Positions 1 through 64,000 of a stretch of DNA of 64,000 nucleotides are shown here, one piece after another. Both the position numbers and the translations under genes were made by a program. This stretch comes from Cirrosporium novae-zelandiae. Taxonomy: Eukaryota. The DNA lies in assembly GCA_026023565.1 (NCBI GenBank), contig JAPETS010000033.1, positions 186,001 through 250,000 on the forward strand, given 5' to 3'. Positions within the stretch are counted from its first letter, which is position 1; each line of letters begins with the position of its first letter. The notes under the pieces are model-generated. The model did not search any database. It was not told the DNA's origin and worked only from the letters and a program-made list of their open reading frames with translations.

Positions 1-580
1 CACACCCAACTAGCCCCCCCCCCCAAAAGAAAACACCGACTCACCATACCCAGCTCTTGAAGCCCCTCTCCAATTTACAGTACATGTCCAATATCTAAAA
101 AGACCATAACCCTCCCCAACTTTCCTTCCTTCCTTCCTTACTCTGAACTCCTAGCTTTGTTTTTGGGTTAGTTAGGGAGTTAGACTCCGATAGTATTTTT
201 TCTATATAACTGGGGATGGCATTGGAGGAGAAGTAGGGATGTGGGTTTGGGATTAGTGATTGGGAATTTGTGGGGTTTTCGTTAAAGGAAGGGGGGTGTG
301 GTACTTGGAATTGGAATTTGGAATTTGGAATGGATGTTAAGATGGATGGTTCTTATACTACTGCAACTACTCAATCTTCATCTCAAACCCCTCCTCATTG
401 GTACCCGATGCGATAGGAAATTTTGTACATGTACATGTACAGTATAGTGAACCTACCAACCCCAAAAGGGAAAATAAATAAATAAAGAAAAGGAATTGAA
501 ATTCTAGTACTCCGGTAGATGTCTAGATACATATCCATATATATTACACATAATACACACAACGTCAAGTACCCAAACAC

Positions 581-2507
581 TCAAATCAACAAAACCCTCA
601 TCCTCAACCCCTCCATCGCCCTCCTCCAATCCCACAGCCCCCCCTCCTCCTCCCCACCTATCCCACCCATCCCCCCACTTACCCTCCTCCTATCCCAACA
701 CATCTCCATAACCCTCAAAACCGTCGATAAGTTCCCAAACTCCCTCGCCTCCTGTCCCACCTCTTCAATCAAATTTCTAAAAAACCCTTTCAGGGGCTCT
801 TCGGCCATGCATCCGGCGATACAGACGGGCCAGACGAGACCGCGGATGGCTTGGGGGTCGGAGCAGAGGTGGCGGAGTTCTTGGAGGTGGGAGACGGTGG
901 AGCGGACGCTGGTGCGGATTTCGGGGAGGGTGGGGGAGGGGCCGGATATTACGGTGTGGAGGTATACTTGGGCGGCGTGGGCGTAGATGAGGGTTATGGA
1001 TTTTCGGATTTGGGTGGTTATAGAGGTGGTGTTGGGTTCTGAGGGGGATGTATGAGGGTCTTGAAGGACTTGGGTGATGCCATCTGCGAGATGTTGGTGG
1101 ATTACACGACCCCTCTCTACTAGGTCCCACACGCTGAGGGAATTTTGACTTTGGGTTTCGAGCTTCCAGCCGTTTAGGGAGGCCGTTTGGGCGATCTGGA
1201 TTAGGACCCAAGAGTCACAGCCACAGATGTTCTGGAGATCGATACGGTTGGAGCGGAGGAGTGTGTGATGGTGGTGTAGTAGATGAGGTGCACGGCCTGT
1301 GGAGGCACAAGCGCAGACGTCCATCCAGAGGACTACTCCGGTAAGGAAGCGCAGAGCTGTTTCCTCAAGGGCGTCGGGCTCATCCTTTTCTGCCTCTTCT
1401 TCTATCCAGGTTGTGTGGGTTGGAGAATTTTGAGTTGAGCAGGCACTTGAGGATGAAGATGAGGTGTGAGATTGGGTTTGGCGGCTCTCTTCCATGGTTG
1501 ATACTAGAGCTGTGGCGGCGTCTAGGTGCATTTGCCATTCGCTGATACCACCTCGGAAAAGCTTTCCAATAAAAATTGTCAGCAAGAGGAAAAGTATTTG
1601 GGGTTTATATATTGATGGAATTGTAACTGACCTCGAAACTAATCAGCTGCACTCCACACGCCAAAACCTCGATTTGTTTTCTCTTATCTGCCTCTCCTCC
1701 ACTTCCATAACTATTCTGTACACAGACCTGCAGCTCCTGTAGCGCACGGTTGTGATGCTCGTTTAATTCTTGTAAGGTGTCGTTGAACCCTCTAGATTTT
1801 CTGGTACGTCCGTCTTTGTTTAGGAGAGAGTGTTGATGTAAAGCGCTGAGACTGAGAGCTGCATGGTAGAGTGGTTTTGTTGTAGTCAAAAGCCAGAGCA
1901 ACCAGCCACGTCCTCCAGATTGAACTGAGGGGATATGGAAACGCCATTGGAGAGTGAAAACATAGTCGAGGTAGTGCATTAGTAGCTCGGCTTCACGATG
2001 ACGGCCAAAGCGGTTAAATAGAAGATTAGTGGGAGTAAGACTGCAGATTGGCGAGATATCTTCTTCTACGGTCCTGGCTGGAGGGGGAGCCGTAGGAAGA
2101 AGGATCGACTGATCCAGAGTTAAATTAAAGTGCATGGCATTATTGCACTCAGACTGCAATTCCTGTGCTATCGATATCATCTTGTCTGTATTCTGTTCCT
2201 CCCCGTCCATTCCGACAGCCATATCATCAACATCATTATTTCTTTCTTTTTCGGCGTGGGTCCGGCGTACTCGGGGGACACTCCTCCTATGCCGTCGTTT
2301 ATTGTTCTTGACGGCGCTCTGGATTCTTGAAAGCTCAGCCTGCTCTCTGGATGCGCCGTCCATCCATTCGGGTCGTTTATTATCGTATCCGTGACATTGT
2401 ATGCTGCGAGATTGACATGCTAGGCATGCGGGTTTGCCTTCGTCACATTTCTTGCGTCGTAGTCTACAAGTCCAGCAGCCTTTGGAACTACGTGTACCTC
2501 TATACAT
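581..2507 (-). CDS. Zn(II)2Cys6 transcription factor with C-terminal fungal-specific TF domain (2 exons)
   Basis: GCWTCRLRRKKCDEGKPACLACQSRSIQC binuclear cluster. ORFs 1605..2525 and 581..1585 join through a short intron (~1576-1632). ATG at 2507. Confidence 0.9.
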
Positions 2508-5262
2508 CTGAGTGAGGGGACACACTCGTGATGTTTTTAAGCAAGAGACGGGAAATAATTAGAGAATGAAAGAGAATGGCGGGCGAGGTAGAGCTGCTGG
2601 GACTCCACTTTTGATGGGTTCAGGTTAATCATTATTTTGCAAATAACTATAGAGAGTATTATATGTATGAGAAAAAATAATCAATGTCTGTAGGTTCAAG
2701 CATTGGGGAGTATTTGGTAGTCATGTCGAGATAGATAGACTGAAGTCATTTGATTAGATTGAATCTAGCGTCGACCTCGGGTATCATTTTAGCCGTCGAC
2801 AAGCGGTAAGTAACCGCCAAGCCCATTGCTGAGAGAGTAGGTATATAGTACCTGATAAGACAGGCATTCAAGTATATATTTATTGATAAGTATTTAATAC
2901 ACAGCTTCCCCAAAAGAAATAGACTGACACTGTTGGCTATTTTATTTCCAAGCCATGTCGCATATGTATCAATTCATTCAACGTTGGGTTTTCCGATAGC
3001 TGTATCCGGGTAATATCCGGTATTCTATCATTAGCTTTTCCGGACGAACATCTCCGCTCTGTCGGCTAGGAACTATGCCAGAACGATAGCACGTGGATAG
3101 CTATCACATCATAGACATTCAATAGATAGTAGATAACTTAAAACTAAAATGGTCCATTTGCTTAATTCTAGGGTTTCAGCCCTATCGGCAACAACCAGAA
3201 ACCCTCCCCACTATGGAGATTTTTGCTAACAACTTCTTTTCGCTTTTCAGTCTATCTGATGAACGCCAGTTATCTCGATACAATAACACCAATGTGGCGA
3301 ATGCCCTTCTGTTTTCATCAATGAACTACTGTGGCTTTATCTCCTTTGATTCCAACCAGTTCTTTTGAATCTCCTAAGCTAATATGCAACTTTAATCATT
3401 TGAGTTTACTGTGACGTTACGATGAAGGGAAGTTCAATACCTACATGCAGGCACTTAACTTTAGTTTAGGGACCTGCATACCAGCACCTTCGATACCTCT
3501 CCAATAATCTATTATCCTGATCATGACCTTTCACATAAATGGTCCTGCATATTTCCGAACCCCTGGTGGCAGTTTTGCCTGCCTTACTATCGTCGCCTAC
3601 AAATACATATTATGTTATGGGTTTGGAAGCCAACTCGGGGAAGCTACCAATATTCCGTGTCAGAAGGCCAAGGGCGTCTCAACATGGACAGCCATGCTCG
3701 GAAATAAAAATAGCATCGATTGTTCATCAACGACGCAAGAGAAAGGGAGAGAGATCTCAATGGGATCAAACAGACGAGAAACAGAGAGCATTGGTGGACG
3801 GGGAGGGAGATGATACTTGACTAAATGTAATTGATCGTCGCTCCCAGCAAGCTACCAGCAACCAAGAAAGGTATTCTCCAACAATTCTCAAATACCCCCC
3901 ACCCTCCCCCATCCAAGCATATACGTTCCTCCCCAAAAATTCCAAATCTCAGTCCCGAGATCTCCACCATGGCTTGAACGTCTAAACGTGATGGAACATT
4001 AAACACAAATTTTAAACTCCCTATCTATTCGGATCTACCTTCGCACCCTTTCTTTTAGGGATAATACAGGGTGGGGACGTTATTCTTGGGAGATATTATA
4101 CTTGGGCATATACGTATAGATAGATACGTTGATTTGAAAAAAGCAGAGAGAAAGGGAGTTATCGGTGAGGTATGGAAGGGCTAGAAACATTAAAGAAGAA
4201 GTATGATGGTGGTATGAAAATTGGCACAACCTACTTTTCCAGCCTCTGCTCAGTCTTAATTTAAGGATAGGAGCAGCTCAAGGAGACACTATCCTAATAG
4301 CATTTGTCTTAACTTCTAAGTTCATCATTCCACTCCCCAAATTCTATCCCAACTCGACTCCTTATGACATACATACATTAATGAAACCAAGCAATTATTA
4401 TATACCATTGATTCCATCTATCTAACCCATGAATTTGTTCCTCATACCTTCCACACCAGCCAGCTAAAACCATCATTCCAAGCCCTTCGCCCTAAAACCA
4501 AGCTACTGAATAAACCCACCATGCTATAACTAATTATGTACAGTACCTTGCAAGTTATCCATACAATCCCACACTTTCCCCTTCCCTCTCCCACTAGGTA
4601 GGTATAATACAAAACTCGTACACTCCTTAAACTCAAGCTTAAAATAGTAAAATGTTCAATAGAAAGAGAGAGAGAGAGATCATATTGCAGTTTATTCAGA
4701 GGGCATGACAGGGAAGAAATCTCATTAGGATATATGACGCTAATAGCGTATTTATATAAGATTGGATTAGACCTTGGGTAATCAAGGTCTGGTCGGCCTG
4801 GTACGTCAGACCCCATCTATTTAGTTCTGGTCTATTCCCTTTCGCTGCTTTCTGTTAATTACTGTCAAGGAATAAGCCAAGCCTAAACCCCTAGACCAAA
4901 AGGACGTGGTTTACCCGCCAGGTAGACATGAGAAGTACAGGTATAAAGTTAAAAACAAACAGCGAAATTTTAAATATTGAGCTTTACTAGGTAACTAACA
5001 TAGGTCTGCTACCCCGCATTGGTACTGCTATGCTGTAGTAGTGAGAACTCGTGGAACTGAAGATCAAATATTATTTGATCTAATGTACATACAGTACGTT
5101 CTCGCTAAGCGAGAAAAGAAGCGCCCAATATCATCAAGAACTTCGGGTCTAGATTTACAAGGATTTAAGCCTTGGCCAACTTCAGCTAAGAAAACCATCT
5201 GCACTTCTTCCTGTGCATTGTAGCATCTATCACCAATTCTCGTATCTGATATAATCCCCTTC

Positions 5263-8200
5263 ATGTGCTTATTAAGAATAAACAAAAAGCGGGGGGGATG
5301 GCGAAGGCGAGCGGATGCCTCAAACACTTCGTCAGTCCCTGGCACACCCTTGACGGCTCAAGCAAATGAGGATAGGTCTGCATCGGCTTTGATGACCCAG
5401 ACAAACGAGGATGGGCCTGGGTCTGGAAGTCATCCAAGTGTATATCGTCCACCGGCCTTGAAAGATAAAGTAAATGCTAATCGGGGAATGCAACAGGCTC
5501 CCCAAACAAAAGACCAATCTCATAAAAGCCTCTGGGACCTTGCGTACGAGGATTTGCGTAATCAAAAAGACGGCCCCAAGCTTATTGAACGCTTTGAAAA
5601 AATATTGAATGATCAATCCAAAACCAAACAGACGACAATAACCCTGGGCAATGAAGACACGGCGACGAAGGAGGATCAAATGTCAGCACTGGTTAACAAA
5701 CAGCTTAAGAACATGAACGAGGAGAAGTGGAGGATCAAATTAATCGGCAAGGTTGTCGAGGTCAGGGAACAAGTCGACCGGGTAGTAAGCGTTGTGCGGG
5801 CTGTTAAAGAGTTTATTTCTCCATTCGCAGGCATCGACCCAATTCATGCTGGTTTACCCTTGGCTGGAGTATGCATATTGCTTTCTGTGAGTGAATCAAA
5901 GTCTCTCGATTTAATACCATTGAAGCTGACCACCATGACCGCAGCTCCTAGTGAACGATAGTCAAGAGCGCGCTGATGCGATTTATGGGCTTGAATACAT
6001 TACAGAATTGGTTCGTCGCTTTGCCGCAATTGAATACATATACTTGCAAGATGAAGAGTGCACGTATAAAGAAGAGCTTGAGGTTGTGGTGATAAAACTC
6101 TACAGCCAGATACTGGAATATGAAACCAGAGCGGCATGCCAATTCGATCGGAATACGGCCCTTCAAGTAGCGAGAAATGTTTTCAAAGCTGATGACTGGA
6201 AGGAGATTCTTGAGAAAATCAAGGAGTCAGAGGAGGCTTGTGATAAGCGCATCCGAACAATCGATGCTGGAGACCAGCGAACACGCGCAAAACGGTTAGA
6301 GAATACCCTCGAGAAACAGAATTGCGATATTTTAACGCAGCTCAAGTTGTCTCAAATACAATATGGAGAACTATTAAAGACTATCCAAGAAGGACAGAAA
6401 GAACAGGAAGAATGGGTCAAGGCTAAGGACGAGATGGATTGCCTTAAGGTCTTTCGGACGAGCACCTATGAGGATACTATGGAGAAGAATCCAGACCATG
6501 TACCTGGAACCTGCGAATGGTTCGTGCGGCATTCAAGATACCGCGAATGGCTGAATGGACCCGCATCAAATTTGCTTTGGGTAACGGCGGATCCAGGGTG
6601 TGGCAAGTCTGTTTTATCAAAATTCTTGATCAATAGCTACAAGAGCGAGAGACAAAAAGATACATCCAATACATCCATTTGCTATTTCTTCTTCAAGGAC
6701 GATAGCGATGAAAACAAGAGTGCAGCTCACGCTCTCTGCGCAATTTTGCACCAGCTCTTTGAACAGAATCCCGCATTATTAAAGCATGCCATGCCCCACT
6801 ACAAAAGAAACGACGGAATGCTCTGTCAGCTGCTCCAAATTCTCTGGGAAATCCTCATGGATGCTGCGGTAGATCCTAACAATGGTAATATTGTCTGCGT
6901 CATCGATGCCCTTGACGAGTGCGCTGAATCGAGCTGTGGAACACTCATCAACTGCTTGGCAAAATTTTACTCAACCGTGATGAATACGGCTACAAGGATC
7001 AAGTTCCTTATCACTAGTCGCCAAAATCCCTTCCTCGAACAAGTGTTCACCGAAAGATTTCAAGATCCGGCATCCCTTAGATTGATGGGAGAGAACGAAA
7101 GTGAGATGGAAGAAATATGTGTCGAGATTAATTTGGTCATTGAAGCGAAGGTGAAGGAATTTCAAGAGTTGAGATTGAAATATGGAATCCACGATGATGC
7201 GCACATCGCCGTCCAAAAGCAACTCAAAGGTATTGAAAATCGAACTTATCTTTGGGTGGCGCTTATCCTCCCTGAATTGAGAAAAATGGCTAAATATCCG
7301 GAGCATAAATTGTTAAAAACTATCAAAAACATACCATCGTCCGTTTCTGAAGCTTATGAAAGGATCTTAGAGAATAGCTACGACAAAGATATGGCTAGAA
7401 AACTGCTTCAAATTGTCTGTACGGCTATTCGACCTCTCACACTCGTGGAGATGAACTGGGCGCTATCGATCAACGAAGATGATTCCGTGGCTGAGTTATT
7501 TCCTCTACAATCATTTCCGGGTATAGTCAGAGACATCTGTGGGCTTTTTATCAGCATACAGCATTCAAAGATTTACCTCATCCATCAAACAGCAAAGGAG
7601 TTCTTGATTTGTGAAAACGTTAAGGAGTCTACTAATTCCACGGGGGATTGTTGGAAACATTTTCTCAAGCCAGCCGAGTCGAACCTCGTTCTCGCAAAAA
7701 TATGTATTTCGTACCTCTTGCAGCCCGAATTTGAAAACGATCCTTTAATTGTGGATGGCAAGCTCGAATATAAGAAAGCTAAAACATGCACAGAAGAATA
7801 CGCAAATAAACACGGCTTTCTTCTTTATTCAGCAGAACACTGGGCCACTCATTTTCGAGAAGCTGAAATTAAGGAGATAGAAACATGTTCATCAGTCATG
7901 GATCTTTACGATATTCAATCCAAGCGTTTTGTGACATGGTTTCAAGTATACCGGATGGCTGCCGTTGGTTGGTACTATGGATTCCCTCATAATTTTACCG
8001 ATCTTATAGTAGGATCGTATTTCGGACACGAAGTGATCGTGAAGCTATTACTTATGAGACCCACCGAATTAGAATATAAAGACGATTTTGGAAATACGCC
8101 ACTGCTGTGGGCGGTACAAAAAAAACATGAAGCGGTTGTGAAATTGCTGCTAGAAAAAAGCGCCAATCCAGAATCCAAAGATAAATTTGGCCAGACACCG

Positions 8201-9994
8201 TTATTGTGGGCGACAAAAAAAAGATATGAAACGGTTGTAAAATTATTACTAAAAAAAGGCGCTAATCTAGAATCTAAAAACGGTGATTATGGCGGAACAC
8301 CATTGTCGGCGGCTGCAGAATGTGGGCATGAAGCGGTCGTGAGATTGCTGCTGGAGAAAGGCGCCAATCCAGAATCCAAAGATGAATTTGGCCAGACACC
8401 GTTATCGTGGGCGGCACGAAACGGGCAGAAGAGGGTCGTGAAATTGCTGCTAGAAAAAAACGTCAATCTAGAATCTAAAGATGAATCTAGCCGGACACCA
8501 TTATCATGGGCTGCAGGATATGGGTATAAAACGGTCGTGAAATTGCTGCTAGAAAAAGGCGCCAATCCAGAATCCAAAGATGAATCTGGCCGGACACCGT
8601 TATTGTGGATAGCAGGGGCAATAGATTTGGAAATAGATGAAGATATATGGATAACAGAAAAAGAACGGGAGAATACGGTAAAATTTTTATTAGAAAAAGG
8701 CGCCAATCCAGAATCCAAAGATGAATCTGGCCGGACACCGTTATCGTGGGCGGCAGAATATGGATATAAAACGGCCGTGAAATTGCTGCTGGAAAAAAGC
8801 GCTAATTTAGAATCTAAAGATAATTTTGGCCGGACACCGTTATCGTACGCTGCAGAAAAAGGGCAGGAGAGAATCGTGAAATTTCTGCTAGAAAAAAGCG
8901 CCAATCCAGAATCCAAAGATAAATTTGACAAGACACCGTTATCGTGGGCGGCACAAAAAGGATATGAAACGGTTGTAAAATTGTTACTAGAAAAAGGCGC
9001 CAATCTAGAATCCAAAGATAATTATAACGAAACACCGTTATCGTGGGCTGCAAAATATGGGCATGAAACGGTCGTGAAATTGCTGCTGGAGAAAGGCGCC
9101 AATCTAGAATTCAAAAATGAATTTGGCCGGACACCGTTATCGCAGGCGGCACAAAAAGGACATGAAGCGGTCGTGAAATTGCTGCTAGAAAAAGGCGCCA
9201 ATCTAGAATCCAAAGATGAATCTGGCCGGACACCGTTATCGCGGGCGGCAGAAGAAGGATGTGAAGCGGTTGTAAAATTGTTACTAGAAAAAGGCGCCAA
9301 TCTAGAATCCAAAGATAATTATAACGAAACACCGTTATCGTGGGCTGCAAAATATGGGCATGAAACGGTCGTGAAATTGCTGCTGGAAAAAAGCGCCAAT
9401 CCAGAATCCAAAAGTGGATTTGGCCAGACACCGTTATCGTGGGCGGCAGAAAAAGGATATGAAACGGTTGTAAAATTATTACTAGAAAAAGGCGCCAATC
9501 TAGAATCTAAAGACGATAATTATAGCGGAATACCGTTGTCGGCGGCTGCAGAATGTGGGCATGAAGCGGTCGTGAGATTGCTGCTGGAGAAAGGCGCCAA
9601 TCTAGAATTCAAAGATGAATTTGGCCGGACACCGTTATCGTGGGCTGCAGGATATGGGCATGAAGCGGTCGTGAGATTGCTGCTGGAGAAAGGCGCCAAT
9701 CTAGAATTCAAAAATAAATTCGGCCGGACACCGTTGTCATGGGCTGCAGGATATGGGCATGAAGCGGTCGTGAGATTGCTGCTGGAAAAAGGCGCCAATA
9801 TAGAATCCAAGGATAATTTTGGCCGGACACCGTTGTCGTGGGCTGCAGGATATGGGCATGAAGCGGTCATAAAATTATTTCTCCAGAAAGGTGCAAAGTT
9901 AGAAGCTGATTCTGGTCGGACACCGCTATCGCGGGCTATAGAAAAAGGGCACGAGGAGATTGTGAAATTACTCACCCCTACACCAGACTCCTAA
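5263..9994 (+). CDS. Fungal NLR-like protein: N-terminal NACHT-associated domain, NACHT NTPase, ~19-20 ankyrin repeats
   Basis: SLWDLAYEDL N-terminal motif, Walker A ADPGCGKS, Walker B CVIDALDEC, YLIHQTAKEFL, then repeated GxTPLSWAA..GHE.VVKLLLEKGA. Intron 5887-5944 (GTGAGT..CTGAC..CAG). Start codon uncertain. Confidence 0.92.
8075..9975 (+). repeat. Tandem ~99-bp ankyrin-coding repeats with high nucleotide identity
   Basis: Recurring units such as gaaaaaggcgccaatctagaatccaaagat and ggccggacaccgttatcgtgggc at ~99-bp spacing. Confidence 0.95.
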
Positions 9995-11995
9995 TCCACA
10001 ATACTCGTCCTTACTCCCCATCTCCACGGTCCTTATTGTCGAATACCATAAAGACCCGATCGCGTTGGATTCCCAAAAGCGCTAGTGATTGGTCACGACT
10101 AGTATCATCCTTTCATATGTAAAATTCTCTTTCTTTCGGAGTCTAGGGGATAGCGCAACCGTGATGGACCTGAGCTTATCTCTCCATTCTTCAGTTATCC
10201 GTTCTGTGTCTTGATCTTTCATATCTGCTAGCTATTCATCCAAGTCAAAGTCTTAGGCGAGGAGATGAGGGAGAGAGCAGAAGCATAGCAAGGAAAAATG
10301 CAAGGGGCAAAGATTGACAAAGGGTTTTCATATTTCGATAGTTAGGTAATGTGAAGGAGTTCTGATTTTAGACATAAGGATCTAGTGTCAAGCAGTAAGC
10401 CAACACCCTTACCTATCCAAGCTGAAAGAACATGGAGTACCCATTGCCTTGGACGGATTTACCCACCATAAAGGTCATATAGCCTAGCCATGCCGTAACA
10501 TCTAGCTAGCTATAGATATAAAAGTGAGAGTGTCAAGGCGTAGCCCACAATGCTCCTTACCTAAGACAAGAGGTGTTGGGCGTAGTCGAACCAAGGGTTG
10601 GATTATGGTGGTCGTTTTGAGTCAGTTGGTAGTGCAGTTGTTAAGCCTGGCGCCCTCTCGGCCTTAACAGATATGAAGTGAAAGAGAAGTGAAGTAATGA
10701 TGAAGTCCTCCTCGGGCATGCGATATTCAAACGCGGAATCAAGGCTGTAGATAAGATAAACAAAACAAAAAGTACAAGTAAGATTGAAAAGGTGGGGATG
10801 CGGAATGTGAAAAATCCCATCTTTCTCGTCCTCGGTCAGGATATGTAAAGAGAATCAAGTGGGTAGGTTGAAAAGGGGTAAAGGTTGGGAGGCTGAGAGG
10901 TTGACAGATAGGTATTGTTAGTCTGAGGCGTGTCCATCTTACCTTAGACTGATGGTCTTAGGCAGACAAATAATTGACAACTCACATGATATCTGATAGT
11001 TATCCATCTGAGCAAACTATGAGAGCCTCAACTACCTAGGTAGGTAGGAGAGAAGATGGAATGGTGAGAGAGAGAGAGAGGTAGGGCACGGCACACCACA
11101 TCATAAACAAGCACGAGATAGTAAACATTGATGAAGCCCTTCTACTTTCGATTTCTATTGTCACGTAAAAGGGAATTTGGGCAAGAGAAGTTCTAGAGAG
11201 GAAGCATGGAAATGGTTGGATAGTAATGGTGTAAGGATACGCGACGCGTGCAGGGAAGCGCGTTATGGATACGCGTAACTAGGGAGATAGAGAAGGTCAT
11301 CATACTTACTATGCAGCGATCAGCTAAGGAAGGGAAATTGATCCTATCCTATGGAGAAGGACAGCTTTCAAGCATATATTACGACATGATTCTAATATTA
11401 AACATCAGTATCTACCGATAGTAGATATCCAGGGGGTCGACGAGCTGAAGAAGAACAACTCAAAGGCGCTATTCTAAAAGAGTATTAGTGCTATATGTAT
11501 CGGCCGAGGGGAAACTCTCCGCTTCCTTCACCAACCCACTCGCTCACTCCTCCTACCAATTATATACATCCCACAGCAGCTTCCACCTCGTAATTACGAC
11601 TAGCCGACTCGGATATTATTCTTAGAACCGAACATGATCCTTCGCATTTGCAAATCATTGCCTGCCGGTCTTTTTTTTCTACCCGGCACAGATCGACCGA
11701 ATTTCAACGGGCCTCGGTTTTAGGGCTTCGGTTCCGAACTTCTTTGTTGGACCCGATCTACAATACAATGTTGATGGATTTATTTCTCCGTCTCTTGCTC
11801 TCTCGGTGTATATATATGTCTACTATCTCGAGGTTTGAGGGAGATCTGTACAAGTTCATCTGCAAACAGTTTATTCATTGAATTATTTCGACAAATCTAT
11901 TTCATATTCCCATCTTCATATCTCATCATCAAAACCCTCTTCATAACTAAATCCATACCAACCTTCATACCCAACTTCAAATCTCTACTCAAACC

Positions 11996-13216
11996 ATGTC
12001 TTCCCTCCCCAAGATCGCCATCGTCGGAGCCGGAGCCGGCGGCCTAACAGTAGCAAACATCCTCCAAAAAAACCAAGTCCCCTTCACCATCTACGAAATT
12101 GACGCCTCGCCCAACGAGCGCAACCAAGGCGGCACGCTCGACCTGCACCCCCAGGGAGGCCAGCTAGCACTCCGTGAAGCCGGACTCTGGGACGAATTCA
12201 CGAAGCACTCACGACCCGAAAGCGACGTCCTCAAAATCGTCCAGAACAGCGGCGAGGTCCTCTGGGACGGAAACGGCGCCGATGCCAGATTCGTCCCGGA
12301 AGCCGAAAAGTTCGACCATCGGCCCGAGATCGATCGCGGAGCCTTGAAGGAAATCCTCCTGGCATCTCTCTCACCCTCATGCATAAAATGGGGTAAGAAA
12401 CTAGTCGAAGCTGTCCCCGCCCCATCATCATCATCCGAAAAATACGACCTCCACTTCACCGACGGCTCCATCGACAAGGACTTCGACCTCGTCATCGGCG
12501 CCGACGGCGCCTGGTCCAAAGTCCGCCAGCTCCTAACCGACACAAAACCCCACTACTCCGGAATCAGCGCCGTGGAGCTCTGGGCCCTCGACGCCGATAA
12601 AACCCACCCCTGGGTATCCCAGTATGCCGGCCGCGGCAGCTGCTTCTCCTTCGGTGAAGGTCGCACGATCCAGATCCAAAGAATCGGCGACGGCACAATC
12701 CGCACGTACGCCTGTCTTCGGAAACCAGAGTCGTTCCTCAAGGACTGCGGTATCGATTGGACCAAACCCGACACCGCGCGCAAGGAATACGTGGAACGAT
12801 ACTTCAACGACTGCGGCACCGATCTCAAACGCATGATCCTAGAAAGCTCCGACGAACTCGTCCCACGCGCGCTATACCAGCTCCCCGTCGGTTTCAAATG
12901 GGACCCCCGCCCCGGCGTCACCCTCCTCGGCGACGCAGCACACCTCATGACCCCATTCGCCGGCGTAGGCGTCAACGCCGCCATGGTCGATTCTCTAGAG
13001 CTAGCCAAGGCTATCATCTCCGCCTACCCCCCCAAGGAAGAAACATCTCTTGCAACAGCAATCAAGAATTACGAGTTGGAGCTCTTCCTGCGTGGGGAGC
13101 GGTTCGCGAGGAAGACGATGGGGAATATGCAGAAGCACTTTAGTGCCAAGGGGAGTGAGGAGTTGGCTGGAAAGTTGAGGGCTGCGTATGGTGGTGGTAG
13201 TGGTGCGGCGGCTTGA
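11996..13216 (+). CDS. FAD-dependent monooxygenase (group A, TetX-like), intronless
   Basis: IAIVGAGAGG Rossmann motif, QGGTLDLH, RPEIDRG, DLVIGADGAWSKVR, LLGDAAHLMTPFAGVGVNAAMVD. Confidence 0.92.
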   Translation: MSSLPKIAIVGAGAGGLTVANILQKNQVPFTIYEIDASPNERNQGGTLDLHPQGGQLALREAGLWDEFTKHSRPESDVLKIVQNSGEVLWDGNGADARFVPEAEKFDHRPEIDRGALKEILLASLSPSCIKWGKKLVEAVPAPSSSSEKYDLHFTDGSIDKDFDLVIGADGAWSKVRQLLTDTKPHYSGISAVELWALDADKTHPWVSQYAGRGSCFSFGEGRTIQIQRIGDGTIRTYACLRKPESFLKDCGIDWTKPDTARKEYVERYFNDCGTDLKRMILESSDELVPRALYQLPVGFKWDPRPGVTLLGDAAHLMTPFAGVGVNAAMVDSLELAKAIISAYPPKEETSLATAIKNYELELFLRGERFARKTMGNMQKHFSAKGSEELAGKLRAAYGGGSGAAA

Positions 13217-13637
13217 GATTGGTGGACTGCCGATGGGTTGGTTCTTGAAGGTTGATGGTGAAAGTCGTGTTTTTTTTTTGTTTTTGTTTTTTTCTTTATT
13301 TTCCAGTTACCTTCCCAGCCTACTTATAGCCAACCCACCTATGGGAACCTGTTCCACGGCATAGATACCGCTCCGAATACCAGTTACAAGTACCTTACTA
13401 GTTGGTACGGAGACGGACTTCTACACTCGTTACTCGGGATTTTTGCCCCCCCACCTGTGTTTTTTGTTGATAAGAGTTTTGCTTAGTTCGTTTGATTAGT
13501 TTGTTAGATAATGAAATCCATGATGTTTATATTGGAATTAAACTTGAAATGGGAATTAAACTTGAAATCAATCGGGATTGGAATAAAATATTAATTGATG
13601 GTATGATGATACGATGTCATGGTATATGACACATAGA

Positions 13638-13677
13638 TAGATAGGTAGGTAGGTAGGTAGGTAGGTAGGTAGGTAGA
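13638..13677. repeat. (TAGG)n microsatellite
   Basis: Visible taggtaggtagg run. Confidence 0.9.
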
Positions 13678-14057
13678 TACCCTCCTCTACCTTTCCATCT
13701 CTCCTTCACTTTCTACCTCTCCTTCCCCCTCCCCTCCCACCATCCCACACCTCTCACATCCCAAGACCAAAATCGACAAAAACACCGAACCCTTCAACCC
13801 ATCAAATCAAATCAAATCCAATCCAATTCCCCACACCTACCTCCAACCCCCAAACCCTTCAACCCAAATTACAACATCATTACAACATAGTCCAGATACT
13901 CAAGTAGACCAGAACTTAACAAGGTAGGGTATCATCCCAGCCAAGCGAGGCTCGATTTCTTTCCCCCCCCCCACAGCTTCTACGAGTAATGTAAATTAAG
14001 TCTATAAGATCCTTGATCTTGATCTTGATACGGCTACCACCATCGTCAAAATGAGTA

Positions 14058-14307
14058 GTGTGTGTGTGTGTGTGTATTAGAGTTTAGTCGGCTAGTTTTA
14101 TGATATAATTCTCCCCCCTATCTGTATCTATATCTATATTTATATTCATATTCATATTCATATTCATATTCATATTCATATGCCCCCGATCTAGAAGTAA
14201 ATCACACACATCACATGGTCTTGAATATGTCGAAAAAAAGAAGAAGGGAATGTGATGTGGATGAGGGATAGATTATATAGAATGAAAAGGCATTATCAAT
14301 TAGTAGA

Positions 14308-14334
<27 letters not shown>
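14058..14334. repeat. Microsatellite cluster: (TG)n, (ATTCAT)n, (ATTG)n
   Basis: Visible runs at ~14058-14074, ~14142-14181 and ~14308-14334. Confidence 0.85.
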
Positions 14335-14338
<4 letters not shown>

Positions 14339-14634
14339 TTCTTTATTACTTTGACTGATTGCTTAGTTTGTTGGTTGATTCGTTGGTTGATTAATGAATG
14401 AATGAATGATTGAACCCCTAAACTTTCATTATTCATCTTCATACATTTGTACTGACGCTTTCTCCCTCTCCCCCTCACCTTCGCATGGATTCATTAGTGT
14501 CGTAAAAAAAAAAGGAATGAGTAAGTAGTACTTTGGAAATGAGAGAAGTTGCTTCTCCACCATCCACGACTGTTTTTTTTTTTTTTGTTCCTGTCCCCTT
14601 TTATCCCCCTACACACCCATCAGGACTAGCACAC

Positions 14635-17184
14635 TCAAAACAACACCTGCACCTCACTAAGAGAAACCTCCCCCCCACCCTCTTGCAATTCAAACCCCTT
14701 ACTCCATCCTTTCAGATACACCACGATTGTGCCAGGGATCCCGAGGTCTTCATACGAGATGCTTACCGAGCCGGTTGTTGTTGCACCCGTTCCGTTCACA
14801 GCCTTCGTCGTCGTCATAATAATCCGGGCCTCCTGATCCTTCTTCTCCCCACCAAAATACAAAAACTCGGTCCTCGGCACCGCAAAGGATGGGTATACTT
14901 CAACCCGTAACTGGGGTGTCCATGCATCGGTCCATAGATTGTTACCCCGAACTACATCTCCTCTGGGAATGATTGCGCCTTCTCTCACAAAGACTGGGGA
15001 GCTGTCGAGGCCGTACCTGAATATTACGGTCCTACCCCCTATATAGACGTCCGTCTTGTTGAAATATTCGAGGAAGGAATATCCCTTCGGGAAATAAACA
15101 GAACGGACACCCCCCGGGGTGGAGATGGGGGCGAGGAGGAATTCAGAGCCTAGGGCGTATTGGGAGGAGAGAGTGTAGGTGAGGGGGTCGTCAGGGTATT
15201 CAAGGAGAAGGGCGCGCATGGCGGGGAGGCCGCTGGTGGCCGCAACGTGCGTGTGGGATTTCAGGAACGGGATTAGTGAGTGATGGGTATTTGCGGTAGA
15301 TTTCAGGACCGAAACGAGATTGGAGGTGTAAGGAGGGTACCATGGGGTGTGGTTTTGGCCGAGCATTAGTTCGTAGATGGGTGTGAAGGTGCTGAAGTGC
15401 ATCCAACGCGCCCAGAGTTCCTCGGTCGGGGTTTCCAGAGTGCGCACGTACCCGCCCGTGTCGGAGCCCCATTGGGAGAAGCCCAGCAAGCTGGCGCGGA
15501 TCCCGCTTGCAATGGTGTACGTGAGGCCCGTGAAGTTGGAGTGCCCGTCGCCGTTCCAGAGGTTGGTCTGGGCGCGCGACCGGTCGTACACGCTGCGGGA
15601 GAGGGTTTGGTAACCGGATTTACCCCAGACGGACGTCATGGTATCGGCGCAAAGGGATTCGAAGAGGGTCATTTGTGTGTTTTGTTCGTAGACTGTAGTG
15701 AGGGAAAGAAGGGTAGGTGGGTAAGTTTGGAGGTGTGCGTGGACAAAGGGGAGAAAGACAAACCTGGCATTTCTCCTTCTTCGCCCCTGTCAATCTTGTA
15801 GCCTTTGATGCCCATGGAAGGGAAGAAGGATAGCTTCTTTTTCATGTAGTTGTATGCGGCCGGGATGGATAGGTTTAGCGCTGGGCCTAGGAATGTTTTA
15901 GGGTTGACTGATGGAAATAGCCAGCCGTTTGCTGAGGAGACGTTGTAGAGCTCCGTGTTGGGGAATGCGCGATTTGCGACCCATGCCTAGAATTTGGTTG
16001 AGTATGGTGGGGTTTGCTGTGAGAGGTAGTGCAGGTGAAACTTGAGAGTGGACAAAATTTAGGCATGGAAGAAGATTGGAAGTTGACGCCTTCAGATAAT
16101 AAAAGAAACATGACAGGAGAAGAAATATTGTTGGTAAGATTTCAACGACTAGGAAAATAGATATTGACATCCAGTTTGGATAACTTAATCATGAATGCCA
16201 TTGCAATAACATACCTGTAAAGTAAATCCATAGTCCGACATGTTTGAAATGAACTGCTTTGGGGTAGGATAGAACTTAGGGTCAAAGTCAAAGTTACCAA
16301 AACCAGAATTTCCGGTTCCAAATGGACCTATATGTGAGGAAGTCAGAACAAGGGACTCAAAAACGTATCCCCAACTTCTTCAAAACGAGGAACATACGGT
16401 CGACGACCATGGACGTTGCGTGTATGTGCTTATAGTAGAGATGGTTGACAACGTCATAGTAATTCTCTTGCGCATTTGAAACCCCATCATGATAATCCTC
16501 TTCAAAATTACCGGACCAGAAGGTCGGCCCGTACCCTGTATCCGGGGGCATGGTAAGTCGAGCGGATAACCCAGTATACTGTGTTATGATGGACTTGAAG
16601 TCATTTTTGGTCTTGGGTAGAATGATGTAATATACCAAACTGCTTGTATTGAAGATGAATTGGGCCTGTCCGGGGACGGTAAAGTCATAGGACCCCATAT
16701 CAAGTGTGTCAGCGTAGACTCCATAGCCAGCATTCGTAAGGAAGAATGGAGCCCTAGCATTGGACCAATTGATTCCCTCAGAATTCCCGACCCCTTTCAG
16801 TTCAAAGGAGACGTTGGTATTTTCAATTGAGTCGAACCACGGATATTCCCAGACGCCATAGAAGAAATCTATCGGGTCGATATCAAATTGGGCTCCGACA
16901 AATGGATTCGAGGAGTTTATCGAAACCTTGACGATGGAAGGATCGATTAGAATCCATGATATTTGACCTCCCTGGTTAACAATGGTTCCCGAAGTCGATG
17001 CAGATATTGCTTGAGTAGATGAATTGGTGCTTCCTGTTAAAATGGCACTGTTCTGTACGATAACATCCACGCCAGAATGGACGGAGAGGGAGAAAGGAGA
17101 GGTATTATTGACAGATATAAAATATTGTGCATCTGTTAAACAAAATAACCTCGCAAGTATAAAAAGGATCAAAGTATACGACAT
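14635..17184 (-). CDS. Secreted glycoside hydrolase family 31 (4 exons)
   Basis: Signal-peptide-like MSYTLILFILARLFCLTDA. Internal exons read by hand give FGNFDFDPKFYPTP and GIKGYKIDRGEE (nucleophile region). C-terminal WNGD, WGSDTGGY, ELWARW and PVFVREGAIIP. Confidence 0.85.
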
Positions 17185-18615
17185 AATGCTCAGCTTTGAT
17201 TAACCATTCATTATTCGAACATTTCAACGATCACTGAGAATTGGTTAACAGATGAGAAGCATCATTAGCAATTTATAAATGTTACGGGGAGTTGTTTCCT
17301 GACAATAGATCCATAAATGTGGGCCAAGACAACTTGATCGGTGTATTCTCCCCCGTATATTGTTTTCGATGCCATGATCGATGCCATGATCAATGTCACT
17401 AGTCTATGTTCAGATGAGTATAGATGGGTCCTGTCCTGGATGTTGACAATAAAATCCTGGAAGTTTAGCTGCAATGAGTAGAAATCTATCCACATTTATA
17501 ACCCCATCCACTCGTTTCCCCGCACCCTCGGTATAAACCGCGGGTTTGTAAATGCGACATTCTCCGTACTCATCCGCCCCATCGCCATATAGACATAAAG
17601 TTGAACCCATTGAACATGACTTATACTCAAAGTATTGCAAAATTTATCCTCCAATGGTCAAATCAATTAGCATAGACAAGAGATGTAATCAAATGTCTAG
17701 ATTTTTTGCAAGGAATAGATATGGAACCTTACAAGGTTATGTTGAGGGCATGAGCCCTAACCCCCGCACGGGCCACCTAGTCAGTCATCACTCTACCCAA
17801 CAACTCCTATATTCCCCGATACTCGCAAGAAGAATGCTTCATAATCCATATACTATGTACCTGCTTGCATATCCAGTTCTCTTCTCACACGTTGTCTACA
17901 CCCGAGGCTACGACTGCAGCCAGAATATTACCACCTATCGGTTCACAGGTCGGTAAAACATAGCATACGCCTTTCTTCTCCTTCTTCTCCGCCTAGGTTG
18001 GGTTATACTATAGGAGGGTAGTTATAGGTTATGCATTATACATTATGTATATATACGGCCCTCTTTACCCTCTGCTCCTGGGCTAGAGATATCAATTATC
18101 AATATCGATATCGTACTATGTGAAGAGACGGTCGATGACTGTGACTATGGGTGAGAGTATATGGTATGGTTGGTTTTTCTTTTTCATTTAGATGGATGGG
18201 AAAGAGAGACGAAGGGGAGGGTTGATATTGGTATATAGGGGTGTGTATATATATAGATATGTATTGGGGGTAATGGGCATTTTAATGAACGAGATGGATA
18301 GAAGATTTCTGGTCTAAAAATACTACTTATACCCCTCAATTGGGTCTATGATTTGAATGCAAACAAGACAAACCAGGTAAAGTACCATCTTATCCTGGTG
18401 ATTTAGATTAGATTAGATTAAACCAGATTGTCCGAGTTGGGACGAGATGGGATCAGATTTTAGTTTTTTGGAGCATTTATTCATGGAGAGTAATGTAGAT
18501 TGATGGAGATTAAATCTCTCCTGCGCGCCTTGGGTAAGAATTTCACTTTTCTTTCTTTTCCTTTTCCCTTTTTCCATTTCCTTTCCCCCTTATCCTTTTC
18601 GTAAAATAAATAAAT

Positions 18616-20600
18616 CTATAGCTCAACACCACTACCACTACTACTACCCCTTACAGCCCCTTCCACACATTCCATAAATCCCAATAACTTCTCCTCCCTC
18701 AACCTGCGTCCCACAACCTGCAACGAAATCGGCGCATCACGATACCTTTTTGGTCCCTCCCCGCCCTCTGGATATAGCATTCTCATTTCTCTGTCCATGT
18801 CACTCAGAATCTCATTTCCATTTCCATTTCCGCTCTCAACCTGTGACCAGGTATCTGATTCCTGGACGGTGGTTCCTGTGGGGAAGACAGCGGCGACATA
18901 ATCGAGAGCGTTGAAGACGGAAGTGTAAGACCAGTATTTATTTGGGGGTTTGGGCGCAGGAGTTATTGGGGTTGCGAGGGAGGGGTTGGGGGGTGTGAGG
19001 AGAACGTCTAGGGATTGGGTCGTCCATTGGGCTGTGTATGCTTTTTGGAGGGCGAAGAGGGTGTTGTTGAGCTGGGTGGGGTGGATTAGTTAGCTTTTTT
19101 TAGTTTGGGGGTTGGAGTTTCTAAAAAGGGAGATAAACCTTCCAGGTTTCTTCAACTGTATATGGTTTGCCTGTCTGGGATTCCAAAAGCCATTTTATGG
19201 CTGGGACGGGGGGTTCGCCGACTGCTGCTAGAGTTTCCGTGTATTCCCGACCGCCATCGAGAAAGTAAGCGCGGCTGGCAGCTTCAGCGAGCGCGGCGTG
19301 AAGTTTTGGATCCCAGTCGATGACGGTGTGACCCGCAGCCTTTAGCGCGGCGACCGCATTCCTTAGTGCCCTGGTGAGGGGAGGATGAGGCTGGACGACG
19401 CCGTCGTTCCACATAACACCGATTACAAGCTTCTGGTTGAGGGGGGGTTGGATGTGTTCTGTACGCCAGGGTATCTCGATCAGAGAGGGCTCGTGGTCCC
19501 AGGGGTTTGCGGCTAGGGCTGTTTCGCAGAAGAGTCGGAGGTCTGCAATGCAAGTTGCTATAGGACCGACACATCCAATTATGTTTTGCATTCCGTTATG
19601 GAGACCGCTAAGGCCGCTATGGGGGAGGCGGGCGACGCTTGCTTTGAGGCCGTAGAGACCGCAGAAGGCGCTAGGGACACGAATTGAACCACCTATGGGG
19701 GTTAGTGCACGTTCTCTCTCTTTTCTTTTCATATTTTGATGAGGATATTATGATACTAGATAATGTTTAGGATAGACATACCTATGTCTGTACCAATTCC
19801 TAGAACACTGCCACGCATTGCGATCAAAGAGCCTTCTCCTCCGGAGCTTCCTCCAGAGGTAAGATTCGTATTATATGGATTGACGGTCCTGCCGTACAAG
19901 TTACTCTCGGTTTCGATTGCCTTTAGCCCAAGAGATATTAGCCAGAGACTAGTTTTGTACGATTGTATTTAGGTCCTACCATTAGAGTCTGAGGGTTTGT
20001 GGTCTTGACATGGAACACGGCACCTGCATCACGGAATACTTTGACAATAAGCGCGTCACCTGGACTGAGGGAGTCCGCCCATGCTATGAGACCGGAGGTT
20101 GCGAATGTGCCCGCAAGGTAGATATGTTCTTTTACGGATATTGGAAGGCCGTGTAATGGTCCCTTTGGTTTTCCGTGAACCTGCATATAGTCGTCGAGAG
20201 CGGCTGCATCCTTGAGGGCTTCGTCAAACAGTACTGCTGCAAGACAGTTTGTCTTTAATCTCCAGAATCAGCCATTGAACCTCTAAGGAACTAGAATGAA
20301 ATGAGTTTTACGTACCGCTTGATGTGCAATTGCAGCTCTCTTGCAAAATGCTGTAGTCACCTCCACCGCTGTATATGTTCTCTCGCGTAGTAGCCTTACC
20401 AGATCGACGGCCCGATGCTCGGTGATTTGCAGTTCACGTGGGCTCATCAATTTGCTTCGATAAGGAAGATCAATGTGATTGTGGCCTTCTAGTAGTGATT
20501 CCGGGACACGATAAGATTCTGGAATTGCGGCCTCAATCTCTTGTCTCCTTCGAGCTGCCACCTTTCGCCAATTGGATTCTGGTTCTTCGTAGGAACCCAT
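18616..20600 (-). CDS. Amidase-signature family enzyme (acetamidase/general amidase), multi-exon
   Basis: GPLHGLPISVKE, KTTNPQTLM, GGSSGGEG, GTDIGGSIRVP, C-terminal PISLQVVGRRLREEKLL. Confidence 0.9.
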
Positions 20601-21477
20601 ATTTTAAGTGTCGAAGAAGCGATAAGAACGAAAGACAAAAGAAGGGAAGATAATAACAAAAATAATCAGTTGATGGGTATATGAGAATGTTTCAGAGCAG
20701 CGCATATTATAGAAAAAATAATATTCTCAATTACCATGTGTTTGAAGAAAATAGTTAGACCAACAAGGGACGTAACGCAAATCTACGGAGGTATCCCCGC
20801 TGATCTCCATGACTTTCATAGGCCGAGACAAAGAGTTCCAATCTCGGGAGCTGGAGCAATGTCCATAATAGTATGGTATTAATTGACTATCCATGGATGT
20901 GTCCTGGATCAATCATATTTTTCATGTTGAAGGTGAAGAGGATCCGCCGGAGAAGTTGCTTTCTTTGCCATTAGGTCGTGGCATAATGACGCAGTCGTGG
21001 TAGGGTTTGACCTTTGAAATAATTACAGCAATGCGAGACGACCATATCTCGGCTCGCCTTTCCCTGCCGAAGATAAGCGGAACAAGATTTGGTTCCTTTT
21101 TACTCCACATGTCCCCGAAGGCCAAAACTATTATCCATGCAAATTAACTACCACACGTTGTGTCATGGTAACACCAGGAGAGCCCAGTCTCAAGGTCTTA
21201 TCTGGACATCGGTACCTCATCCTTGTGAGTTATCAATCATGGCCGAATTGCTGGTAATAAGATCCGGTTTATGCGTATGGTGGAACCATGTCTCCCAGGC
21301 AGATATGAATAAGTAATACTAATATATTGTTATATGAAAAAGCACGCCAATTAATTAATAGAAATTATCCTCTAAAAGTAGTCGATAGCTTCTCAAGACG
21401 AACCCGATGAACCCTACTCCAGCTCAATACCCAGCCACGTCGATAAGAATTTCTCAAAGTCAAGATCCGTCTCTATT

Positions 21478-23553
21478 CTACTTCTCAGATGTACTAGGAG
21501 ACTTGGACAAGTCCATTGAATCCTGAGAATGCATTTCAAGGCCAAAATTGTGGTCGTCACTGAGAGAATTAGTATTAGTGTCCATGACAGCGCAAAATAT
21601 GGGTTGGATCATGACATACCGAAGCCGCAAGTTTGGTAGAAACCATACTAGTGGAAGCATGGGAACCGATAGAGCTAGGGCTGAGATGGAAATGTATCTA
21701 AAAGAAAAGTTAGCAACTCATTTGGATGAACGGAATCACAGGTGGCTACCTCATAACATCCGAGTACTGTAAATCCTTGTTAGTATATGAGTTTAGAAGA
21801 GAAGGGTGAAAACTAACAGCAGCATTGGCAGCGATCCGTTGGCTACTACCCCAAGCAGGCAAGATACCAGTGATGGACTGGAATAAAGAATTAATAGTTG
21901 CCTCAGAGGTCCCCGGAGCCATGTGTTTCCTAAGCGCTTCTCTAAACGTGTTTGTGTAAATCGCCCCTGCGATCGATGTCCCAACTGCAGAACCTAGAAA
22001 CGTACAAAGAAGAACCAGAGAGGTCACCTGGGCCAACTCCGCATGAGGAACGACAACCTGTGCTGATGTGACAATGAGTGTCTCGATGAATCCACTTCCA
22101 ATACCTTGAATTAACTGTACAACAAACAGCTCCGCGGTAGAATTGTCCTGGCCTCTCAGTCTTATCATAACACCGTATCCGATGAACCGAATAATCACAC
22201 CGGCCACCAGTACCCATTTCGGTCTTCTGGTTTTAAGTACGATGGCTCCACCGATGATTCCGCTCAGACATTGGGTGACACCATTGGTGTAGGCAAGGAA
22301 GGTGGCATTTCGGGCGGAGAAATCGTGGGCCACAACAGACCACGCATAAAGATATGTATGGGTATCTGAGAACCCGACTGTATCGAATGCGCCTATCGAG
22401 CAGCAAAGAACTATCGTCAGGTTCCTGAAGTAGCGGGTTGGCACCACCGGATTTTTCGCAATATATTTCTCATATACGACGAGCGCAATCAGAAAAAGGG
22501 CTCCGAGGATGAGAAGAGCAATGATCCATGGTGTACGCCAGCGATTTGTCGACGTGGCTGCCAATGTCATGGGCAAAAACAACATTCCAAAGCCGCCGGT
22601 AAGTAGGATTATTCCTCCTAGATCAATTCGTGAGCAGAAGTCATAGATTGTCATTTTCTTCTTGACCGTAAGTCCGAGTTTCTTGGCCCTGTGTTGAAAA
22701 TGAAGCAGAGTACCGACGATAAAACTGGCACCGAATGGCATGATGATGGCAAACATTCCAATTCCCCAGCGCCAGCCAATTCCATTGACAACACTATCTA
22801 CGATAAAGGCCGCAATCCAAGGGGTAAGTAGGTAGGGGGTATAGGCAATTCCAATGGCTAATGCTCTCCATCTCATACTAGATACGTCACCTATGATCAC
22901 ATCGTGGAGAAGATTGACTTTTTGTAATTAGAAAGCGTTCCCCAAAGTACAAGAATCACTCACGAGAGCTCTGGCCCACTGCATAAAACACAACACCAGC
23001 AGCATAGCAATTTATAGTCTTAGATGAAGCACAGAGAATATAAGAGAGGACATAGCAGGACACTGCAAACATGTAGGTTTCAGCTCGCCCTATCACATCA
23101 GAAACCTTTGCGATGGTTGGCTTTATCACGGCCTGAATGATAGTAGTAGCCGTCGAGAGCGTGGAAAGGAGTGCCAACTGGTTAAACGACGACGTGGCAT
23201 AGTTCTGATAGTTGTAGACTGTGCTATTGTCCAGTTCACTTGAAAGATATCAGAGGAGCCTGCGTATAATAGTATGGTACTCACAATATGAACATCATCA
23301 TCCCTAACCCAGCCACAAGCACATATTTACCTCGTTTTCCCCATACAGCTTGAACTGCCTCGACATTTGCAACACCTCCAGCCTCGAGGGTCTGACATTC
23401 ACGTTCTGTGGCTTGAATGTTTGTCTTAATATCGGTCTTCTCTTGTGATACCTCATTGGGACTTGGATCACTAATCACGGTGGTTTCTTCCAGCCCATCC
23501 AGTTGAACTGGAGAAGGACTGAGCTGTGCCTTGACTGTGTCAATGAAGCCCAT
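21478..23553 (-). CDS. Siderophore-iron transporter (MFS, ARN/SIT/Mir family)
   Basis: KPTIAKVSDVIGRAE, WRWGIGMFAII, RIDLGG and LFVVQLIQGIGSG, many hydrophobic segments, several short introns. Confidence 0.88.
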
Positions 23554-23772
23554 ATCAAAGGTAATTATGGTAGAAGTGGTTCCTATTTTGTCCCAACAGG
23601 CCCCAAGTGGACATTTTATATTTCAAGCACCTATGATCCCGCCAGGCACAAGAGATATCGGAAGAACTCAAACTAGATCATGCTGAGAGTTGCTTTGCAC
23701 CCATCAGTATCATTCTCCTTATCTTGAACCGTTTCCTCTTCATCTTCAACCTCCCAACTCTTCAATCCTTCA

Positions 23773-23781
23773 ATCTGATAA
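23773..23781. promoter_or_regulatory. SreA-type iron-repressor GATA site ATCTGATAA
   Basis: Exact match to the ATCWGATAA consensus, 220 bp upstream of the transporter ATG. Confidence 0.65.
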
Positions 23782-24186
23782 GGGATGTCTTATAGATTGC
23801 CGTCTGCGTAAAAGTGAGGTGACCAGGGTCTCATCCACTCAGAATAATGGTATTAAAAATTACACCAGCAGGATGCATTGCTAGCTTATCTGGCATGAAC
23901 AGATACTCTGGCGCGTCTACTTTGTATTAACCGGGTGATGATCCCATGGGCTATGAACCCTTCGGTACCGCATACCGTCGATAATGGCAATGCGAGACGA
24001 AGTTGTGCCTTATCCTTCGTCTCGACTTGCCCTCTCAAACTTGGGACCCACAGAACTACCACCAGCGACGCCTGTGCTAAGACGACGTACATATGGAATG
24101 TTGACACTTTCGCATTTTCCAAATATGAAATCGACAAAGAACTATTTATTTCTAGTCTTCTTTATTAATTATGAGTAGGCTAAATA

Positions 24187-25201
24187 TTATGACTTTCCTA
24201 TCTCAGGATTTCTACTCCTTCTTATCTGTTCCACGTCTTCCTCCGATAGCTGTGCCGCTGATACTGCATAATCCTTCTGGGTCTGGTTGCGCTCAGCTAT
24301 CCAATGTTCTAGGTGAGGCTGTACGGGACGTTCGGGGAAATATCCACTGTCAATGGGCTCTCCCAGCACTTCATAAAGAGGAATAACACCAGTATACACA
24401 TCATCCCTCGTGCCTAGCTCGGCAGGTTTGGCAATCCCCATATTCTTTGCTCGTATCTTTGCGGATGCGGATCGCACAACCACTTTGACAATCTGTACAC
24501 TTTTCATTGCCTGCGGGCTAACCTTGCTAACTGAAGACCAACGGCGCCGGATCATGTGGTTAGTGAGCATGTGCATAGCATACTCCTTCTCTTGCTGTGA
24601 AGTGACCATTTCCGCCGTACCGTGAATCACTGCGGAACGATAGTTGAGGGAATGTCCATTGGGAGTAAAGTGAAGAACCACGCCATCCACTACAAACATC
24701 AGTAAGACGTTCTGGACAAAAAAGCAGTAGATGTCAAGTGGTCCGCTCACCCTTTGTAGATGTCAAACAGACTTTGACTGCTCCATTGTGGGTTACTGCC
24801 CTACGTAACATCATGGCAGCGTTTCCATGCAGATATACATCCATCGGCCGATTGAAATCTTCTTGTTGACGACAGTATTGAGCTTCTGTTCCATCATCGT
24901 CTGGAATTGGATCTTCGGGGTCGTAATACCCAAGAACAGCAGTCATAGGAAGATTCATGGGTGTCGGGGTGCCATCTTCATCACTGGTAATAAATGCCAC
25001 ATGGCTTACAAAGGTTGAAGCAAAGACCGAGTGTACTGCGGTATAGTCGTAGGAAGCTTTCAATCGTCAACTTTTGTATGAACACAAGAACCATATGAAT
25101 AGGATATCCATACCTCTGTCTTTGTATATTCGTATGGTATTCAATTGGCTCTTGGAATAAGTGCTTTGATTAACAGCATTTGGTCTTTGTATGGAACCCA
25201 T
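24187..25201 (-). CDS. Flavin-nucleotide-binding split-barrel protein (pyridoxamine 5'-phosphate oxidase-like / NimA-like), 3 exons
   Basis: RASYDYTAVHSVF..HVAF, YLHG, VDGVVL..HSLNYRSAVIHG, SASAKIR, YTGVIP. Short first exon from ATG 25201. Confidence 0.8.
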
Positions 25202-26123
25202 AACTTGTTTATATCGAGATTGAAGATTGATCTTTGTTAGCTTTTAAGATGTAAATTCAAATAACAAACAATAGCAAAAGACAAGTAGGAAAGGAACAGT
25301 TTTAGGGGTTAAGAAGAAGGACAAGATGAATAATTATCGGCGACAGGTTGGTCAATAGCTTCCTGTAGACTAGGATCATGTTGGTAGAAATATTGTGGGA
25401 CTACCTCGGATCGCGATAACTTTTGGAGAATTCAGCATTGAAGGTTCAACAAGTCAAGTCTGCAGGACAAATGTCTCAAGGAGCTGTTTGACGGTGTGAC
25501 GGGATGACGAGGTGAAGAGGTCGGGGAATAATTACTTAGGTACTGTACCTTGATACACAGGAGATACAAGGACTAGACTACCACGGTAAACTCCCTAGAC
25601 TATTAATTACCCTTAGCCCCACCATCCTCCAAGGCCTCGTATTTTAGGCTCCCCGCTTATGCCCCCCCACAATCCAAAATATTCAAGGTCATGTTCTTAT
25701 CTTTTAACATCAAGTGGAGAAAATGTCATGTGAGTTGGGTTTTTCCAGTAAATTCAATAGAATGTTAGTATCAACCTTCACTAGATCCGAATGATCCATT
25801 GTCAAATATGCTATCTACTACTGATAACCGCGAAGAGATTGCAATATCTACCCAACAACCATCATCCTAATGATAATCCATGGCCTGAAAGGTGGACATT
25901 ACCGTTATCGAAGAAGTTCGAGCAGATTAGGGCATTCATTAAAATATCCGAGATTTAGACCCATCCTTTATACTATTGGCTCTTGTGCCTCCCTTCTTGT
26001 GTCCTCCTCTTTCCTCGCGCAGTTATTTCTCTAAATCGATGCCGTTTTGGAGGATACCCTTCCACTCCATTTCTAATGTTATGTTGTGAATGATATTGGG
26101 GGACTTTCTACGAGACTTTTATT

Positions 26124-28563
26124 ATGGCTTTTGGAAATGTTGATAACAGATACAAAGGTGGTTCGATGAAACTGCTCAACACCTTTGCTGGTATTGATTC
26201 CCCCAAATGCTATGGTACCACAGCCGTACCATTAACTCGATGTCATAACAACAAAAAATATAGACTAATAGCCTTTTCTTCAATCGCTACTATATCTTTC
26301 TTTTGGTTTGCTTTTGGACTCAATGGACTATTTGGTATCGAGAGAAAATATTGTCAACTTGGAGCCTTGGTCCCTACCAACGAGGATTATAGAGTTTATG
26401 ACATACAGAGACCTGAATTCAAATGGCAAGATGTAAGAAATCCCCGTGCTTTTATACACTCTGGCTTACAGTGATAGGTGATCCCCACCCGCGAGATGAA
26501 ATATCACGATTGCTTCGATGGTTTACAATGCGCACGACTTGAGGTACCCATGGACTATAATAGAACTGATGGCAAGGGTAGAACAGTTGCAGTCGCCCTC
26601 ACAAGGCTTCCCGCAAAGGTGCCCGTGACGGACCCTCGATATGGTGGTCCAATCCTGATCAATCCAGGTATGAATCAACCTTGGACCACGAAAACAAACT
26701 CTAAGATGTCTGTCAGGTGGACCCGGAGGCTCTGGCGTGAGTCAATTATTATATATAGGAAGGGAGATTCAAACTATCGTAGATTCAAGCATAGATCCGA
26801 ATTCCAAGTCAGCAGATGATTCAGATCCAAAGTATTTCGATATCATCGGATTCGACCCCCGAGGTATCAACAACACAACCCCAGTCTTGTCATGTTTCCC
26901 AGACTCGTTTTCAAGGCAAAACTGGGGTCTGGCGGCTGAGGCGGTTGGAATTCTGGGAAGCTCAGAGGACTCGTTTACAAGAAATTGGTACCGGTCTAGG
27001 GCTGTTGCAGATGGTTGTTCCCAGGCAACTGGTACTAGTAATGATGGAGAGGAGGTCATTGGACAACATATGAACACTTCTCCGGTTGCTGCAGATATGG
27101 TTCAAATAATTGAACGGCATGCCGAATGGAGGGAGAAACAAGGTAAATCTGAACAAGAGGCGCAAGACTCACGGCATAGCTATGAAAAGGCTCAATCCAT
27201 TGCTACTCGGACTCGGTGGGACAAAGGTAACGAGAAGCTTCAATATTGGGGATTCTCATATGGCAGCGTACTAGGCACAACTTTCTCAGCCATGTATCCT
27301 GATAAGGTGAAGCGAGTCATTCTTGATGGTGTATGTGACTCAGAAGACTACTATAACGGTGATTGGTTTACCAATCTTGTTGATGCTGACCACATTCTGG
27401 ATCGTTTTGTTTTATATTGCGAAGCAGTAGGACCTAAAGGTTGTAGGTTCTATAAGTCTGGAGGGGGTCTCGCCATCCGGGAAGCATATGAGGACGTTTT
27501 GTCCAAGATTTACAAGAACCCTATATCTGTCCCGGCCTCTACCGAACGGGGACCAGAGATTATTACCTGGACTGACGTGAAGCTGATGGTCAAAACAGCA
27601 ATGTACCAGCCTCTTCGATTTTTTCCTCTAATGGCATCACTCCTTTCGGACGTGGCGTCAGGAAATGGCACCATGTTTGCAGGCTTGAAACAGGAGCGTC
27701 GCCATCCTACATGTCCGTCGTTGGAATGTCAAGCCAAAGGGCCCTATTCAAGTGAATGCAGCACACCCGGAGAGAGCCAAAACGAAGCAACGTTAGGAGT
27801 TTTATGCACCGACGCTGAGGGGCTAGGACAAATAGATGAAGAGGGATTCACAACTTATTGGCATGCACTTCAGCAACAGAGTAAGACCATTGGTGATTAC
27901 TGGGCGCATACGCGCTTGAGTTGTATCGGCTGGAAGACCAAAGCCAAGTGGAGATTCCATGGTATGCTATCCGGCTTCATATATTTTCTACCTTGCTTCT
28001 AGTAGTCAAAATCAGCAAGTTAACATCCACAACAGGTCCATTCACAGGGAATACCTCACACCCACTTCTCTGGATTGGCAACACCTTGGACCCCGTAACC
28101 CCCTTACGCAAGTAAGCAACCTATTCCCACCACCATTCCCATCATCACACCTATCTAACTTCCTCAACCCCACAGCGCCCAAAAAATGTCCCTCAGCTTC
28201 CCAGGCTCCGTAGTGCTGCAACAAGAATCCGAAGGCGTAAGTATCACTCCCTCACTTCCCCTCCCCCCCAATATCTCCCTTCCCCACCCTCACTCACCCA
28301 CCCACTTACTCACAAAACCAAAAACCCCACAGCACACGTCCCTAACCGCACCCTCCCTCTGCACCGCAAAAGCAATCCGAGCCTATTTCCAAACGGGTCA
28401 GCTACCGGCTCGAGGCACAATCTGCGAAGCGGACGTGAAGCCGCTTCTTGGGGCGGTGCCGTCATTTGGAGAGAAGAAGATGTTGAGGGGGGATGAGAGG
28501 ACGCTTTTGGAGGCAGTGGAGAAGGCGGTTGGGAATTTTAGAATTGTGGGGGGGTTGGTTTGA
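26124..28563 (+). CDS. Alpha/beta hydrolase, TAP-like peptidase (S33), multi-exon
   Basis: [20 protein letters not shown] (split by an intron), [16 protein letters not shown] nucleophile, DPVTPL, H..L.APSLCT. N-terminal hydrophobic anchor. Confidence 0.88.
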
Positions 28564-29041
28564 GGGGAAATGATTGATGATGATGAGGGACGAGGGACAT
28601 TTGCATTTACATTTACATTTACATTGCGGATATTTTACCATCTACGGAGAAGTATACCCACCTACCCATCCACCCATCTATACGTCAAGATCTCATATTT
28701 ATATACATGCATATGCATTTCAAGCGTCACCTCTTTTTTCCCCCTTCGATACCGTTTTTTACTTATACAATATCTATAGAAAAGATATAAAAATATCCAA
28801 TTAAAATTTAAGATGGAAATGAAAAATAAAAATTCAACTAGCCAAGATGATTTTCTTTTCTTTTTTTTTTTTAATTATGGGAAATAACAACTCCTCCATA
28901 TATATAAAAAGGAAGCGCTCCCCCACCACCACCACGCTCACAAAAAATGCCAATTCCATAATTTTCATAATGTTCCAAAAAACAAAAAATCAAACTCTCC
29001 CCCTCACCCCACTTTCCAACCCCCAACCCCTTCTCACTCAC

Positions 29042-29753
29042 TCACCTCCCCCTTCCCCTCCCCCCCTGCATCTGTCCCTGCTGCGGCACCCACCGACACT
29101 CGGCCGTAAAAAACCTCACCAACCCCTCCGCGCCCATCGCATCCCCCTTGCGATACAAATTCGCCACATCCACATTGAGCGGACTATCTAATCCCGGATC
29201 CGTCAGTAGCTGCTGAATAGCACTCATGCAAGAACTGATTGTGTATGCGGGGGTCCAGCCGCCTGCTGCTGACGAGGAGGAAGTGGAGGGAGAGGAGGCA
29301 GAAGTGGGGGGGGCAAGGGAGGAAGCGGGACCGAGGAGGCTGAGGCAGATGTCGCCGGTGCGGAAATCGATGTTGGGGTGGCAGATTGGGGTTAGGAATT
29401 TTATTTTGGGAGGCGTGAGGGGATAGGTTGGGGGGATTGAGATTGAGAGGAGCCAGAGGCCGCCTAGATTGGATGGGTTGAGAAAGTTAGTTTTTTTGTT
29501 TTATTTGGTTTCTGGGGCGGGATGGTTCTGAGCGCTCTCTCTCGCTTTCTCTCATCCATAAACAGAGCACACCCAAAACACACATACCTTCATAAGGACT
29601 CCCCCTAACCCCCTTCAACACGGCCTCCCATTGTAAAAGCTCATCGTCATGTACGGGTCCCAGGTGCAAGAGCGCATCGTTTGGTTCGCGGGCGTATTCG
29701 CGGATTTCTCGCATCAGGCGCTTTATTGCGGGCGGTTGGGATGTGGTCATCAT
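29042..29753 (-). CDS. PEX4: Ubiquitin-conjugating enzyme E2, peroxin 4-like
   Basis: KRLMREI, LLHLGPVHDDELLQWEAVLKG. Second exon YPLTPPKIKFLTPICHPNIDFRTGDICL..WTPAY..LLTDPGLDSPLNVDVA. Intron ~29465-29587. Confidence 0.8.
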
Positions 29754-30005
29754 TGTTGTTTGGAGAGATGGATGAGGGTGAGTATTTGTGTTTGTTGATG
29801 CGATGCGATGCAGTGGGTTGATGGATGGAGGTTGTTGTTGTTGTATGTTGTGGTGGTGAACGGTGAAATGGTGGTGGTAGTTGAATTGTACTGGACTGTT
29901 GTGGTTTAGCTAGATATTAGACTAGTTAGTTGGAGCTTGATGAGATGACGCTGGATGGATGGATGGCTGGCTGGGTTGGGCATCGGGCCGAGGCTTGAAG
30001 CTGGG

Positions 30006-30040
30006 TTTGTTTGCTTGTTTGCTTGTTTGCTTGTTTGCTT
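30006..30040. repeat. (TTGTTTGC)n tandem repeat
   Basis: Visible 8-mer run. Confidence 0.85.
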
Positions 30041-30813
30041 TACACATCGATATCTAGGCAGTCACGTGGCAGTCTACTACACAATGTTTGGTAAAACCAC
30101 ATTTTAAAGGTTTCGAAAATTCATAGAAGAGCATATATAGCATACTGATATTCTTAAAATAGATACCTAGGTATTTTTTAGCAATAGCCACTCCCTGGTA
30201 GGTAGGGCGCGTGTGTGGCTCGGAGCTTCCCAGGGGCCAAGGGGCGGATGAACCACCATAGGGCTAATAAGTGAATATATAAAATCATTTAGGCAGCGCA
30301 TCATGCCGAGGAGATTCTTACTCCAATCATCTAGGCTACACTTGATCACCGATGTAGAACAGGGGAAAGGAATTTAGTTAGCTTTGATAGCTGTCATCCC
30401 GGTAATATATGCCTTTCATTGGTTTGTTAGGCTGCAGACAGATCTCATTCAAGCATTCACTCATTTCTGCCCTCTTCTCGAATGGATTTAATATCTGTTC
30501 TAGTTAGCTAGTATACTTCCCCCATTTGTACAGGAATGCGTAGTGGAGGGTGCACTGACTCACACCAACATACTCGAGAAGCCTCGAGCAACAAACGTAG
30601 CCGTATCCGTGTAACGATGATCGCTATAAAAGGACGGCTGGTTCCTCCCGGCGAGATATATAACTAAACAACAATAACAACAACAACAACCTCACCTCTA
30701 CCTTAATCCCCACCACCTCAGAAACAAAGATTTCAACAAAGGATCAAAGCATCCATGAATCTTATCGTGAAGCAAAACTAAACAACCCACATATAGCTTT
30801 ATCGTTTGATATC

Positions 30814-32103
30814 ATGGAACAGAACAAGGAAGAATCATCGTCGAAACCTCAACGCCAAAGCAGAATGGCATCGATTAATAGCCCCGGTAACGCTCAGCAA
30901 GGGGACCGTATGGATGTTGATCGTCCACAGGGTCAAGGTGCTGGTCGCGGAGCTCCTCTCCAGCAGATACTAACCTCACGCCCACAGCAGTCAACGCAGC
31001 TGCAGGTTCGAAGTCAAGTTGGCGTTCCAGGTGGATCTCAAATCTCTCACCCTCAACAAGATGGGGCTTTACGATACTGGATGCAGCCTTTACAACAGGC
31101 TCAGCAGGAAGCAACAGCGACTATCCGACGATTCTCAGCACAGATACAGAATATGCCGCCTATGCCACGATCTCTATCTGCCCCTGACTTTTCAGTATAT
31201 GAGGCAACAGCAAAGTTGACAGAAGGTCAGGTCAATAGATGCCTAGCATTCAACGCAGTCTTCGTGCCATCATTAAATGCCTATGTTCGAATCCCCACTC
31301 CACCCTTTCAGCGCCTGCATCTCATTCCTTCCAATGCTGGGCCTCAACCTCATCCTCAACTTGCGAACCAACATGCATCTCAAGTTCAGCCTCGAGTTCA
31401 ACCTCGACCTCAGCCTCGACCTCAACCACCTGGAACTGAGTCGGAAGGAGACTCCCCAGAACCGGTCTCTCGGACTGAGTCTTGGCTTCGCCATCAGCAG
31501 CAATCAAACAAAAGAGAACCAGAGAATGAATCCCCTACGCTCCCCCCTCAACAGCCAAAGAGAAAACAACCACGCCGTTCCAAAAAGACTCCACCAAAAG
31601 AAATTCTTGACAGAGCGAATCAGCAATATATACATAAAAGCCAGGACCCTAGCAAACTAACAGATATCATAATTGAAGATCAAGATGAACTCAAAGCATT
31701 TGATGTTGCCCGTGAACAGTGGGGGTCAAACCTTGATCAGAATGCCCCCAAATATGGGCGCCATATGTCCGGTCATCCATACTGGATTTGCGTATGCTAT
31801 CCCAATTCCTAGTGATTCCTCTTTTTTTTTTTCATAAGCTAATTGATATAGTGTCAAGATCAGAAACAGCACGCAGCCTCCGGGTTTCGAGTTATGTATG
31901 ATAAGCGAATCGGCAACTGTCCCTATGGGGTTCCCGGGCCATCGTGCAATCATAATCAGTGCAAGAATTGTCTAATTGTCCAAGATGAGGAGGTAGATCT
32001 GAAGCTAAAGCATGACGCTGCGAATCCGTACATTATGACAGAGGAAGAGTTGAGCCATAAACGAAAATTCGACGAAAGAATTGAATGCGAGGATGAGGCT
32101 TGA
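30814..32103 (+). CDS. Hypothetical Q/P-rich protein with a small C-terminal Cys cluster
   Basis: 332-aa ORF with an upstream TATA. Intron ~31792-31851 joins YWIC to CQD...C...C.H..C..C. Confidence 0.55.
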
Positions 32104-32582
32104 CGGTTGGTTGATAGTGATTAGAAGAAGTGAGTTGGAAGTGCCTAGGTAATCTGGAGTGCTTGAGGAGAGTTTTCAAAGGTGGATAATGTTTCTAGAA
32201 GTGCGATCGGATATTTTCTGTCCGAAAGACAGTGTTTGTTTGTGATTTTACATGCTTCTTGTTAGCTATCGGTTGTCCAATTCTTGTTGGAAACCACAAG
32301 CTCGCATGGAAAAGCTATGGTTTCGGATAAGGTGGTCCTGGATCATCCTTGGATTCGGCTTTTAGGTAGTTTCCAAGTAGAAAATCCAAGTTCTCACCAG
32401 AATTATTCTTGTAAATACCGGTGACTAGGTGTTGATAAGCCGGAACAAAGTTGTCGCTAAAGTGAACGCGCTATTCACATCCGGAGATTTTTTATTCGTT
32501 TAATTCACGCGTCCCTCGCGTCGTTTACGAGTGGGTTGAAATAGTCCCTCAATATTTATCTCATCAACGACCATATAGCACC

Positions 32583-33359
32583 ATGGAAAGTGATGATACT
32601 GTCATTGAGATCAAAAAGAAGTTTCTCAAAACTCAAATCGGGGTTCTAAGTGTTCCTTTTCAAATCACAAGCAATTGGCAGGACGCCGTTCCTGTACCAG
32701 AACAGGGAGATCTTCCAGAAAGGGCTGTTGATGAGGCACTGATAAAAGGTACTAACTACCTCATCACCTACTTACTACTCAGAAGTTAATTTATCGTTCA
32801 AGCGCATACAATTGTCCTTCGGCATAATAATGCCGTCTACTCCTCACAAGCTCAACGACATATAGCCGAACAGATTGACCAGTTGTACTGGAATTCAAGC
32901 AATCCAGAATCGTCGCAACGTTACCTACATGTCTTAAGTAAAGATGCAGACCTCACGGACCCTGCAAACATAGCCGAATTGCCAGAAGAATGGCCTGCAA
33001 ATAATATTGGGGATCGCAATAGCCTTGAGAACCATGCACAATTGGCAAGGTACGAGCAATTACGAGAAAGATTGGTCGCCCTAAATACAAAAAGGGAAAC
33101 TCAACAGAAGAAGCTGACCCAGTTGAAACATTTGGAGGGACTATTACAACCGTTTGCGGATCCGCATCATAATATACAACCTAATCTTGCAACAAAAGAT
33201 AGTGAACTGAAGGCTGAGTTGGAAAAAATGAGAATGTTGATGGCTAGGGTTGGCGGCAGATTGAATGGGTTGAACGGTGATTCTACAAATGAATCGGGTA
33301 GTTATCAAAGACAGTTGAGAAGTGAAGAGGATAAGCTTGCGGAGCTCCTTTCTAAATGA
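32583..33359 (+). CDS. FTA4: Kinetochore Sim4-complex subunit Fta4/Nkp1-like
   Basis: TVIEIKKKFLKTQIGVLS, HNNAVYSSQAQRHIAEQIDQLYW, IAELPEEW, NIQPNLATKDSELKAELEKMRMLMARV. One intron. Confidence 0.75.
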
Positions 33360-34101
33360 TCATTGTGAGTACTACAGGTTATGGTGATATTGACACATGT
33401 AGAGTTGGAAGTGCTATAAGCCTCTGCATCTGACGACGAACAAAAAGAGCATCTAATAGAAAGTTAAATATTTATCAATGAGACCTATGAACAGGACTTT
33501 GCAGTACTGCAAGATTTTGATAAGAAGAAGGCTATGAATATTGAGATAACCAAATTAGTAACATGAGAATTGGCGAAGACAGATGGTTTGTTGCCTAGTG
33601 TCATGTATCAGCCGGCCATGGATCCTCGGCCCTGCTGTAGGGCGAGGCTTCGCCTTCAATTTCCTAACCTCCAACAAAATCACCAAGATTATTGTCCAAA
33701 GATCCTGGAGATGTTACTGAGGGGCTATATTAACCTTGAACTCTGTTCATCCTTGCCTAAAAAAAAACGAGTCATGCATGCGCTAGTTTTCAAGCCGAAT
33801 AGTACTTCCCATCCGTGGATAACTACTTGGGTACCTTTCTTCCCATGTCGAGACAATAAAAGGATAGGGCAACGTGGATTTCCACGACAGATACTATAAC
33901 TATTCTCGATCGTCTTGGTGGCTTTTACAATTCATTTTTATATCTGATATTCTTATTTCAATTATTACCGACTGCTATCCACATGCTATATAAATAAATC
34001 CCACCTTATTCGATCATTATTTCACGGCACAACTGAGTCCCTGAGCCAGTTCCTGTTTGGTTTGGTTTGGTTTGGTTTGTTGAGACCGTAGGAAGCCATA
34101 C

Positions 34102-35118
34102 ATGATGGAATCAACACTCTACCCCAAAATCACTAATAGGATTACCGATGTACTCCGGGACCTAGATCGAGCACTATATCCCAATGTATCGCCACGGATA
34201 ATTCCTCTAGTTGGAACCGTCAAACTCCACGGAACACATGCAGATATTGTTATACGTGGAGACAACTCTATAGCCCTTCAATCTCGCAATAGGACATCTC
34301 TTTCCTTGGAAGCAGACAACTACAAATTTGCCCAGTTCATGTGGGTCTTGCAGCCGCAGATCCTAAACCTCAAACAACAATATCATGCTAGATATACAGA
34401 ACTGAATCCAGGAGGACCTGCAATGGATCCTGAATTCCCGCTTATTATTGCGGGCGAATGGATAGGCCAAGGGATCCAAACAGGGGTTGCAATTGCTCAA
34501 CTCTCTCCCCGCTTCGTTATTGTCTCAGCAGCTATCAATGGTAGCTGGCTTCCTGACAATGATTATGCAGATATCCACAATGAGGCCACCGGCATCTACA
34601 ACATCTCTCGTGGCGGCTTCTTCCATAATTACCTCGACCGAAATGATGTAGAAGCATCAAAGGAAAAGCTCCAGGTGCTCGCCAACGATATTGAGAAGAA
34701 GTGCCCGTTTGGGGAATCCTTTGGGATCCATGGCGTTGGCGAAGGTGTCGTATGGAAGTTGCGTAACCATTCCGGGGATCCGAAATTCTGGTTCAAAGTC
34801 AAGGGTCCCAAATTCTCTACCAGTAGTATGCCAAAGATGTCAAAGATCCAAGATCCCACGGTCGAGGGGAAAAAGGCGCAAGCCAGAGAGTTTACAGAAG
34901 CAATAGTGACAGCAAGGAGATTGGAGCAAGGATTAGAGTATCTTGAAGAGATGGGAGTGAATCGAGACCAGAACGGGATGGGAGTGTTTTTGAAATGGGT
35001 TGTAAATGATTGTTTGACAGAGGAGAAGCGAGAAATGCAAGAACGAGGAATTGGTGTCAAGATGTTGAGCAAGGAGATTAACTCGAAGGCGAAAGCATGG
35101 TATAGCAAGAAGCTGTAG
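34102..35118 (+). CDS. ATP-dependent RNA ligase, Rnl2-like nucleotidyltransferase, intronless
   Basis: Motif I KLHGTH, QSRNR, motif III AGEW, motif IV EGVVW, motif V FKVKG, plus a C-terminal helical domain (VTARRLEQG). Confidence 0.8.
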   Translation: MMESTLYPKITNRITDVLRDLDRALYPNVSPRIIPLVGTVKLHGTHADIVIRGDNSIALQSRNRTSLSLEADNYKFAQFMWVLQPQILNLKQQYHARYTELNPGGPAMDPEFPLIIAGEWIGQGIQTGVAIAQLSPRFVIVSAAINGSWLPDNDYADIHNEATGIYNISRGGFFHNYLDRNDVEASKEKLQVLANDIEKKCPFGESFGIHGVGEGVVWKLRNHSGDPKFWFKVKGPKFSTSSMPKMSKIQDPTVEGKKAQAREFTEAIVTARRLEQGLEYLEEMGVNRDQNGMGVFLKWVVNDCLTEEKREMQERGIGVKMLSKEINSKAKAWYSKKL

Positions 35119-35556
35119 GAAACGTTGAATGGGATTATCGAAGAGATTGATACTATATAGTTAGACATTTTGTATGAGAGCTTCGACTGGATATTAATGA
35201 TAAGAAATTATTGATACACGAGTGTACCTTTATGACCCACCTTTTTTTAATCTCTCGGCCTTTCCTATCAGGTGGAAATAAGATGTGCTAAGGATAATGA
35301 AGAGATGGTTCAAATGACGTCGAGTCAATGGACTAGGGAAGGCTGAGAGAGGCATTGGAGGTATTGATCCTGGATACCGTAGGTAATTACTGACTTCAAG
35401 GCTGCCTATAAGAGCTTCAGCCTAGAATAGGCGGCCAAGTTTGCTCTGTTTGTTTTGTATGACTCCTCCTCGCTAGTGCCCTGCACGTGCCCCGCCCACT
35501 GTCTATAAATTCTTTCTGCTTTCCCACCTTCCTCCCTTTCTTTTTCTTTTCTCCTT

Positions 35557-35750
35557 AGCTCCCTTTGCCATATGGCTTAGATCAAGTGTAGTATCTGTTC
35601 TTTTCAGCTTAATAACTGAAACGGTGTCCCACGGGCCCTTCTTTTATTAATCTACTTTTTGGTATTAGGTTCAAGAGTTCTTCTGGCTTGCCAGAGAGTT
35701 CAGAATCAGTGTGTCTCTGGTATTTCACTACTTCCAGGTGATGCGAATAT
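35557..35750 (+). ncRNA. U2: U2 spliceosomal snRNA
   Basis: TTTGCC..GGCTTAGATCAAGTGTAGTATCTGTTCTTTTCAG..CTGAAA, including the GTAGTA branch-pairing sequence and stem IIa. Sm-like ACTTTTTGG at ~35656, TATA box at ~35504. 3' end approximate. Confidence 0.95.
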
Positions 35751-36093
35751 CTATTGTGTGCGATACTTTTCATCATGATTCTCGACTTGCTTGGGAACTT
35801 GAGGAAGAGATTAGCGGCTACATGCCGTAGTAAAAGTAGTATCTAGAAAGAGTTGGTCGATCTAGAAATGTAAAATTGTGACCGTAAACCTCTAATATAG
35901 GTATTAGCTTATAGGTAGATTGTTGTTGGCTACTTGAACTTCAATTCCCACACAAACTTCTTAATTATCTCAACCTAAAGATAGCATCGTTTAACATCTA
36001 TACCAACATAATATTCAAGCCTGATAGTTAAAAATTCTTCACCGAACATAAAACCCATCTCTTGCTTAGAATCCACCACTCCCCAAGTTCAAA

Positions 36094-37551
36094 ATGTCTT
36101 TACCAGCTCAAGACAGAATGGTTGACCCGGCCATATTCGATGAGCTCCAAGCTAAGATGGATGAAGACTCTCAAGTGAGAGATGAGCTAAAGGATATCCT
36201 TCAGACTCTACAAAGACAAGGCAGTTCTCTCGTGCAACTTCATCTACCCGACCGTAAGGCTAACACAATTGATATCCAGGCCGGAGTTCTCAAGCTATTC
36301 TTTCGAGAGCTCATTCAAGTCCCTCAGACCAGTGTCCGTGGTATCTTTTATTATTGAGTTTGACATGATGGTGTTGGAGAATGTGGATGTGCTGAGACGC
36401 TGGAAGAAACAGTATCCTCCGTAGTCGCGGATGCCCGTAAATCTATCTCGGCCCAAATGGAAACGATAACGAATCTTTCAAAGTCAGCATCGAGATATCC
36501 TTATTACAAGTACAACAGCCTTTGGGCACGGAACATCGAAAATACTGTAAGTTTACTCTCGCTGGTCTGTTAACGATGTATGGTCCAATCCATACCGCAT
36601 AGATGGAAAATATCGATAGAAGCTAAGAGTAGTGAATCCAGTGTTTCCACATCCTTTTTTGTGCCTGGTTAGGTGGCTATAAGGATGACTTTCCTTCTGC
36701 GGGGCAAGGGAGACTCTTGACAATCGAAGAGATGGGGACAGTACTCAATAGTGCGTCTGTCCCTTTTAGTTTTGTAGTCTTGCTGATGATCTGGTCGCTT
36801 CGTGATAGTCCCTGTGAACCTCAAAGACCGTGATGAGTTTCACTTGACCATTGAAGAATACCTCTTGGCCCTGATCTCATTGATTGACGAATTGGTACTT
36901 ATGTTTCAAAATTACCATGAGCTTCATCTTGTACCAAAACTCACTCTCCTTAGGCCCGCCTTGCGGTTAACTCGGTAACCCTTGGGGAGTATGGTCGACC
37001 GCAGATGATCAGCCAGTTCATGAAGGACCTACATGCTGGATTCCAGCTACTAAATCTGAAAAATGATCTCTTGAGGAAGAGGGCTGATTCGGTCAAATGG
37101 AACGTAAGTACGCCTTTTCATTGGTCCTGAGAGAGACGAAAATGGAATTCCCGTCATTTACATGTTTTTCGGAGCCGAAACGGGTGGGTCTGATGTCCTT
37201 CCTGGTGCTCCATCACCAGGCTCCCGCTTGAAGTGAGCAGCCTGGAGATGAGGCAATACAGGCAGACCTAGCTTGATCCGTGACCACGAATTATATAATA
37301 AATCACGCATGTGGGGATATTCTCGCGCAGAACCAGTGCAAGACCTAATCTACAGGGCGGACGTCCTATTCATGAGACCGGCAATAGGTCATGGAACAAA
37401 ACCAATAATCTAGGACCTGTTGCCAACCACAGAAAGTAGCCTTGTGCTAACCTAGTTCATCACATAGGTCAAGAAAGTCGAAGACGTCCTCTACGACCTT
37501 TCACTACGAAACCTCGTTCCCAAAAAGGAGGAAGCCGCACCTGCTTCTTAG
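36094..37551 (+). CDS. TSN1: Translin (C3PO subunit), 7 exons
   Basis: Spliced exons give YPYYKYNSLW, GRLLTIEE, VPVNLKDRDEFHLTIEEYLLALISLIDELARLAVNSVTLG, DLHAGFQLLNLKNDLLRKR and VKKVEDVLYDLSLRNL. Confidence 0.92.
37120..37434 (+). ncRNA. Candidate intronic structured RNA (H/ACA-like?) in translin intron 6
   Basis: Unusually long intron (37104-37467) with several hand-found stems and an ACA just before the branch point. Confidence 0.4.
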
Positions 37552-38884
37552 GCTGATGTTGAAGATCGTTGATGGATAGTCATGGATCGACTGCACACGA
37601 CAAAACATCTCCTGAGCAGAAGTACAAAATTACAACGACCCCTCTTTTGCAGCCTAGGAGCGTCTACGAACCCAAGAGCATGGAACGGTTCTACCTATGA
37701 TATTTATCTATATACTTGCTTAGCTAGTTCTCTGCTTTCATAGAACAGCGGATCTTTGATTCCACAACAACATCAAAAGTACTCCAAGATGTTTTTTCGT
37801 CGACCATATATATATAAAGGCTAGCCAGCCATTAGTGATTCAACAGTCCCGAATCGTTTATCTATTATAATCAGGTCGCGATGGATTAATTATCACTTAT
37901 AAGTACTGCCTGAGGCAGCGAACCTCTAGTGCCAAGTCTTCAGGCTTGAAAGCCGATAACCTTAATCACGATCTGCTCAAGTGCCACGATGCCCTCATCT
38001 CGACATGAATTCTTCAGTCTACTCTATAAAACAAGCATGATAAGTAACCAAGCTAAACGATGGAATATACATACTCGAGTACATTATTATGCAGTTACAA
38101 TGCTTTGCTTGTGACTAGCTTCTGATACTACTTAACCCAAGTAAAGTAAGTTAGCCTTCCATCTCCTGGCCACCGCTTTAACCATGGCCAAAGTCAACTC
38201 CGCAAGCCGGATGAATCTGCAATAAGCCGAATGGTCTCTTCGTTGGTCTGTTCGTACACCGTCTGTGTATCCATCTAGACTGAGATATTCAACCAATCTC
38301 GCCCAGTTCGCCCAGCCCATCTCACAACCGGACAAGGACGGACTTGTTACCAAATCCCAAGATGGGGCATCTCCCCGTGCTTAACTTTAACTTTTTACCT
38401 TTTGGTTTTTTTCTTCAGAACCTTTGGCCCTGGTCCACGGCCAACGTGTCAACCAAACAGCCATTTCATCACATCGCATTGCATTGCATCATGTCATGAC
38501 CTGATACATTACACAAGGTGGCTAAGTATAGAGCAATTACCTGATACACTCACAATTTTCATCTAGACCTTTGATTTATCATTTAACTAGCTTTCCATAC
38601 ATAATTTATACATTTAATACACGGGAGTACATGACATGATAGGTATATAATTAATTCCCCTCCGCTATCCACCACCGACCCATCCCTTCTCCTCTTTTAC
38701 CTGTGCTGCTGTTCCACTCCTCTCTTATTTGCAATAAAATATAAAACATATATATAAATCAACAATCAGCATACGTCATCCGAACGGAATTGAACAGTGT
38801 TATCGAGTCGCCCCTCTATCTATTATAACCCAGCCATACTATATACCACTACCTGAAAAGGAAAAGAGAAGAAAATAAACAATC

Positions 38885-39647
38885 ATGGCTTCAGCAACTA
38901 CATTTTTCGATTTTACTCCCAAAGATAGTACGTCATAATCATTATTTTGCGGCTTGTGCCTTTTCATCCGATGTTTAATATTCACATTTCCTAATCATTA
39001 CCCGATATCATCCCATCCGATACTATGCTATCCCATCCATATTCCCCTCTTACCAAACCCCCTAACTAACTAACCCCCTTCTCCACCCCACAGAAAAAGG
39101 CACCGACTACCCCCTCTCCCAACACAAAGGCAAAGTAATCCTCGTCGTAAACACCGCTTCCAAATGCGGCTTCACCCCCCAACTCAAACAATTCCAAGAC
39201 GAAGTCTACTCCCCCCTCCAAAAATCCTACCCCAACAAATTCGTAATCCTCGGCTTCCCCTGCAACCAATTCGGCCACCAGGACCCCGGCTCCAATGACG
39301 AAATCCAAGAATTTTGCCTCGTCAACAACGGCGTCTCCTTTCCCATCCTAGGAAAAACAGACGTCAACGGAAACAAATCCGAACCCGTGTACGAGTGGAT
39401 GAAAAAAGAAAAACCTGGGTTCTTTGGCCTCAAGAGGATTAAGTGGAATTTTGAAAAGTTTTTGATTGACCCGCAGGGCAAGGTTGTGGGTAGGTGGGCT
39501 AGCTTGACGACCCCGGAGACGCTGAAGCCGATTATTGAGGAGGAGTTGAAGAAGGCGGGGTTTGTGCCTTTGCCAGAATCGCCGACGAAGACGGAGGCTG
39601 CTGCTCCCAAGCCGGCGCCGTCGAAGGGGGATGCGGCCGCGGCTTAG
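38885..39647 (+). CDS. HYR1: Glutathione peroxidase-like thiol peroxidase (Cys-type, Hyr1/Gpx3)
   Basis: MASATTFFDF, intron ~38928-39093, then KGKVILVVNTASKCGFTPQ, LGFPCNQFG and IKWNFEKFLID. Confidence 0.93.
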
Positions 39648-40042
39648 ATAATGGTTTCAGTGCCCCGATCAATATGCACCATGAGTGGAAGGAGTGGTAA
39701 GGAGTGAGGGGAGGGAAGGAGAGAAGGAGGTCGCTGCCTGATTGAACCGTGGTCAACTAGCCAGTGAAGAGGAGGAGGAAGGAAGAATTTCACCAGAGGG
39801 TGAGTGATTGACGTGCTATGATAAGACCTGAGATGTTTTATGGCGAAAAAGAAGGATTGTTGTAGTTTTGTGGTGGTACACAAAACCGTCTTGTCTTGTC
39901 TATCTATCTGTCCTTTTCATTGATACCAAAGGGAATGTTTCATATTTTGCAAACACATATTTTATGCTATGCGATCTATCTTATCTTAATCCATATATTA
40001 GTGTGATAATAATTAAAAAAAACAAAGCGTCGTCTTCATAAT

Positions 40043-43000
40043 CTAAAGTTTCTCCGGGGGTATTTCATATATAGATTCGGTACCATCATCATCATCATCA
40101 TCACCATCACTGATGTAACCCGCACTCCCACTCCCACTCCCATCTTGTTCTTGAACACCCAACCCACAATGTCTCAAAGCCCTCTCCCACAAATCCCCCA
40201 CCCCCAACCTCCTTGCCATTTCCCCCAACCTCATCTCCACCTTCCCCTGCGGAAAATTAGTCCAATCCCCATGATCGCACGCCTGATACTCCAAATACTC
40301 TCTCCCCCTCCTCACCGAATCCCTATCACAAAGACAACCCTTTCCCCAAGGATCCTCACCCCCAAACCGAATCAACAGCGCTAAAATCTGGGGCAAGGCT
40401 TTTCGGATCCCGGATACGCATTCGGCGTAGCAGGAGGGGTTTGATTGGAATTCGGAGATGAGTTTGGAGGCGACGCGGAGGGTCATGGAGAGGATTGGTT
40501 CGCCGGTCCAGTGGAGGTCGGTGGTTGTGGAGCTGTTGTCGCCGAGGGCGAGGATGCGTCGGAGGCAGGGGATGTCGACGTCGAGGAGGCGGTGGATGTC
40601 CGGGATGATTGCGGTGGGCGAGCTCATGTTGAAGACGTAGCTTGATGGTTTTCGGAGACGGAGCATGTCGCGCACGATTGAGTGCAGCAGGGGTTGCTCG
40701 GCGCCCATGACATTCCAGTCGATGGTCCATTCGTCCTGTGTGCTTAGGTAGTGCACCACGAGGCCCCAGTAGCCGTCGTCGAGTTCTAGGGTTGAGAGTG
40801 CGCTTTGGCTTTTGGAGTCGACGAAGAGTGGGTCACTTTCTGCGCTACGGAACATGGTTGAGAGGAGGTTTTGGCAGACTTCGGCGGATGTGTCCGAGGG
40901 TTTTATGGTTATTAGACGGAGCCAACGGTCTAGGAAGCGTTGGACTGGGGATCTGTGGGTTGGGTTGGGAGGAATCGGTTAGGTATTTTTTTTTTTTTTA
41001 TTTGGGGAGAGAGGATTGACTTAGGGAAGGAAATACGGGATTCGTACTCTTTGGACTCTGTTACCTCCTCCATGGAGTCTACTCCGCTGCCGATGAGGTA
41101 TTGAGCGGTTCGCCATTTGCCCTCAGCGTTGTCATAGGGAGCCACGCCTCCTATATCCTAGGATTGATTAGAATTCAGACCGAAGCAGCTTGACCAAGTG
41201 ATGCATCTTACTTGAAACTCCAAACACGCATGTGCCAGGTTCTCTCCGTTTGCGGTTCGGTCATATATGCTCGCCTGGCCGGAGTTCAGTAGCTGTCGCA
41301 CGCAGGCGAGATCGCCTCTCAAGCACGCGTCCCATATGGGTGCGGAGTTTGGCACGATCCGAACCGGTTCGACAAACAGGTTGAAAGACGGATTATGGAC
41401 AGTGTATGCCAGCCAGCTTAGTTTTGATAAGGATATCCAGCTCATTACCCAAGGTGCCGGGGCAAGGGATATGAATATTTCTTTGTAGCATCTGAAATTG
41501 GTCTTTTCGTGGGTGATGAGATCCTCTTCAAACGACGTCGCGGTTGTCGTCCGATAAGTGATTCTTCCGAACCATGCCGAGTATCGCTGGATGGCACCCA
41601 CCTCGCGTATCAAGCGCTTTGTAAAGCCCATTGGAAAGTGTCGATATGCATCCAGAAGATCCTCGGGCGTGCTAAGATCTATGGATTGGATTTCCTTTTC
41701 GCTTGGTTCATTTCCCATGGTTGACCCCAGATCATCAGGCTGTGGTAGACAATCCGGTTCTTCTCCATAATCGACTGAGACTGAATCAGGTAGTTCCTGG
41801 ACTGTCTCTGGTGGCTTCATCTCTTCCCGTACAATTGAACAAATATGCTCTTTGAAACTTGGCAACATCTTTGCAACAAGCTGGTCCGCAAATCCAGGTC
41901 CGAAAAGAGACTGTAGGAGATCCTTCGACTCATTTGTAACATCTTGAACTTGTCCAAGCCGGCCATCCATTTCCCGGATAATTGTTGTTGTAGCAACGTT
42001 CTGCTGGAAACTCTGCTCGGTGGCTATTGATAGTTAGTAAATTAACTGATGCTCATAAATATTATTAGATTTGACATGGTCAAAACCATTAACCTATCAC
42101 ATGTGGAAGTTGGCTACGGGCCCATGTCTGCTTGATTGGCTGTGGCTCAATCTTACGGGTGTAATGTAAAATTCAGCTTGTGATACAACAAAACTACAAC
42201 AAGCCAAACGACATCCTCACACACATTATAAAATTTCAAGGCCATATCAAAGATAGGAAATAAGGAGTGGAAGAAGCACTAGAAAATAAAAAAAAAACAC
42301 TCACTCAGGCTAACTTGTTTCATCTCCGACTCAATGGTCTTAATATCACGCTGAATATATGAATTCGAGATACTGTTTCTTACATTAGCCTATCATAACC
42401 GATAGATATATATTGGGTGTAGAGGCGTAAGGCTGAAGGACAGTAGCAAGATGTGTGGCGGGAACCTTATAACGGTAGTCTAAACCATACGCAGCTCAGG
42501 GTGGTCCCCAGTTCTGATGGCCTCTATCATGTCCATTAAAGGTAAAATCCAAACCACGAGTCTTAGGATCAATCTTCACAACTGTAGTCCCTACTCCCTA
42601 TATCCTTACCCAAATAATGTAGATTGAGCCTGTTCAACCAGATTCCTCGCTCGCTGGAACCCACTTAATTCCTTTTCTATCTTCAACGCATTGTAGGCTG
42701 CTTTGAATTGTACCAACATCTTACCCCGTCCATGGTGCTTGATACCAAACTTGTCGATCAAACTTTGTAGCAATCTTATCCGCTCATCGTACAACCGTAG
42801 CCCCGAAAGTAATGTATCTATAGCAAACGCATCTCGACCTTGATTTGCAAGATCTTCTGATTTTGCATATTTTGCAATATTCTGAACAGTGGCGTGGGAG
42901 ATGATGATTTCATCCCTTAGCAGCCTGATATCTCGGGGCCAGTCGAGAGCATCGTCAAAGAAGCTTTGCAGAGAAGTAAGTCCTTCGAGGCACTGCCCTG

Positions 43001-43049
43001 CTAGAGAAACAACAGCAAAGACGCTACTTGCAGCGGCAAGAGCCTCCAT
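40043..43049 (-). CDS. Protein with fungal HeLo-like/STAND-associated N-terminal domain and a degenerate ankyrin-like middle region (5 exons)
   Basis: MEALAAASSVFAVVSLAGQC..P.DIRLL..E N-terminus and IVPNSAPIWDACLRGDLACVRQLLNSGQASIYD. Exons splice in frame via introns ~42373-42609, ~42023-42305, ~41158-41212 and ~40953-41047. Confidence 0.7.
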
Positions 43050-44455
43050 TTGGGGTATATAACTATTATAGCAATAAAATGATAGGCAATGAATAAACAA
43101 GTCAAAGAAGAATTAACTTTACGAGGGACTAAACGACAACAACTTTGCAAATAGCTTATACAAAGGATTTATGAGAAGACATGGAATTCAAAAGAAAGGA
43201 CTTGAATGAATTAAAAGCTCTATAGGCAATGCAGCGCCGTTTGAGGCGAAGCATTTTTACATGGGTTCTGTAACCGCCGTGGACGCCTCACCAGCGAGGT
43301 CCCATAGCCAACGGTTATAAGCAAGGAGCATGCTATGATCCAATCAGTAGAAGGCGCCAAGATCACAGAGGAAACAAGCAAGCATCAGAAAGCAGTGCCG
43401 CAACAGATACTCCACTCAAGAAGTTAGGCAGCATTGACCTGTCGAGAGATTTCTAGGAAATGATTTCAGATTCAGCCTGGGCGCAATAGTAAGCCTCTCA
43501 TCTAATGAACAACACATATTCAAGCGATGATAACAGAATATAGAAAGAAGCTGAAGCTGTAGCAAGGGCAAAGTTGTAGAATAAGCGAAGGCCACTCGGG
43601 CGCGCAATGCCGAAGTACCGAGGTACCTAACCGGGCCACTGACACAAAGTGATTCCTCAATCCTCAGGCATCAATCAAGGCCTACCAAAAGCCAACGAAA
43701 GACCTACGACAGACCAAGCGAAAACATGGCACATGCTTAGGTGAGTATAACGACAACGACAAGGAAAACGAAAACGACTCGCATATAACAATACTTAAAA
43801 TTCAAAGGATGCAAAGATTTCAAAGCATCATTCCACCAACTCGCGTGCCTAAGGTGTCGACGCCGGACGAGTTTTCGGATGATGATCCGTTTTAGCTGTA
43901 AGTTTAACATCCACTGTCTCCACTACTTATGTTCACCATGCCTATAATAACACAATCTCCTACGACTGTTCCTGAAAATTGATTCTTCCTTCTGCTTAGA
44001 AATTCAATCTATCATCGTAGGAAACGGCTCAACATCAATCCCCGCGACACCCCAGCTGAGCCCTGCACCATGATCAAGATATACAAACGGTGGAACTTCA
44101 CTCCGTCGATCACTATTCTTCCAGTTGAATCACAATTGTTGCTCCGTATCCCAAGAGTGATAGGCTATGACTCTTAGATATCGGCGGACGAATTTCTGGT
44201 CGTAATAAATTTTAGTCCAAGTCATACGAAAAATATAGGAACAAGAGTCAATACTTACCCTGTTATTTACCGTAGACTAGTAAGGTGGGTCTGGATAACG
44301 CTATAAATTCGTTTTCACATGTATATATATATCTCTGTCCTTTCTCAGTTTCTTCTATCAAAATCTCAATTGGAATCATAACATTTTTTCTTACCCTACA
44401 ATTGACTGTTCCAACACCTTGACCAAGATTCATAAAGACACCAGAAGCAACAATC

Positions 44456-45808
44456 ATGGGATCCATCCAACAACCCACACGCTATCCTGCTGAGCATGTG
44501 GATCCTTCACCACTAAGCAAACCTCTCAAATTCCACTTCTCAGGCAGGTCAGCACCAAATCGCTTCCTCAAAGGAGCCATGTCGGAGCGTCTCGCCTCCT
44601 GGCATCCCACAAACCTTGAAGCCCGTGGTATCCCCTCACAAAACCTCGTAAACCTCTACAGACATTGGGGCGAGGGTGAAACCGGTCTCCTCCTAAGTGG
44701 AAACATCATGATTGAATACGACCACCTAGAATCTCCAGGAAACATGATCATCCCACGGGATGCACCCTTCTCGGGGCCCCGCTTCGACAGTTTTAAAGCC
44801 GTTGCCCAGGCAGGAAAATCCCACGGTTCCTTGATGATTGGCCAGGTCTCTCACCCAGGTCGACAAGTAACCGACAACGTTCAAAAGAATCCCATCTCTG
44901 CCTCGGACATCCAGCTCCTGAAAGGTTTCCCTGGCATGAGTTACGCAAAGCCTCACGCCGCCACCCAAGAAGAAATCAACAACGTAGTCGACGGCTTCGC
45001 ACATGCAGCCGAATTTCTCCAAAAGGCTGGCTTTGACGGGATCGAACTTCACGGCGCCCACGGGTACCTGCTCTCCCAGTTCCTCTCCCAAACAACGAAT
45101 CTACGCAAGGACGCCTACGGCGGCAGTCTAGAAAACCGAACTAGGATAATCGTTGAAATCGCCGCAGAAATCCATAAGCGCGTCCCCAAAGACTTTATCC
45201 TGAGCATCAAACTCAACAGCGTCGAATTCCAAGACAAGGGCCTCACGACCGAGGAAGCCAAAGCCGTAGGCTCCATCCTAAACCAACACGGCTTCGATTT
45301 CATCGAGCTATCTGGCGGGACATATGAATCCTTCGGCTTCAAACACGTCAAAGAATCAACCGTCGCCCGCGAAGCATTCTTCATTGAATTTGCCGAACTC
45401 ATCGCCCCGGCCCTTGACAACACCAAGTCTTACCTAACCGGCGGCTTCCACACTACTCCCGCCATGCTATCCGCTCTAAAAACCGTCGACGGCATCGGTC
45501 TCGGCCGCCCCCTCTGCCAGGAACCCGACCTCTCCGCAAAGCTGCTCTCCGGCGCCGTCAACGCCTCCATCCATCCCGTAGAACCATTAGCTTCTGACAT
45601 GATGTACGGGACCCCCTTGGGCGGCGCTCAGATCCGCGAGATATCCGAGGATTTGATGCCGCTTGATGTGAGCGTGCCGGCCAACGCGGCTGCTTTCATC
45701 GAGGATCTGAAGAAATCTATAGAGGTTAAGGCCAAGGATAAGGAGGGCGTGATTTATAAATTCCCGAAGATGAGCATCGAGGAGACGTCGTATCCGGTTA
45801 GCCTGTAG
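44456..45808 (+). CDS. NADH:flavin oxidoreductase (Old Yellow Enzyme family)
   Basis: NRFLKGAMSE, QVSHPGRQ, AGFDGIELHGAHGYLLSQFLS, DAYGGSLENR. Confidence 0.93.
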   Translation: MGSIQQPTRYPAEHVDPSPLSKPLKFHFSGRSAPNRFLKGAMSERLASWHPTNLEARGIPSQNLVNLYRHWGEGETGLLLSGNIMIEYDHLESPGNMIIPRDAPFSGPRFDSFKAVAQAGKSHGSLMIGQVSHPGRQVTDNVQKNPISASDIQLLKGFPGMSYAKPHAATQEEINNVVDGFAHAAEFLQKAGFDGIELHGAHGYLLSQFLSQTTNLRKDAYGGSLENRTRIIVEIAAEIHKRVPKDFILSIKLNSVEFQDKGLTTEEAKAVGSILNQHGFDFIELSGGTYESFGFKHVKESTVAREAFFIEFAELIAPALDNTKSYLTGGFHTTPAMLSALKTVDGIGLGRPLCQEPDLSAKLLSGAVNASIHPVEPLASDMMYGTPLGGAQIREISEDLMPLDVSVPANAAAFIEDLKKSIEVKAKDKEGVIYKFPKMSIEETSYPVSL

Positions 45809-47452
45809 AGTTTTTTTTTTTGGAACTGGCTTAGGCAGGTGATGACGGGAAATTGATGGGGGATATCTTTCTCTCCTTTCCCTTCACTTTCACTCTTTTC
45901 CCCCATATATACCATATATACCAGAGAACCAAGCAACCAAAAAAATCAAAGAATCACAAAAAAAATAAAACCGTTCATGGACTCCCTCTCTCATCCTCCA
46001 TTCCACCATTCACGCATTTAAATAAAGGAAGGGTGGTAACGTCATAAACCCAACTAACAAGCGCGGGAGGGGAAGGAACACAGGAGCAGGGGAGAGGGGA
46101 GCGGAATAGGGGGGGAATGCAATTACATCTAGGGTTATTATATATATATCCAAATATATAAATAACTAATGACATATCCATATCCATACTCATATCCATG
46201 AACTAGAAATAGACCTAAATCCCAAACGACCAAGTGACCAGCTAATAAAAAATAAATAGGGAAATAAGAAATAAGAAGAAAGGGGGGAGAATATAGTCAC
46301 GGTGGTGGTCACGATACGTAGTCTATAGTGTCGGATGGATAACCTTAAATACCAGGTTTGGGTTCTACTGTATCCCCAAGAGCACTAATTACCTATAGTG
46401 ATTGGTCATGATTAATTACTGGTAATTATCGGAGGTTTTCTTATCGCTCTAGGGGCTCTTCTATACAGTAGTTCCACGACCCCACAGCTCCACCACGGCT
46501 CTACAGTAGACTTAAACCAATCTACCTAATTCACTAACCGACTACCCCATACACCGCCCCCATACACTACCCATAATACACATACAATCCACATTACCTA
46601 TCCCCTTAACCCTAAACTCCACACTCCCCTCCTTCTCCTTCTTCTTCTCCATTATTCAAGTCCCCCCCCTCCCCCCAAATTCTTAAACCCAAAATCCTCT
46701 CACAGGGGACAAGGGATTTCAAGATTGAAGATTCAAGAGATCGAGAGATTGAGGTAAATGTACATGTACGGTACAGTACTTGTATGGTAAGCTTGTACGA
46801 TCTGTGTTCTGTGGTACGGGGCACGGTGGAGGGGTGTAGGGTTACAGGCGTAGGGTATATGGTAATGTAACTAGGGTTATATATATATATATATGTGTGT
46901 ATATATCCTACGTCCGTCCCTAGATTAGTTGGGTAGATAAAAAGTCTGTTGTTTGTTAGCCCCAGGTTTGCCCATATTAACCCTAACCAACTAACCAGTC
47001 ATGAATCATAAACACACAAATCAATAACAATACTTAACCTATCAACCCCATCAACCCATACTCGAGTACAAGCCATAAAATACACCAGCCCCCCCCCTTA
47101 GACTAAGGGTAGAAAATTCTTGACATTATTAGGGGTATTAAATACAGGATGCAAGTAAGTACTAGCCCTAGACCTCAAACTATAACAATTATGAAGATGA
47201 CTTATCCATTTTTATTATTGCATCATATCGTTTTTAGGTTATTGGTAGACATGGCTTCCGGATTGGTTTGTAGCCTTAGACTGCGGGCCCCTTGGCACCT
47301 TCCTTGCGGGCAGATACGCCTTTAACGCGGGGTAGCACGTAGTAGTGGGGGCGAGGGGCTTAAGTCCGATATATAAATTAAAAAAGATTTCAATTTTTTT
47401 TATATATATTATTATTAATAATAATACGGGGAAACCGTATTTACATTGATCT

Positions 47453-50400
47453 TTATATCCCAAATGCTCTTTGCAAAAAGCCTAATAATCCTATTAGATC
47501 ACCCTTTTTAATCCCGTGAGCTTTGAACAGCTTTACCAAATCATGGTGTCCGTTGTCCTGTGCAAGCCAGAGCGGCGTGTGCCCATATTTGTCCTTTAGG
47601 TTAATCCTAGCTCCCACCTTGACCAACAGAGTAGCGACTTCCAAGTTTCCGGCGAGACTGGCAATATGAAGAGGTGTATGCTTGTCCAGGTCTTCTGCAT
47701 TGACATCGGCCCCGTGCGCTAGTAAGGCTTTTACTACGCCTACGTTTCCGCCATGGGCTGCACCGTGCAGTGCAGTATTGTAGCGAGTGTTCTTTGCTCT
47801 CGCATTGGCACCTTTCTCCAGCAGCTTTTCCACTACCTGTGTGTTTCCTACAACGGCAGCCGTGATAAGCGGCGAATTTCTTTCGCGGTCTTCCACATCG
47901 ACGTTAACTCCGTGCTCTAGTAAGGCTTTTACTGCGCCTACGTTTCCGCCATAGGCTGCACCGTGCAGTGCAGTCTTGTAGTGAATGTTCCTTGCTCCCG
48001 CATTGGCACCTTTCTCCAGCAGCTTTTCCACTACCTGTGTGTTTCCTACAGCGGCAGCCGTGATAAGCGGGGAATTTTTTTCCTTGTCTTGAGCATTGAT
48101 ATCGGGGGTATAATTTAGCAGAAGCTCTACCATCTCTAGGGCTTTGGGTTGACGCGCTATGATATGGAGACAAGTTGTGCCGTGAATGTCGGTAATGTTG
48201 ACATTCGCATTATTCTCAATGAGGAGTTTTGTCATTGCTGCATTTTGACGGTTCACTGCGAGTAGTAATGGCACCGTTTGTTTGGGATCGTTGATGTGTT
48301 TGTTAACGTCAAATCCTTTTTTTAGGAGCAGCGAAGCAATCTCGAGTTGGCCAACAACGACTGCTAGATGTAATGCAGTGGCACCGCTGACATCCATTAC
48401 ATTAGAATCGATTTTGCCTCTTAATAATTCTTCCACTGTTTGTGGATGACGGACAGTTACCGCTAGGTGAAGTGCCGTAGCACGGTCATTTGATGTTTGA
48501 CAGAGGTTGACTTGGGCATCTCGTTGGATAAGCAACCTAACAACGTCCTTCCTGCCTTGATTAGCCGCATGATGAAGGGCTGTATTTCCAAGCCACGAAT
48601 CTCGAGTGTCGATGTCAACACCCTTGTCCAATAGCAATCTTACAACTCTCTCGTGTCCTTGGCCAGCAGCAATATGCAAGGGGGCTAGCCTAGCATCATT
48701 ATGTGGAGAAAGATTGATATCTGGATGTTTAAGAAGTACCGCAGCTACTTCCTCGCTTGCCCAAAAGGCAGCCACGTGTAGAGGTGTATTTTTTAAGTTG
48801 TCAAGCGCGTTGACATCAGCGCCTTTCTCCAGTAGAAATTTCGCTGCAGACCGGAAGCCGCGTCGAGCTGCGATGTGCAAGGCGGTCACACTGCTATTCC
48901 CATCATGAACATTGGTGTCGGCGCTTTGATCCACAAGAAGCTGCATAACTGCCTCATTGCCATTCTGAATGGCTAGATGCAGGGGTGTGGAACCCATCGC
49001 TATTGCATTGACATCGAATCCATATTTGAGCAAGTCTTGAGCAATATCAGAACTGCCTTGACGTGCAGCAATATGGAGAGCCTTGGTGTAGGACCCCAGT
49101 GAAGTTTGGCAATCCTCTGTTGGTTCACTCAAGCTTGCCCATCTCCTAAGCCATAATCTTGTGTCAGACTGGTCCTCTCGGGTGACAGCTCGTACAATTC
49201 CATTTCGGATATCTGTAATAGTGATGTTATCTATGTGGACATCGTCTGCACTTAGTAATCAGCTAGTGTTCCGTTCAGAAGGCTTGGTCTAGATCTTTTT
49301 ACCTCGATCTACTGGCTTTGCTTGTGTTAACCCTGCAAGATCAGGGATCGGTATCGTTACTTCCACACTCTCGTCGCACTTTGCACAATAGTATATATAT
49401 CCATCTTCTGGATCGTTGCATTGTTGAATCTTACGAAGTAATTCGATGGCGGTTAGGCGGTCCTCAGGGTTCCGAAGAAGTAGCTCTTTGGTCCACAACC
49501 ACGGAAATTTATCGTGTCTAGATTCAAGCTTCTCCATCCACAAATTGTAAGCATTTTGGTTTTGTCGTGGATTCCGGCCTTTAGACCCAGTACTTTCGAA
49601 GAAATTCTTTCTTTTATCGATAGTTTCCTCTTTCAAGACAGTCTAGGAGAAGGAAATATGTAAGTGTTGCCCCAACAAGAACTTTCAGGAACAGGAGGGA
49701 GAAATACTAGCATGTCCAAAAATATGCATCCCAAGGACCACATGTCTGCAGCTGATCCACGAGGCTGCTCTGCGGCAACCTCGGGTGCCATGTAATTTAT
49801 ACTCCTATCTCCCATCAACCCTTCTGTCTTGCTCTTCGATTTATCGGTCCAGTCGTACGCTAGACCGAAGTCGGTGATATAGACTACGCGGTCCCTGATC
49901 AAAATATTTCCGGGTTTAATATCTTTGTGGCGACAAGCCTGGCGGTGGAGGTATTCAATGCCGGATGTTATGCATCCAAAGAACCGGCGAATACATTGCA
50001 ACTCCATTCGCGAAAAACTCGGTTTATCCAGGTATACTTTCAGGTCACACTGTGCAACCGGTAGCAGAAGAATTCCAAAATACTGTGGATCTGTATACGA
50101 GCTAAAAGATATTAGCATGGAAACTCTTTGTCAGCTAAAGCTAGACATACCCAATATACTTGACAAGGTGGTGGTGAGATAACCTCTTCAAATTTTGAAA
50201 CTCGTTTCTGAAGGATTCTTCGTCACTCGTAGATCCGTCAAATTTCTTCCTACGTAGGATTGTTTTCCGCTATATGAATTATTAATAGACATCTGAGTAA
50301 ACGACAGGCTCACTAACAGCATAGGTATCATATGACAGGTTGCTTCTCACTTCTTCAACCATGCCAAACCCCCCTCGCCCTAACTCATTGACGATTTGGA

Positions 50401-50825
50401 AGTTCGTATCTGCATTATTTGCTGTGACATGTCAGCGCCAAAAATAATATTATCCCCACCCACGGCTTAATACCTAGATGAGCATGTGAACCTTTCTCCA
50501 TCTTTTCTGCATCAGTTAAAACAAAAGCCTGACTTTTGAGAAAGTTGTGCCTATAAGTTGGGCCTCTAACAAATAATGGTAGTGAGAAGGCGTCGTATGG
50601 AAGCCCGATATCGAATAGGCCTTTTTCAACAAACATGCCCATTAGCTCCTTTTCTTTACCTATCATTCGCAAAACGGAGTAAGTTCTTGGTCGAGCGCTC
50701 CATGAGTTCTTTTCCATCTGGGTCAAGAGATCTCTGATCTTTTCGATATCATTATCGGGAAAGTAAAGTGCTCTCTCTTTCAGGCGAGTGAAGATAAGAG
50801 ACATTTGGTGTTCGAGCCCTTCCAT
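47453..50825 (-). CDS. Ser/Thr protein kinase fused to ~15-16 C-terminal ankyrin repeats
   Basis: LGRGGFG, ARK, HKDIKPGN, DFG, YMAPE and ADMWSLG spread over short exons. Intron 49246-49302 (GTAAAA..CTAAG..CAG) joins the kinase in frame to ankyrin ORF 47453..49132. An upstream exon is possible. Confidence 0.85.
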
Positions 50826-51684
50826 GACTGATGTTTGTTCTAAATCTTATTAGTAGGCTATATGGGAGCAGATCAGCTTGCGTACCGTTCATTGTTATCC
50901 CGGTTCTCGGAACTTTGGACCGGGTTATGGACTTCGTTGTTTGAGCCTGCGGAGTTGAACGCTAGAGGAATTGATATATATAGCTCCAAAATCTTGAAGG
51001 GGCTTCTTTATAGTACATCAGACACGGAAGATATTTTCTCGCGAATTGATCTTCCAACAAACTCTTTGCTAGAAGGGGGGAGTTCAATAGGATTATGAGA
51101 TAATACAGAGTGTGTGTGAATCTCCTGAAGTTACGTAGTTGTGAAGAATGAAAATCTCTCTCCTAATCCCTCAAAAAGACCATTGCAAGTATACTGTATA
51201 AAGAAAAAAAGAAAGCTTAGACACAATTGAATAGATTTAAGAACATTTAGCCGCTTCGGCTTGGGATATAAGTACATAGAAGGCGGGACGGACGCCATGT
51301 AATCTTTTTTGGTTGTAGCCTGATGTGGCTCAATGTAATCATTAAGGCTATGCTTAGTTAATCCTTGAATTATTTAAAAAACCAGAAATTAATGGTGAAA
51401 ATTGACCTCATCGCTACCGTTAGCAAGGGGGGCAGAAGGTTATAGCTTGGCACAGGAGTCTTTTAGGGTCGCATTGGGTATTGATCCCAACTACCTAGGT
51501 ATACGCTCGGCCCTTTAATGCCAACCTACCACATGGTTGAACTTCAATTAGACTATAGAGCGTTGGAAGTGAAGCTGCATGTACTTAACGCCACGATGAC
51601 ACTTCATCATACACCTTAAATGCAGCCTGCATCGCAAATTTGAGATTTAGAATAACTCCTGGTAGTGTTGGCCAAATACGATGT

Positions 51685-51895
51685 CCCCTAAAGCGTCTTC
51701 CAATGGCTACCACTAGTAGGGATGTTATGTAAGGATTATGGTAGGTCAGATAACTATTTTCAGGCAGAGTTAAATATCAAGTTCTTTGCTGAATTATATT
51801 GAGCCTCAAGATCTTATCATTGGACTTATTGATCCTCCAGTTTTACCCCCTCCCCCCCCCCTATTAGTGGTAGCCATTGGAAGACGCTTTAGGGG
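51685..51895. repeat. 31-bp perfect inverted repeat with ~150-bp spacer (MITE-like)
   Basis: cccctaaagcgtcttccaatggctaccacta at 51685-51715 and its reverse complement at 51865-51895. Confidence 0.9.
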
Positions 51896-53539
51896 GTAAG
51901 GAATAGATATAGAACCTGACAACTCAAGCTGCGACTAATAGTAGTTCAGGCTTGCGTCAAGCGTAAGCATGCTACGTAAGAACTTTTATAACTGCGGCTC
52001 TTTTGCAAAATAAACTTTTAAGTAGTATTTCATATCTTATACCCTAGCTTGCACATTAATTGTCTTCTCACACGTAGCCTACACCCCCAGGACTGCAACT
52101 ACACTCTTACAAGAGTCGTGTTATAGGGTGGCTGCAAGTGTACACTTCTTAGGGCGCCCCAAGCCTGCGGCTTCACCGTTTTCTCCTTGTATAGGTAACC
52201 AGTGTTAGGCGTAATCGAACTGACAGCTCGGTTTAGCTTAACGCCTTGCTTTAACAACGTTGACATTGAGGTCCGTGTGGGGATATACAGGGGCTTTAGA
52301 TAATTCGTGGGGGATATGCACGGACAGTAATGTACTAAGTACACTAACTACATTGAATTGCGACTACACTATTATATAATAAAATTGATCTTATCATCGC
52401 TTTTTAATTAAAATAAATATAAACAAAATTTTCGTTAAATATATTTTTATTATAAGGCACCTAGGTTGTATATCCTAATACTTTGTATCCGTTTAAATAG
52501 CATGTCCTTTTGGTTTATTTAGGTAAGAGTGTTGGTTTGCTGTTACGGTAACTAGGATTATAACACTAGGGTTCTAGCCTTAACGTAGCTTGGGCGCCAC
52601 ACTTTTAGAGAGCTTCAGCCCAACAATCAAGCGTATTACCATCAAACAGTAAGACCCTTCAGTAGGTGCTTTTGGACTTGCCTTCTCACAATTTTGCTAT
52701 ATCTTTGAAATATATACTTTACTAACATTATTGACGTCTCAAAATTTTGTCTATGCTAAGCATACAAGGTTTTAATGGATCCACGTATATGCCAACACTG
52801 TAAAGGGGCTTGGTGGCATAATGCATTTTGAAAGTAGACTGTCGATCTACCAACCACTTTCCAGCTTTTGCAAGTCTAGCATCAGTCGCCGAGCGTCGGA
52901 CACCGAGGGAACGATCATCACATTTTACCTACTACTAGCTCACAAGACTGAGGTTGAATTGAAGATTGTGAAATCATGTGATATAGTATAGTATTTGTGT
53001 CCTTTAGGCTTGGTGTCTCCGGGTATAATAAATTATTACCATTCCCAACTTTAAGAAGTGTATGGAAGTACGCTACGCACTGATTCTCTAAGAGGTATTA
53101 AGTAGCCCGAGTATCTAGCTATCTCACCCGGGATTTAAAACTAATGAAAGAAATTAACTGTTATTTGTGGAAGGGACAAATCAATATGGAAGATTGTTTA
53201 TTTAATTTATGACCGAGCAGTGAATAGTTTATATAAGGGGAATATAAGGGGCGCGCGAACACGCATTCGATGCCTGGTCACCTGATTTTGCTGTGCCTGA
53301 GGCATTGTAACATCATTGCCTAAGGCGAGCCGTTTAGTCCCTCACGAGGTGGCGCAAGTAATGCATATGCAGCTATCTCAAAGTGGAGAAGCTACTCGGC
53401 AAATTATAAGCAGATGGCTAGTTTTAAAATTCATAACAGTTCTAACTTTTATACAAGTTGGGAGAATTATGTTCAGGCCCGTTCTTTTGAGAAATTTATA
53501 ATTCTAATATTGAAAGTCTAAAGAGGGATCGAACTCGTG

Positions 53540-55254
53540 ATGGACGTTGTTGGGTCTGTGGTAACCATCCTGACTCTGGCGCAAACAGTCATTTCGATAT
53601 GCATCAAAGTACGCGCAACATGCAAATCGAATTCTGGCTTTGATACCGTATTTGATTCAGCTATTCTTGGTGCTGAAGTTCAGGTTCAACGGCTCGTCAG
53701 TTGGAGCTCGTCTTTTCGTGCCGAGTCTTGTTCCGACCCTTTGCGCGACCTCCTGGGTCGTGTTCTCCAGACTGTAGAAGTGGAGATCAAAACGATCCAT
53801 GGGTACATAGAGAAGTATATGCCCGGAAGTGATAACCCACTGAGTAGCCTATCTATTGAGGAGCGTTTAGATGTTTCATCCTTGCCAACACAAAAACAGA
53901 CTCAATTTGACGATCTAGGCAATACATCTATCAAGAAAAAAGGACCATCGATAATCAACAGATTTCATTATGTGATTTCTGACAAAGATAGGTAGGTTTA
54001 TTATCTCGAACCGGGTAGAAGTTAAAGGTTTCTCGTGACTGACTAGAATATAAAGGCTACTGTCGCATTCGGCAGCGCTCGAGAAGGCCGTCGATCAACT
54101 TCATGCGCTCCTGCCTGCAAATAGGCAGTTGACGCTTGAGCTCAAGTTCCTTGCAAGCTTGTTAAAAACTGATGATATCGATGAACTCAGTGCTATCGCA
54201 TCCTCTACTGGTAGTCATTCATACCAGAATATCCAGTCAAGCGCATCAATTAAGGCTGCCCGAATCAGAGGAGAAATCCTTCCGCGTTCTACGAACAGGA
54301 TGTCCAAATTATTAGACTGCAATCGGCAGGGTTTTAGTCTCGAGAGACGCTGGGAAGGGAAGGATATCGGAACGTATGAAGGGAGGAAAGTTCTCGTGGA
54401 GTGGAAAACATGCACTGATGAGCTTTCGGTTGAGGAATCCACACATCGAATTGCTGATGTTGCGCGACTACTTCATCAAACAGGTGTTACTAGGCCAAAG
54501 GATCTCATAGCTCTGGATTGTTTGGGCTACATGAAGAAGCCACCATCCATTGGACTTGTATATGCACTACCCCTCACATATTCCGAAAGACTCCCCAAAA
54601 GTCTCTTCAAACTTCTCTTAGACAAGGAGAGTGACCCAAGCACATGGCCGTCATGGGAGCAGAGGCAGAAGCTGGCTTGGGTTTTAGCTCGGGCAGTCTT
54701 CCAGCTCCACGTTGTTGGTTGGCTTCACAAAGGCATTCGACCACAGAATATAATGTTCATTGGTGACGGGAAATCTTTAAAATCGCCTTATCTGATTGGT
54801 TTTGACTATGCAAGGAGAGGAGAATATGGAGAAAAAACCGAATCAACAGATCCGGCTTTCGATTTATATCGACATCCCTTTGCACAAGGCGAAGCTCGAT
54901 CAAAGTAAGCCTTGATTAAACTTTGACACTCAAAACTCATAATTTGACTCCATTTTTAGGTTTCAAGCATCTTTTGATCTCTTCGCTCTTGGGCTTATAC
55001 TCCTAGAGATTGGGATTTGGGGCAGCCTCCAGGATCAACGTCAACCATTGGAGAATGAGTTTAAGGGCTCAAGCCAAGATGCGCAGACTAAATTTCATTG
55101 GCTGCTGATGGAAGGAAAGGGACCGTTAAAGCACTTGCCATTCTATATGGGAAACAAGTATTATGATGCCGTCAAGACTTGTCTTTCCATTGATCCTGCA
55201 GATCTTACTGAAGATGTGTATATAACAGATATCATTGCGAATCTGGAGAGCTGA
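53540..55254 (+). CDS. HeLo-domain plus pseudokinase protein (MLKL-like architecture), 3 exons
   Basis: Hydrophobic N-terminal helix, QRLVSW and RFHYVISDKDR..DQLHALLP (HeLo-type). Kinase-like VLVEWK, WLHKGIRPQNI, LIGFDYAR, LYRHP and DLFALGLILLEIG. Introns ~53991-54055 and 54905-54959. Confidence 0.8.
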
Positions 55255-56236
55255 ACTTCTGTTTTGATACATCCAACTAAGGAACAACAAGTATTGAAAC
55301 ATTCATATTAATGTTATGTAGGGGTTATGTCCCTGTGGTTTCTGTTAAGGATCTCGGAAGATGCCGTGCTAAGACTAGATAGTATAACTAGAATATTTTG
55401 GATAAATTTAATAAAGAACCATACACAAAATCACATCCCTAGGATTATAGGGTCACGTGCTCTTACAAAGAGGGTGCTTCTGGAAAAAGATACTTGCTAG
55501 TGGGCGCGACGTGTCAAGAGGTAGAGAACGCTTGGACGATCTGGGGTTGATGTTGCAATAGAAGTCTAGTGATAGAAGATTATTAATTGATAGTGTAGCA
55601 AAGTCTGGGGATCTCGAGGCTGGGACAATTGAACGATTGATTGACTAATTAATCGAGAAGAAGGGAAAACAGGAAGAACTCATATCCTGTGTGGGGTCTA
55701 AACCCAATTAGGAGCTAGCGCTAGGGCCAGGCTCTACGGGCCGTTATCCGCTCTCGTGATTCTCGCCACCTTAAATCTTAAAAGTTATATAGATATATCC
55801 ATTGACCAATAGCAATAGCAATCAACAAAGGAAACCCACAGAACCTTGGTTCGTCTACCAATCCAAGCTGCTTGAAAAATTCTCTATGCTTCTGCCCCCC
55901 CAGCAACACCTTGACCAGACCGTCTGCGGGCATTTCCGCGATGGGGAGCTAACGGACCCTAACCTTATTTTTTTCGAATCTCTTGGCGTAGCTAATGATG
56001 TTGTACGTCAACGTGCTTTAAGTTTGTGCGTAATTTTGGGTTGTTAGCGATTGGAGTCGGGCTGGTTGGGTTGAGTTGGTCTGTCAGTAGCCTTTGGAAA
56101 GGGATATTATTTCACACACACACAGAGAGCATGAAAAAGAGAGCAATTGTTTTAGATCATATCATATATCATTACTATAGATGGCAATTTGATTAGAATA
56201 TAATCCAACAAAAGAAAGGCCCCGAGCTAACCCCCA

Positions 56237-58128
56237 CTATTTAATCACTCTCTTAACACACCCCCCAATCACCCCCTTCGTCCCCTCAACAGGAACCCAC
56301 TCACCAATTCCCGCCTCCTTCGGTGCCGTCTTAACGCCCCTCCCCCCACCTCCCAAAATCAGATTCCCAGGTCGATATTGCTCCTGGGCCAGCATGCGAC
56401 GGATAGCAGAATTATGAATCCAGGCACTGTCGGGGATATCTCGGACCTCGCCTTTGGGTAAGGGCCAGCGGATAGGTTTCCAGGACCCGTTGGGCTGCAG
56501 GTCCATGCGCCGGAAGGGTAGGTATTCCATTAGGTTCCAGGCCATCACGGAGAGCGGGGAGAGGCTGCAGCCGAAGGCGAGGCTGTCGTGCATGTTAGAT
56601 GTTGTGGTTGCAATGGCTAGGGGGCAGCTGGAGGGGGGCGATGAGGGGTCTGGTGGGGGTGGATGGAGGTAGGGGTGGGGGTTTTGTGTATCGGTGGTGG
56701 TCATTGTGGATAATGAGTCATCAATAAGGCAACCCATTGCTTCTATTTTGGCTTTGTCGAAGCGGAGGCCAGCTTTTTCTGCTTCTGTCACCATCCACAC
56801 GAGGGGGATGTGGCATAGGGCATATTTTTCCCCAGGGGAGAGATGCCATCCTCCGCCAATGTCGCCGTGGCAGCCTGAGAACCAGACTTCCTGGATGTCT
56901 TGCGTGAGTTCGCTCTCTTCTTTTGGGTGTATGGAGGAAGCGTCGTCTCCGGAGAGGTCTTTTGGGGAAGGCTTGAGGAGACGGCTACGGTCGTCGTCGC
57001 TGCGAAGAGATGGTATGAGGTTGTGTTTGATAGGGTAGCGACGGCGGAAGCGACCGTATTTCAAGCTTTGCTCTTGTTCGGCGTCGTTGTCGTCTTCTAG
57101 GGTGGTGGAAGTTGCTTCCCGCTCAAGAACGCTTCTGTGTGGCTCGGCTCCACTGCTTGTGCCATTCCCATTCGCCCCGGTGCCATTCACTCCGTTGTCA
57201 TTTGCTTCTGTCGTGTGGTCTTGATTATGGTGGCCATGACCCTTTGCGTGATGACCCTTTTTTTTAGTTTTATTCTCAGATATCAAGTCTTGTCTGAATT
57301 TAGCTCGGCGCTCGTCGATACTGACAGCGTGTCTAATTACTTCCGCAGAGCTCTTTGCTGTATAAGGAAACTTGCTTCGTTCCATCCAGGCCGACTCAAA
57401 ACGAGGAACGCTGTTGACAGTGTCAAACAACCCAAGAAATTTGATGGGTTCTATAGGCCGACTAAAGGTTTCTCGGAAAGCCGTCATGTATCTGAAGAGC
57501 CTTTTCTTTTCCTTTTTTTCTTCTTTGGTCCCGCCTAGCCGCTGTTGCCACTGGGCAAAGGTTCTCCAGGCAAATTGGCAGAGCTCTTCGTTACCTGCGC
57601 TAAGTAATCCAATGTAATCGAGCATTTCAGCGAGAAAGCGAGCAATATATGCTCCACGGCTAAAGCCAAAAAAGTAGATGTCGTCACCAGTACAATAGAA
57701 CCGCATCAGAAATCGATATCCTGCCATGACATGCTGGTCAAAGGAAGTGCCAATGGCAGAATCCTTTGCTTCTATGAAATAAGATTTCACCTTGGAAAGG
57801 ATGCTGTCATCAGAGAGGCCTGGAGAGGTAACATAGGTGCCAATTCCAGGTTGGTAATAGTGAAATTGGTTATTATCCTCTCTGTCAAGCATGCGATAAA
57901 TCTTCAGAATATTGCTGTCGTCGCCGGTGGCAGTAAGTCTACAAGGAACCATACTCAGTCTCATGGAAGATTAGAAGTGTTGAACACATCATACTTGTTT
58001 CCCGTTCCATCAAAACATAGTACAAAAGTTTTCTTTGAGCTTGTAGCATTCGACATTGCGCTTCCATTTTTCATATCCGAGACCAGAGGGTCCTGTGAAA
58101 AAGACTTATCTGGTTGATAAGAGGGCAT
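56237..58128 (-). CDS. DUF2235 alpha/beta hydrolase (Tle1 phospholipase-like catalytic domain)
   Basis: VLCFDGTGN, YYQPGIGT, FGFSRGAY, FLGLFDTVNS, RHAVSIDERR, EVWFSGCHGDIGGG. Confidence 0.9.
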
Positions 58129-59562
58129 TATGAAAACAAAGAATTTCAATGTAGGGGTAGAAAGAAATGTTTGTGTTTGTATTCAGAAGGGCAAATATAA
58201 GAGAAAAGAAGTAGCAAATTAGTAGTAGAAGGTGTTATCCAATTTGCGTTCTTAGATATTCCTAGGAATACATTTTATAGACCTACTTCCAATTGATCAT
58301 GCCACTTGCACTCTTATCGGTAATTTTTGCAATAATGAAACTTCGGCTGGCCCAACAACCCATACAGCGAGGGCTGCCATCATAGTGATGCTATAGGTGT
58401 AGTGATTCCGAGAGAACGGCCCCACATTCTGGTCAACGAGAATCACATCCCCGCCATGAAGCCACGAAAAGAGCTGATTCTGGAAGGATCAGCATGATGC
58501 TGTCGGTTGAAAATGATATGCTGAAGCACAGAAGTAACGAAAACATGTTTATTGGGGAGCTGAAAGTGGGGTAAAGGTGTGATCTGCGAGACGTCTAGGA
58601 AAACTTTTGAGTGATTCAACATGAAGCGGGAAGAAAAAATAATAAAAACCGGGCAACGATCTGGGGGCTTAAAAAGGCTGACGCTGATTTGATCAGGGCT
58701 TGCTATGGTGACCCATGTCCCAGTGATGGGGTTGTTGTAACCAGCAAAAGTGTATATATCAATTATTTGTGCAGCAGAGGTTCAAATTGAATACAAACCT
58801 ACACCAAAAGTGGGTTAGCTCGGTGGATCAAGGGAGGGCTGCTCGGCCCGAAGTGCTTCATTCACCCGTTCCACTGTGACACAGTACACCAATCTCGCGT
58901 CACACAACATACTGTATATAACCCGACGATCGAGAGCCTTTGATGTGATAGCAATTCTCTTAATATGCAACTTACTTCTCTGCAGATAAGTCATGCAGCT
59001 ATAGCAGCAATAATTGTACGGGCCAAACTTCTGCAGCCACAATGCAAGCACAATTTTACCCCCCATTTATTTCCTTTTCGAGCTTCCCCTCTAATAATCT
59101 TATTGCATTACCAATTGCTATGCTTTCTATTGGAGAATGCTCTTAACCCTTATCTCGTCATATGTTCCACTGCATTGTTCCACCTGGATCCCGATGAACG
59201 TTATATTTACGATAACTGGTTATCCTTGGAGTAAGAAGCATAGCTGGGAAGGTTTCTCCAATTTTCCCAGTAATGTGATCTGTTGATCTCGGTTTAGGAG
59301 GACCATTACATTCCTTTCTTCATCTTTTGGCTAGCTGAGGACCACATTTAATGAGAGGGCAAACGTCATTCATATGCGATAGCCTTTAAAGAAGCGGGGC
59401 TCATGTCGAGTTATCTAAAGCCAGCGGTGGAACGGATGCCATGAACCACAAATATCTTCTTCTCCCTCCTTTGCAATGTTTTCCCAAACACAAGTAGCCT
59501 TGACAGGCATATTCATCGCTTCAAGTATTTACCTTGCACGTTCAGGAACATCAACAGTCATC

Positions 59563-62500
59563 ATGAAACGGGTTGCTTCCTTATTCAAAAAGAATAAGCC
59601 AAGTCAAGAGAGTGATGGCAATGCCACCGCATCAAACGATCACGCCAATGGTAACGCCAATGGTTACGCTAACGGCAATGCTGGGGGGTCAGGTAATAGC
59701 CAGAATCAGTCAAGTGTTAGTCGAGATGAAGTTCAAAGCACTCTATCACAATACGCACAATTGATACATGCTGCGAGGAGACCTCTTCCTACACAATCTG
59801 GAGATGGAACCTATCTCGAAAATGAAGTTCCAAGTGGTCTGATGGAGGATCTGAGGTCTCTGGGATTCAAAGATGTGAACACAGTTATCGGGATCATGAA
59901 GAACAAAGTAGCAGGGGGCTTAACAGATGATAAAACCTACCTGATGGAGCACATAATTCAGGTATGGAATTTTGAAATTATGTCAAATGTTTTTAAGCGG
60001 AAAGCTTATGCAACCATAGCTTGTCGCTGCCCTTCCAACCACGTCCAAGACCAGATCCAATCTCACAAATGCATTCCTAGATGAACTATGGAGCACCCTT
60101 CAACACCCGCCACTATCGTAAGTCTAGTTCTTCCTAGTCACAGCTAAGTACTAACTCTGGGAGATATTTGGGAGACAAATATACATATCGACAAGCCGAT
60201 GGGTCATATAACGTACGATCTCCTTGATTATTTAGGATTTTCTCTACTGAGACTTTTACAGAATATCCTGTTCCCGCAAATAGGAGCTGCCAATACTCCA
60301 TATGCTAGAAGCGTGATTCCTCAGGTGATTCAACCTGGGGCACTTCCTGATCCAGGTCTCGTGTTCGACAGTGTGCTTGCTCGAAGGAAGTTTACCCCGC
60401 ACCCTAATCGAGTATCGAGTGTATTCTTCTACTGGGCATCTATTATTATACATGGTTAGCAAAAAAACCGCCACAGATTGACTGTCACTGACATTGGATG
60501 TCTGCAGATCTCTTCCAGACCGATCATCGAGATATTAGCATGTCACAGACGTCCTCATATCTTGATCTTGCACCTCTATATGGTGACAATCAGGAAGATC
60601 AGAACAATATCAGGACCTTCAAGGATGGAAAACTCAAACCAGACTGCTTTTCCGAACCTCGATTATTAGGATTCCCTCCTGGTTGCGGCGTTCTCTTGAT
60701 CATGATGAACAGGTACGACTTTCCAACTACCCGTGTAATGTTTGCTGATGGATCTAGATTTCATAATTATGTTGTGGAGCAGCTAGCTGCTGTGAATGAG
60801 CATGGCCGTTTTACTAAGCCGAGCGACAACCTCTCTTCCGAAGCCGCAGAGAAGGCTTGGGCCAAATATGACAACGATCTTTTTCAGACTGGCCGGCTGT
60901 GAGTAATTCCAAGGTATAGAAAAGGCTTTGCTAACGGTTAAAGCGTTACCTGCGGGTTATACATAAATATCACTCTTTTGGATTATCTCAGAACCATTGT
61001 TAATCTCAACAGAAGCAACACCACGTGGACTCTGGTTTGTGCACCTCATTGGTTTCTTTCAGGCACCAACTAACCAATTGAAGGATCCTCGAGTCAATAT
61101 AGATAACATATTCGATAAAGATGGCACTCCCCGTGGCATTGGCAATCAGGTCTCTGTCGAGTTTAACCTCGCATATCGGTGGCATTCTGCCACCAGTGAC
61201 CGCGATGACAAATGGACACAGGAGAAGTACAAAGAACTTTTCGGAAAGCCTGCCGATGAAATATCCATGCAGGAGCTCTTGATGGGGCTAGGCAAATGGG
61301 AAAAGGCTCTACCTGTTGATCCCAGTGAGCGATCATTTGCCTATCTTAAAAGACAGGCAGATGGGAAGTTCAACGATGACGATCTTGTGAAAATCATTTC
61401 CGAGAGCATTGAAGATACAGCTGGTATTGTCAATAATATCTTATAGACTTGATTACCAACTAACCTCTCTCAGGCTCTTTCGGCGCCAATAATGTCCCAC
61501 TCGCCCTCCGCAGTCTCGAAATCCTAGGGATGGAGCAAGCCCGCAAATGGAACTGCGCTACACTAAATGAATTCCGAAGGTTTTTCGGCCTAAAAGGTCA
61601 CGATACCTTTGAAGAAATTAACTCCGACCCTGAAGTAGCAAGCAAGCTGCGTCATCTATATGAGCATCCCGAATATGTAGAACTGTATCCCGGGCTTGTT
61701 GCCGAGGAAGCCAAAACACCAATGGTTCCTGGTGTTGGCATTGCACCCACATATACAGTCAGCAGGGCTGTCTTGAGTGATGCCGTCGCTCTCGTTCGAG
61801 GAGACAGGTTCTATACCGTAAGTCGTCTACCTGTTCACCCTAGCAGGCTGGCTGTAGTACTCACGAGATATGCAGATTGACTACAATGCCAAATCTCTAA
61901 CAAACTGGGGCTACACCGAAGTGCTATCTGACTTGTCAATCAATCAAGGTTGCGTGATATACAAGTTGTTTCTTAGGGCATTCCCTAACCACTTCAAGCA
62001 AAACTCGATCTACGCCCACTACCCGATGACGATTCCAAGTGAGAACCGCAAAATAATGGCAACATTAGGCCGTGAGTCGGACTATTCATACGAACCACCG
62101 GCACCAATCCCTCCTCGCATCTTCTTGACGAGTTATACGGCTGCCAAGACGGTATTGGAGAATGGAGATGACTTCAAGGTTCTCTGGGGCGAGGCGATGG
62201 GGTTCTGTATGGGGAAAGGAGGTTTGAATTTTATGTTAAGTGGGGATGGTTCGTTTTACAAGAAGCAGAGGGAGGTGATGGGAAAGGCGCTATATCAGGA
62301 ACAGTGGCATAAACAAGTCAAGGAATTTTACGAGTCTACCACGTTGAAGTTGCTGCAGGAAAATGCATACCAGGTAGGGGATGGGATAAATATGGTTGAC
62401 ATTACCAGAGAGTAAGTTTCCTTGAACTTCTAATCCGCAGTCGTCCTCCACTCCCTGAAATGCACCCCGACTAATTCATTAATTTCATCACTGCAGCATC

Positions 62501-63631
62501 ATCAACATCGCCCACACCCACTTCGCAGCATCGGTATTCTCACTTCCCATGAAAACGGACACAAACCCACACGGAATTTACTCCCCCCATGAGCTCTACC
62601 AGGTCCTCTCCCTAATTTTCGTCTGTGTATTCTTCGACATGGATCCAGCCAAATCCTTCCCGCTGCGCCAAGCCGCGCGCGCCGTGTCGCAGCAACTCGG
62701 GAAGCTCGTTGAGGCCAACGTCAAAGCCGTGGATTGGGTGGGTGGCAAGGTGGCGGAAATGGTGGGGATTTGGGATAATGAGAAGACTCCGCTGAAGGAT
62801 TATGGGAGTCACATGGTGAAGAGACTATTGGAGAGCGGGTTGAGCGCCGAGGAGGTAGCGTGGAGTCAGGTTTTGCCGACAGGGACTGCGATGGTGGCAA
62901 ATCAGGCTCAAGTGGTTAGTTAATTCATATTTCCCATCCCCGCCACCATCCCTATCCTATCCTATACCATCCTATACTATCCACAACCACATCAGCTAAC
63001 ACCCCCTTGACAGTTCACCCAACTCATAGACTACTACCTCTCCCCCGCTGGCCAACAACACCTCCCGCACATCCGCATGCTCGCCCAAGACAACACCCCA
63101 GAATCCGATAATCTCCTCCTGCACTACGCCATGGAAGGAATCCGCCTCAACGGTACATTCGGCAGCTACCGCACCTCCCAAACCACGACCACCATAACCG
63201 ACTACGACGCCTCACCTACCCCCTCCCAAAACACCAACGCCCCCGACCCAATCTCCATAAAACCTTCCGACCGAATCTTCATCTCCTTCGTCAGCACCAA
63301 CCACAACCCGACCTTATTCCCCTCACCCGAAACCGTGCGTCTCGACCGGCCCCTGGACTCCTACATCCATTACGGCATCGGCCCGCACTCATGTCTCGGG
63401 GGCGCGGCGTCGCAGGTCGCGCTGACGGCTATGCTGAGGGTGATTGGCGGATTGAAGAATCTAAGGAGGGCGCCGGGCCCGGCGGGAGAGCTGAAGAAGA
63501 TTATGAGGCCGGGTGGGTTTTATGTTTATATGAGGGAGGACTGGGGTGGGTATTGGCCGTTTCCTACTAGTTTGAAGATTTGTTGGGATGGGGAGGTTAC
63601 GGGGGGTTCGGGGAAGGGGAGGGGGGTTTGA
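59563..63631 (+). CDS. Fatty-acid dioxygenase-cytochrome P450 fusion (Ppo / linoleate diol synthase family)
   Basis: IIIHDLFQT, SSYLDLAPLYG, YRWH, ELYPG, DAVALVRGDRF in the dioxygenase domain. ANQAQ, EGIR and YGIGPHSCLG in the P450 domain. Many short introns. An alternative upstream ATG lies at 59476. Confidence 0.93.
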
Positions 63632-64000
63632 TTTATTTTTTGGGGATATTTATCTTTTTGGTTTTGGGTTTTTTATTTCCTTTTTTGCTGGTTGGCTAGC
63701 TGGTCTGGCTGGCAGTTCAGTTCGTAACTGTTCATCAATAAGTGTAGTAACCAATCAATCAATCGAAATTGGAAGTCCTGGTTATGCCATACTATACCAT
63801 ACCAGTTAAAACAACTCCACTCCACTCTACTCTCACCCATTGTATAATCACTATTACAATACAATACAATACCCTAACGACCTACCTCCATCAAATGACC
63901 TCCTTTCTTAATTATATACCTACCTACCTAAGGTAGTCAGGCTTCTATCTACTCCTGCCTCCTAGAATTGAAATTGAAGATCAATTTTTTTTCCTCACTT

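Follow-up and report, generated by a model that had tools for sequence, protein, structure and literature searches.

Do two neighbouring genes of Cirrosporium novae-zelandiae encode a sensor kinase and the cell-death executioner that it controls, as an earlier note, made from the letters alone, had proposed? The divergent pair described there across a 2.7-kb spacer is indeed present in the analysed stretch of 64,000 nucleotides (assembly GCA_026023565.1, contig JAPETS010000033.1, positions 186,001 to 250,000 of the forward strand; hereafter the window, from whose first letter all coordinates are counted). Gene A (47453..50892, minus strand) encodes a putative sensor-type Ser/Thr kinase and was delineated by our own splice model and by a public one (P0040, 1040 aa), while gene B (53540..55254, plus strand) encodes the HeLo-pseudokinase protein P0001 (531 aa). 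Their start codons lie 2714 bp apart by our six-exon model of gene A and 2647 bp apart by the public model, and the AT-richer intergenic spacer (50893..53539, assigned to no strand; GC 0.40-0.42), presumably the site of both promoters, contains a MITE-like pair of 37-nt inverted repeats (51685-51721 and 51859-51895). A Pfam scan of 58 ORFs and P0040 (the five ORFs belonging to genes A and B being excluded) found gene A to be the sole Pkinase gene in the window. An NLR gene is present in the window as well, and also in one of the loci compared below (L017).

Gene A comprises six exons in our model (50825-50474, 50409-50318, 50269-50151, 50101-49708, 49642-49303 and 49245-47453; 1029 aa), from which P0040 (50892-50886, 50839-50474, 50421/50409-50318, 50269-50151, 50101-49708, 49642-49303 and 49245-47453, minus strand) differs solely by a 7-aa 5' micro-exon (50892-50886) and a 12-nt alternative acceptor. 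The protein is laid out as a helical N-terminal domain, followed by a Ser/Thr kinase and by about 15 ankyrin repeats, in keeping with the intact-motif kinase and ankyrin array that had been claimed. The kinase domain (49303..50409, minus strand, with three introns inside; Pfam residues 133-400 of P0040) scores 145.3 bits against Pkinase and, by reading of the sequence, carries the motifs GRGGFG, YARK, HKDIKPGN, DFG and APE; to judge from its sequence, it is catalytically intact. The ankyrin-repeat array (47453..49245, minus strand; Pfam Ank), the putative sensor part, yielded Ank matches in 15 stretches when its exon was scanned alone, and it includes a two-repeat tandem duplication of 198 bp (47712-48082, 93% identical; Tandem Repeats Finder).

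The likeness of gene A to RIPK kinases that the earlier note had drawn survives by analogy only. The solved kinases closest to its catalytic core (best 60 matches) were PDK1, PLK, CDK, Snf1 and GCN2, with RIPK absent among these 60, and neither P0040 nor P0001 holds a RHIM core in the form that we take it to have ([IV]Q[IVLC]G or GxQxG). Gene A as a RIPK homologue (TKL lineage) was rejected on these two grounds; since its kinase shares with RIPK1/3 no more than the general kinase fold, the parallel to necroptosis is one of architecture only. The Pfam families on P0040 were Pkinase and Ank, with no NACHT or NB-ARC found, which (together with the missing RHIM-type core in both proteins) fits the suggestion that neither an NLR nor an amyloid relay takes part.

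The 117-aa N-terminal domain of gene A (50475..50825, minus strand) is conserved across 37 homologues and was modelled by AF2 with a pLDDT of 88.9. It matched no Pfam family (SAM included), and Foldseek gave no match at E<=0.001. SAM domains occupied most of the best 30 rows of a VIA-wide comparison, at Z scores of only 4.2-6.0 (best row 8ucy_A, Z 6.0, rmsd 1.9 over 61 aa), and we treat the SAM-like fold suggested by the model as a lead only.

Gene B is spliced from three exons (53540-53991, 54056-54904 and 54960-55254, plus strand) across introns of 64 and 55 nt, both GT..AG, and its 531-aa product is identical to the database protein P0001. The N-terminal HeLo domain (53588..54194, plus strand; residues 17-197, with intron 1 inside) scores above the Pfam gathering cut-off (PF14479, 30.1 vs 23.2 bits), while exon 1 scanned alone gave no Pfam match because the domain spans the intron. 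A family profile built from 20 relatives of gene B matched the HeLo structures of HET-S/HET-s (2wvo, 2wvn and 2wvq) with E values from 1.7e-19 (2wvo) to 2.9e-18, over profile positions 5-202. The AF2 model (pLDDT 80.3, pTM 0.80) has a helical bundle (HeLo helices at residues 2-30, 36-58, 66-92 and 138-168), brace-like helices and a kinase fold; full-length MLKL (4btf) ranked second among the Foldseek matches to it (573 aligned columns) and gave the sole two-domain alignment among the matches listed. The HeLo fold was thus upheld at the level of family, profile and model. Of all 19-residue stretches of P0001, the one at residues 3-22, helical in the model, has the highest hydropathy (Kyte-Doolittle 2.06); in HET-S the hydrophobic N-terminal HeLo helix is the membrane-damaging element, according to the accessible part of a review (PMC12881547).

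The degenerate kinase fold noted for gene B was likewise upheld. This domain (54306..55251, plus strand; residues ~235-531) passes the Pfam cut-off for DUF7580 (PF24476, 29.5 vs 27 bits, residues 332-512) and stays below that for Pkinase (20.6 vs 31.7 bits); its fold aligns with BRAF (6u2h_D, Z 20.8, rmsd 3.1 over 255 aa). HKG stands in place of HRD (54726-54734) and GFDYAR in place of DFG, and the Gly-rich loop (GxGxxG) is absent. The 20 aligned relatives, and the loci as well, keep WLHK[G/S/A/N]; the Asp of DFG lacks conservation, and K or R occupies the beta3 position. The first two features argue that gene B is a conserved pseudokinase and not a decayed gene. MLKL pseudokinase domains (E 4e-8) were among the best matches of the family profile to solved kinases, yet MSK1 (1.5e-8) and IRAK4 (2e-6) scored similarly, and a specific common ancestry with metazoan MLKL is no more than possible by this comparison. 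Within the activation segment, Thr412 (54837..54839, plus strand) is a candidate phospho-acceptor: of the 19 family members aligned, 17 have S/T there and 13 of the 19 have Glu as the next residue, and the low pLDDT of the segment (53-67, AF2) fits a flexible loop. DUF7580 was also found in fusion proteins, C-terminal to an active kinase (HHD..N, DFG, APE), in L003, L004, L007, L023-25, P0007, P0027 and P0038; in L003 the fusion gene stands head-to-head with a kinase-TPR gene.

Linkage was assessed in 30 metagenome loci (315 kb) with relatives of gene B, which were retrieved by two short pseudokinase patterns and read as stop-to-stop ORFs of at least 110 aa, a procedure that samples one part of the family and misses small exons. 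Nineteen of the 30 were HeLo-type, and 14 of these were informative (flanked by 2 kb or more on at least one side). An active-kinase (Pkinase) gene directly adjoined the HeLo-type gene B in 13 of the 14, and in all eight with both flanks available; ten pairs were head-to-head and three in tandem, and ankyrin repeats followed the kinase in 10 of the 13 (of the other three, two run into a contig end and one is decayed). The spacers of other loci measure 131-1052 bp, that of the window being far longer. The paired loci represent about nine lineages, between which gene A is 15-40% and gene B 13-58% identical, and the remaining flanking genes vary from locus to locus. As an internal control, every one of the 14 PF00069 ORFs found outside B-like genes in the 315 kb directly adjoined a B-like gene. 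L014 has no kinase in the 3.5 kb downstream of gene B, its upstream side lying beyond the available sequence, and L008, in which DUF7580 alone was detected and HeLo was not, has no kinase neighbour within ~8 kb. In-frame stops or frameshifts interrupt both partners in L009, a pattern consistent with joint decay, and at L006 a gene with a HET domain is found close to the pair.

The neighbour kinases belong to two very different subfamilies, one with H[RK]D and the N-terminal domain (window, L002 and L018) and the other, elsewhere, with HGD/HCD and without that domain; hence the pairing perhaps has more than one origin, or the N-terminal domain may be dispensable. Divergence of the two partners was correlated by the Pearson coefficient (r 0.81, Mantel p 0.0006), a value driven by near-duplicates, and not by the Spearman coefficient (0.08, not significant). 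The recurring linkage on which the earlier reading depended is thus present, and comparison of the loci indicates that genes A and B are a real, conserved two-gene module. A literature search returned mentions of the HeLo-kinase architecture and did not find a gene pair of kinase-ankyrin and HeLo-pseudokinase.

That the pair recurs in many unrelated pieces of fungal DNA suggests that it is probably a phosphorylation-controlled death switch akin to animal necroptosis. We lean towards the view that genes A and B function as a single unit, made up of a sensor kinase and of an MLKL-like cell-death executioner under phosphorylation control. The sequences show the domain identities, the catalytic residues kept in gene A and lost in gene B, and a strong, conserved linkage, from which we infer the binding, the phospho-site, the activating direction, the trigger and the lethality. 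The HET-S-type HeLo domain of gene B, with its hydrophobic N-terminal helix, would be able to attack membranes, and the C-terminal pseudokinase, predicted to be catalytically dead, would restrain it via the brace-like helices. The ankyrin array of gene A would bind or monitor a ligand (as do the repeat domains of fungal NLRs and of gasdermin-controlling proteases), and sensing would render the kinase active, perhaps by clustering through the SAM-like N-terminal domain. Active gene A would then phosphorylate the conserved activation-segment Ser/Thr of gene B (Thr412), whereupon the pseudokinase would change conformation and release HeLo, and the cell would be permeabilised. Indirect support for such a phosphorylation comes from the conserved S/T at position 412 and from the linkage to a kinase gene.

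The same linkage data would apply if the kinase were a brake, keeping the HeLo-pseudokinase off by constitutive phosphorylation or binding, so that death would follow upon inhibition, degradation or titration of the kinase (for instance, when an effector from a pathogen attaches to the ankyrins), with linkage and a shared promoter region keeping killer and brake together in inheritance and expression. The short spacers of the head-to-head pairs (131-1052 bp) suit such co-expression, L009 shows decay of both partners, and the sign of control cannot be read from the sequence. MLKL, however, is activated by phosphorylation of its activation loop, a precedent for the opposite sign, and the three tandem loci indicate that the pair can do without a shared promoter; we judge a guarding kinase to be unlikely. 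A module that regulates kinases without killing appears distinctly unlikely. Pseudokinases serve as allosteric partners or scaffolds for several kinases, and DUF7580 would here do the same, HeLo only bringing the complex to the membrane and the output lying in other phosphorylated targets; the occurrence of DUF7580 without HeLo, fused behind active kinases, points to a kinase-linked role independent of HeLo. Against this, gene B has a HET-S-type HeLo domain (E 1.7e-19) that retains its hydrophobic N-terminal helix.

Most unlikely among the readings that accept a functional pair is allorecognition (heterokaryon incompatibility) as the trigger, in which, once cells of two strains had fused, polymorphic ankyrins of the one would recognise a polymorphic partner from the other. 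The 198-bp duplication in the ankyrin array resembles the repeat turnover known from fungal het and NLR genes, a HET-domain gene is found nearby in L006, and an NLR is present in the window and in L017, but a single duplication is weak evidence; moreover, this reading bears on the trigger only and is compatible with the mechanism of sensor kinase and executioner. Chance adjacency, or mere co-regulation of unrelated genes, might draw on the long window spacer (2.7 kb) with its MITE-like repeat and on the commonness of kinases and ankyrin proteins in fungi, but is hardly credible and, on the sequence comparison, close to refuted, given pairing in 13 of 14 informative loci at 15-40% identity amid differing surroundings and the 14 of 14 non-B Pkinase ORFs (315 kb) that directly adjoin gene B.

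The sensor-kinase and executioner reading places the pair beside several known systems. In MLKL and, by prediction, in gene B, a helical bundle that attacks membranes is followed by brace helices and by a C-terminal pseudokinase whose activation segment has a conserved Ser/Thr; each also has a separate active Ser/Thr kinase as upstream partner, presumed to be gene A in the fungal case. In contrast to the animal RIPK3-MLKL pathway, gene A is no RIPK/TKL relative, lacks a RHIM and bears ankyrins and a putative SAM-like N-terminal domain, the bundle of gene B is a HET-S-type HeLo, and the two genes are physically linked, as those of animal RIPK3 and MLKL, to our knowledge, are not. Fungal HeLo proteins are triggered by amyloid templating from NLRs. 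In the NWD2/HET-S and PNT1/HELLP clusters, a sensor gene ending in repeats adjoins a HeLo or HeLo-like executioner gene, as set out in the accessible part of PMC12881547; gene A, however, has neither a NOD domain nor an amyloid motif, gene B ends in a pseudokinase and not in a prion-forming domain, and the signal proposed here is phosphorylation in place of amyloid templating. The same part of that review places more than 80% of fungal gasdermin genes in a cluster with a protease gene (PMC12881547). There, too, an enzyme that is no NLR and bears ANK, TPR or WD40 repeats adjoins the pore-former that it presumably activates, but gene A is a kinase and no protease, gene B a HeLo-pseudokinase and no gasdermin, and activation would be a reversible modification instead of cleavage. 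[quoted passage not shown] As far as that text extends, what is new is that a kinase-ankyrin gene is the conserved partner.

In its broadest form, which we regard as possible if somewhat short of probable, the proposal is that filamentous ascomycetes have an old, widespread, NLR-independent and phosphorylation-driven death pathway, in which a repeat-bearing sensor kinase activates the adjacent MLKL-like HeLo-pseudokinase at a conserved activation-loop Ser/Thr. It would be a counterpart of RIPK3-MLKL with an unrelated kinase, DUF7580 being a 'receiver' pseudokinase fused to a kinase or to a HeLo killer, and the SAM-like N-terminal domain clustering as the RHIM does. A broader exploration of fungal HeLo/4HB proteins is urged in the accessible part of the 2025 review (PMC12881547). 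The conserved pair supplies a candidate for the missing upstream kinase and a candidate phospho-site, gives Pfam DUF7580 its first functional context, and is a compact two-gene system that could be transferred to yeast or Podospora. Beside NLR/HeLo and protease/gasdermin, fungi would then have a third type of gene cluster that unites sensor and executioner. The step from kinase to pseudokinase is a defining feature of animal necroptosis, and the pair bears on whether fungi, too, may employ it.

Gene B (window 53540-55254, + strand) was spliced from the DNA into three exons (53540-53991, 54056-54904 and 54960-55254), and its 531-aa product is letter for letter that of P0001, a hypothetical protein of metagenome-assembled Cirrosporium novae-zelandiae; the window is fungal DNA. 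Gene A (47453-50892, - strand), obtained by reading and splicing the DNA, comprises six exons and 1029 aa in our splice model, while the public model (P0040, 1040 aa) has an extra 7-aa 5' micro-exon and an acceptor 12 nt further upstream. The two genes are divergent, with 2.6-2.7 kb from start codon to start codon. The spacer holds no tRNA and carries an inverted repeat (51685-51895; 37-nt arms, 97% complementary, 137 nt between the arms) that looks like a miniature inverted-repeat element and may account for the much greater length of this spacer compared with those of related loci.

The product of gene B joins a HeLo domain to a kinase fold. When the whole protein was searched, HeLo (PF14479) was matched over residues 17-197 (30.1 bits vs a cut-off of 23.2) and DUF7580 (PF24476) scored 29.5 bits (cut-off 27), while Pkinase remained below its threshold (20.6 vs 31.7 bits). 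Exon 1 by itself, unlike the whole protein, had no Pfam match and recovered only 7 matches at E<=0.001 among 1.84 billion representatives. A profile built from 20 relatives matched the solved HeLo domains of HET-S/HET-s (E 1.7e-19), and its C-terminal half matched MSK1 (1.5e-8), MLKL pseudokinase domains (4e-8) and IRAK4 (2e-6). The AlphaFold2 model (pLDDT 80.3, pTM 0.80) predicts four helices (residues 2-30, 36-58, 66-92 and 138-168), the third and fourth separated by a disordered loop (97-134), then three shorter helices (172-225) and a kinase fold from approximately residue 235; hydrophobicity is highest in the N-terminal stretch formed by residues 3-22. Full-length mouse MLKL (4btf, 573 columns) ranked second in the Foldseek search and was, among the matches listed, the only one to span both halves, and the kinase fold alone aligned with BRAF at Z 20.8.

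Judged from its residues, this kinase domain is catalytically dead: HKG stands in place of HRD, the glycine loop is absent, residues vary at the DFG position and K or R occupies that of beta3. The dead state is kept across the family as WLHK[G/S/A/N], and therefore gene B is a maintained pseudokinase rather than a decaying gene. Within the flexible activation segment, Thr412 falls at a position where Ser/Thr is retained in 17 of 19 relatives.

Gene A, on the other hand, has an active catalytic site, with all motifs intact (GRGGFG, YARK, HKDIKPGN, DFG and APE). Residues 133-400 of P0040 form a protein kinase domain (145.3 bits) that is followed by ankyrin families, with Ank matched in 15 stretches of the ankyrin exon alone. 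Thus the earlier description of a divergent pair, in which a kinase with intact motifs and an ankyrin array faces an N-terminal HeLo-type domain fused to a degenerate kinase fold, holds up in each of these elements. Inside the array (47712-48082, - strand) a 198-bp unit that encodes two ankyrin repeats occurs 1.9 times, the copies being 93% identical; this duplication points to recent repeat turnover. The 117 residues preceding the kinase (N-domain) have no Pfam family, yet they are conserved in 37 homologues and were confidently modelled as a small helical domain (pLDDT 88.9). Foldseek gave zero matches to this model at E<=0.001 and a protein atlas search gave no usable match; in an all-against-representatives structural search the best 30 rows were mostly SAM domains, though scoring modestly (Z 6.0 at best, with rmsd 1.9 over 61 residues), so that a SAM-like identity may be taken as a lead only. 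The Pfam search of gene A detected neither NACHT nor NB-ARC, and a motif-pattern search found no RHIM-type core. With 285 proteins at E<=1e-10 among 640 candidates, the kinase family is large; it occurs in many ascomycetes and includes kinase alone, kinase-ANK, kinase-TPR and kinase-UBA architectures.

Recurring linkage in other genomes was the key check among those of the earlier note, and metagenomes bear the linkage out. Metagenome contigs were scanned, in a single pattern search, with two conserved pseudokinase peptides taken from an alignment of 9 closer B sequences (the 20-sequence alignment had no conserved stretch), which yielded 30 loci, from which 440 stop-to-stop ORFs of at least 110 aa were translated and scanned with Pfam. 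A HeLo-type B gene was present in 19 of the 30, five of which (L012, L013, L015, L021 and L022) were too short to be informative; L012 showed only a convergent ankyrin ORF at the contig end. Fourteen HeLo-type loci extend 2 kb or more beyond B on at least one side, and in 13 of these a Pkinase gene directly adjoined B, either head-to-head (L002, L005, L006, L009, L010, L011, L018, L019, L020 and L030) or in tandem, downstream of B (L017, L026 and L029); the sole exception, L014, lacks its upstream side, and where both flanks were available the kinase was found in every case (8/8). Ten of the 13 linked loci had same-strand ankyrin repeats behind the kinase; the remaining three stop at the contig edge (L010 and L020) or are decayed (L009). 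L005/L006 and L019/L020 had matching Pfam and match tables, hence each pair was counted once, and L026/L029 (96%) and L005/L010 (85%) are close pairs. The linked loci represent about nine lineages, with kinases 15-40% and B proteins 13-58% identical; an apparent A-B co-divergence signal stems from near-duplicates.

The other flanking genes differ in every locus (e.g., RhoGEF and MUS81 in L002, a sugar transporter and a hydrolase in L005, an aminotransferase and an AAA protein in L018). The 315 kb of loci served as an internal control: of 14 PF00069 ORFs lying outside B-like genes, every one directly adjoined a B-like gene, and the sole further kinase-family match in the loci was a gene of FunK1 type in L011, at a distance of 9 kb. 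In the 64-kb window, gene A is the only kinase gene. The neighbour kinases divide into two kinds that differ strongly: those of the window, L002 and L018 have H[RK]D and the N-domain, the others HGD/HCD and no N-domain. L008, with DUF7580 and no detected HeLo, had no kinase neighbour. In L009 both the kinase (8041-8850, -) and B (9188-10954, +) look decayed, the former through frameshifts and loss of the catalytic Asp (HYV for HxD), the latter through in-frame stops, although it aligns in a single frame to the L011 protein at 47% identity.

DUF7580 was also found fused behind an active kinase (loci L003, L004, L007 and L023-L025; database proteins P0007, P0027 and P0038). The tandem proteins of L003 (8507-10855), L004 (6564-8855), L007 (1409-3673) and L025 (8525-10960) begin with an active kinase (HHD..N, DFG, APE) and end in a DUF7580 pseudokinase, without HeLo; that of L003 lies head-to-head with a kinase-TPR_10/12 gene (6737-3721). 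As the fusion kinase domains show only generic similarity (about 25%) to the neighbour kinases, they back the link at the domain level only.

A T6SS Tle1-like phospholipase gene (56240-57970, -; PF09994, 294 bits) is convergent with gene B, whose stop codon lies some 1 kb away; the phospholipase gene is probably not a member of the module, with PF09994 recurring in 0 of 30 loci. The window contains a second immune-type gene, of NLR type and split over two ORFs (5224-9991, +). Pfam recognized in it NACHT_N, known from the N-terminus of NWD NACHT-NTPase, as well as an NPHP3_N P-loop domain, a winged helix and, with 508 bits for Ank_2, a long ankyrin array. Near the pair, L017 carries an NPHP3_N and ankyrin NLR (1412-5944, -) and L006 a HET-domain gene (12619-15027, -), which hints at defence-island-like clustering. 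The window also has animal-haem-peroxidase ORFs followed by a cytochrome P450 ORF (60492-63628, +), an arrangement that resembles the Ppo-type fatty-acid oxygenase genes of fungi.

Clustering of sensor and executioner genes is common, with NLR/HET-S and protease/gasdermin as examples (PMC12881547), and MLKL homologues are present in fungi (PMC11476962). A full-text literature search (subscription journals and supplements being outside its scope) returned no account in which such genes have a kinase-ankyrin gene as a conserved neighbour and 0 papers with 'DUF7580', and the pair is undescribed in the available parts of PMC12881547, PMC10197012, PMC5485727, PMC9815663, PMC11476962 and PMC5613156. 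The RIPK/MLKL-like module of the earlier note survives in its putative executioner, which is built like MLKL (4btf), and not in its kinase: the solved kinases closest to the catalytic core of gene A are PDK1, PLK, CDK and Snf1, and RIPK is absent from the best 60 matches. The likeness to animal necroptosis resides in the architecture of the proposed module of kinase and pseudokinase-executioner; here the kinase is non-RIPK and the putative killer domain is a HET-S-type HeLo.

We reason that genes A and B are best read as a two-gene death switch. Genomic and structural evidence supports this interpretation: the domain identities, a catalytic site that is active in A and dead in B, and the linkage conserved across loci. 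In the death switch as we prefer to read it, with MLKL and HET-S as models, the repeat-bearing sensor kinase A would control the MLKL-like executioner B. The most likely means is phosphorylation of the Ser/Thr conserved in the activation segment of B, which would free HeLo for membrane attack. Control might also run the other way, A being a brake on B. A foreign ligand, an effector or allorecognition may provide the trigger.

Follow-up and report, generated by a model that had tools for sequence, protein, structure and literature searches.

In animal necroptosis, the kinase RIPK3 phosphorylates the pseudokinase MLKL, and in fungi HET-S and HELLP are HeLo and HeLo-like executioners for which amyloid templating by NLRs is the switch. 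Kinases may also carry ankyrin repeats, as RIPK4 does. The RIPK3 target sites in MLKL are S345 in mouse and T357/S358 in human (excerpts of PMC6013482), and the HeLo domain is described as related to the MLKL four-helix bundle (PMC12881547, in part). In plants, an immune or cell-death role has been ascribed to the MLKLs (AtMLKL1-3) and to wheat Pm13, in excerpts of the respective reports (bioRxiv 10.1101/681015; PMC10951266). These proteins likewise combine a HeLo-type N-terminal bundle with a kinase-like domain, and one sentence of a 2025 review mentions that some fungal HeLo-like domains occur on kinase or pseudokinase proteins and urges more work on them (PMC12881547). In the open-access literature of PMC and bioRxiv, we found no paper on the DUF7580 family, no experiment or expression data on any of its members and no description of a kinase partner of a HeLo-pseudokinase.

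Here we describe a locus from a 64,000-nucleotide stretch of the Cirrosporium novae-zelandiae genome (hereafter, the window) that forms a concrete pair of this kind: a HeLo-pseudokinase with a candidate phospho-acceptor, T412, and a candidate phosphate pocket, adjoining a gene for a kinase with ankyrin repeats (Table 1). On the forward strand, the ORF at 54129-54908 holds the motifs WLHKGIRPQN, LIGFDYARRGEYGEKTESTDP and YRHP, and two canonical GT..AG introns of 64 and 55 nt join the exons into a 531-residue product that is identical, letter for letter, to the database protein P0001. P0001 scores 30.1 bits for HeLo in Pfam (PF14479), where the gathering cut-off is 23.2, a match that exon 1 by itself does not give. 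With the family profile, the HeLo structures of HET-s/HET-S (2wvo, 2wvn and 2wvq) are found at E-values of 1.6e-23 to 1.4e-22. Residues 4-22, the most hydrophobic 19-residue segment of the protein (Kyte-Doolittle 2.06), lie in an N-terminal helix that spans residues 2-30 in the AlphaFold2 model, and by analogy with helix 1 of HET-S, as described in part of PMC12881547, they are a candidate for membrane insertion. Three linker helices follow (192-201, 205-225 and 232-236, as assigned by DSSP in the model), which may act as a brace.

Table 1. Features of the HeLo-pseudokinase gene and its divergent neighbour, in window coordinates.
Feature	Position	Strand	Remarks
HeLo-pseudokinase gene	53540-55254	+	three exons, 531 aa, splice model
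Exon 1	53540..53991	+	residues 1-150 plus 2 nt; N-terminal part of HeLo
Intron 1	53992..54055	+	64 nt, GTAGGT...AAAG
Exon 2	54056..54904	+	HeLo end, linker helices, pseudokinase N-lobe through activation segment
Intron 2	54905..54959	+	55 nt, GTAAGC...TTAG
Exon 3	54960..55254	+	remaining C-lobe from FDLFALGLILLEIG on, plus stop codon
HeLo domain (PF14479)	53588..54194, across intron 1	+	residues 17-197, Pfam 30.1 bits
Candidate membrane-inserting helix	53549..53605	+	residues 4-22; HET-S analogy
Linker ('brace-like') helices	54195..54311	+	residues about 198-236; AlphaFold2 DSSP
Pseudokinase domain (DUF7580 / kinase fold)	54312..55251, across intron 2	+	residues about 237-531
β3 'VLVEWK'	54390..54407	+	residues 263-268; E266 at VAIK-Lys position
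R282, proposed phosphate-pocket residue, helix αC	54447..54449	+	R in 127/158
Pseudo-catalytic loop HKGIRPQN	54726..54749	+	residues 375-382; G377 at catalytic-Asp position
GFD in place of DFG	54798..54806	+	residues 399-401
EKTESTDP	54831-54854	+	residues 410-417
T412, candidate phospho-acceptor	54837..54839	+	S/T in 147/158
YRHP, counterpart of APE motif	54867..54878	+	residues 422-425; opposite YVSPE in MLKL
Divergent neighbour gene, intact Ser/Thr kinase and ankyrin repeats	47453..50846	-	P0159, 1040 aa
Spacer between divergent genes	50847..53539	.	2.7 kb, no ORF of at least 85 aa

The C-terminal part is assigned to DUF7580 (PF24476; residues 332-512, 29.5 bits with the cut-off at 27), and its score with Pfam Pkinase, 20.6 bits, stays under the cut-off of 31.7. 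The AlphaFold2 model has a mean pLDDT of 87.7 and a pTM of 0.89, with the pseudokinase part at pLDDT 88-98, and in it the DUF7580 domain is predicted to adopt a bilobal kinase fold: VIA-align superposes residues 231-531 onto MerTK with a Z-score of 22.3 and an rmsd of 3.0 Å over 263 residues, every one of 1000 re-aligned chains reaches a Z-score of at least 8, and Foldseek matches IRAK4, JAK1 and ABL in the PDB with E-values of about 1e-7. The protein resembles HET-S and HELLP in its HeLo domain (E 1.6e-23 in the HET-s/HET-S profile match), in its hydrophobic N-terminal helix and in the clustering of its gene with a putative sensor gene, but it differs from them in that no C-terminal prion-forming or amyloid motif is present, the last 300 residues being the folded pseudokinase. 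Because its C-terminus is such a domain, the protein would be controlled through phosphorylation or binding and not through amyloid templating, and the paired gene encodes a kinase with ankyrin repeats instead of the NLR found with HET-S and HELLP. The plant proteins differ in other respects: the N-terminal domain of the plant MLKLs is annotated as DUF1221 or MLKL_NTD-like, and Pm13 is an MLKL-like kinase fusion that keeps all catalytic residues.

The active site of the fungal domain is degenerate, and as the substitutions run through the whole family (158 aligned sequences), this is more than would be expected by chance. Alignments by phmmer to PDB sequences set WLHKGIRPQNIMF opposite vHRDLKPeNllF and vHGDLKPSNVLI, and LIGFDYAR opposite IIDFGFAR, so that G377 falls on the position of the catalytic Asp and G399 on that of the DFG Asp. 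At position 377, 145 of the 158 sequences have G (83), S (28), N (23) or A (11), and six have D; the preceding H375 and K376 are kept in 154 and 149, and the catalytic-loop Asn, N382, in 139. Within the DFG counterpart, 147 sequences have G at position 399, 148 have F or Y at 400 and 118 have an acidic residue at 401 (E in 63, D in 55), and not one of the 158 has the catalytic Asp and the DFG Asp together. In strand β3, E266 comes to lie opposite the K of VTIK when the family HMM is aligned with mouse MLKL; this position is E in 140 sequences and E or D in 148, the VAIK-Ala position is bulky (L, I, W, V or F) in 138, and residue 268 is K or R in 133. The β1-β2 stretch, which reads RRWEGKDIGTYEG, lacks a GxGxxG motif, and its best Gly column is occupied by Gly in at most 78 of the 158 relatives. 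Further downstream, the YRHP motif is well kept, its Y and its P each in 148 of the 158 sequences and its H in 151. With the β3 Lys replaced by Glu, both Asps by Gly and the Gly-rich loop gone, the domain is, as judged from these alignments, predicted to be incapable of canonical catalysis, and the entire family appears to consist of pseudokinases. A preliminary description of this DNA had already read HKGIRPQN as an HRD loop without its catalytic Asp, GFD as a replacement of DFG and the Gly-rich loop as missing, and had proposed a non-catalytic switch domain; the family-wide comparison bears out these motif readings and supports a loss of canonical catalysis.

The same description had held that these motifs are degenerate in the same way as those of MLKL. 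The human motifs that it gave, HGK and GFE, agree with excerpts of PMC6013482, and the likeness holds for the exchange of DFG for GF[E/D], where the GFE of mouse MLKL is aligned with the GF[E/D] of the family, but breaks down at the HRD and VAIK positions. At the former, the fungal family reads HK[G/S/N] (H-K-G in this protein), whereas human MLKL has H-G-K and mouse MLKL H-R-N; the mouse protein, which reads LHRNISSSS and GFE in our alignment, moreover carries Ser at the catalytic-loop Asn position, unlike the fungal family (Asn in 139/158). At the latter, the alignment gives Glu for the fungal β3 Lys, whereas MLKL retains its VAIK Lys (K230 in human, K219 in mouse; PMC6013482, in part). Beyond these motifs, the fungal protein shares with animal MLKL a helical domain of the membrane-attacking type, linker helices and a C-terminal dead kinase of TKL type, in the same order, as well as a conserved Ser/Thr in the activation-loop stretch that contains the RIPK3 target sites. 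It differs in its N-terminal domain, a HeLo of HET-S type and not an MLKL_NTD, and in the ankyrin repeats of its candidate upstream kinase.

Sequence profiles place MLKL nearest among the solved relatives, and fold searches do not. Profile A1 finds MLKL first in the PDB (4btf, 46.9 bits; 4m68, 43.5 bits), followed by IRAK4 (42.5 bits), and with the independent, pseudokinase-only profile A4 the ten best distinct PDB sequences are all MLKL (42.9-36.3 bits), followed by LIMK1 (36.1 bits) and IRAK4 (35.8 bits); over the two profiles, this lead amounts to 1-7 bits (1-4 bits over IRAK4 with A1) and comes from the region between αD and αF only. Among the best 50 PDB matches of the whole model there is no MLKL, either in Foldseek, where IRAK4, IRAK1, JAK1 and ABL are among those listed, or after re-ranking with VIA-align, where MerTK, BRAF, CRAF, CTR1 and JAK are; the matches listed are generic TK or TKL kinases.

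The activation segment contains the residues that may make up a switch. The preliminary description had named the Ser and Thr residues of EKTESTDP as candidate phosphosites, of which T412 stands, with S or T in 147 of the 158 sequences, and S414 (15/158) and T415 (50/158) fall away. The spacing from GF[D/E] to this S/T is 11 residues in 75 of 114 pattern-matched sequences, and in hhalign T412 shares its column with an activation-loop Thr that hardly varies within the neighbour-kinase family; by alignment, T412 occupies the canonical acceptor position of an activation loop. Its phosphate would be read by three basic residues: K376 takes the place of the HRD Arg, R404 follows GFD by three residues, and R282 in αC is, from its spacing, presumably the equivalent of His87 in PKA. 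An S or T at 412 together with K/R at 376, K/R at 404 and K/R/H at 282 is found in 122 of the 158 sequences. Since AlphaFold2 gives this segment an ordered structure (pLDDT 90-93), T412-E413 could also have a structural role instead of that of a phospho-acceptor.

We consider it somewhat more probable than its contrary that the protein is an MLKL-like executioner, in which the HeLo domain is gated by the pseudokinase and switched by phosphorylation. The pseudokinase would serve as a regulatory switch that keeps the HeLo domain inactive, phosphorylation of T412 would flip the pseudokinase domain and release the HeLo domain, and the freed HeLo domain would damage the membrane and lead to cell death. 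From the comparisons above and from the gene neighbourhood we infer that the protein is auto-inhibited and phosphorylated, that it attacks membranes and kills the cell, and that the neighbour is its activator.

The product of this neighbour, P0159, is encoded in the opposite orientation and has a full set of canonical kinase motifs (GRGGFG, YARK, HKDIKPGN, DFG and APE), its ORF pieces matching Pfam Pkinase with 99.5 bits and, in addition, ankyrin repeats. A divergent kinase neighbour is a recurrent arrangement: at 80 metagenome loci of the family, the 3 kb upstream of the match contain 18 active-kinase ORFs, every one of them on the opposite strand (orientation p = 7.6e-6). Their density in this zone is 0.111 per kb, as compared with 0.009-0.025 per kb for the remaining three zones (Poisson P = 2.7e-5). 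No two of these 18 loci share more than 65.5% identity (no more than 42% when one pair is set aside), and all belong to the 51 that extend at least 1.5 kb upstream, the other 33 being without a divergent kinase. Ten of the 18 kinases carry ankyrin repeats after the kinase domain, and 13 flanking kinase ORFs, including 10 of the 18, are confirmed by Pfam; the gene paired with the kinase has no Pfam HeLo match in 8 of 20 kinase-paired loci. A partnership is also suggested by the 8 of 80 relatives in which an intact kinase and the DUF7580 domain form one chain. Neighbour kinases were detected by a motif scan plus Pfam, and as two home-made kinase HMMs recovered only 11 and 15 ORFs, missing most of them, these counts vary with the detector and should probably be taken as minima. 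The pairing of a HeLo-pseudokinase gene with a divergent, intact kinase-ankyrin gene is new here.

The partner kinases do not form one subfamily. P0159 is of HKD type, with CDK2 as its best kinase match in the PDB, and most partners elsewhere are HGD or HCD kinases of TKL-like character, the best PDB matches of the HGD type including LRRK2, MLT/ZAK, MAP3K9 (MLK family) and TAK1; profile-profile comparison does not tell the two partner families apart in their nearness to the pseudokinase (probability 98.0 versus 97.7). P0159 resembles animal RIPK4 and LRRK2 in joining an intact kinase to ankyrin repeats, but belongs to another subfamily, and no death domain or ROC-COR domain was seen in it. We regard P0159 as the kinase most likely to activate the HeLo-pseudokinase, probably by phosphorylating T412, and its ankyrin repeats could be the sensor. 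More tentatively, and as a proposal that we hold to be less likely than not, Ascomycetes may possess a conserved two-gene phospho-relay parallel to RIPK3-MLKL and free of amyloid, in which a mostly non-RD kinase-ankyrin sensor would act on the conserved Ser/Thr, the basic pocket would read the phosphate and the HeLo domain would respond. If the pair functions as we propose, phosphorylation-driven, necroptosis-like death was not invented by animals, and a family with thousands of members would offer a tractable model of a dead kinase that gates a membrane-attacking domain; should the fungal family and MLKL owe their GF[E/D] to a common ancestor, this type of pseudokinase switch would be older than the split between fungi and animals.

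The 33 loci without a divergent kinase are also what would be expected if the dead kinase were a bait, with binding or modification by a non-self effector or ligand, not by the neighbour kinase, releasing the HeLo domain, and the kinase-ankyrin protein were a separate or parallel sensor. We consider this unlikely, though credible enough to be weighed: an intact kinase is fused directly to the DUF7580 domain, without HeLo, in 8 of 80 relatives, which resemble the plant tandem kinase-pseudokinase proteins (PMC10951266, in part), and kinase domains have been proposed as integrated decoys in fungal NLRs (excerpts of PMC12258605), but a bait need not retain S/T412 together with three basic pocket residues, as 122 of the 158 sequences do, and the head-to-head arrangement of the kinases (18/18 on the opposite strand) would be left unexplained. 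The same fusions (8/80), along with the conserved kinase/pseudokinase pairing, could instead point to a non-lethal scaffold, in which pseudokinase and neighbour kinase would be allosteric partners, as in other pseudokinase-kinase pairs, the HeLo domain would do no more than anchor their complex to membranes, and the pair would signal without cell death; plant MLKL immunity has been described, in part of bioRxiv 10.1101/681015, as separable from cell death, but no other segment of the protein is as hydrophobic as the N-terminal helix, and we find this reading distinctly improbable. That the domain is an atypical enzyme, binding nucleotide and catalysing through non-canonical residues such as N382, D/E401 and K268, all of them conserved (139/158, 118/158 as acidic and 133/158 as K/R), is very hard to reconcile with the missing Gly-rich loop, the bulky VAIK-Ala position (138/158), the Glu aligned with the β3 Lys, an HKGIRPQN loop without any Asp and the two catalytic Asps occurring together in 0/158 sequences.

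The HeLo-pseudokinase architecture is common in a large family. Searches at E≤1e-3 gathered 3725 cluster representatives, the ESM Atlas rows contain this family alone, all from Ascomycota, and a HeLo domain is present in 66 of the 80 near-full-length relatives scanned. A scan of genome contigs with the pattern GWLHKGIR for prokaryotic relatives yielded 19 stretches, none of them confirmed, which is weak evidence because the pattern is narrow. On the downstream side of the gene in the window, a DUF2235/Tle1-like hydrolase (56237-57964, minus strand) was considered as a further recurrent neighbour and discarded, as it occurs in 0 of the 80 loci. On the upstream side, the spacer measures 2.7 kb in the window versus 45-1076 bp between stop-to-stop ORFs at the other loci. 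The spacer in the window contains, at 51685-51895, an element of 211 bp that is bounded by inverted ends of 37 nt.

The stretch singled out in the preliminary description (54330-54900) lies inside exon 2 of a three-exon gene whose two introns (64 and 55 nt, plus strand) have GT..AG ends. Its spliced 531-aa product is identical to P0001, a database protein that one source lists under Cirrosporium novae-zelandiae as hypothetical. In Pfam, the full-length protein passes the cut-offs of HeLo (PF14479; 30.1 bits vs 23.2, residues 17-197) and of the kinase-fold domain DUF7580 (PF24476; 29.5 vs 27 bits, residues 332-512), and falls below that of Pkinase (20.6 vs 31.7 bits). The AlphaFold2 model (149 aligned sequences; mean pLDDT 87.7, pTM 0.89) predicts an N-terminal helical domain, disorder at 108-129, linker helices and a kinase fold at about 231-531; the most hydrophobic 19-mer comprises residues 4-22. 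Because we found no open-access paper mentioning 'DUF7580' and, supplements aside, none describing a kinase partner, the motifs or an experiment on the family, we regard the gene as a member of an annotated, uncharacterised family and as a variant of the MLKL kind; what seems new in it is that a kinase partner is conserved and that the phospho-acceptor and pocket are retained.

Positions of the HeLo-pseudokinase gene, its motifs and other features of the window
Feature	Position	Strand	Detail
NLR-type ORF	5939-9991	+	1351 aa
Purine-skewed stretch	8001-10000		strongly skewed
Old-yellow-enzyme-type ORF	44423-45808	+	PF00724, E 2.4e-34
Neighbour kinase gene	47453-50846	-	upstream of pseudokinase gene; product P0159, 1040 aa
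Spacer element	51685-51895		211 bp
HeLo-pseudokinase gene, exon 1	53540-53991	+
HeLo-pseudokinase gene, exon 2	54056-54904	+
HeLo-pseudokinase gene, exon 3	54960-55254	+
HKGIRPQN	54726-54749	+	residues 375-382
GFD	54798-54806	+	residues 399-401
EKTESTDP	54831-54854	+	residues 410-417
DUF2235 ORF	56237-57964	-	575 aa
Haem-peroxidase and P450 ORF pieces	60492-63631	+

The preliminary description had taken the domain for a pseudokinase with HKGIRPQN in place of a catalytic-Asp loop, GFD in place of DFG and no evident Gly-rich loop, and all three points hold. Aligned by phmmer to PDB sequences, WLHKGIRPQN falls on vHRDLKPeN and LIGFDYAR on IIDFGFAR, which puts G377 at the catalytic-Asp and G399 at the DFG-Asp position; no β1-β2 column carries Gly in more than 78 of 158 family sequences (fragments included, as in all position counts). 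The β3 strand reads VLVEWK, and an HMM alignment to mouse MLKL sets E266 on the Lys of VTIK, in a column that is Glu in 140 and Asp in 8 of the 158; the 20 residues from E266 to the αC position L286 match what we take to be the Lys-Glu spacing of kinases. H375 is found in 154 and K376 in 149 sequences, followed at 377 by G (83), S (28), N (23), A (11) or D (6), while the catalytic-loop Asn, N382, is kept in 139. G399 is present in 147, F or Y at 400 in 148, and E or D at 401 in 63 and 55, respectively. These substitutions run through the family, so that degeneration of the active site is a family trait and not an accident of P0001's gene. A rival reading makes the domain an atypical enzyme; D377 occurs with G399 in six sequences and D399 with S377 in three, and none of the 158 has Asp at both positions.

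The degeneration had also been described as the same as in MLKL, which is true of the change from DFG to GF[E/D] only, the one substitution common to MLKL and the fungal family, and not of the HRD triplet or the β3 Lys. For human MLKL, PMC6013482 gives VAIK (K230), HG(330)K(331), GFE(351) and, as RIPK3 sites, T357/S358; for the mouse protein it gives K219, Q343 and S345. The HRD triplet is thus HKG in P0001, HGK in human and HRN in mouse; MLKL keeps the β3 Lys, which the fungal family lacks, whereas the family keeps the catalytic-loop Asn, where mouse MLKL in our profile alignments reads LHRNISSSS (followed by GFE). MLKL nevertheless ranks first among solved kinases with both family profiles. 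With A1 (149 sequences, whole protein), chains 4btf and 4m68 score 46.9 and 43.5 bits against 42.5 for the best non-MLKL kinase, IRAK4, all of them outranked by HET-s/HET-S HeLo structures (E 1.6e-23); with A4 (27 short, pseudokinase-only members), MLKL provides the ten best distinct sequences (42.9-36.3 bits), ahead of LIMK1 (36.1) and IRAK4 (35.8), in an alignment stretching from αD to αF across the catalytic loop, GFE and activation segment. This ranking is not reproduced by fold, no MLKL chain being among the best 50 Foldseek or the best 50 VIA-align matches of the model; VIA-align places MerTK first (Z 22.3, rmsd 3.0 Å, 263 residues aligned), with BRAF, CRAF, CTR1 and JAK chains less than 1 Z unit behind. 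In our reading the domain is a pseudokinase of the TKL type, and its nearest relative by sequence among solved kinases is MLKL, a closeness that need not mean orthology; according to PMC11476962, fungi and plants have MLKL homologues whose relationships are unclear.

Among the Thr and Ser residues after GFD that had been put forward as phosphosites, T412 is conserved (S/T in 147 of 158), but S414 (15) and T415 (50) are not. Counted from the third residue of GF[D/E], T412 comes 11 residues later in 75 of 114 sequences matched by pattern, the distance at which canonical kinases have their primary activation-loop phospho-acceptor (PKA T197). In hhalign it shares a column with the activation-loop Thr that hardly varies across the neighbour-kinase family (T291 in the KSKTEG of P0159), and an HMM alignment sets it on T353 of the mouse MLKL chain, four after the presumed S345, the numbering offset being our own reading. 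Conserved with it are K376 at the HRD-Arg position, R404 three residues past GFD (150 of 158) and R282 on αC (127), and S/T412 and all three basic positions occur together in 122. Their counterparts in active RD kinases (PKA R165, K189, H87) bind the activation-loop phosphate; the three would probably lie close to T412 in space. The activation segment is ordered in the model (pLDDT 90-93), as would also be expected if T412 served a structural purpose alone.

The neighbour kinase P0159 carries GRGGFG, YARK, HKDIKPGN, DFG and APE motifs followed by ankyrin repeats, and is divergent from the pseudokinase gene across an unusually long 2.7-kb spacer in which every ORF is shorter than 85 aa. The element within the spacer is bounded by terminal inverted repeats of 37 nt (97% complementary); it resembles a miniature inverted-repeat element and has no other copy in the window. 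Recurrence of the pair was examined in the best 80 of 218 confirmed metagenome loci, drawn by two peptide patterns and one sub-family alignment (A2), with kinases counted as ORFs holding both a catalytic-loop and a DFG motif, plus four Pfam-confirmed ORFs that the motifs missed. Within 0-3 kb upstream, 18 kinase ORFs, all on the opposite strand (p = 7.6e-6), were found in 162.7 kb scanned (0.111 per kb), against 2 in 212.6 kb at 3-10 kb upstream (0.009), 4 in 160.6 kb at 0-3 kb downstream (0.025) and 2 in 212.3 kb at 3-10 kb downstream (0.009). Where 5.65 would be expected, a count of 18 or higher has a Poisson probability of 2.7e-5, under a control that is internal, by zones and strands, rather than drawn from random fungal loci. 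Upstream sequence of 1.5 kb or more was available at 51 loci, which serve as the denominator for the divergent kinases. Such counts depend on the detector: two earlier HMMs missed most flanking kinases. Pfam confirmed 13 flanking kinase ORFs, of which 10 belong to the divergent 18. No two of the 18 pseudokinase genes exceed 65.5% identity, or 42% if one pair is set aside, and they are therefore not one syntenic block resampled.

Ankyrin repeats follow 10 of the 18 divergent kinases, and in 6 of the other 8 the kinase ORF lies no more than 1.4 kb from a contig end; in three further loci kinase and pseudokinase are fused within a single ORF. The partner kinases form at least two subfamilies. The HKD type of P0159 recurs in L001, L009, L019 and L049, and the L001 kinase also shares its N-terminal domain and ankyrin repeats. 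The larger subfamily, comprising the majority of partners, is non-RD and TKL-like, with HGD (L010, L011, L026, L030, L039, L043, L045, L055, L060, L063, L078, L080) or HCD (L027, L041/L042, L064) for HRD, and its best PDB matches include LRRK2, MLK-family kinases and TAK1.

On the best-supported reading, P0001 would be an executioner akin to MLKL. Its catalytically dead domain would restrain the HeLo domain until phosphorylation of T412, read by the retained basic residues, led to membrane attack and death; P0159 would be the likely writer of the phosphate, and its ankyrin repeats could be the sensor. Rival readings make P0001 a decoy or sensor pseudokinase, or a non-lethal scaffold for the neighbour kinase. 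Of 20 loci paired with a kinase, 12 have a Pfam HeLo match in the partner gene (one below cut-off), the remaining 8 having an N-terminal region without a Pfam match.

An exhaustive HMMER search returned 3725 cluster representatives at E<=1e-3, a number that falls to 2200 at E<=1e-10. Among 80 near-full-length relatives, 66 have HeLo, 1 has SesA and 8 have an intact N-terminal Pkinase ahead of DUF7580 in place of HeLo. ESM Atlas neighbours are HeLo/DUF7580 clusters throughout; where members have a record, the phylum is most often Ascomycota. The kinase-DUF7580 form constitutes a second architecture (proteins P0068, P0069, P0083, P0089, P0090, P0114, P0116, P0125 and P0007; loci L066, L073 and L077), like that of plant tandem-kinase resistance proteins.

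Elsewhere in the window, a fungal gene of NLR type, whose ORF encodes NACHT_N, NPHP3_N (NACHT) and winged-helix domains along with numerous ankyrin repeats, overlaps the purine-skewed stretch; NLR-type genes of NACHT-WHD-ankyrin type also lie beside HeLo-pseudokinase genes at L052:1412-5944 (-) and L049:12201-16129 (-). Convergent with the HeLo-pseudokinase gene is a DUF2235/Tle1-like α/β-hydrolase ORF (E 1.3e-87), interrupted by a His/Gly/Asn-rich low-complexity insert; as a recurrent neighbour it was ruled out (0 of 80 loci). An old-yellow-enzyme-type NADH:flavin oxidoreductase ORF is also present, and animal-haem-peroxidase and cytochrome P450 ORF pieces, running in one direction, may represent the exons of a single gene for a fatty-acid oxygenase-like peroxidase-P450 fusion.
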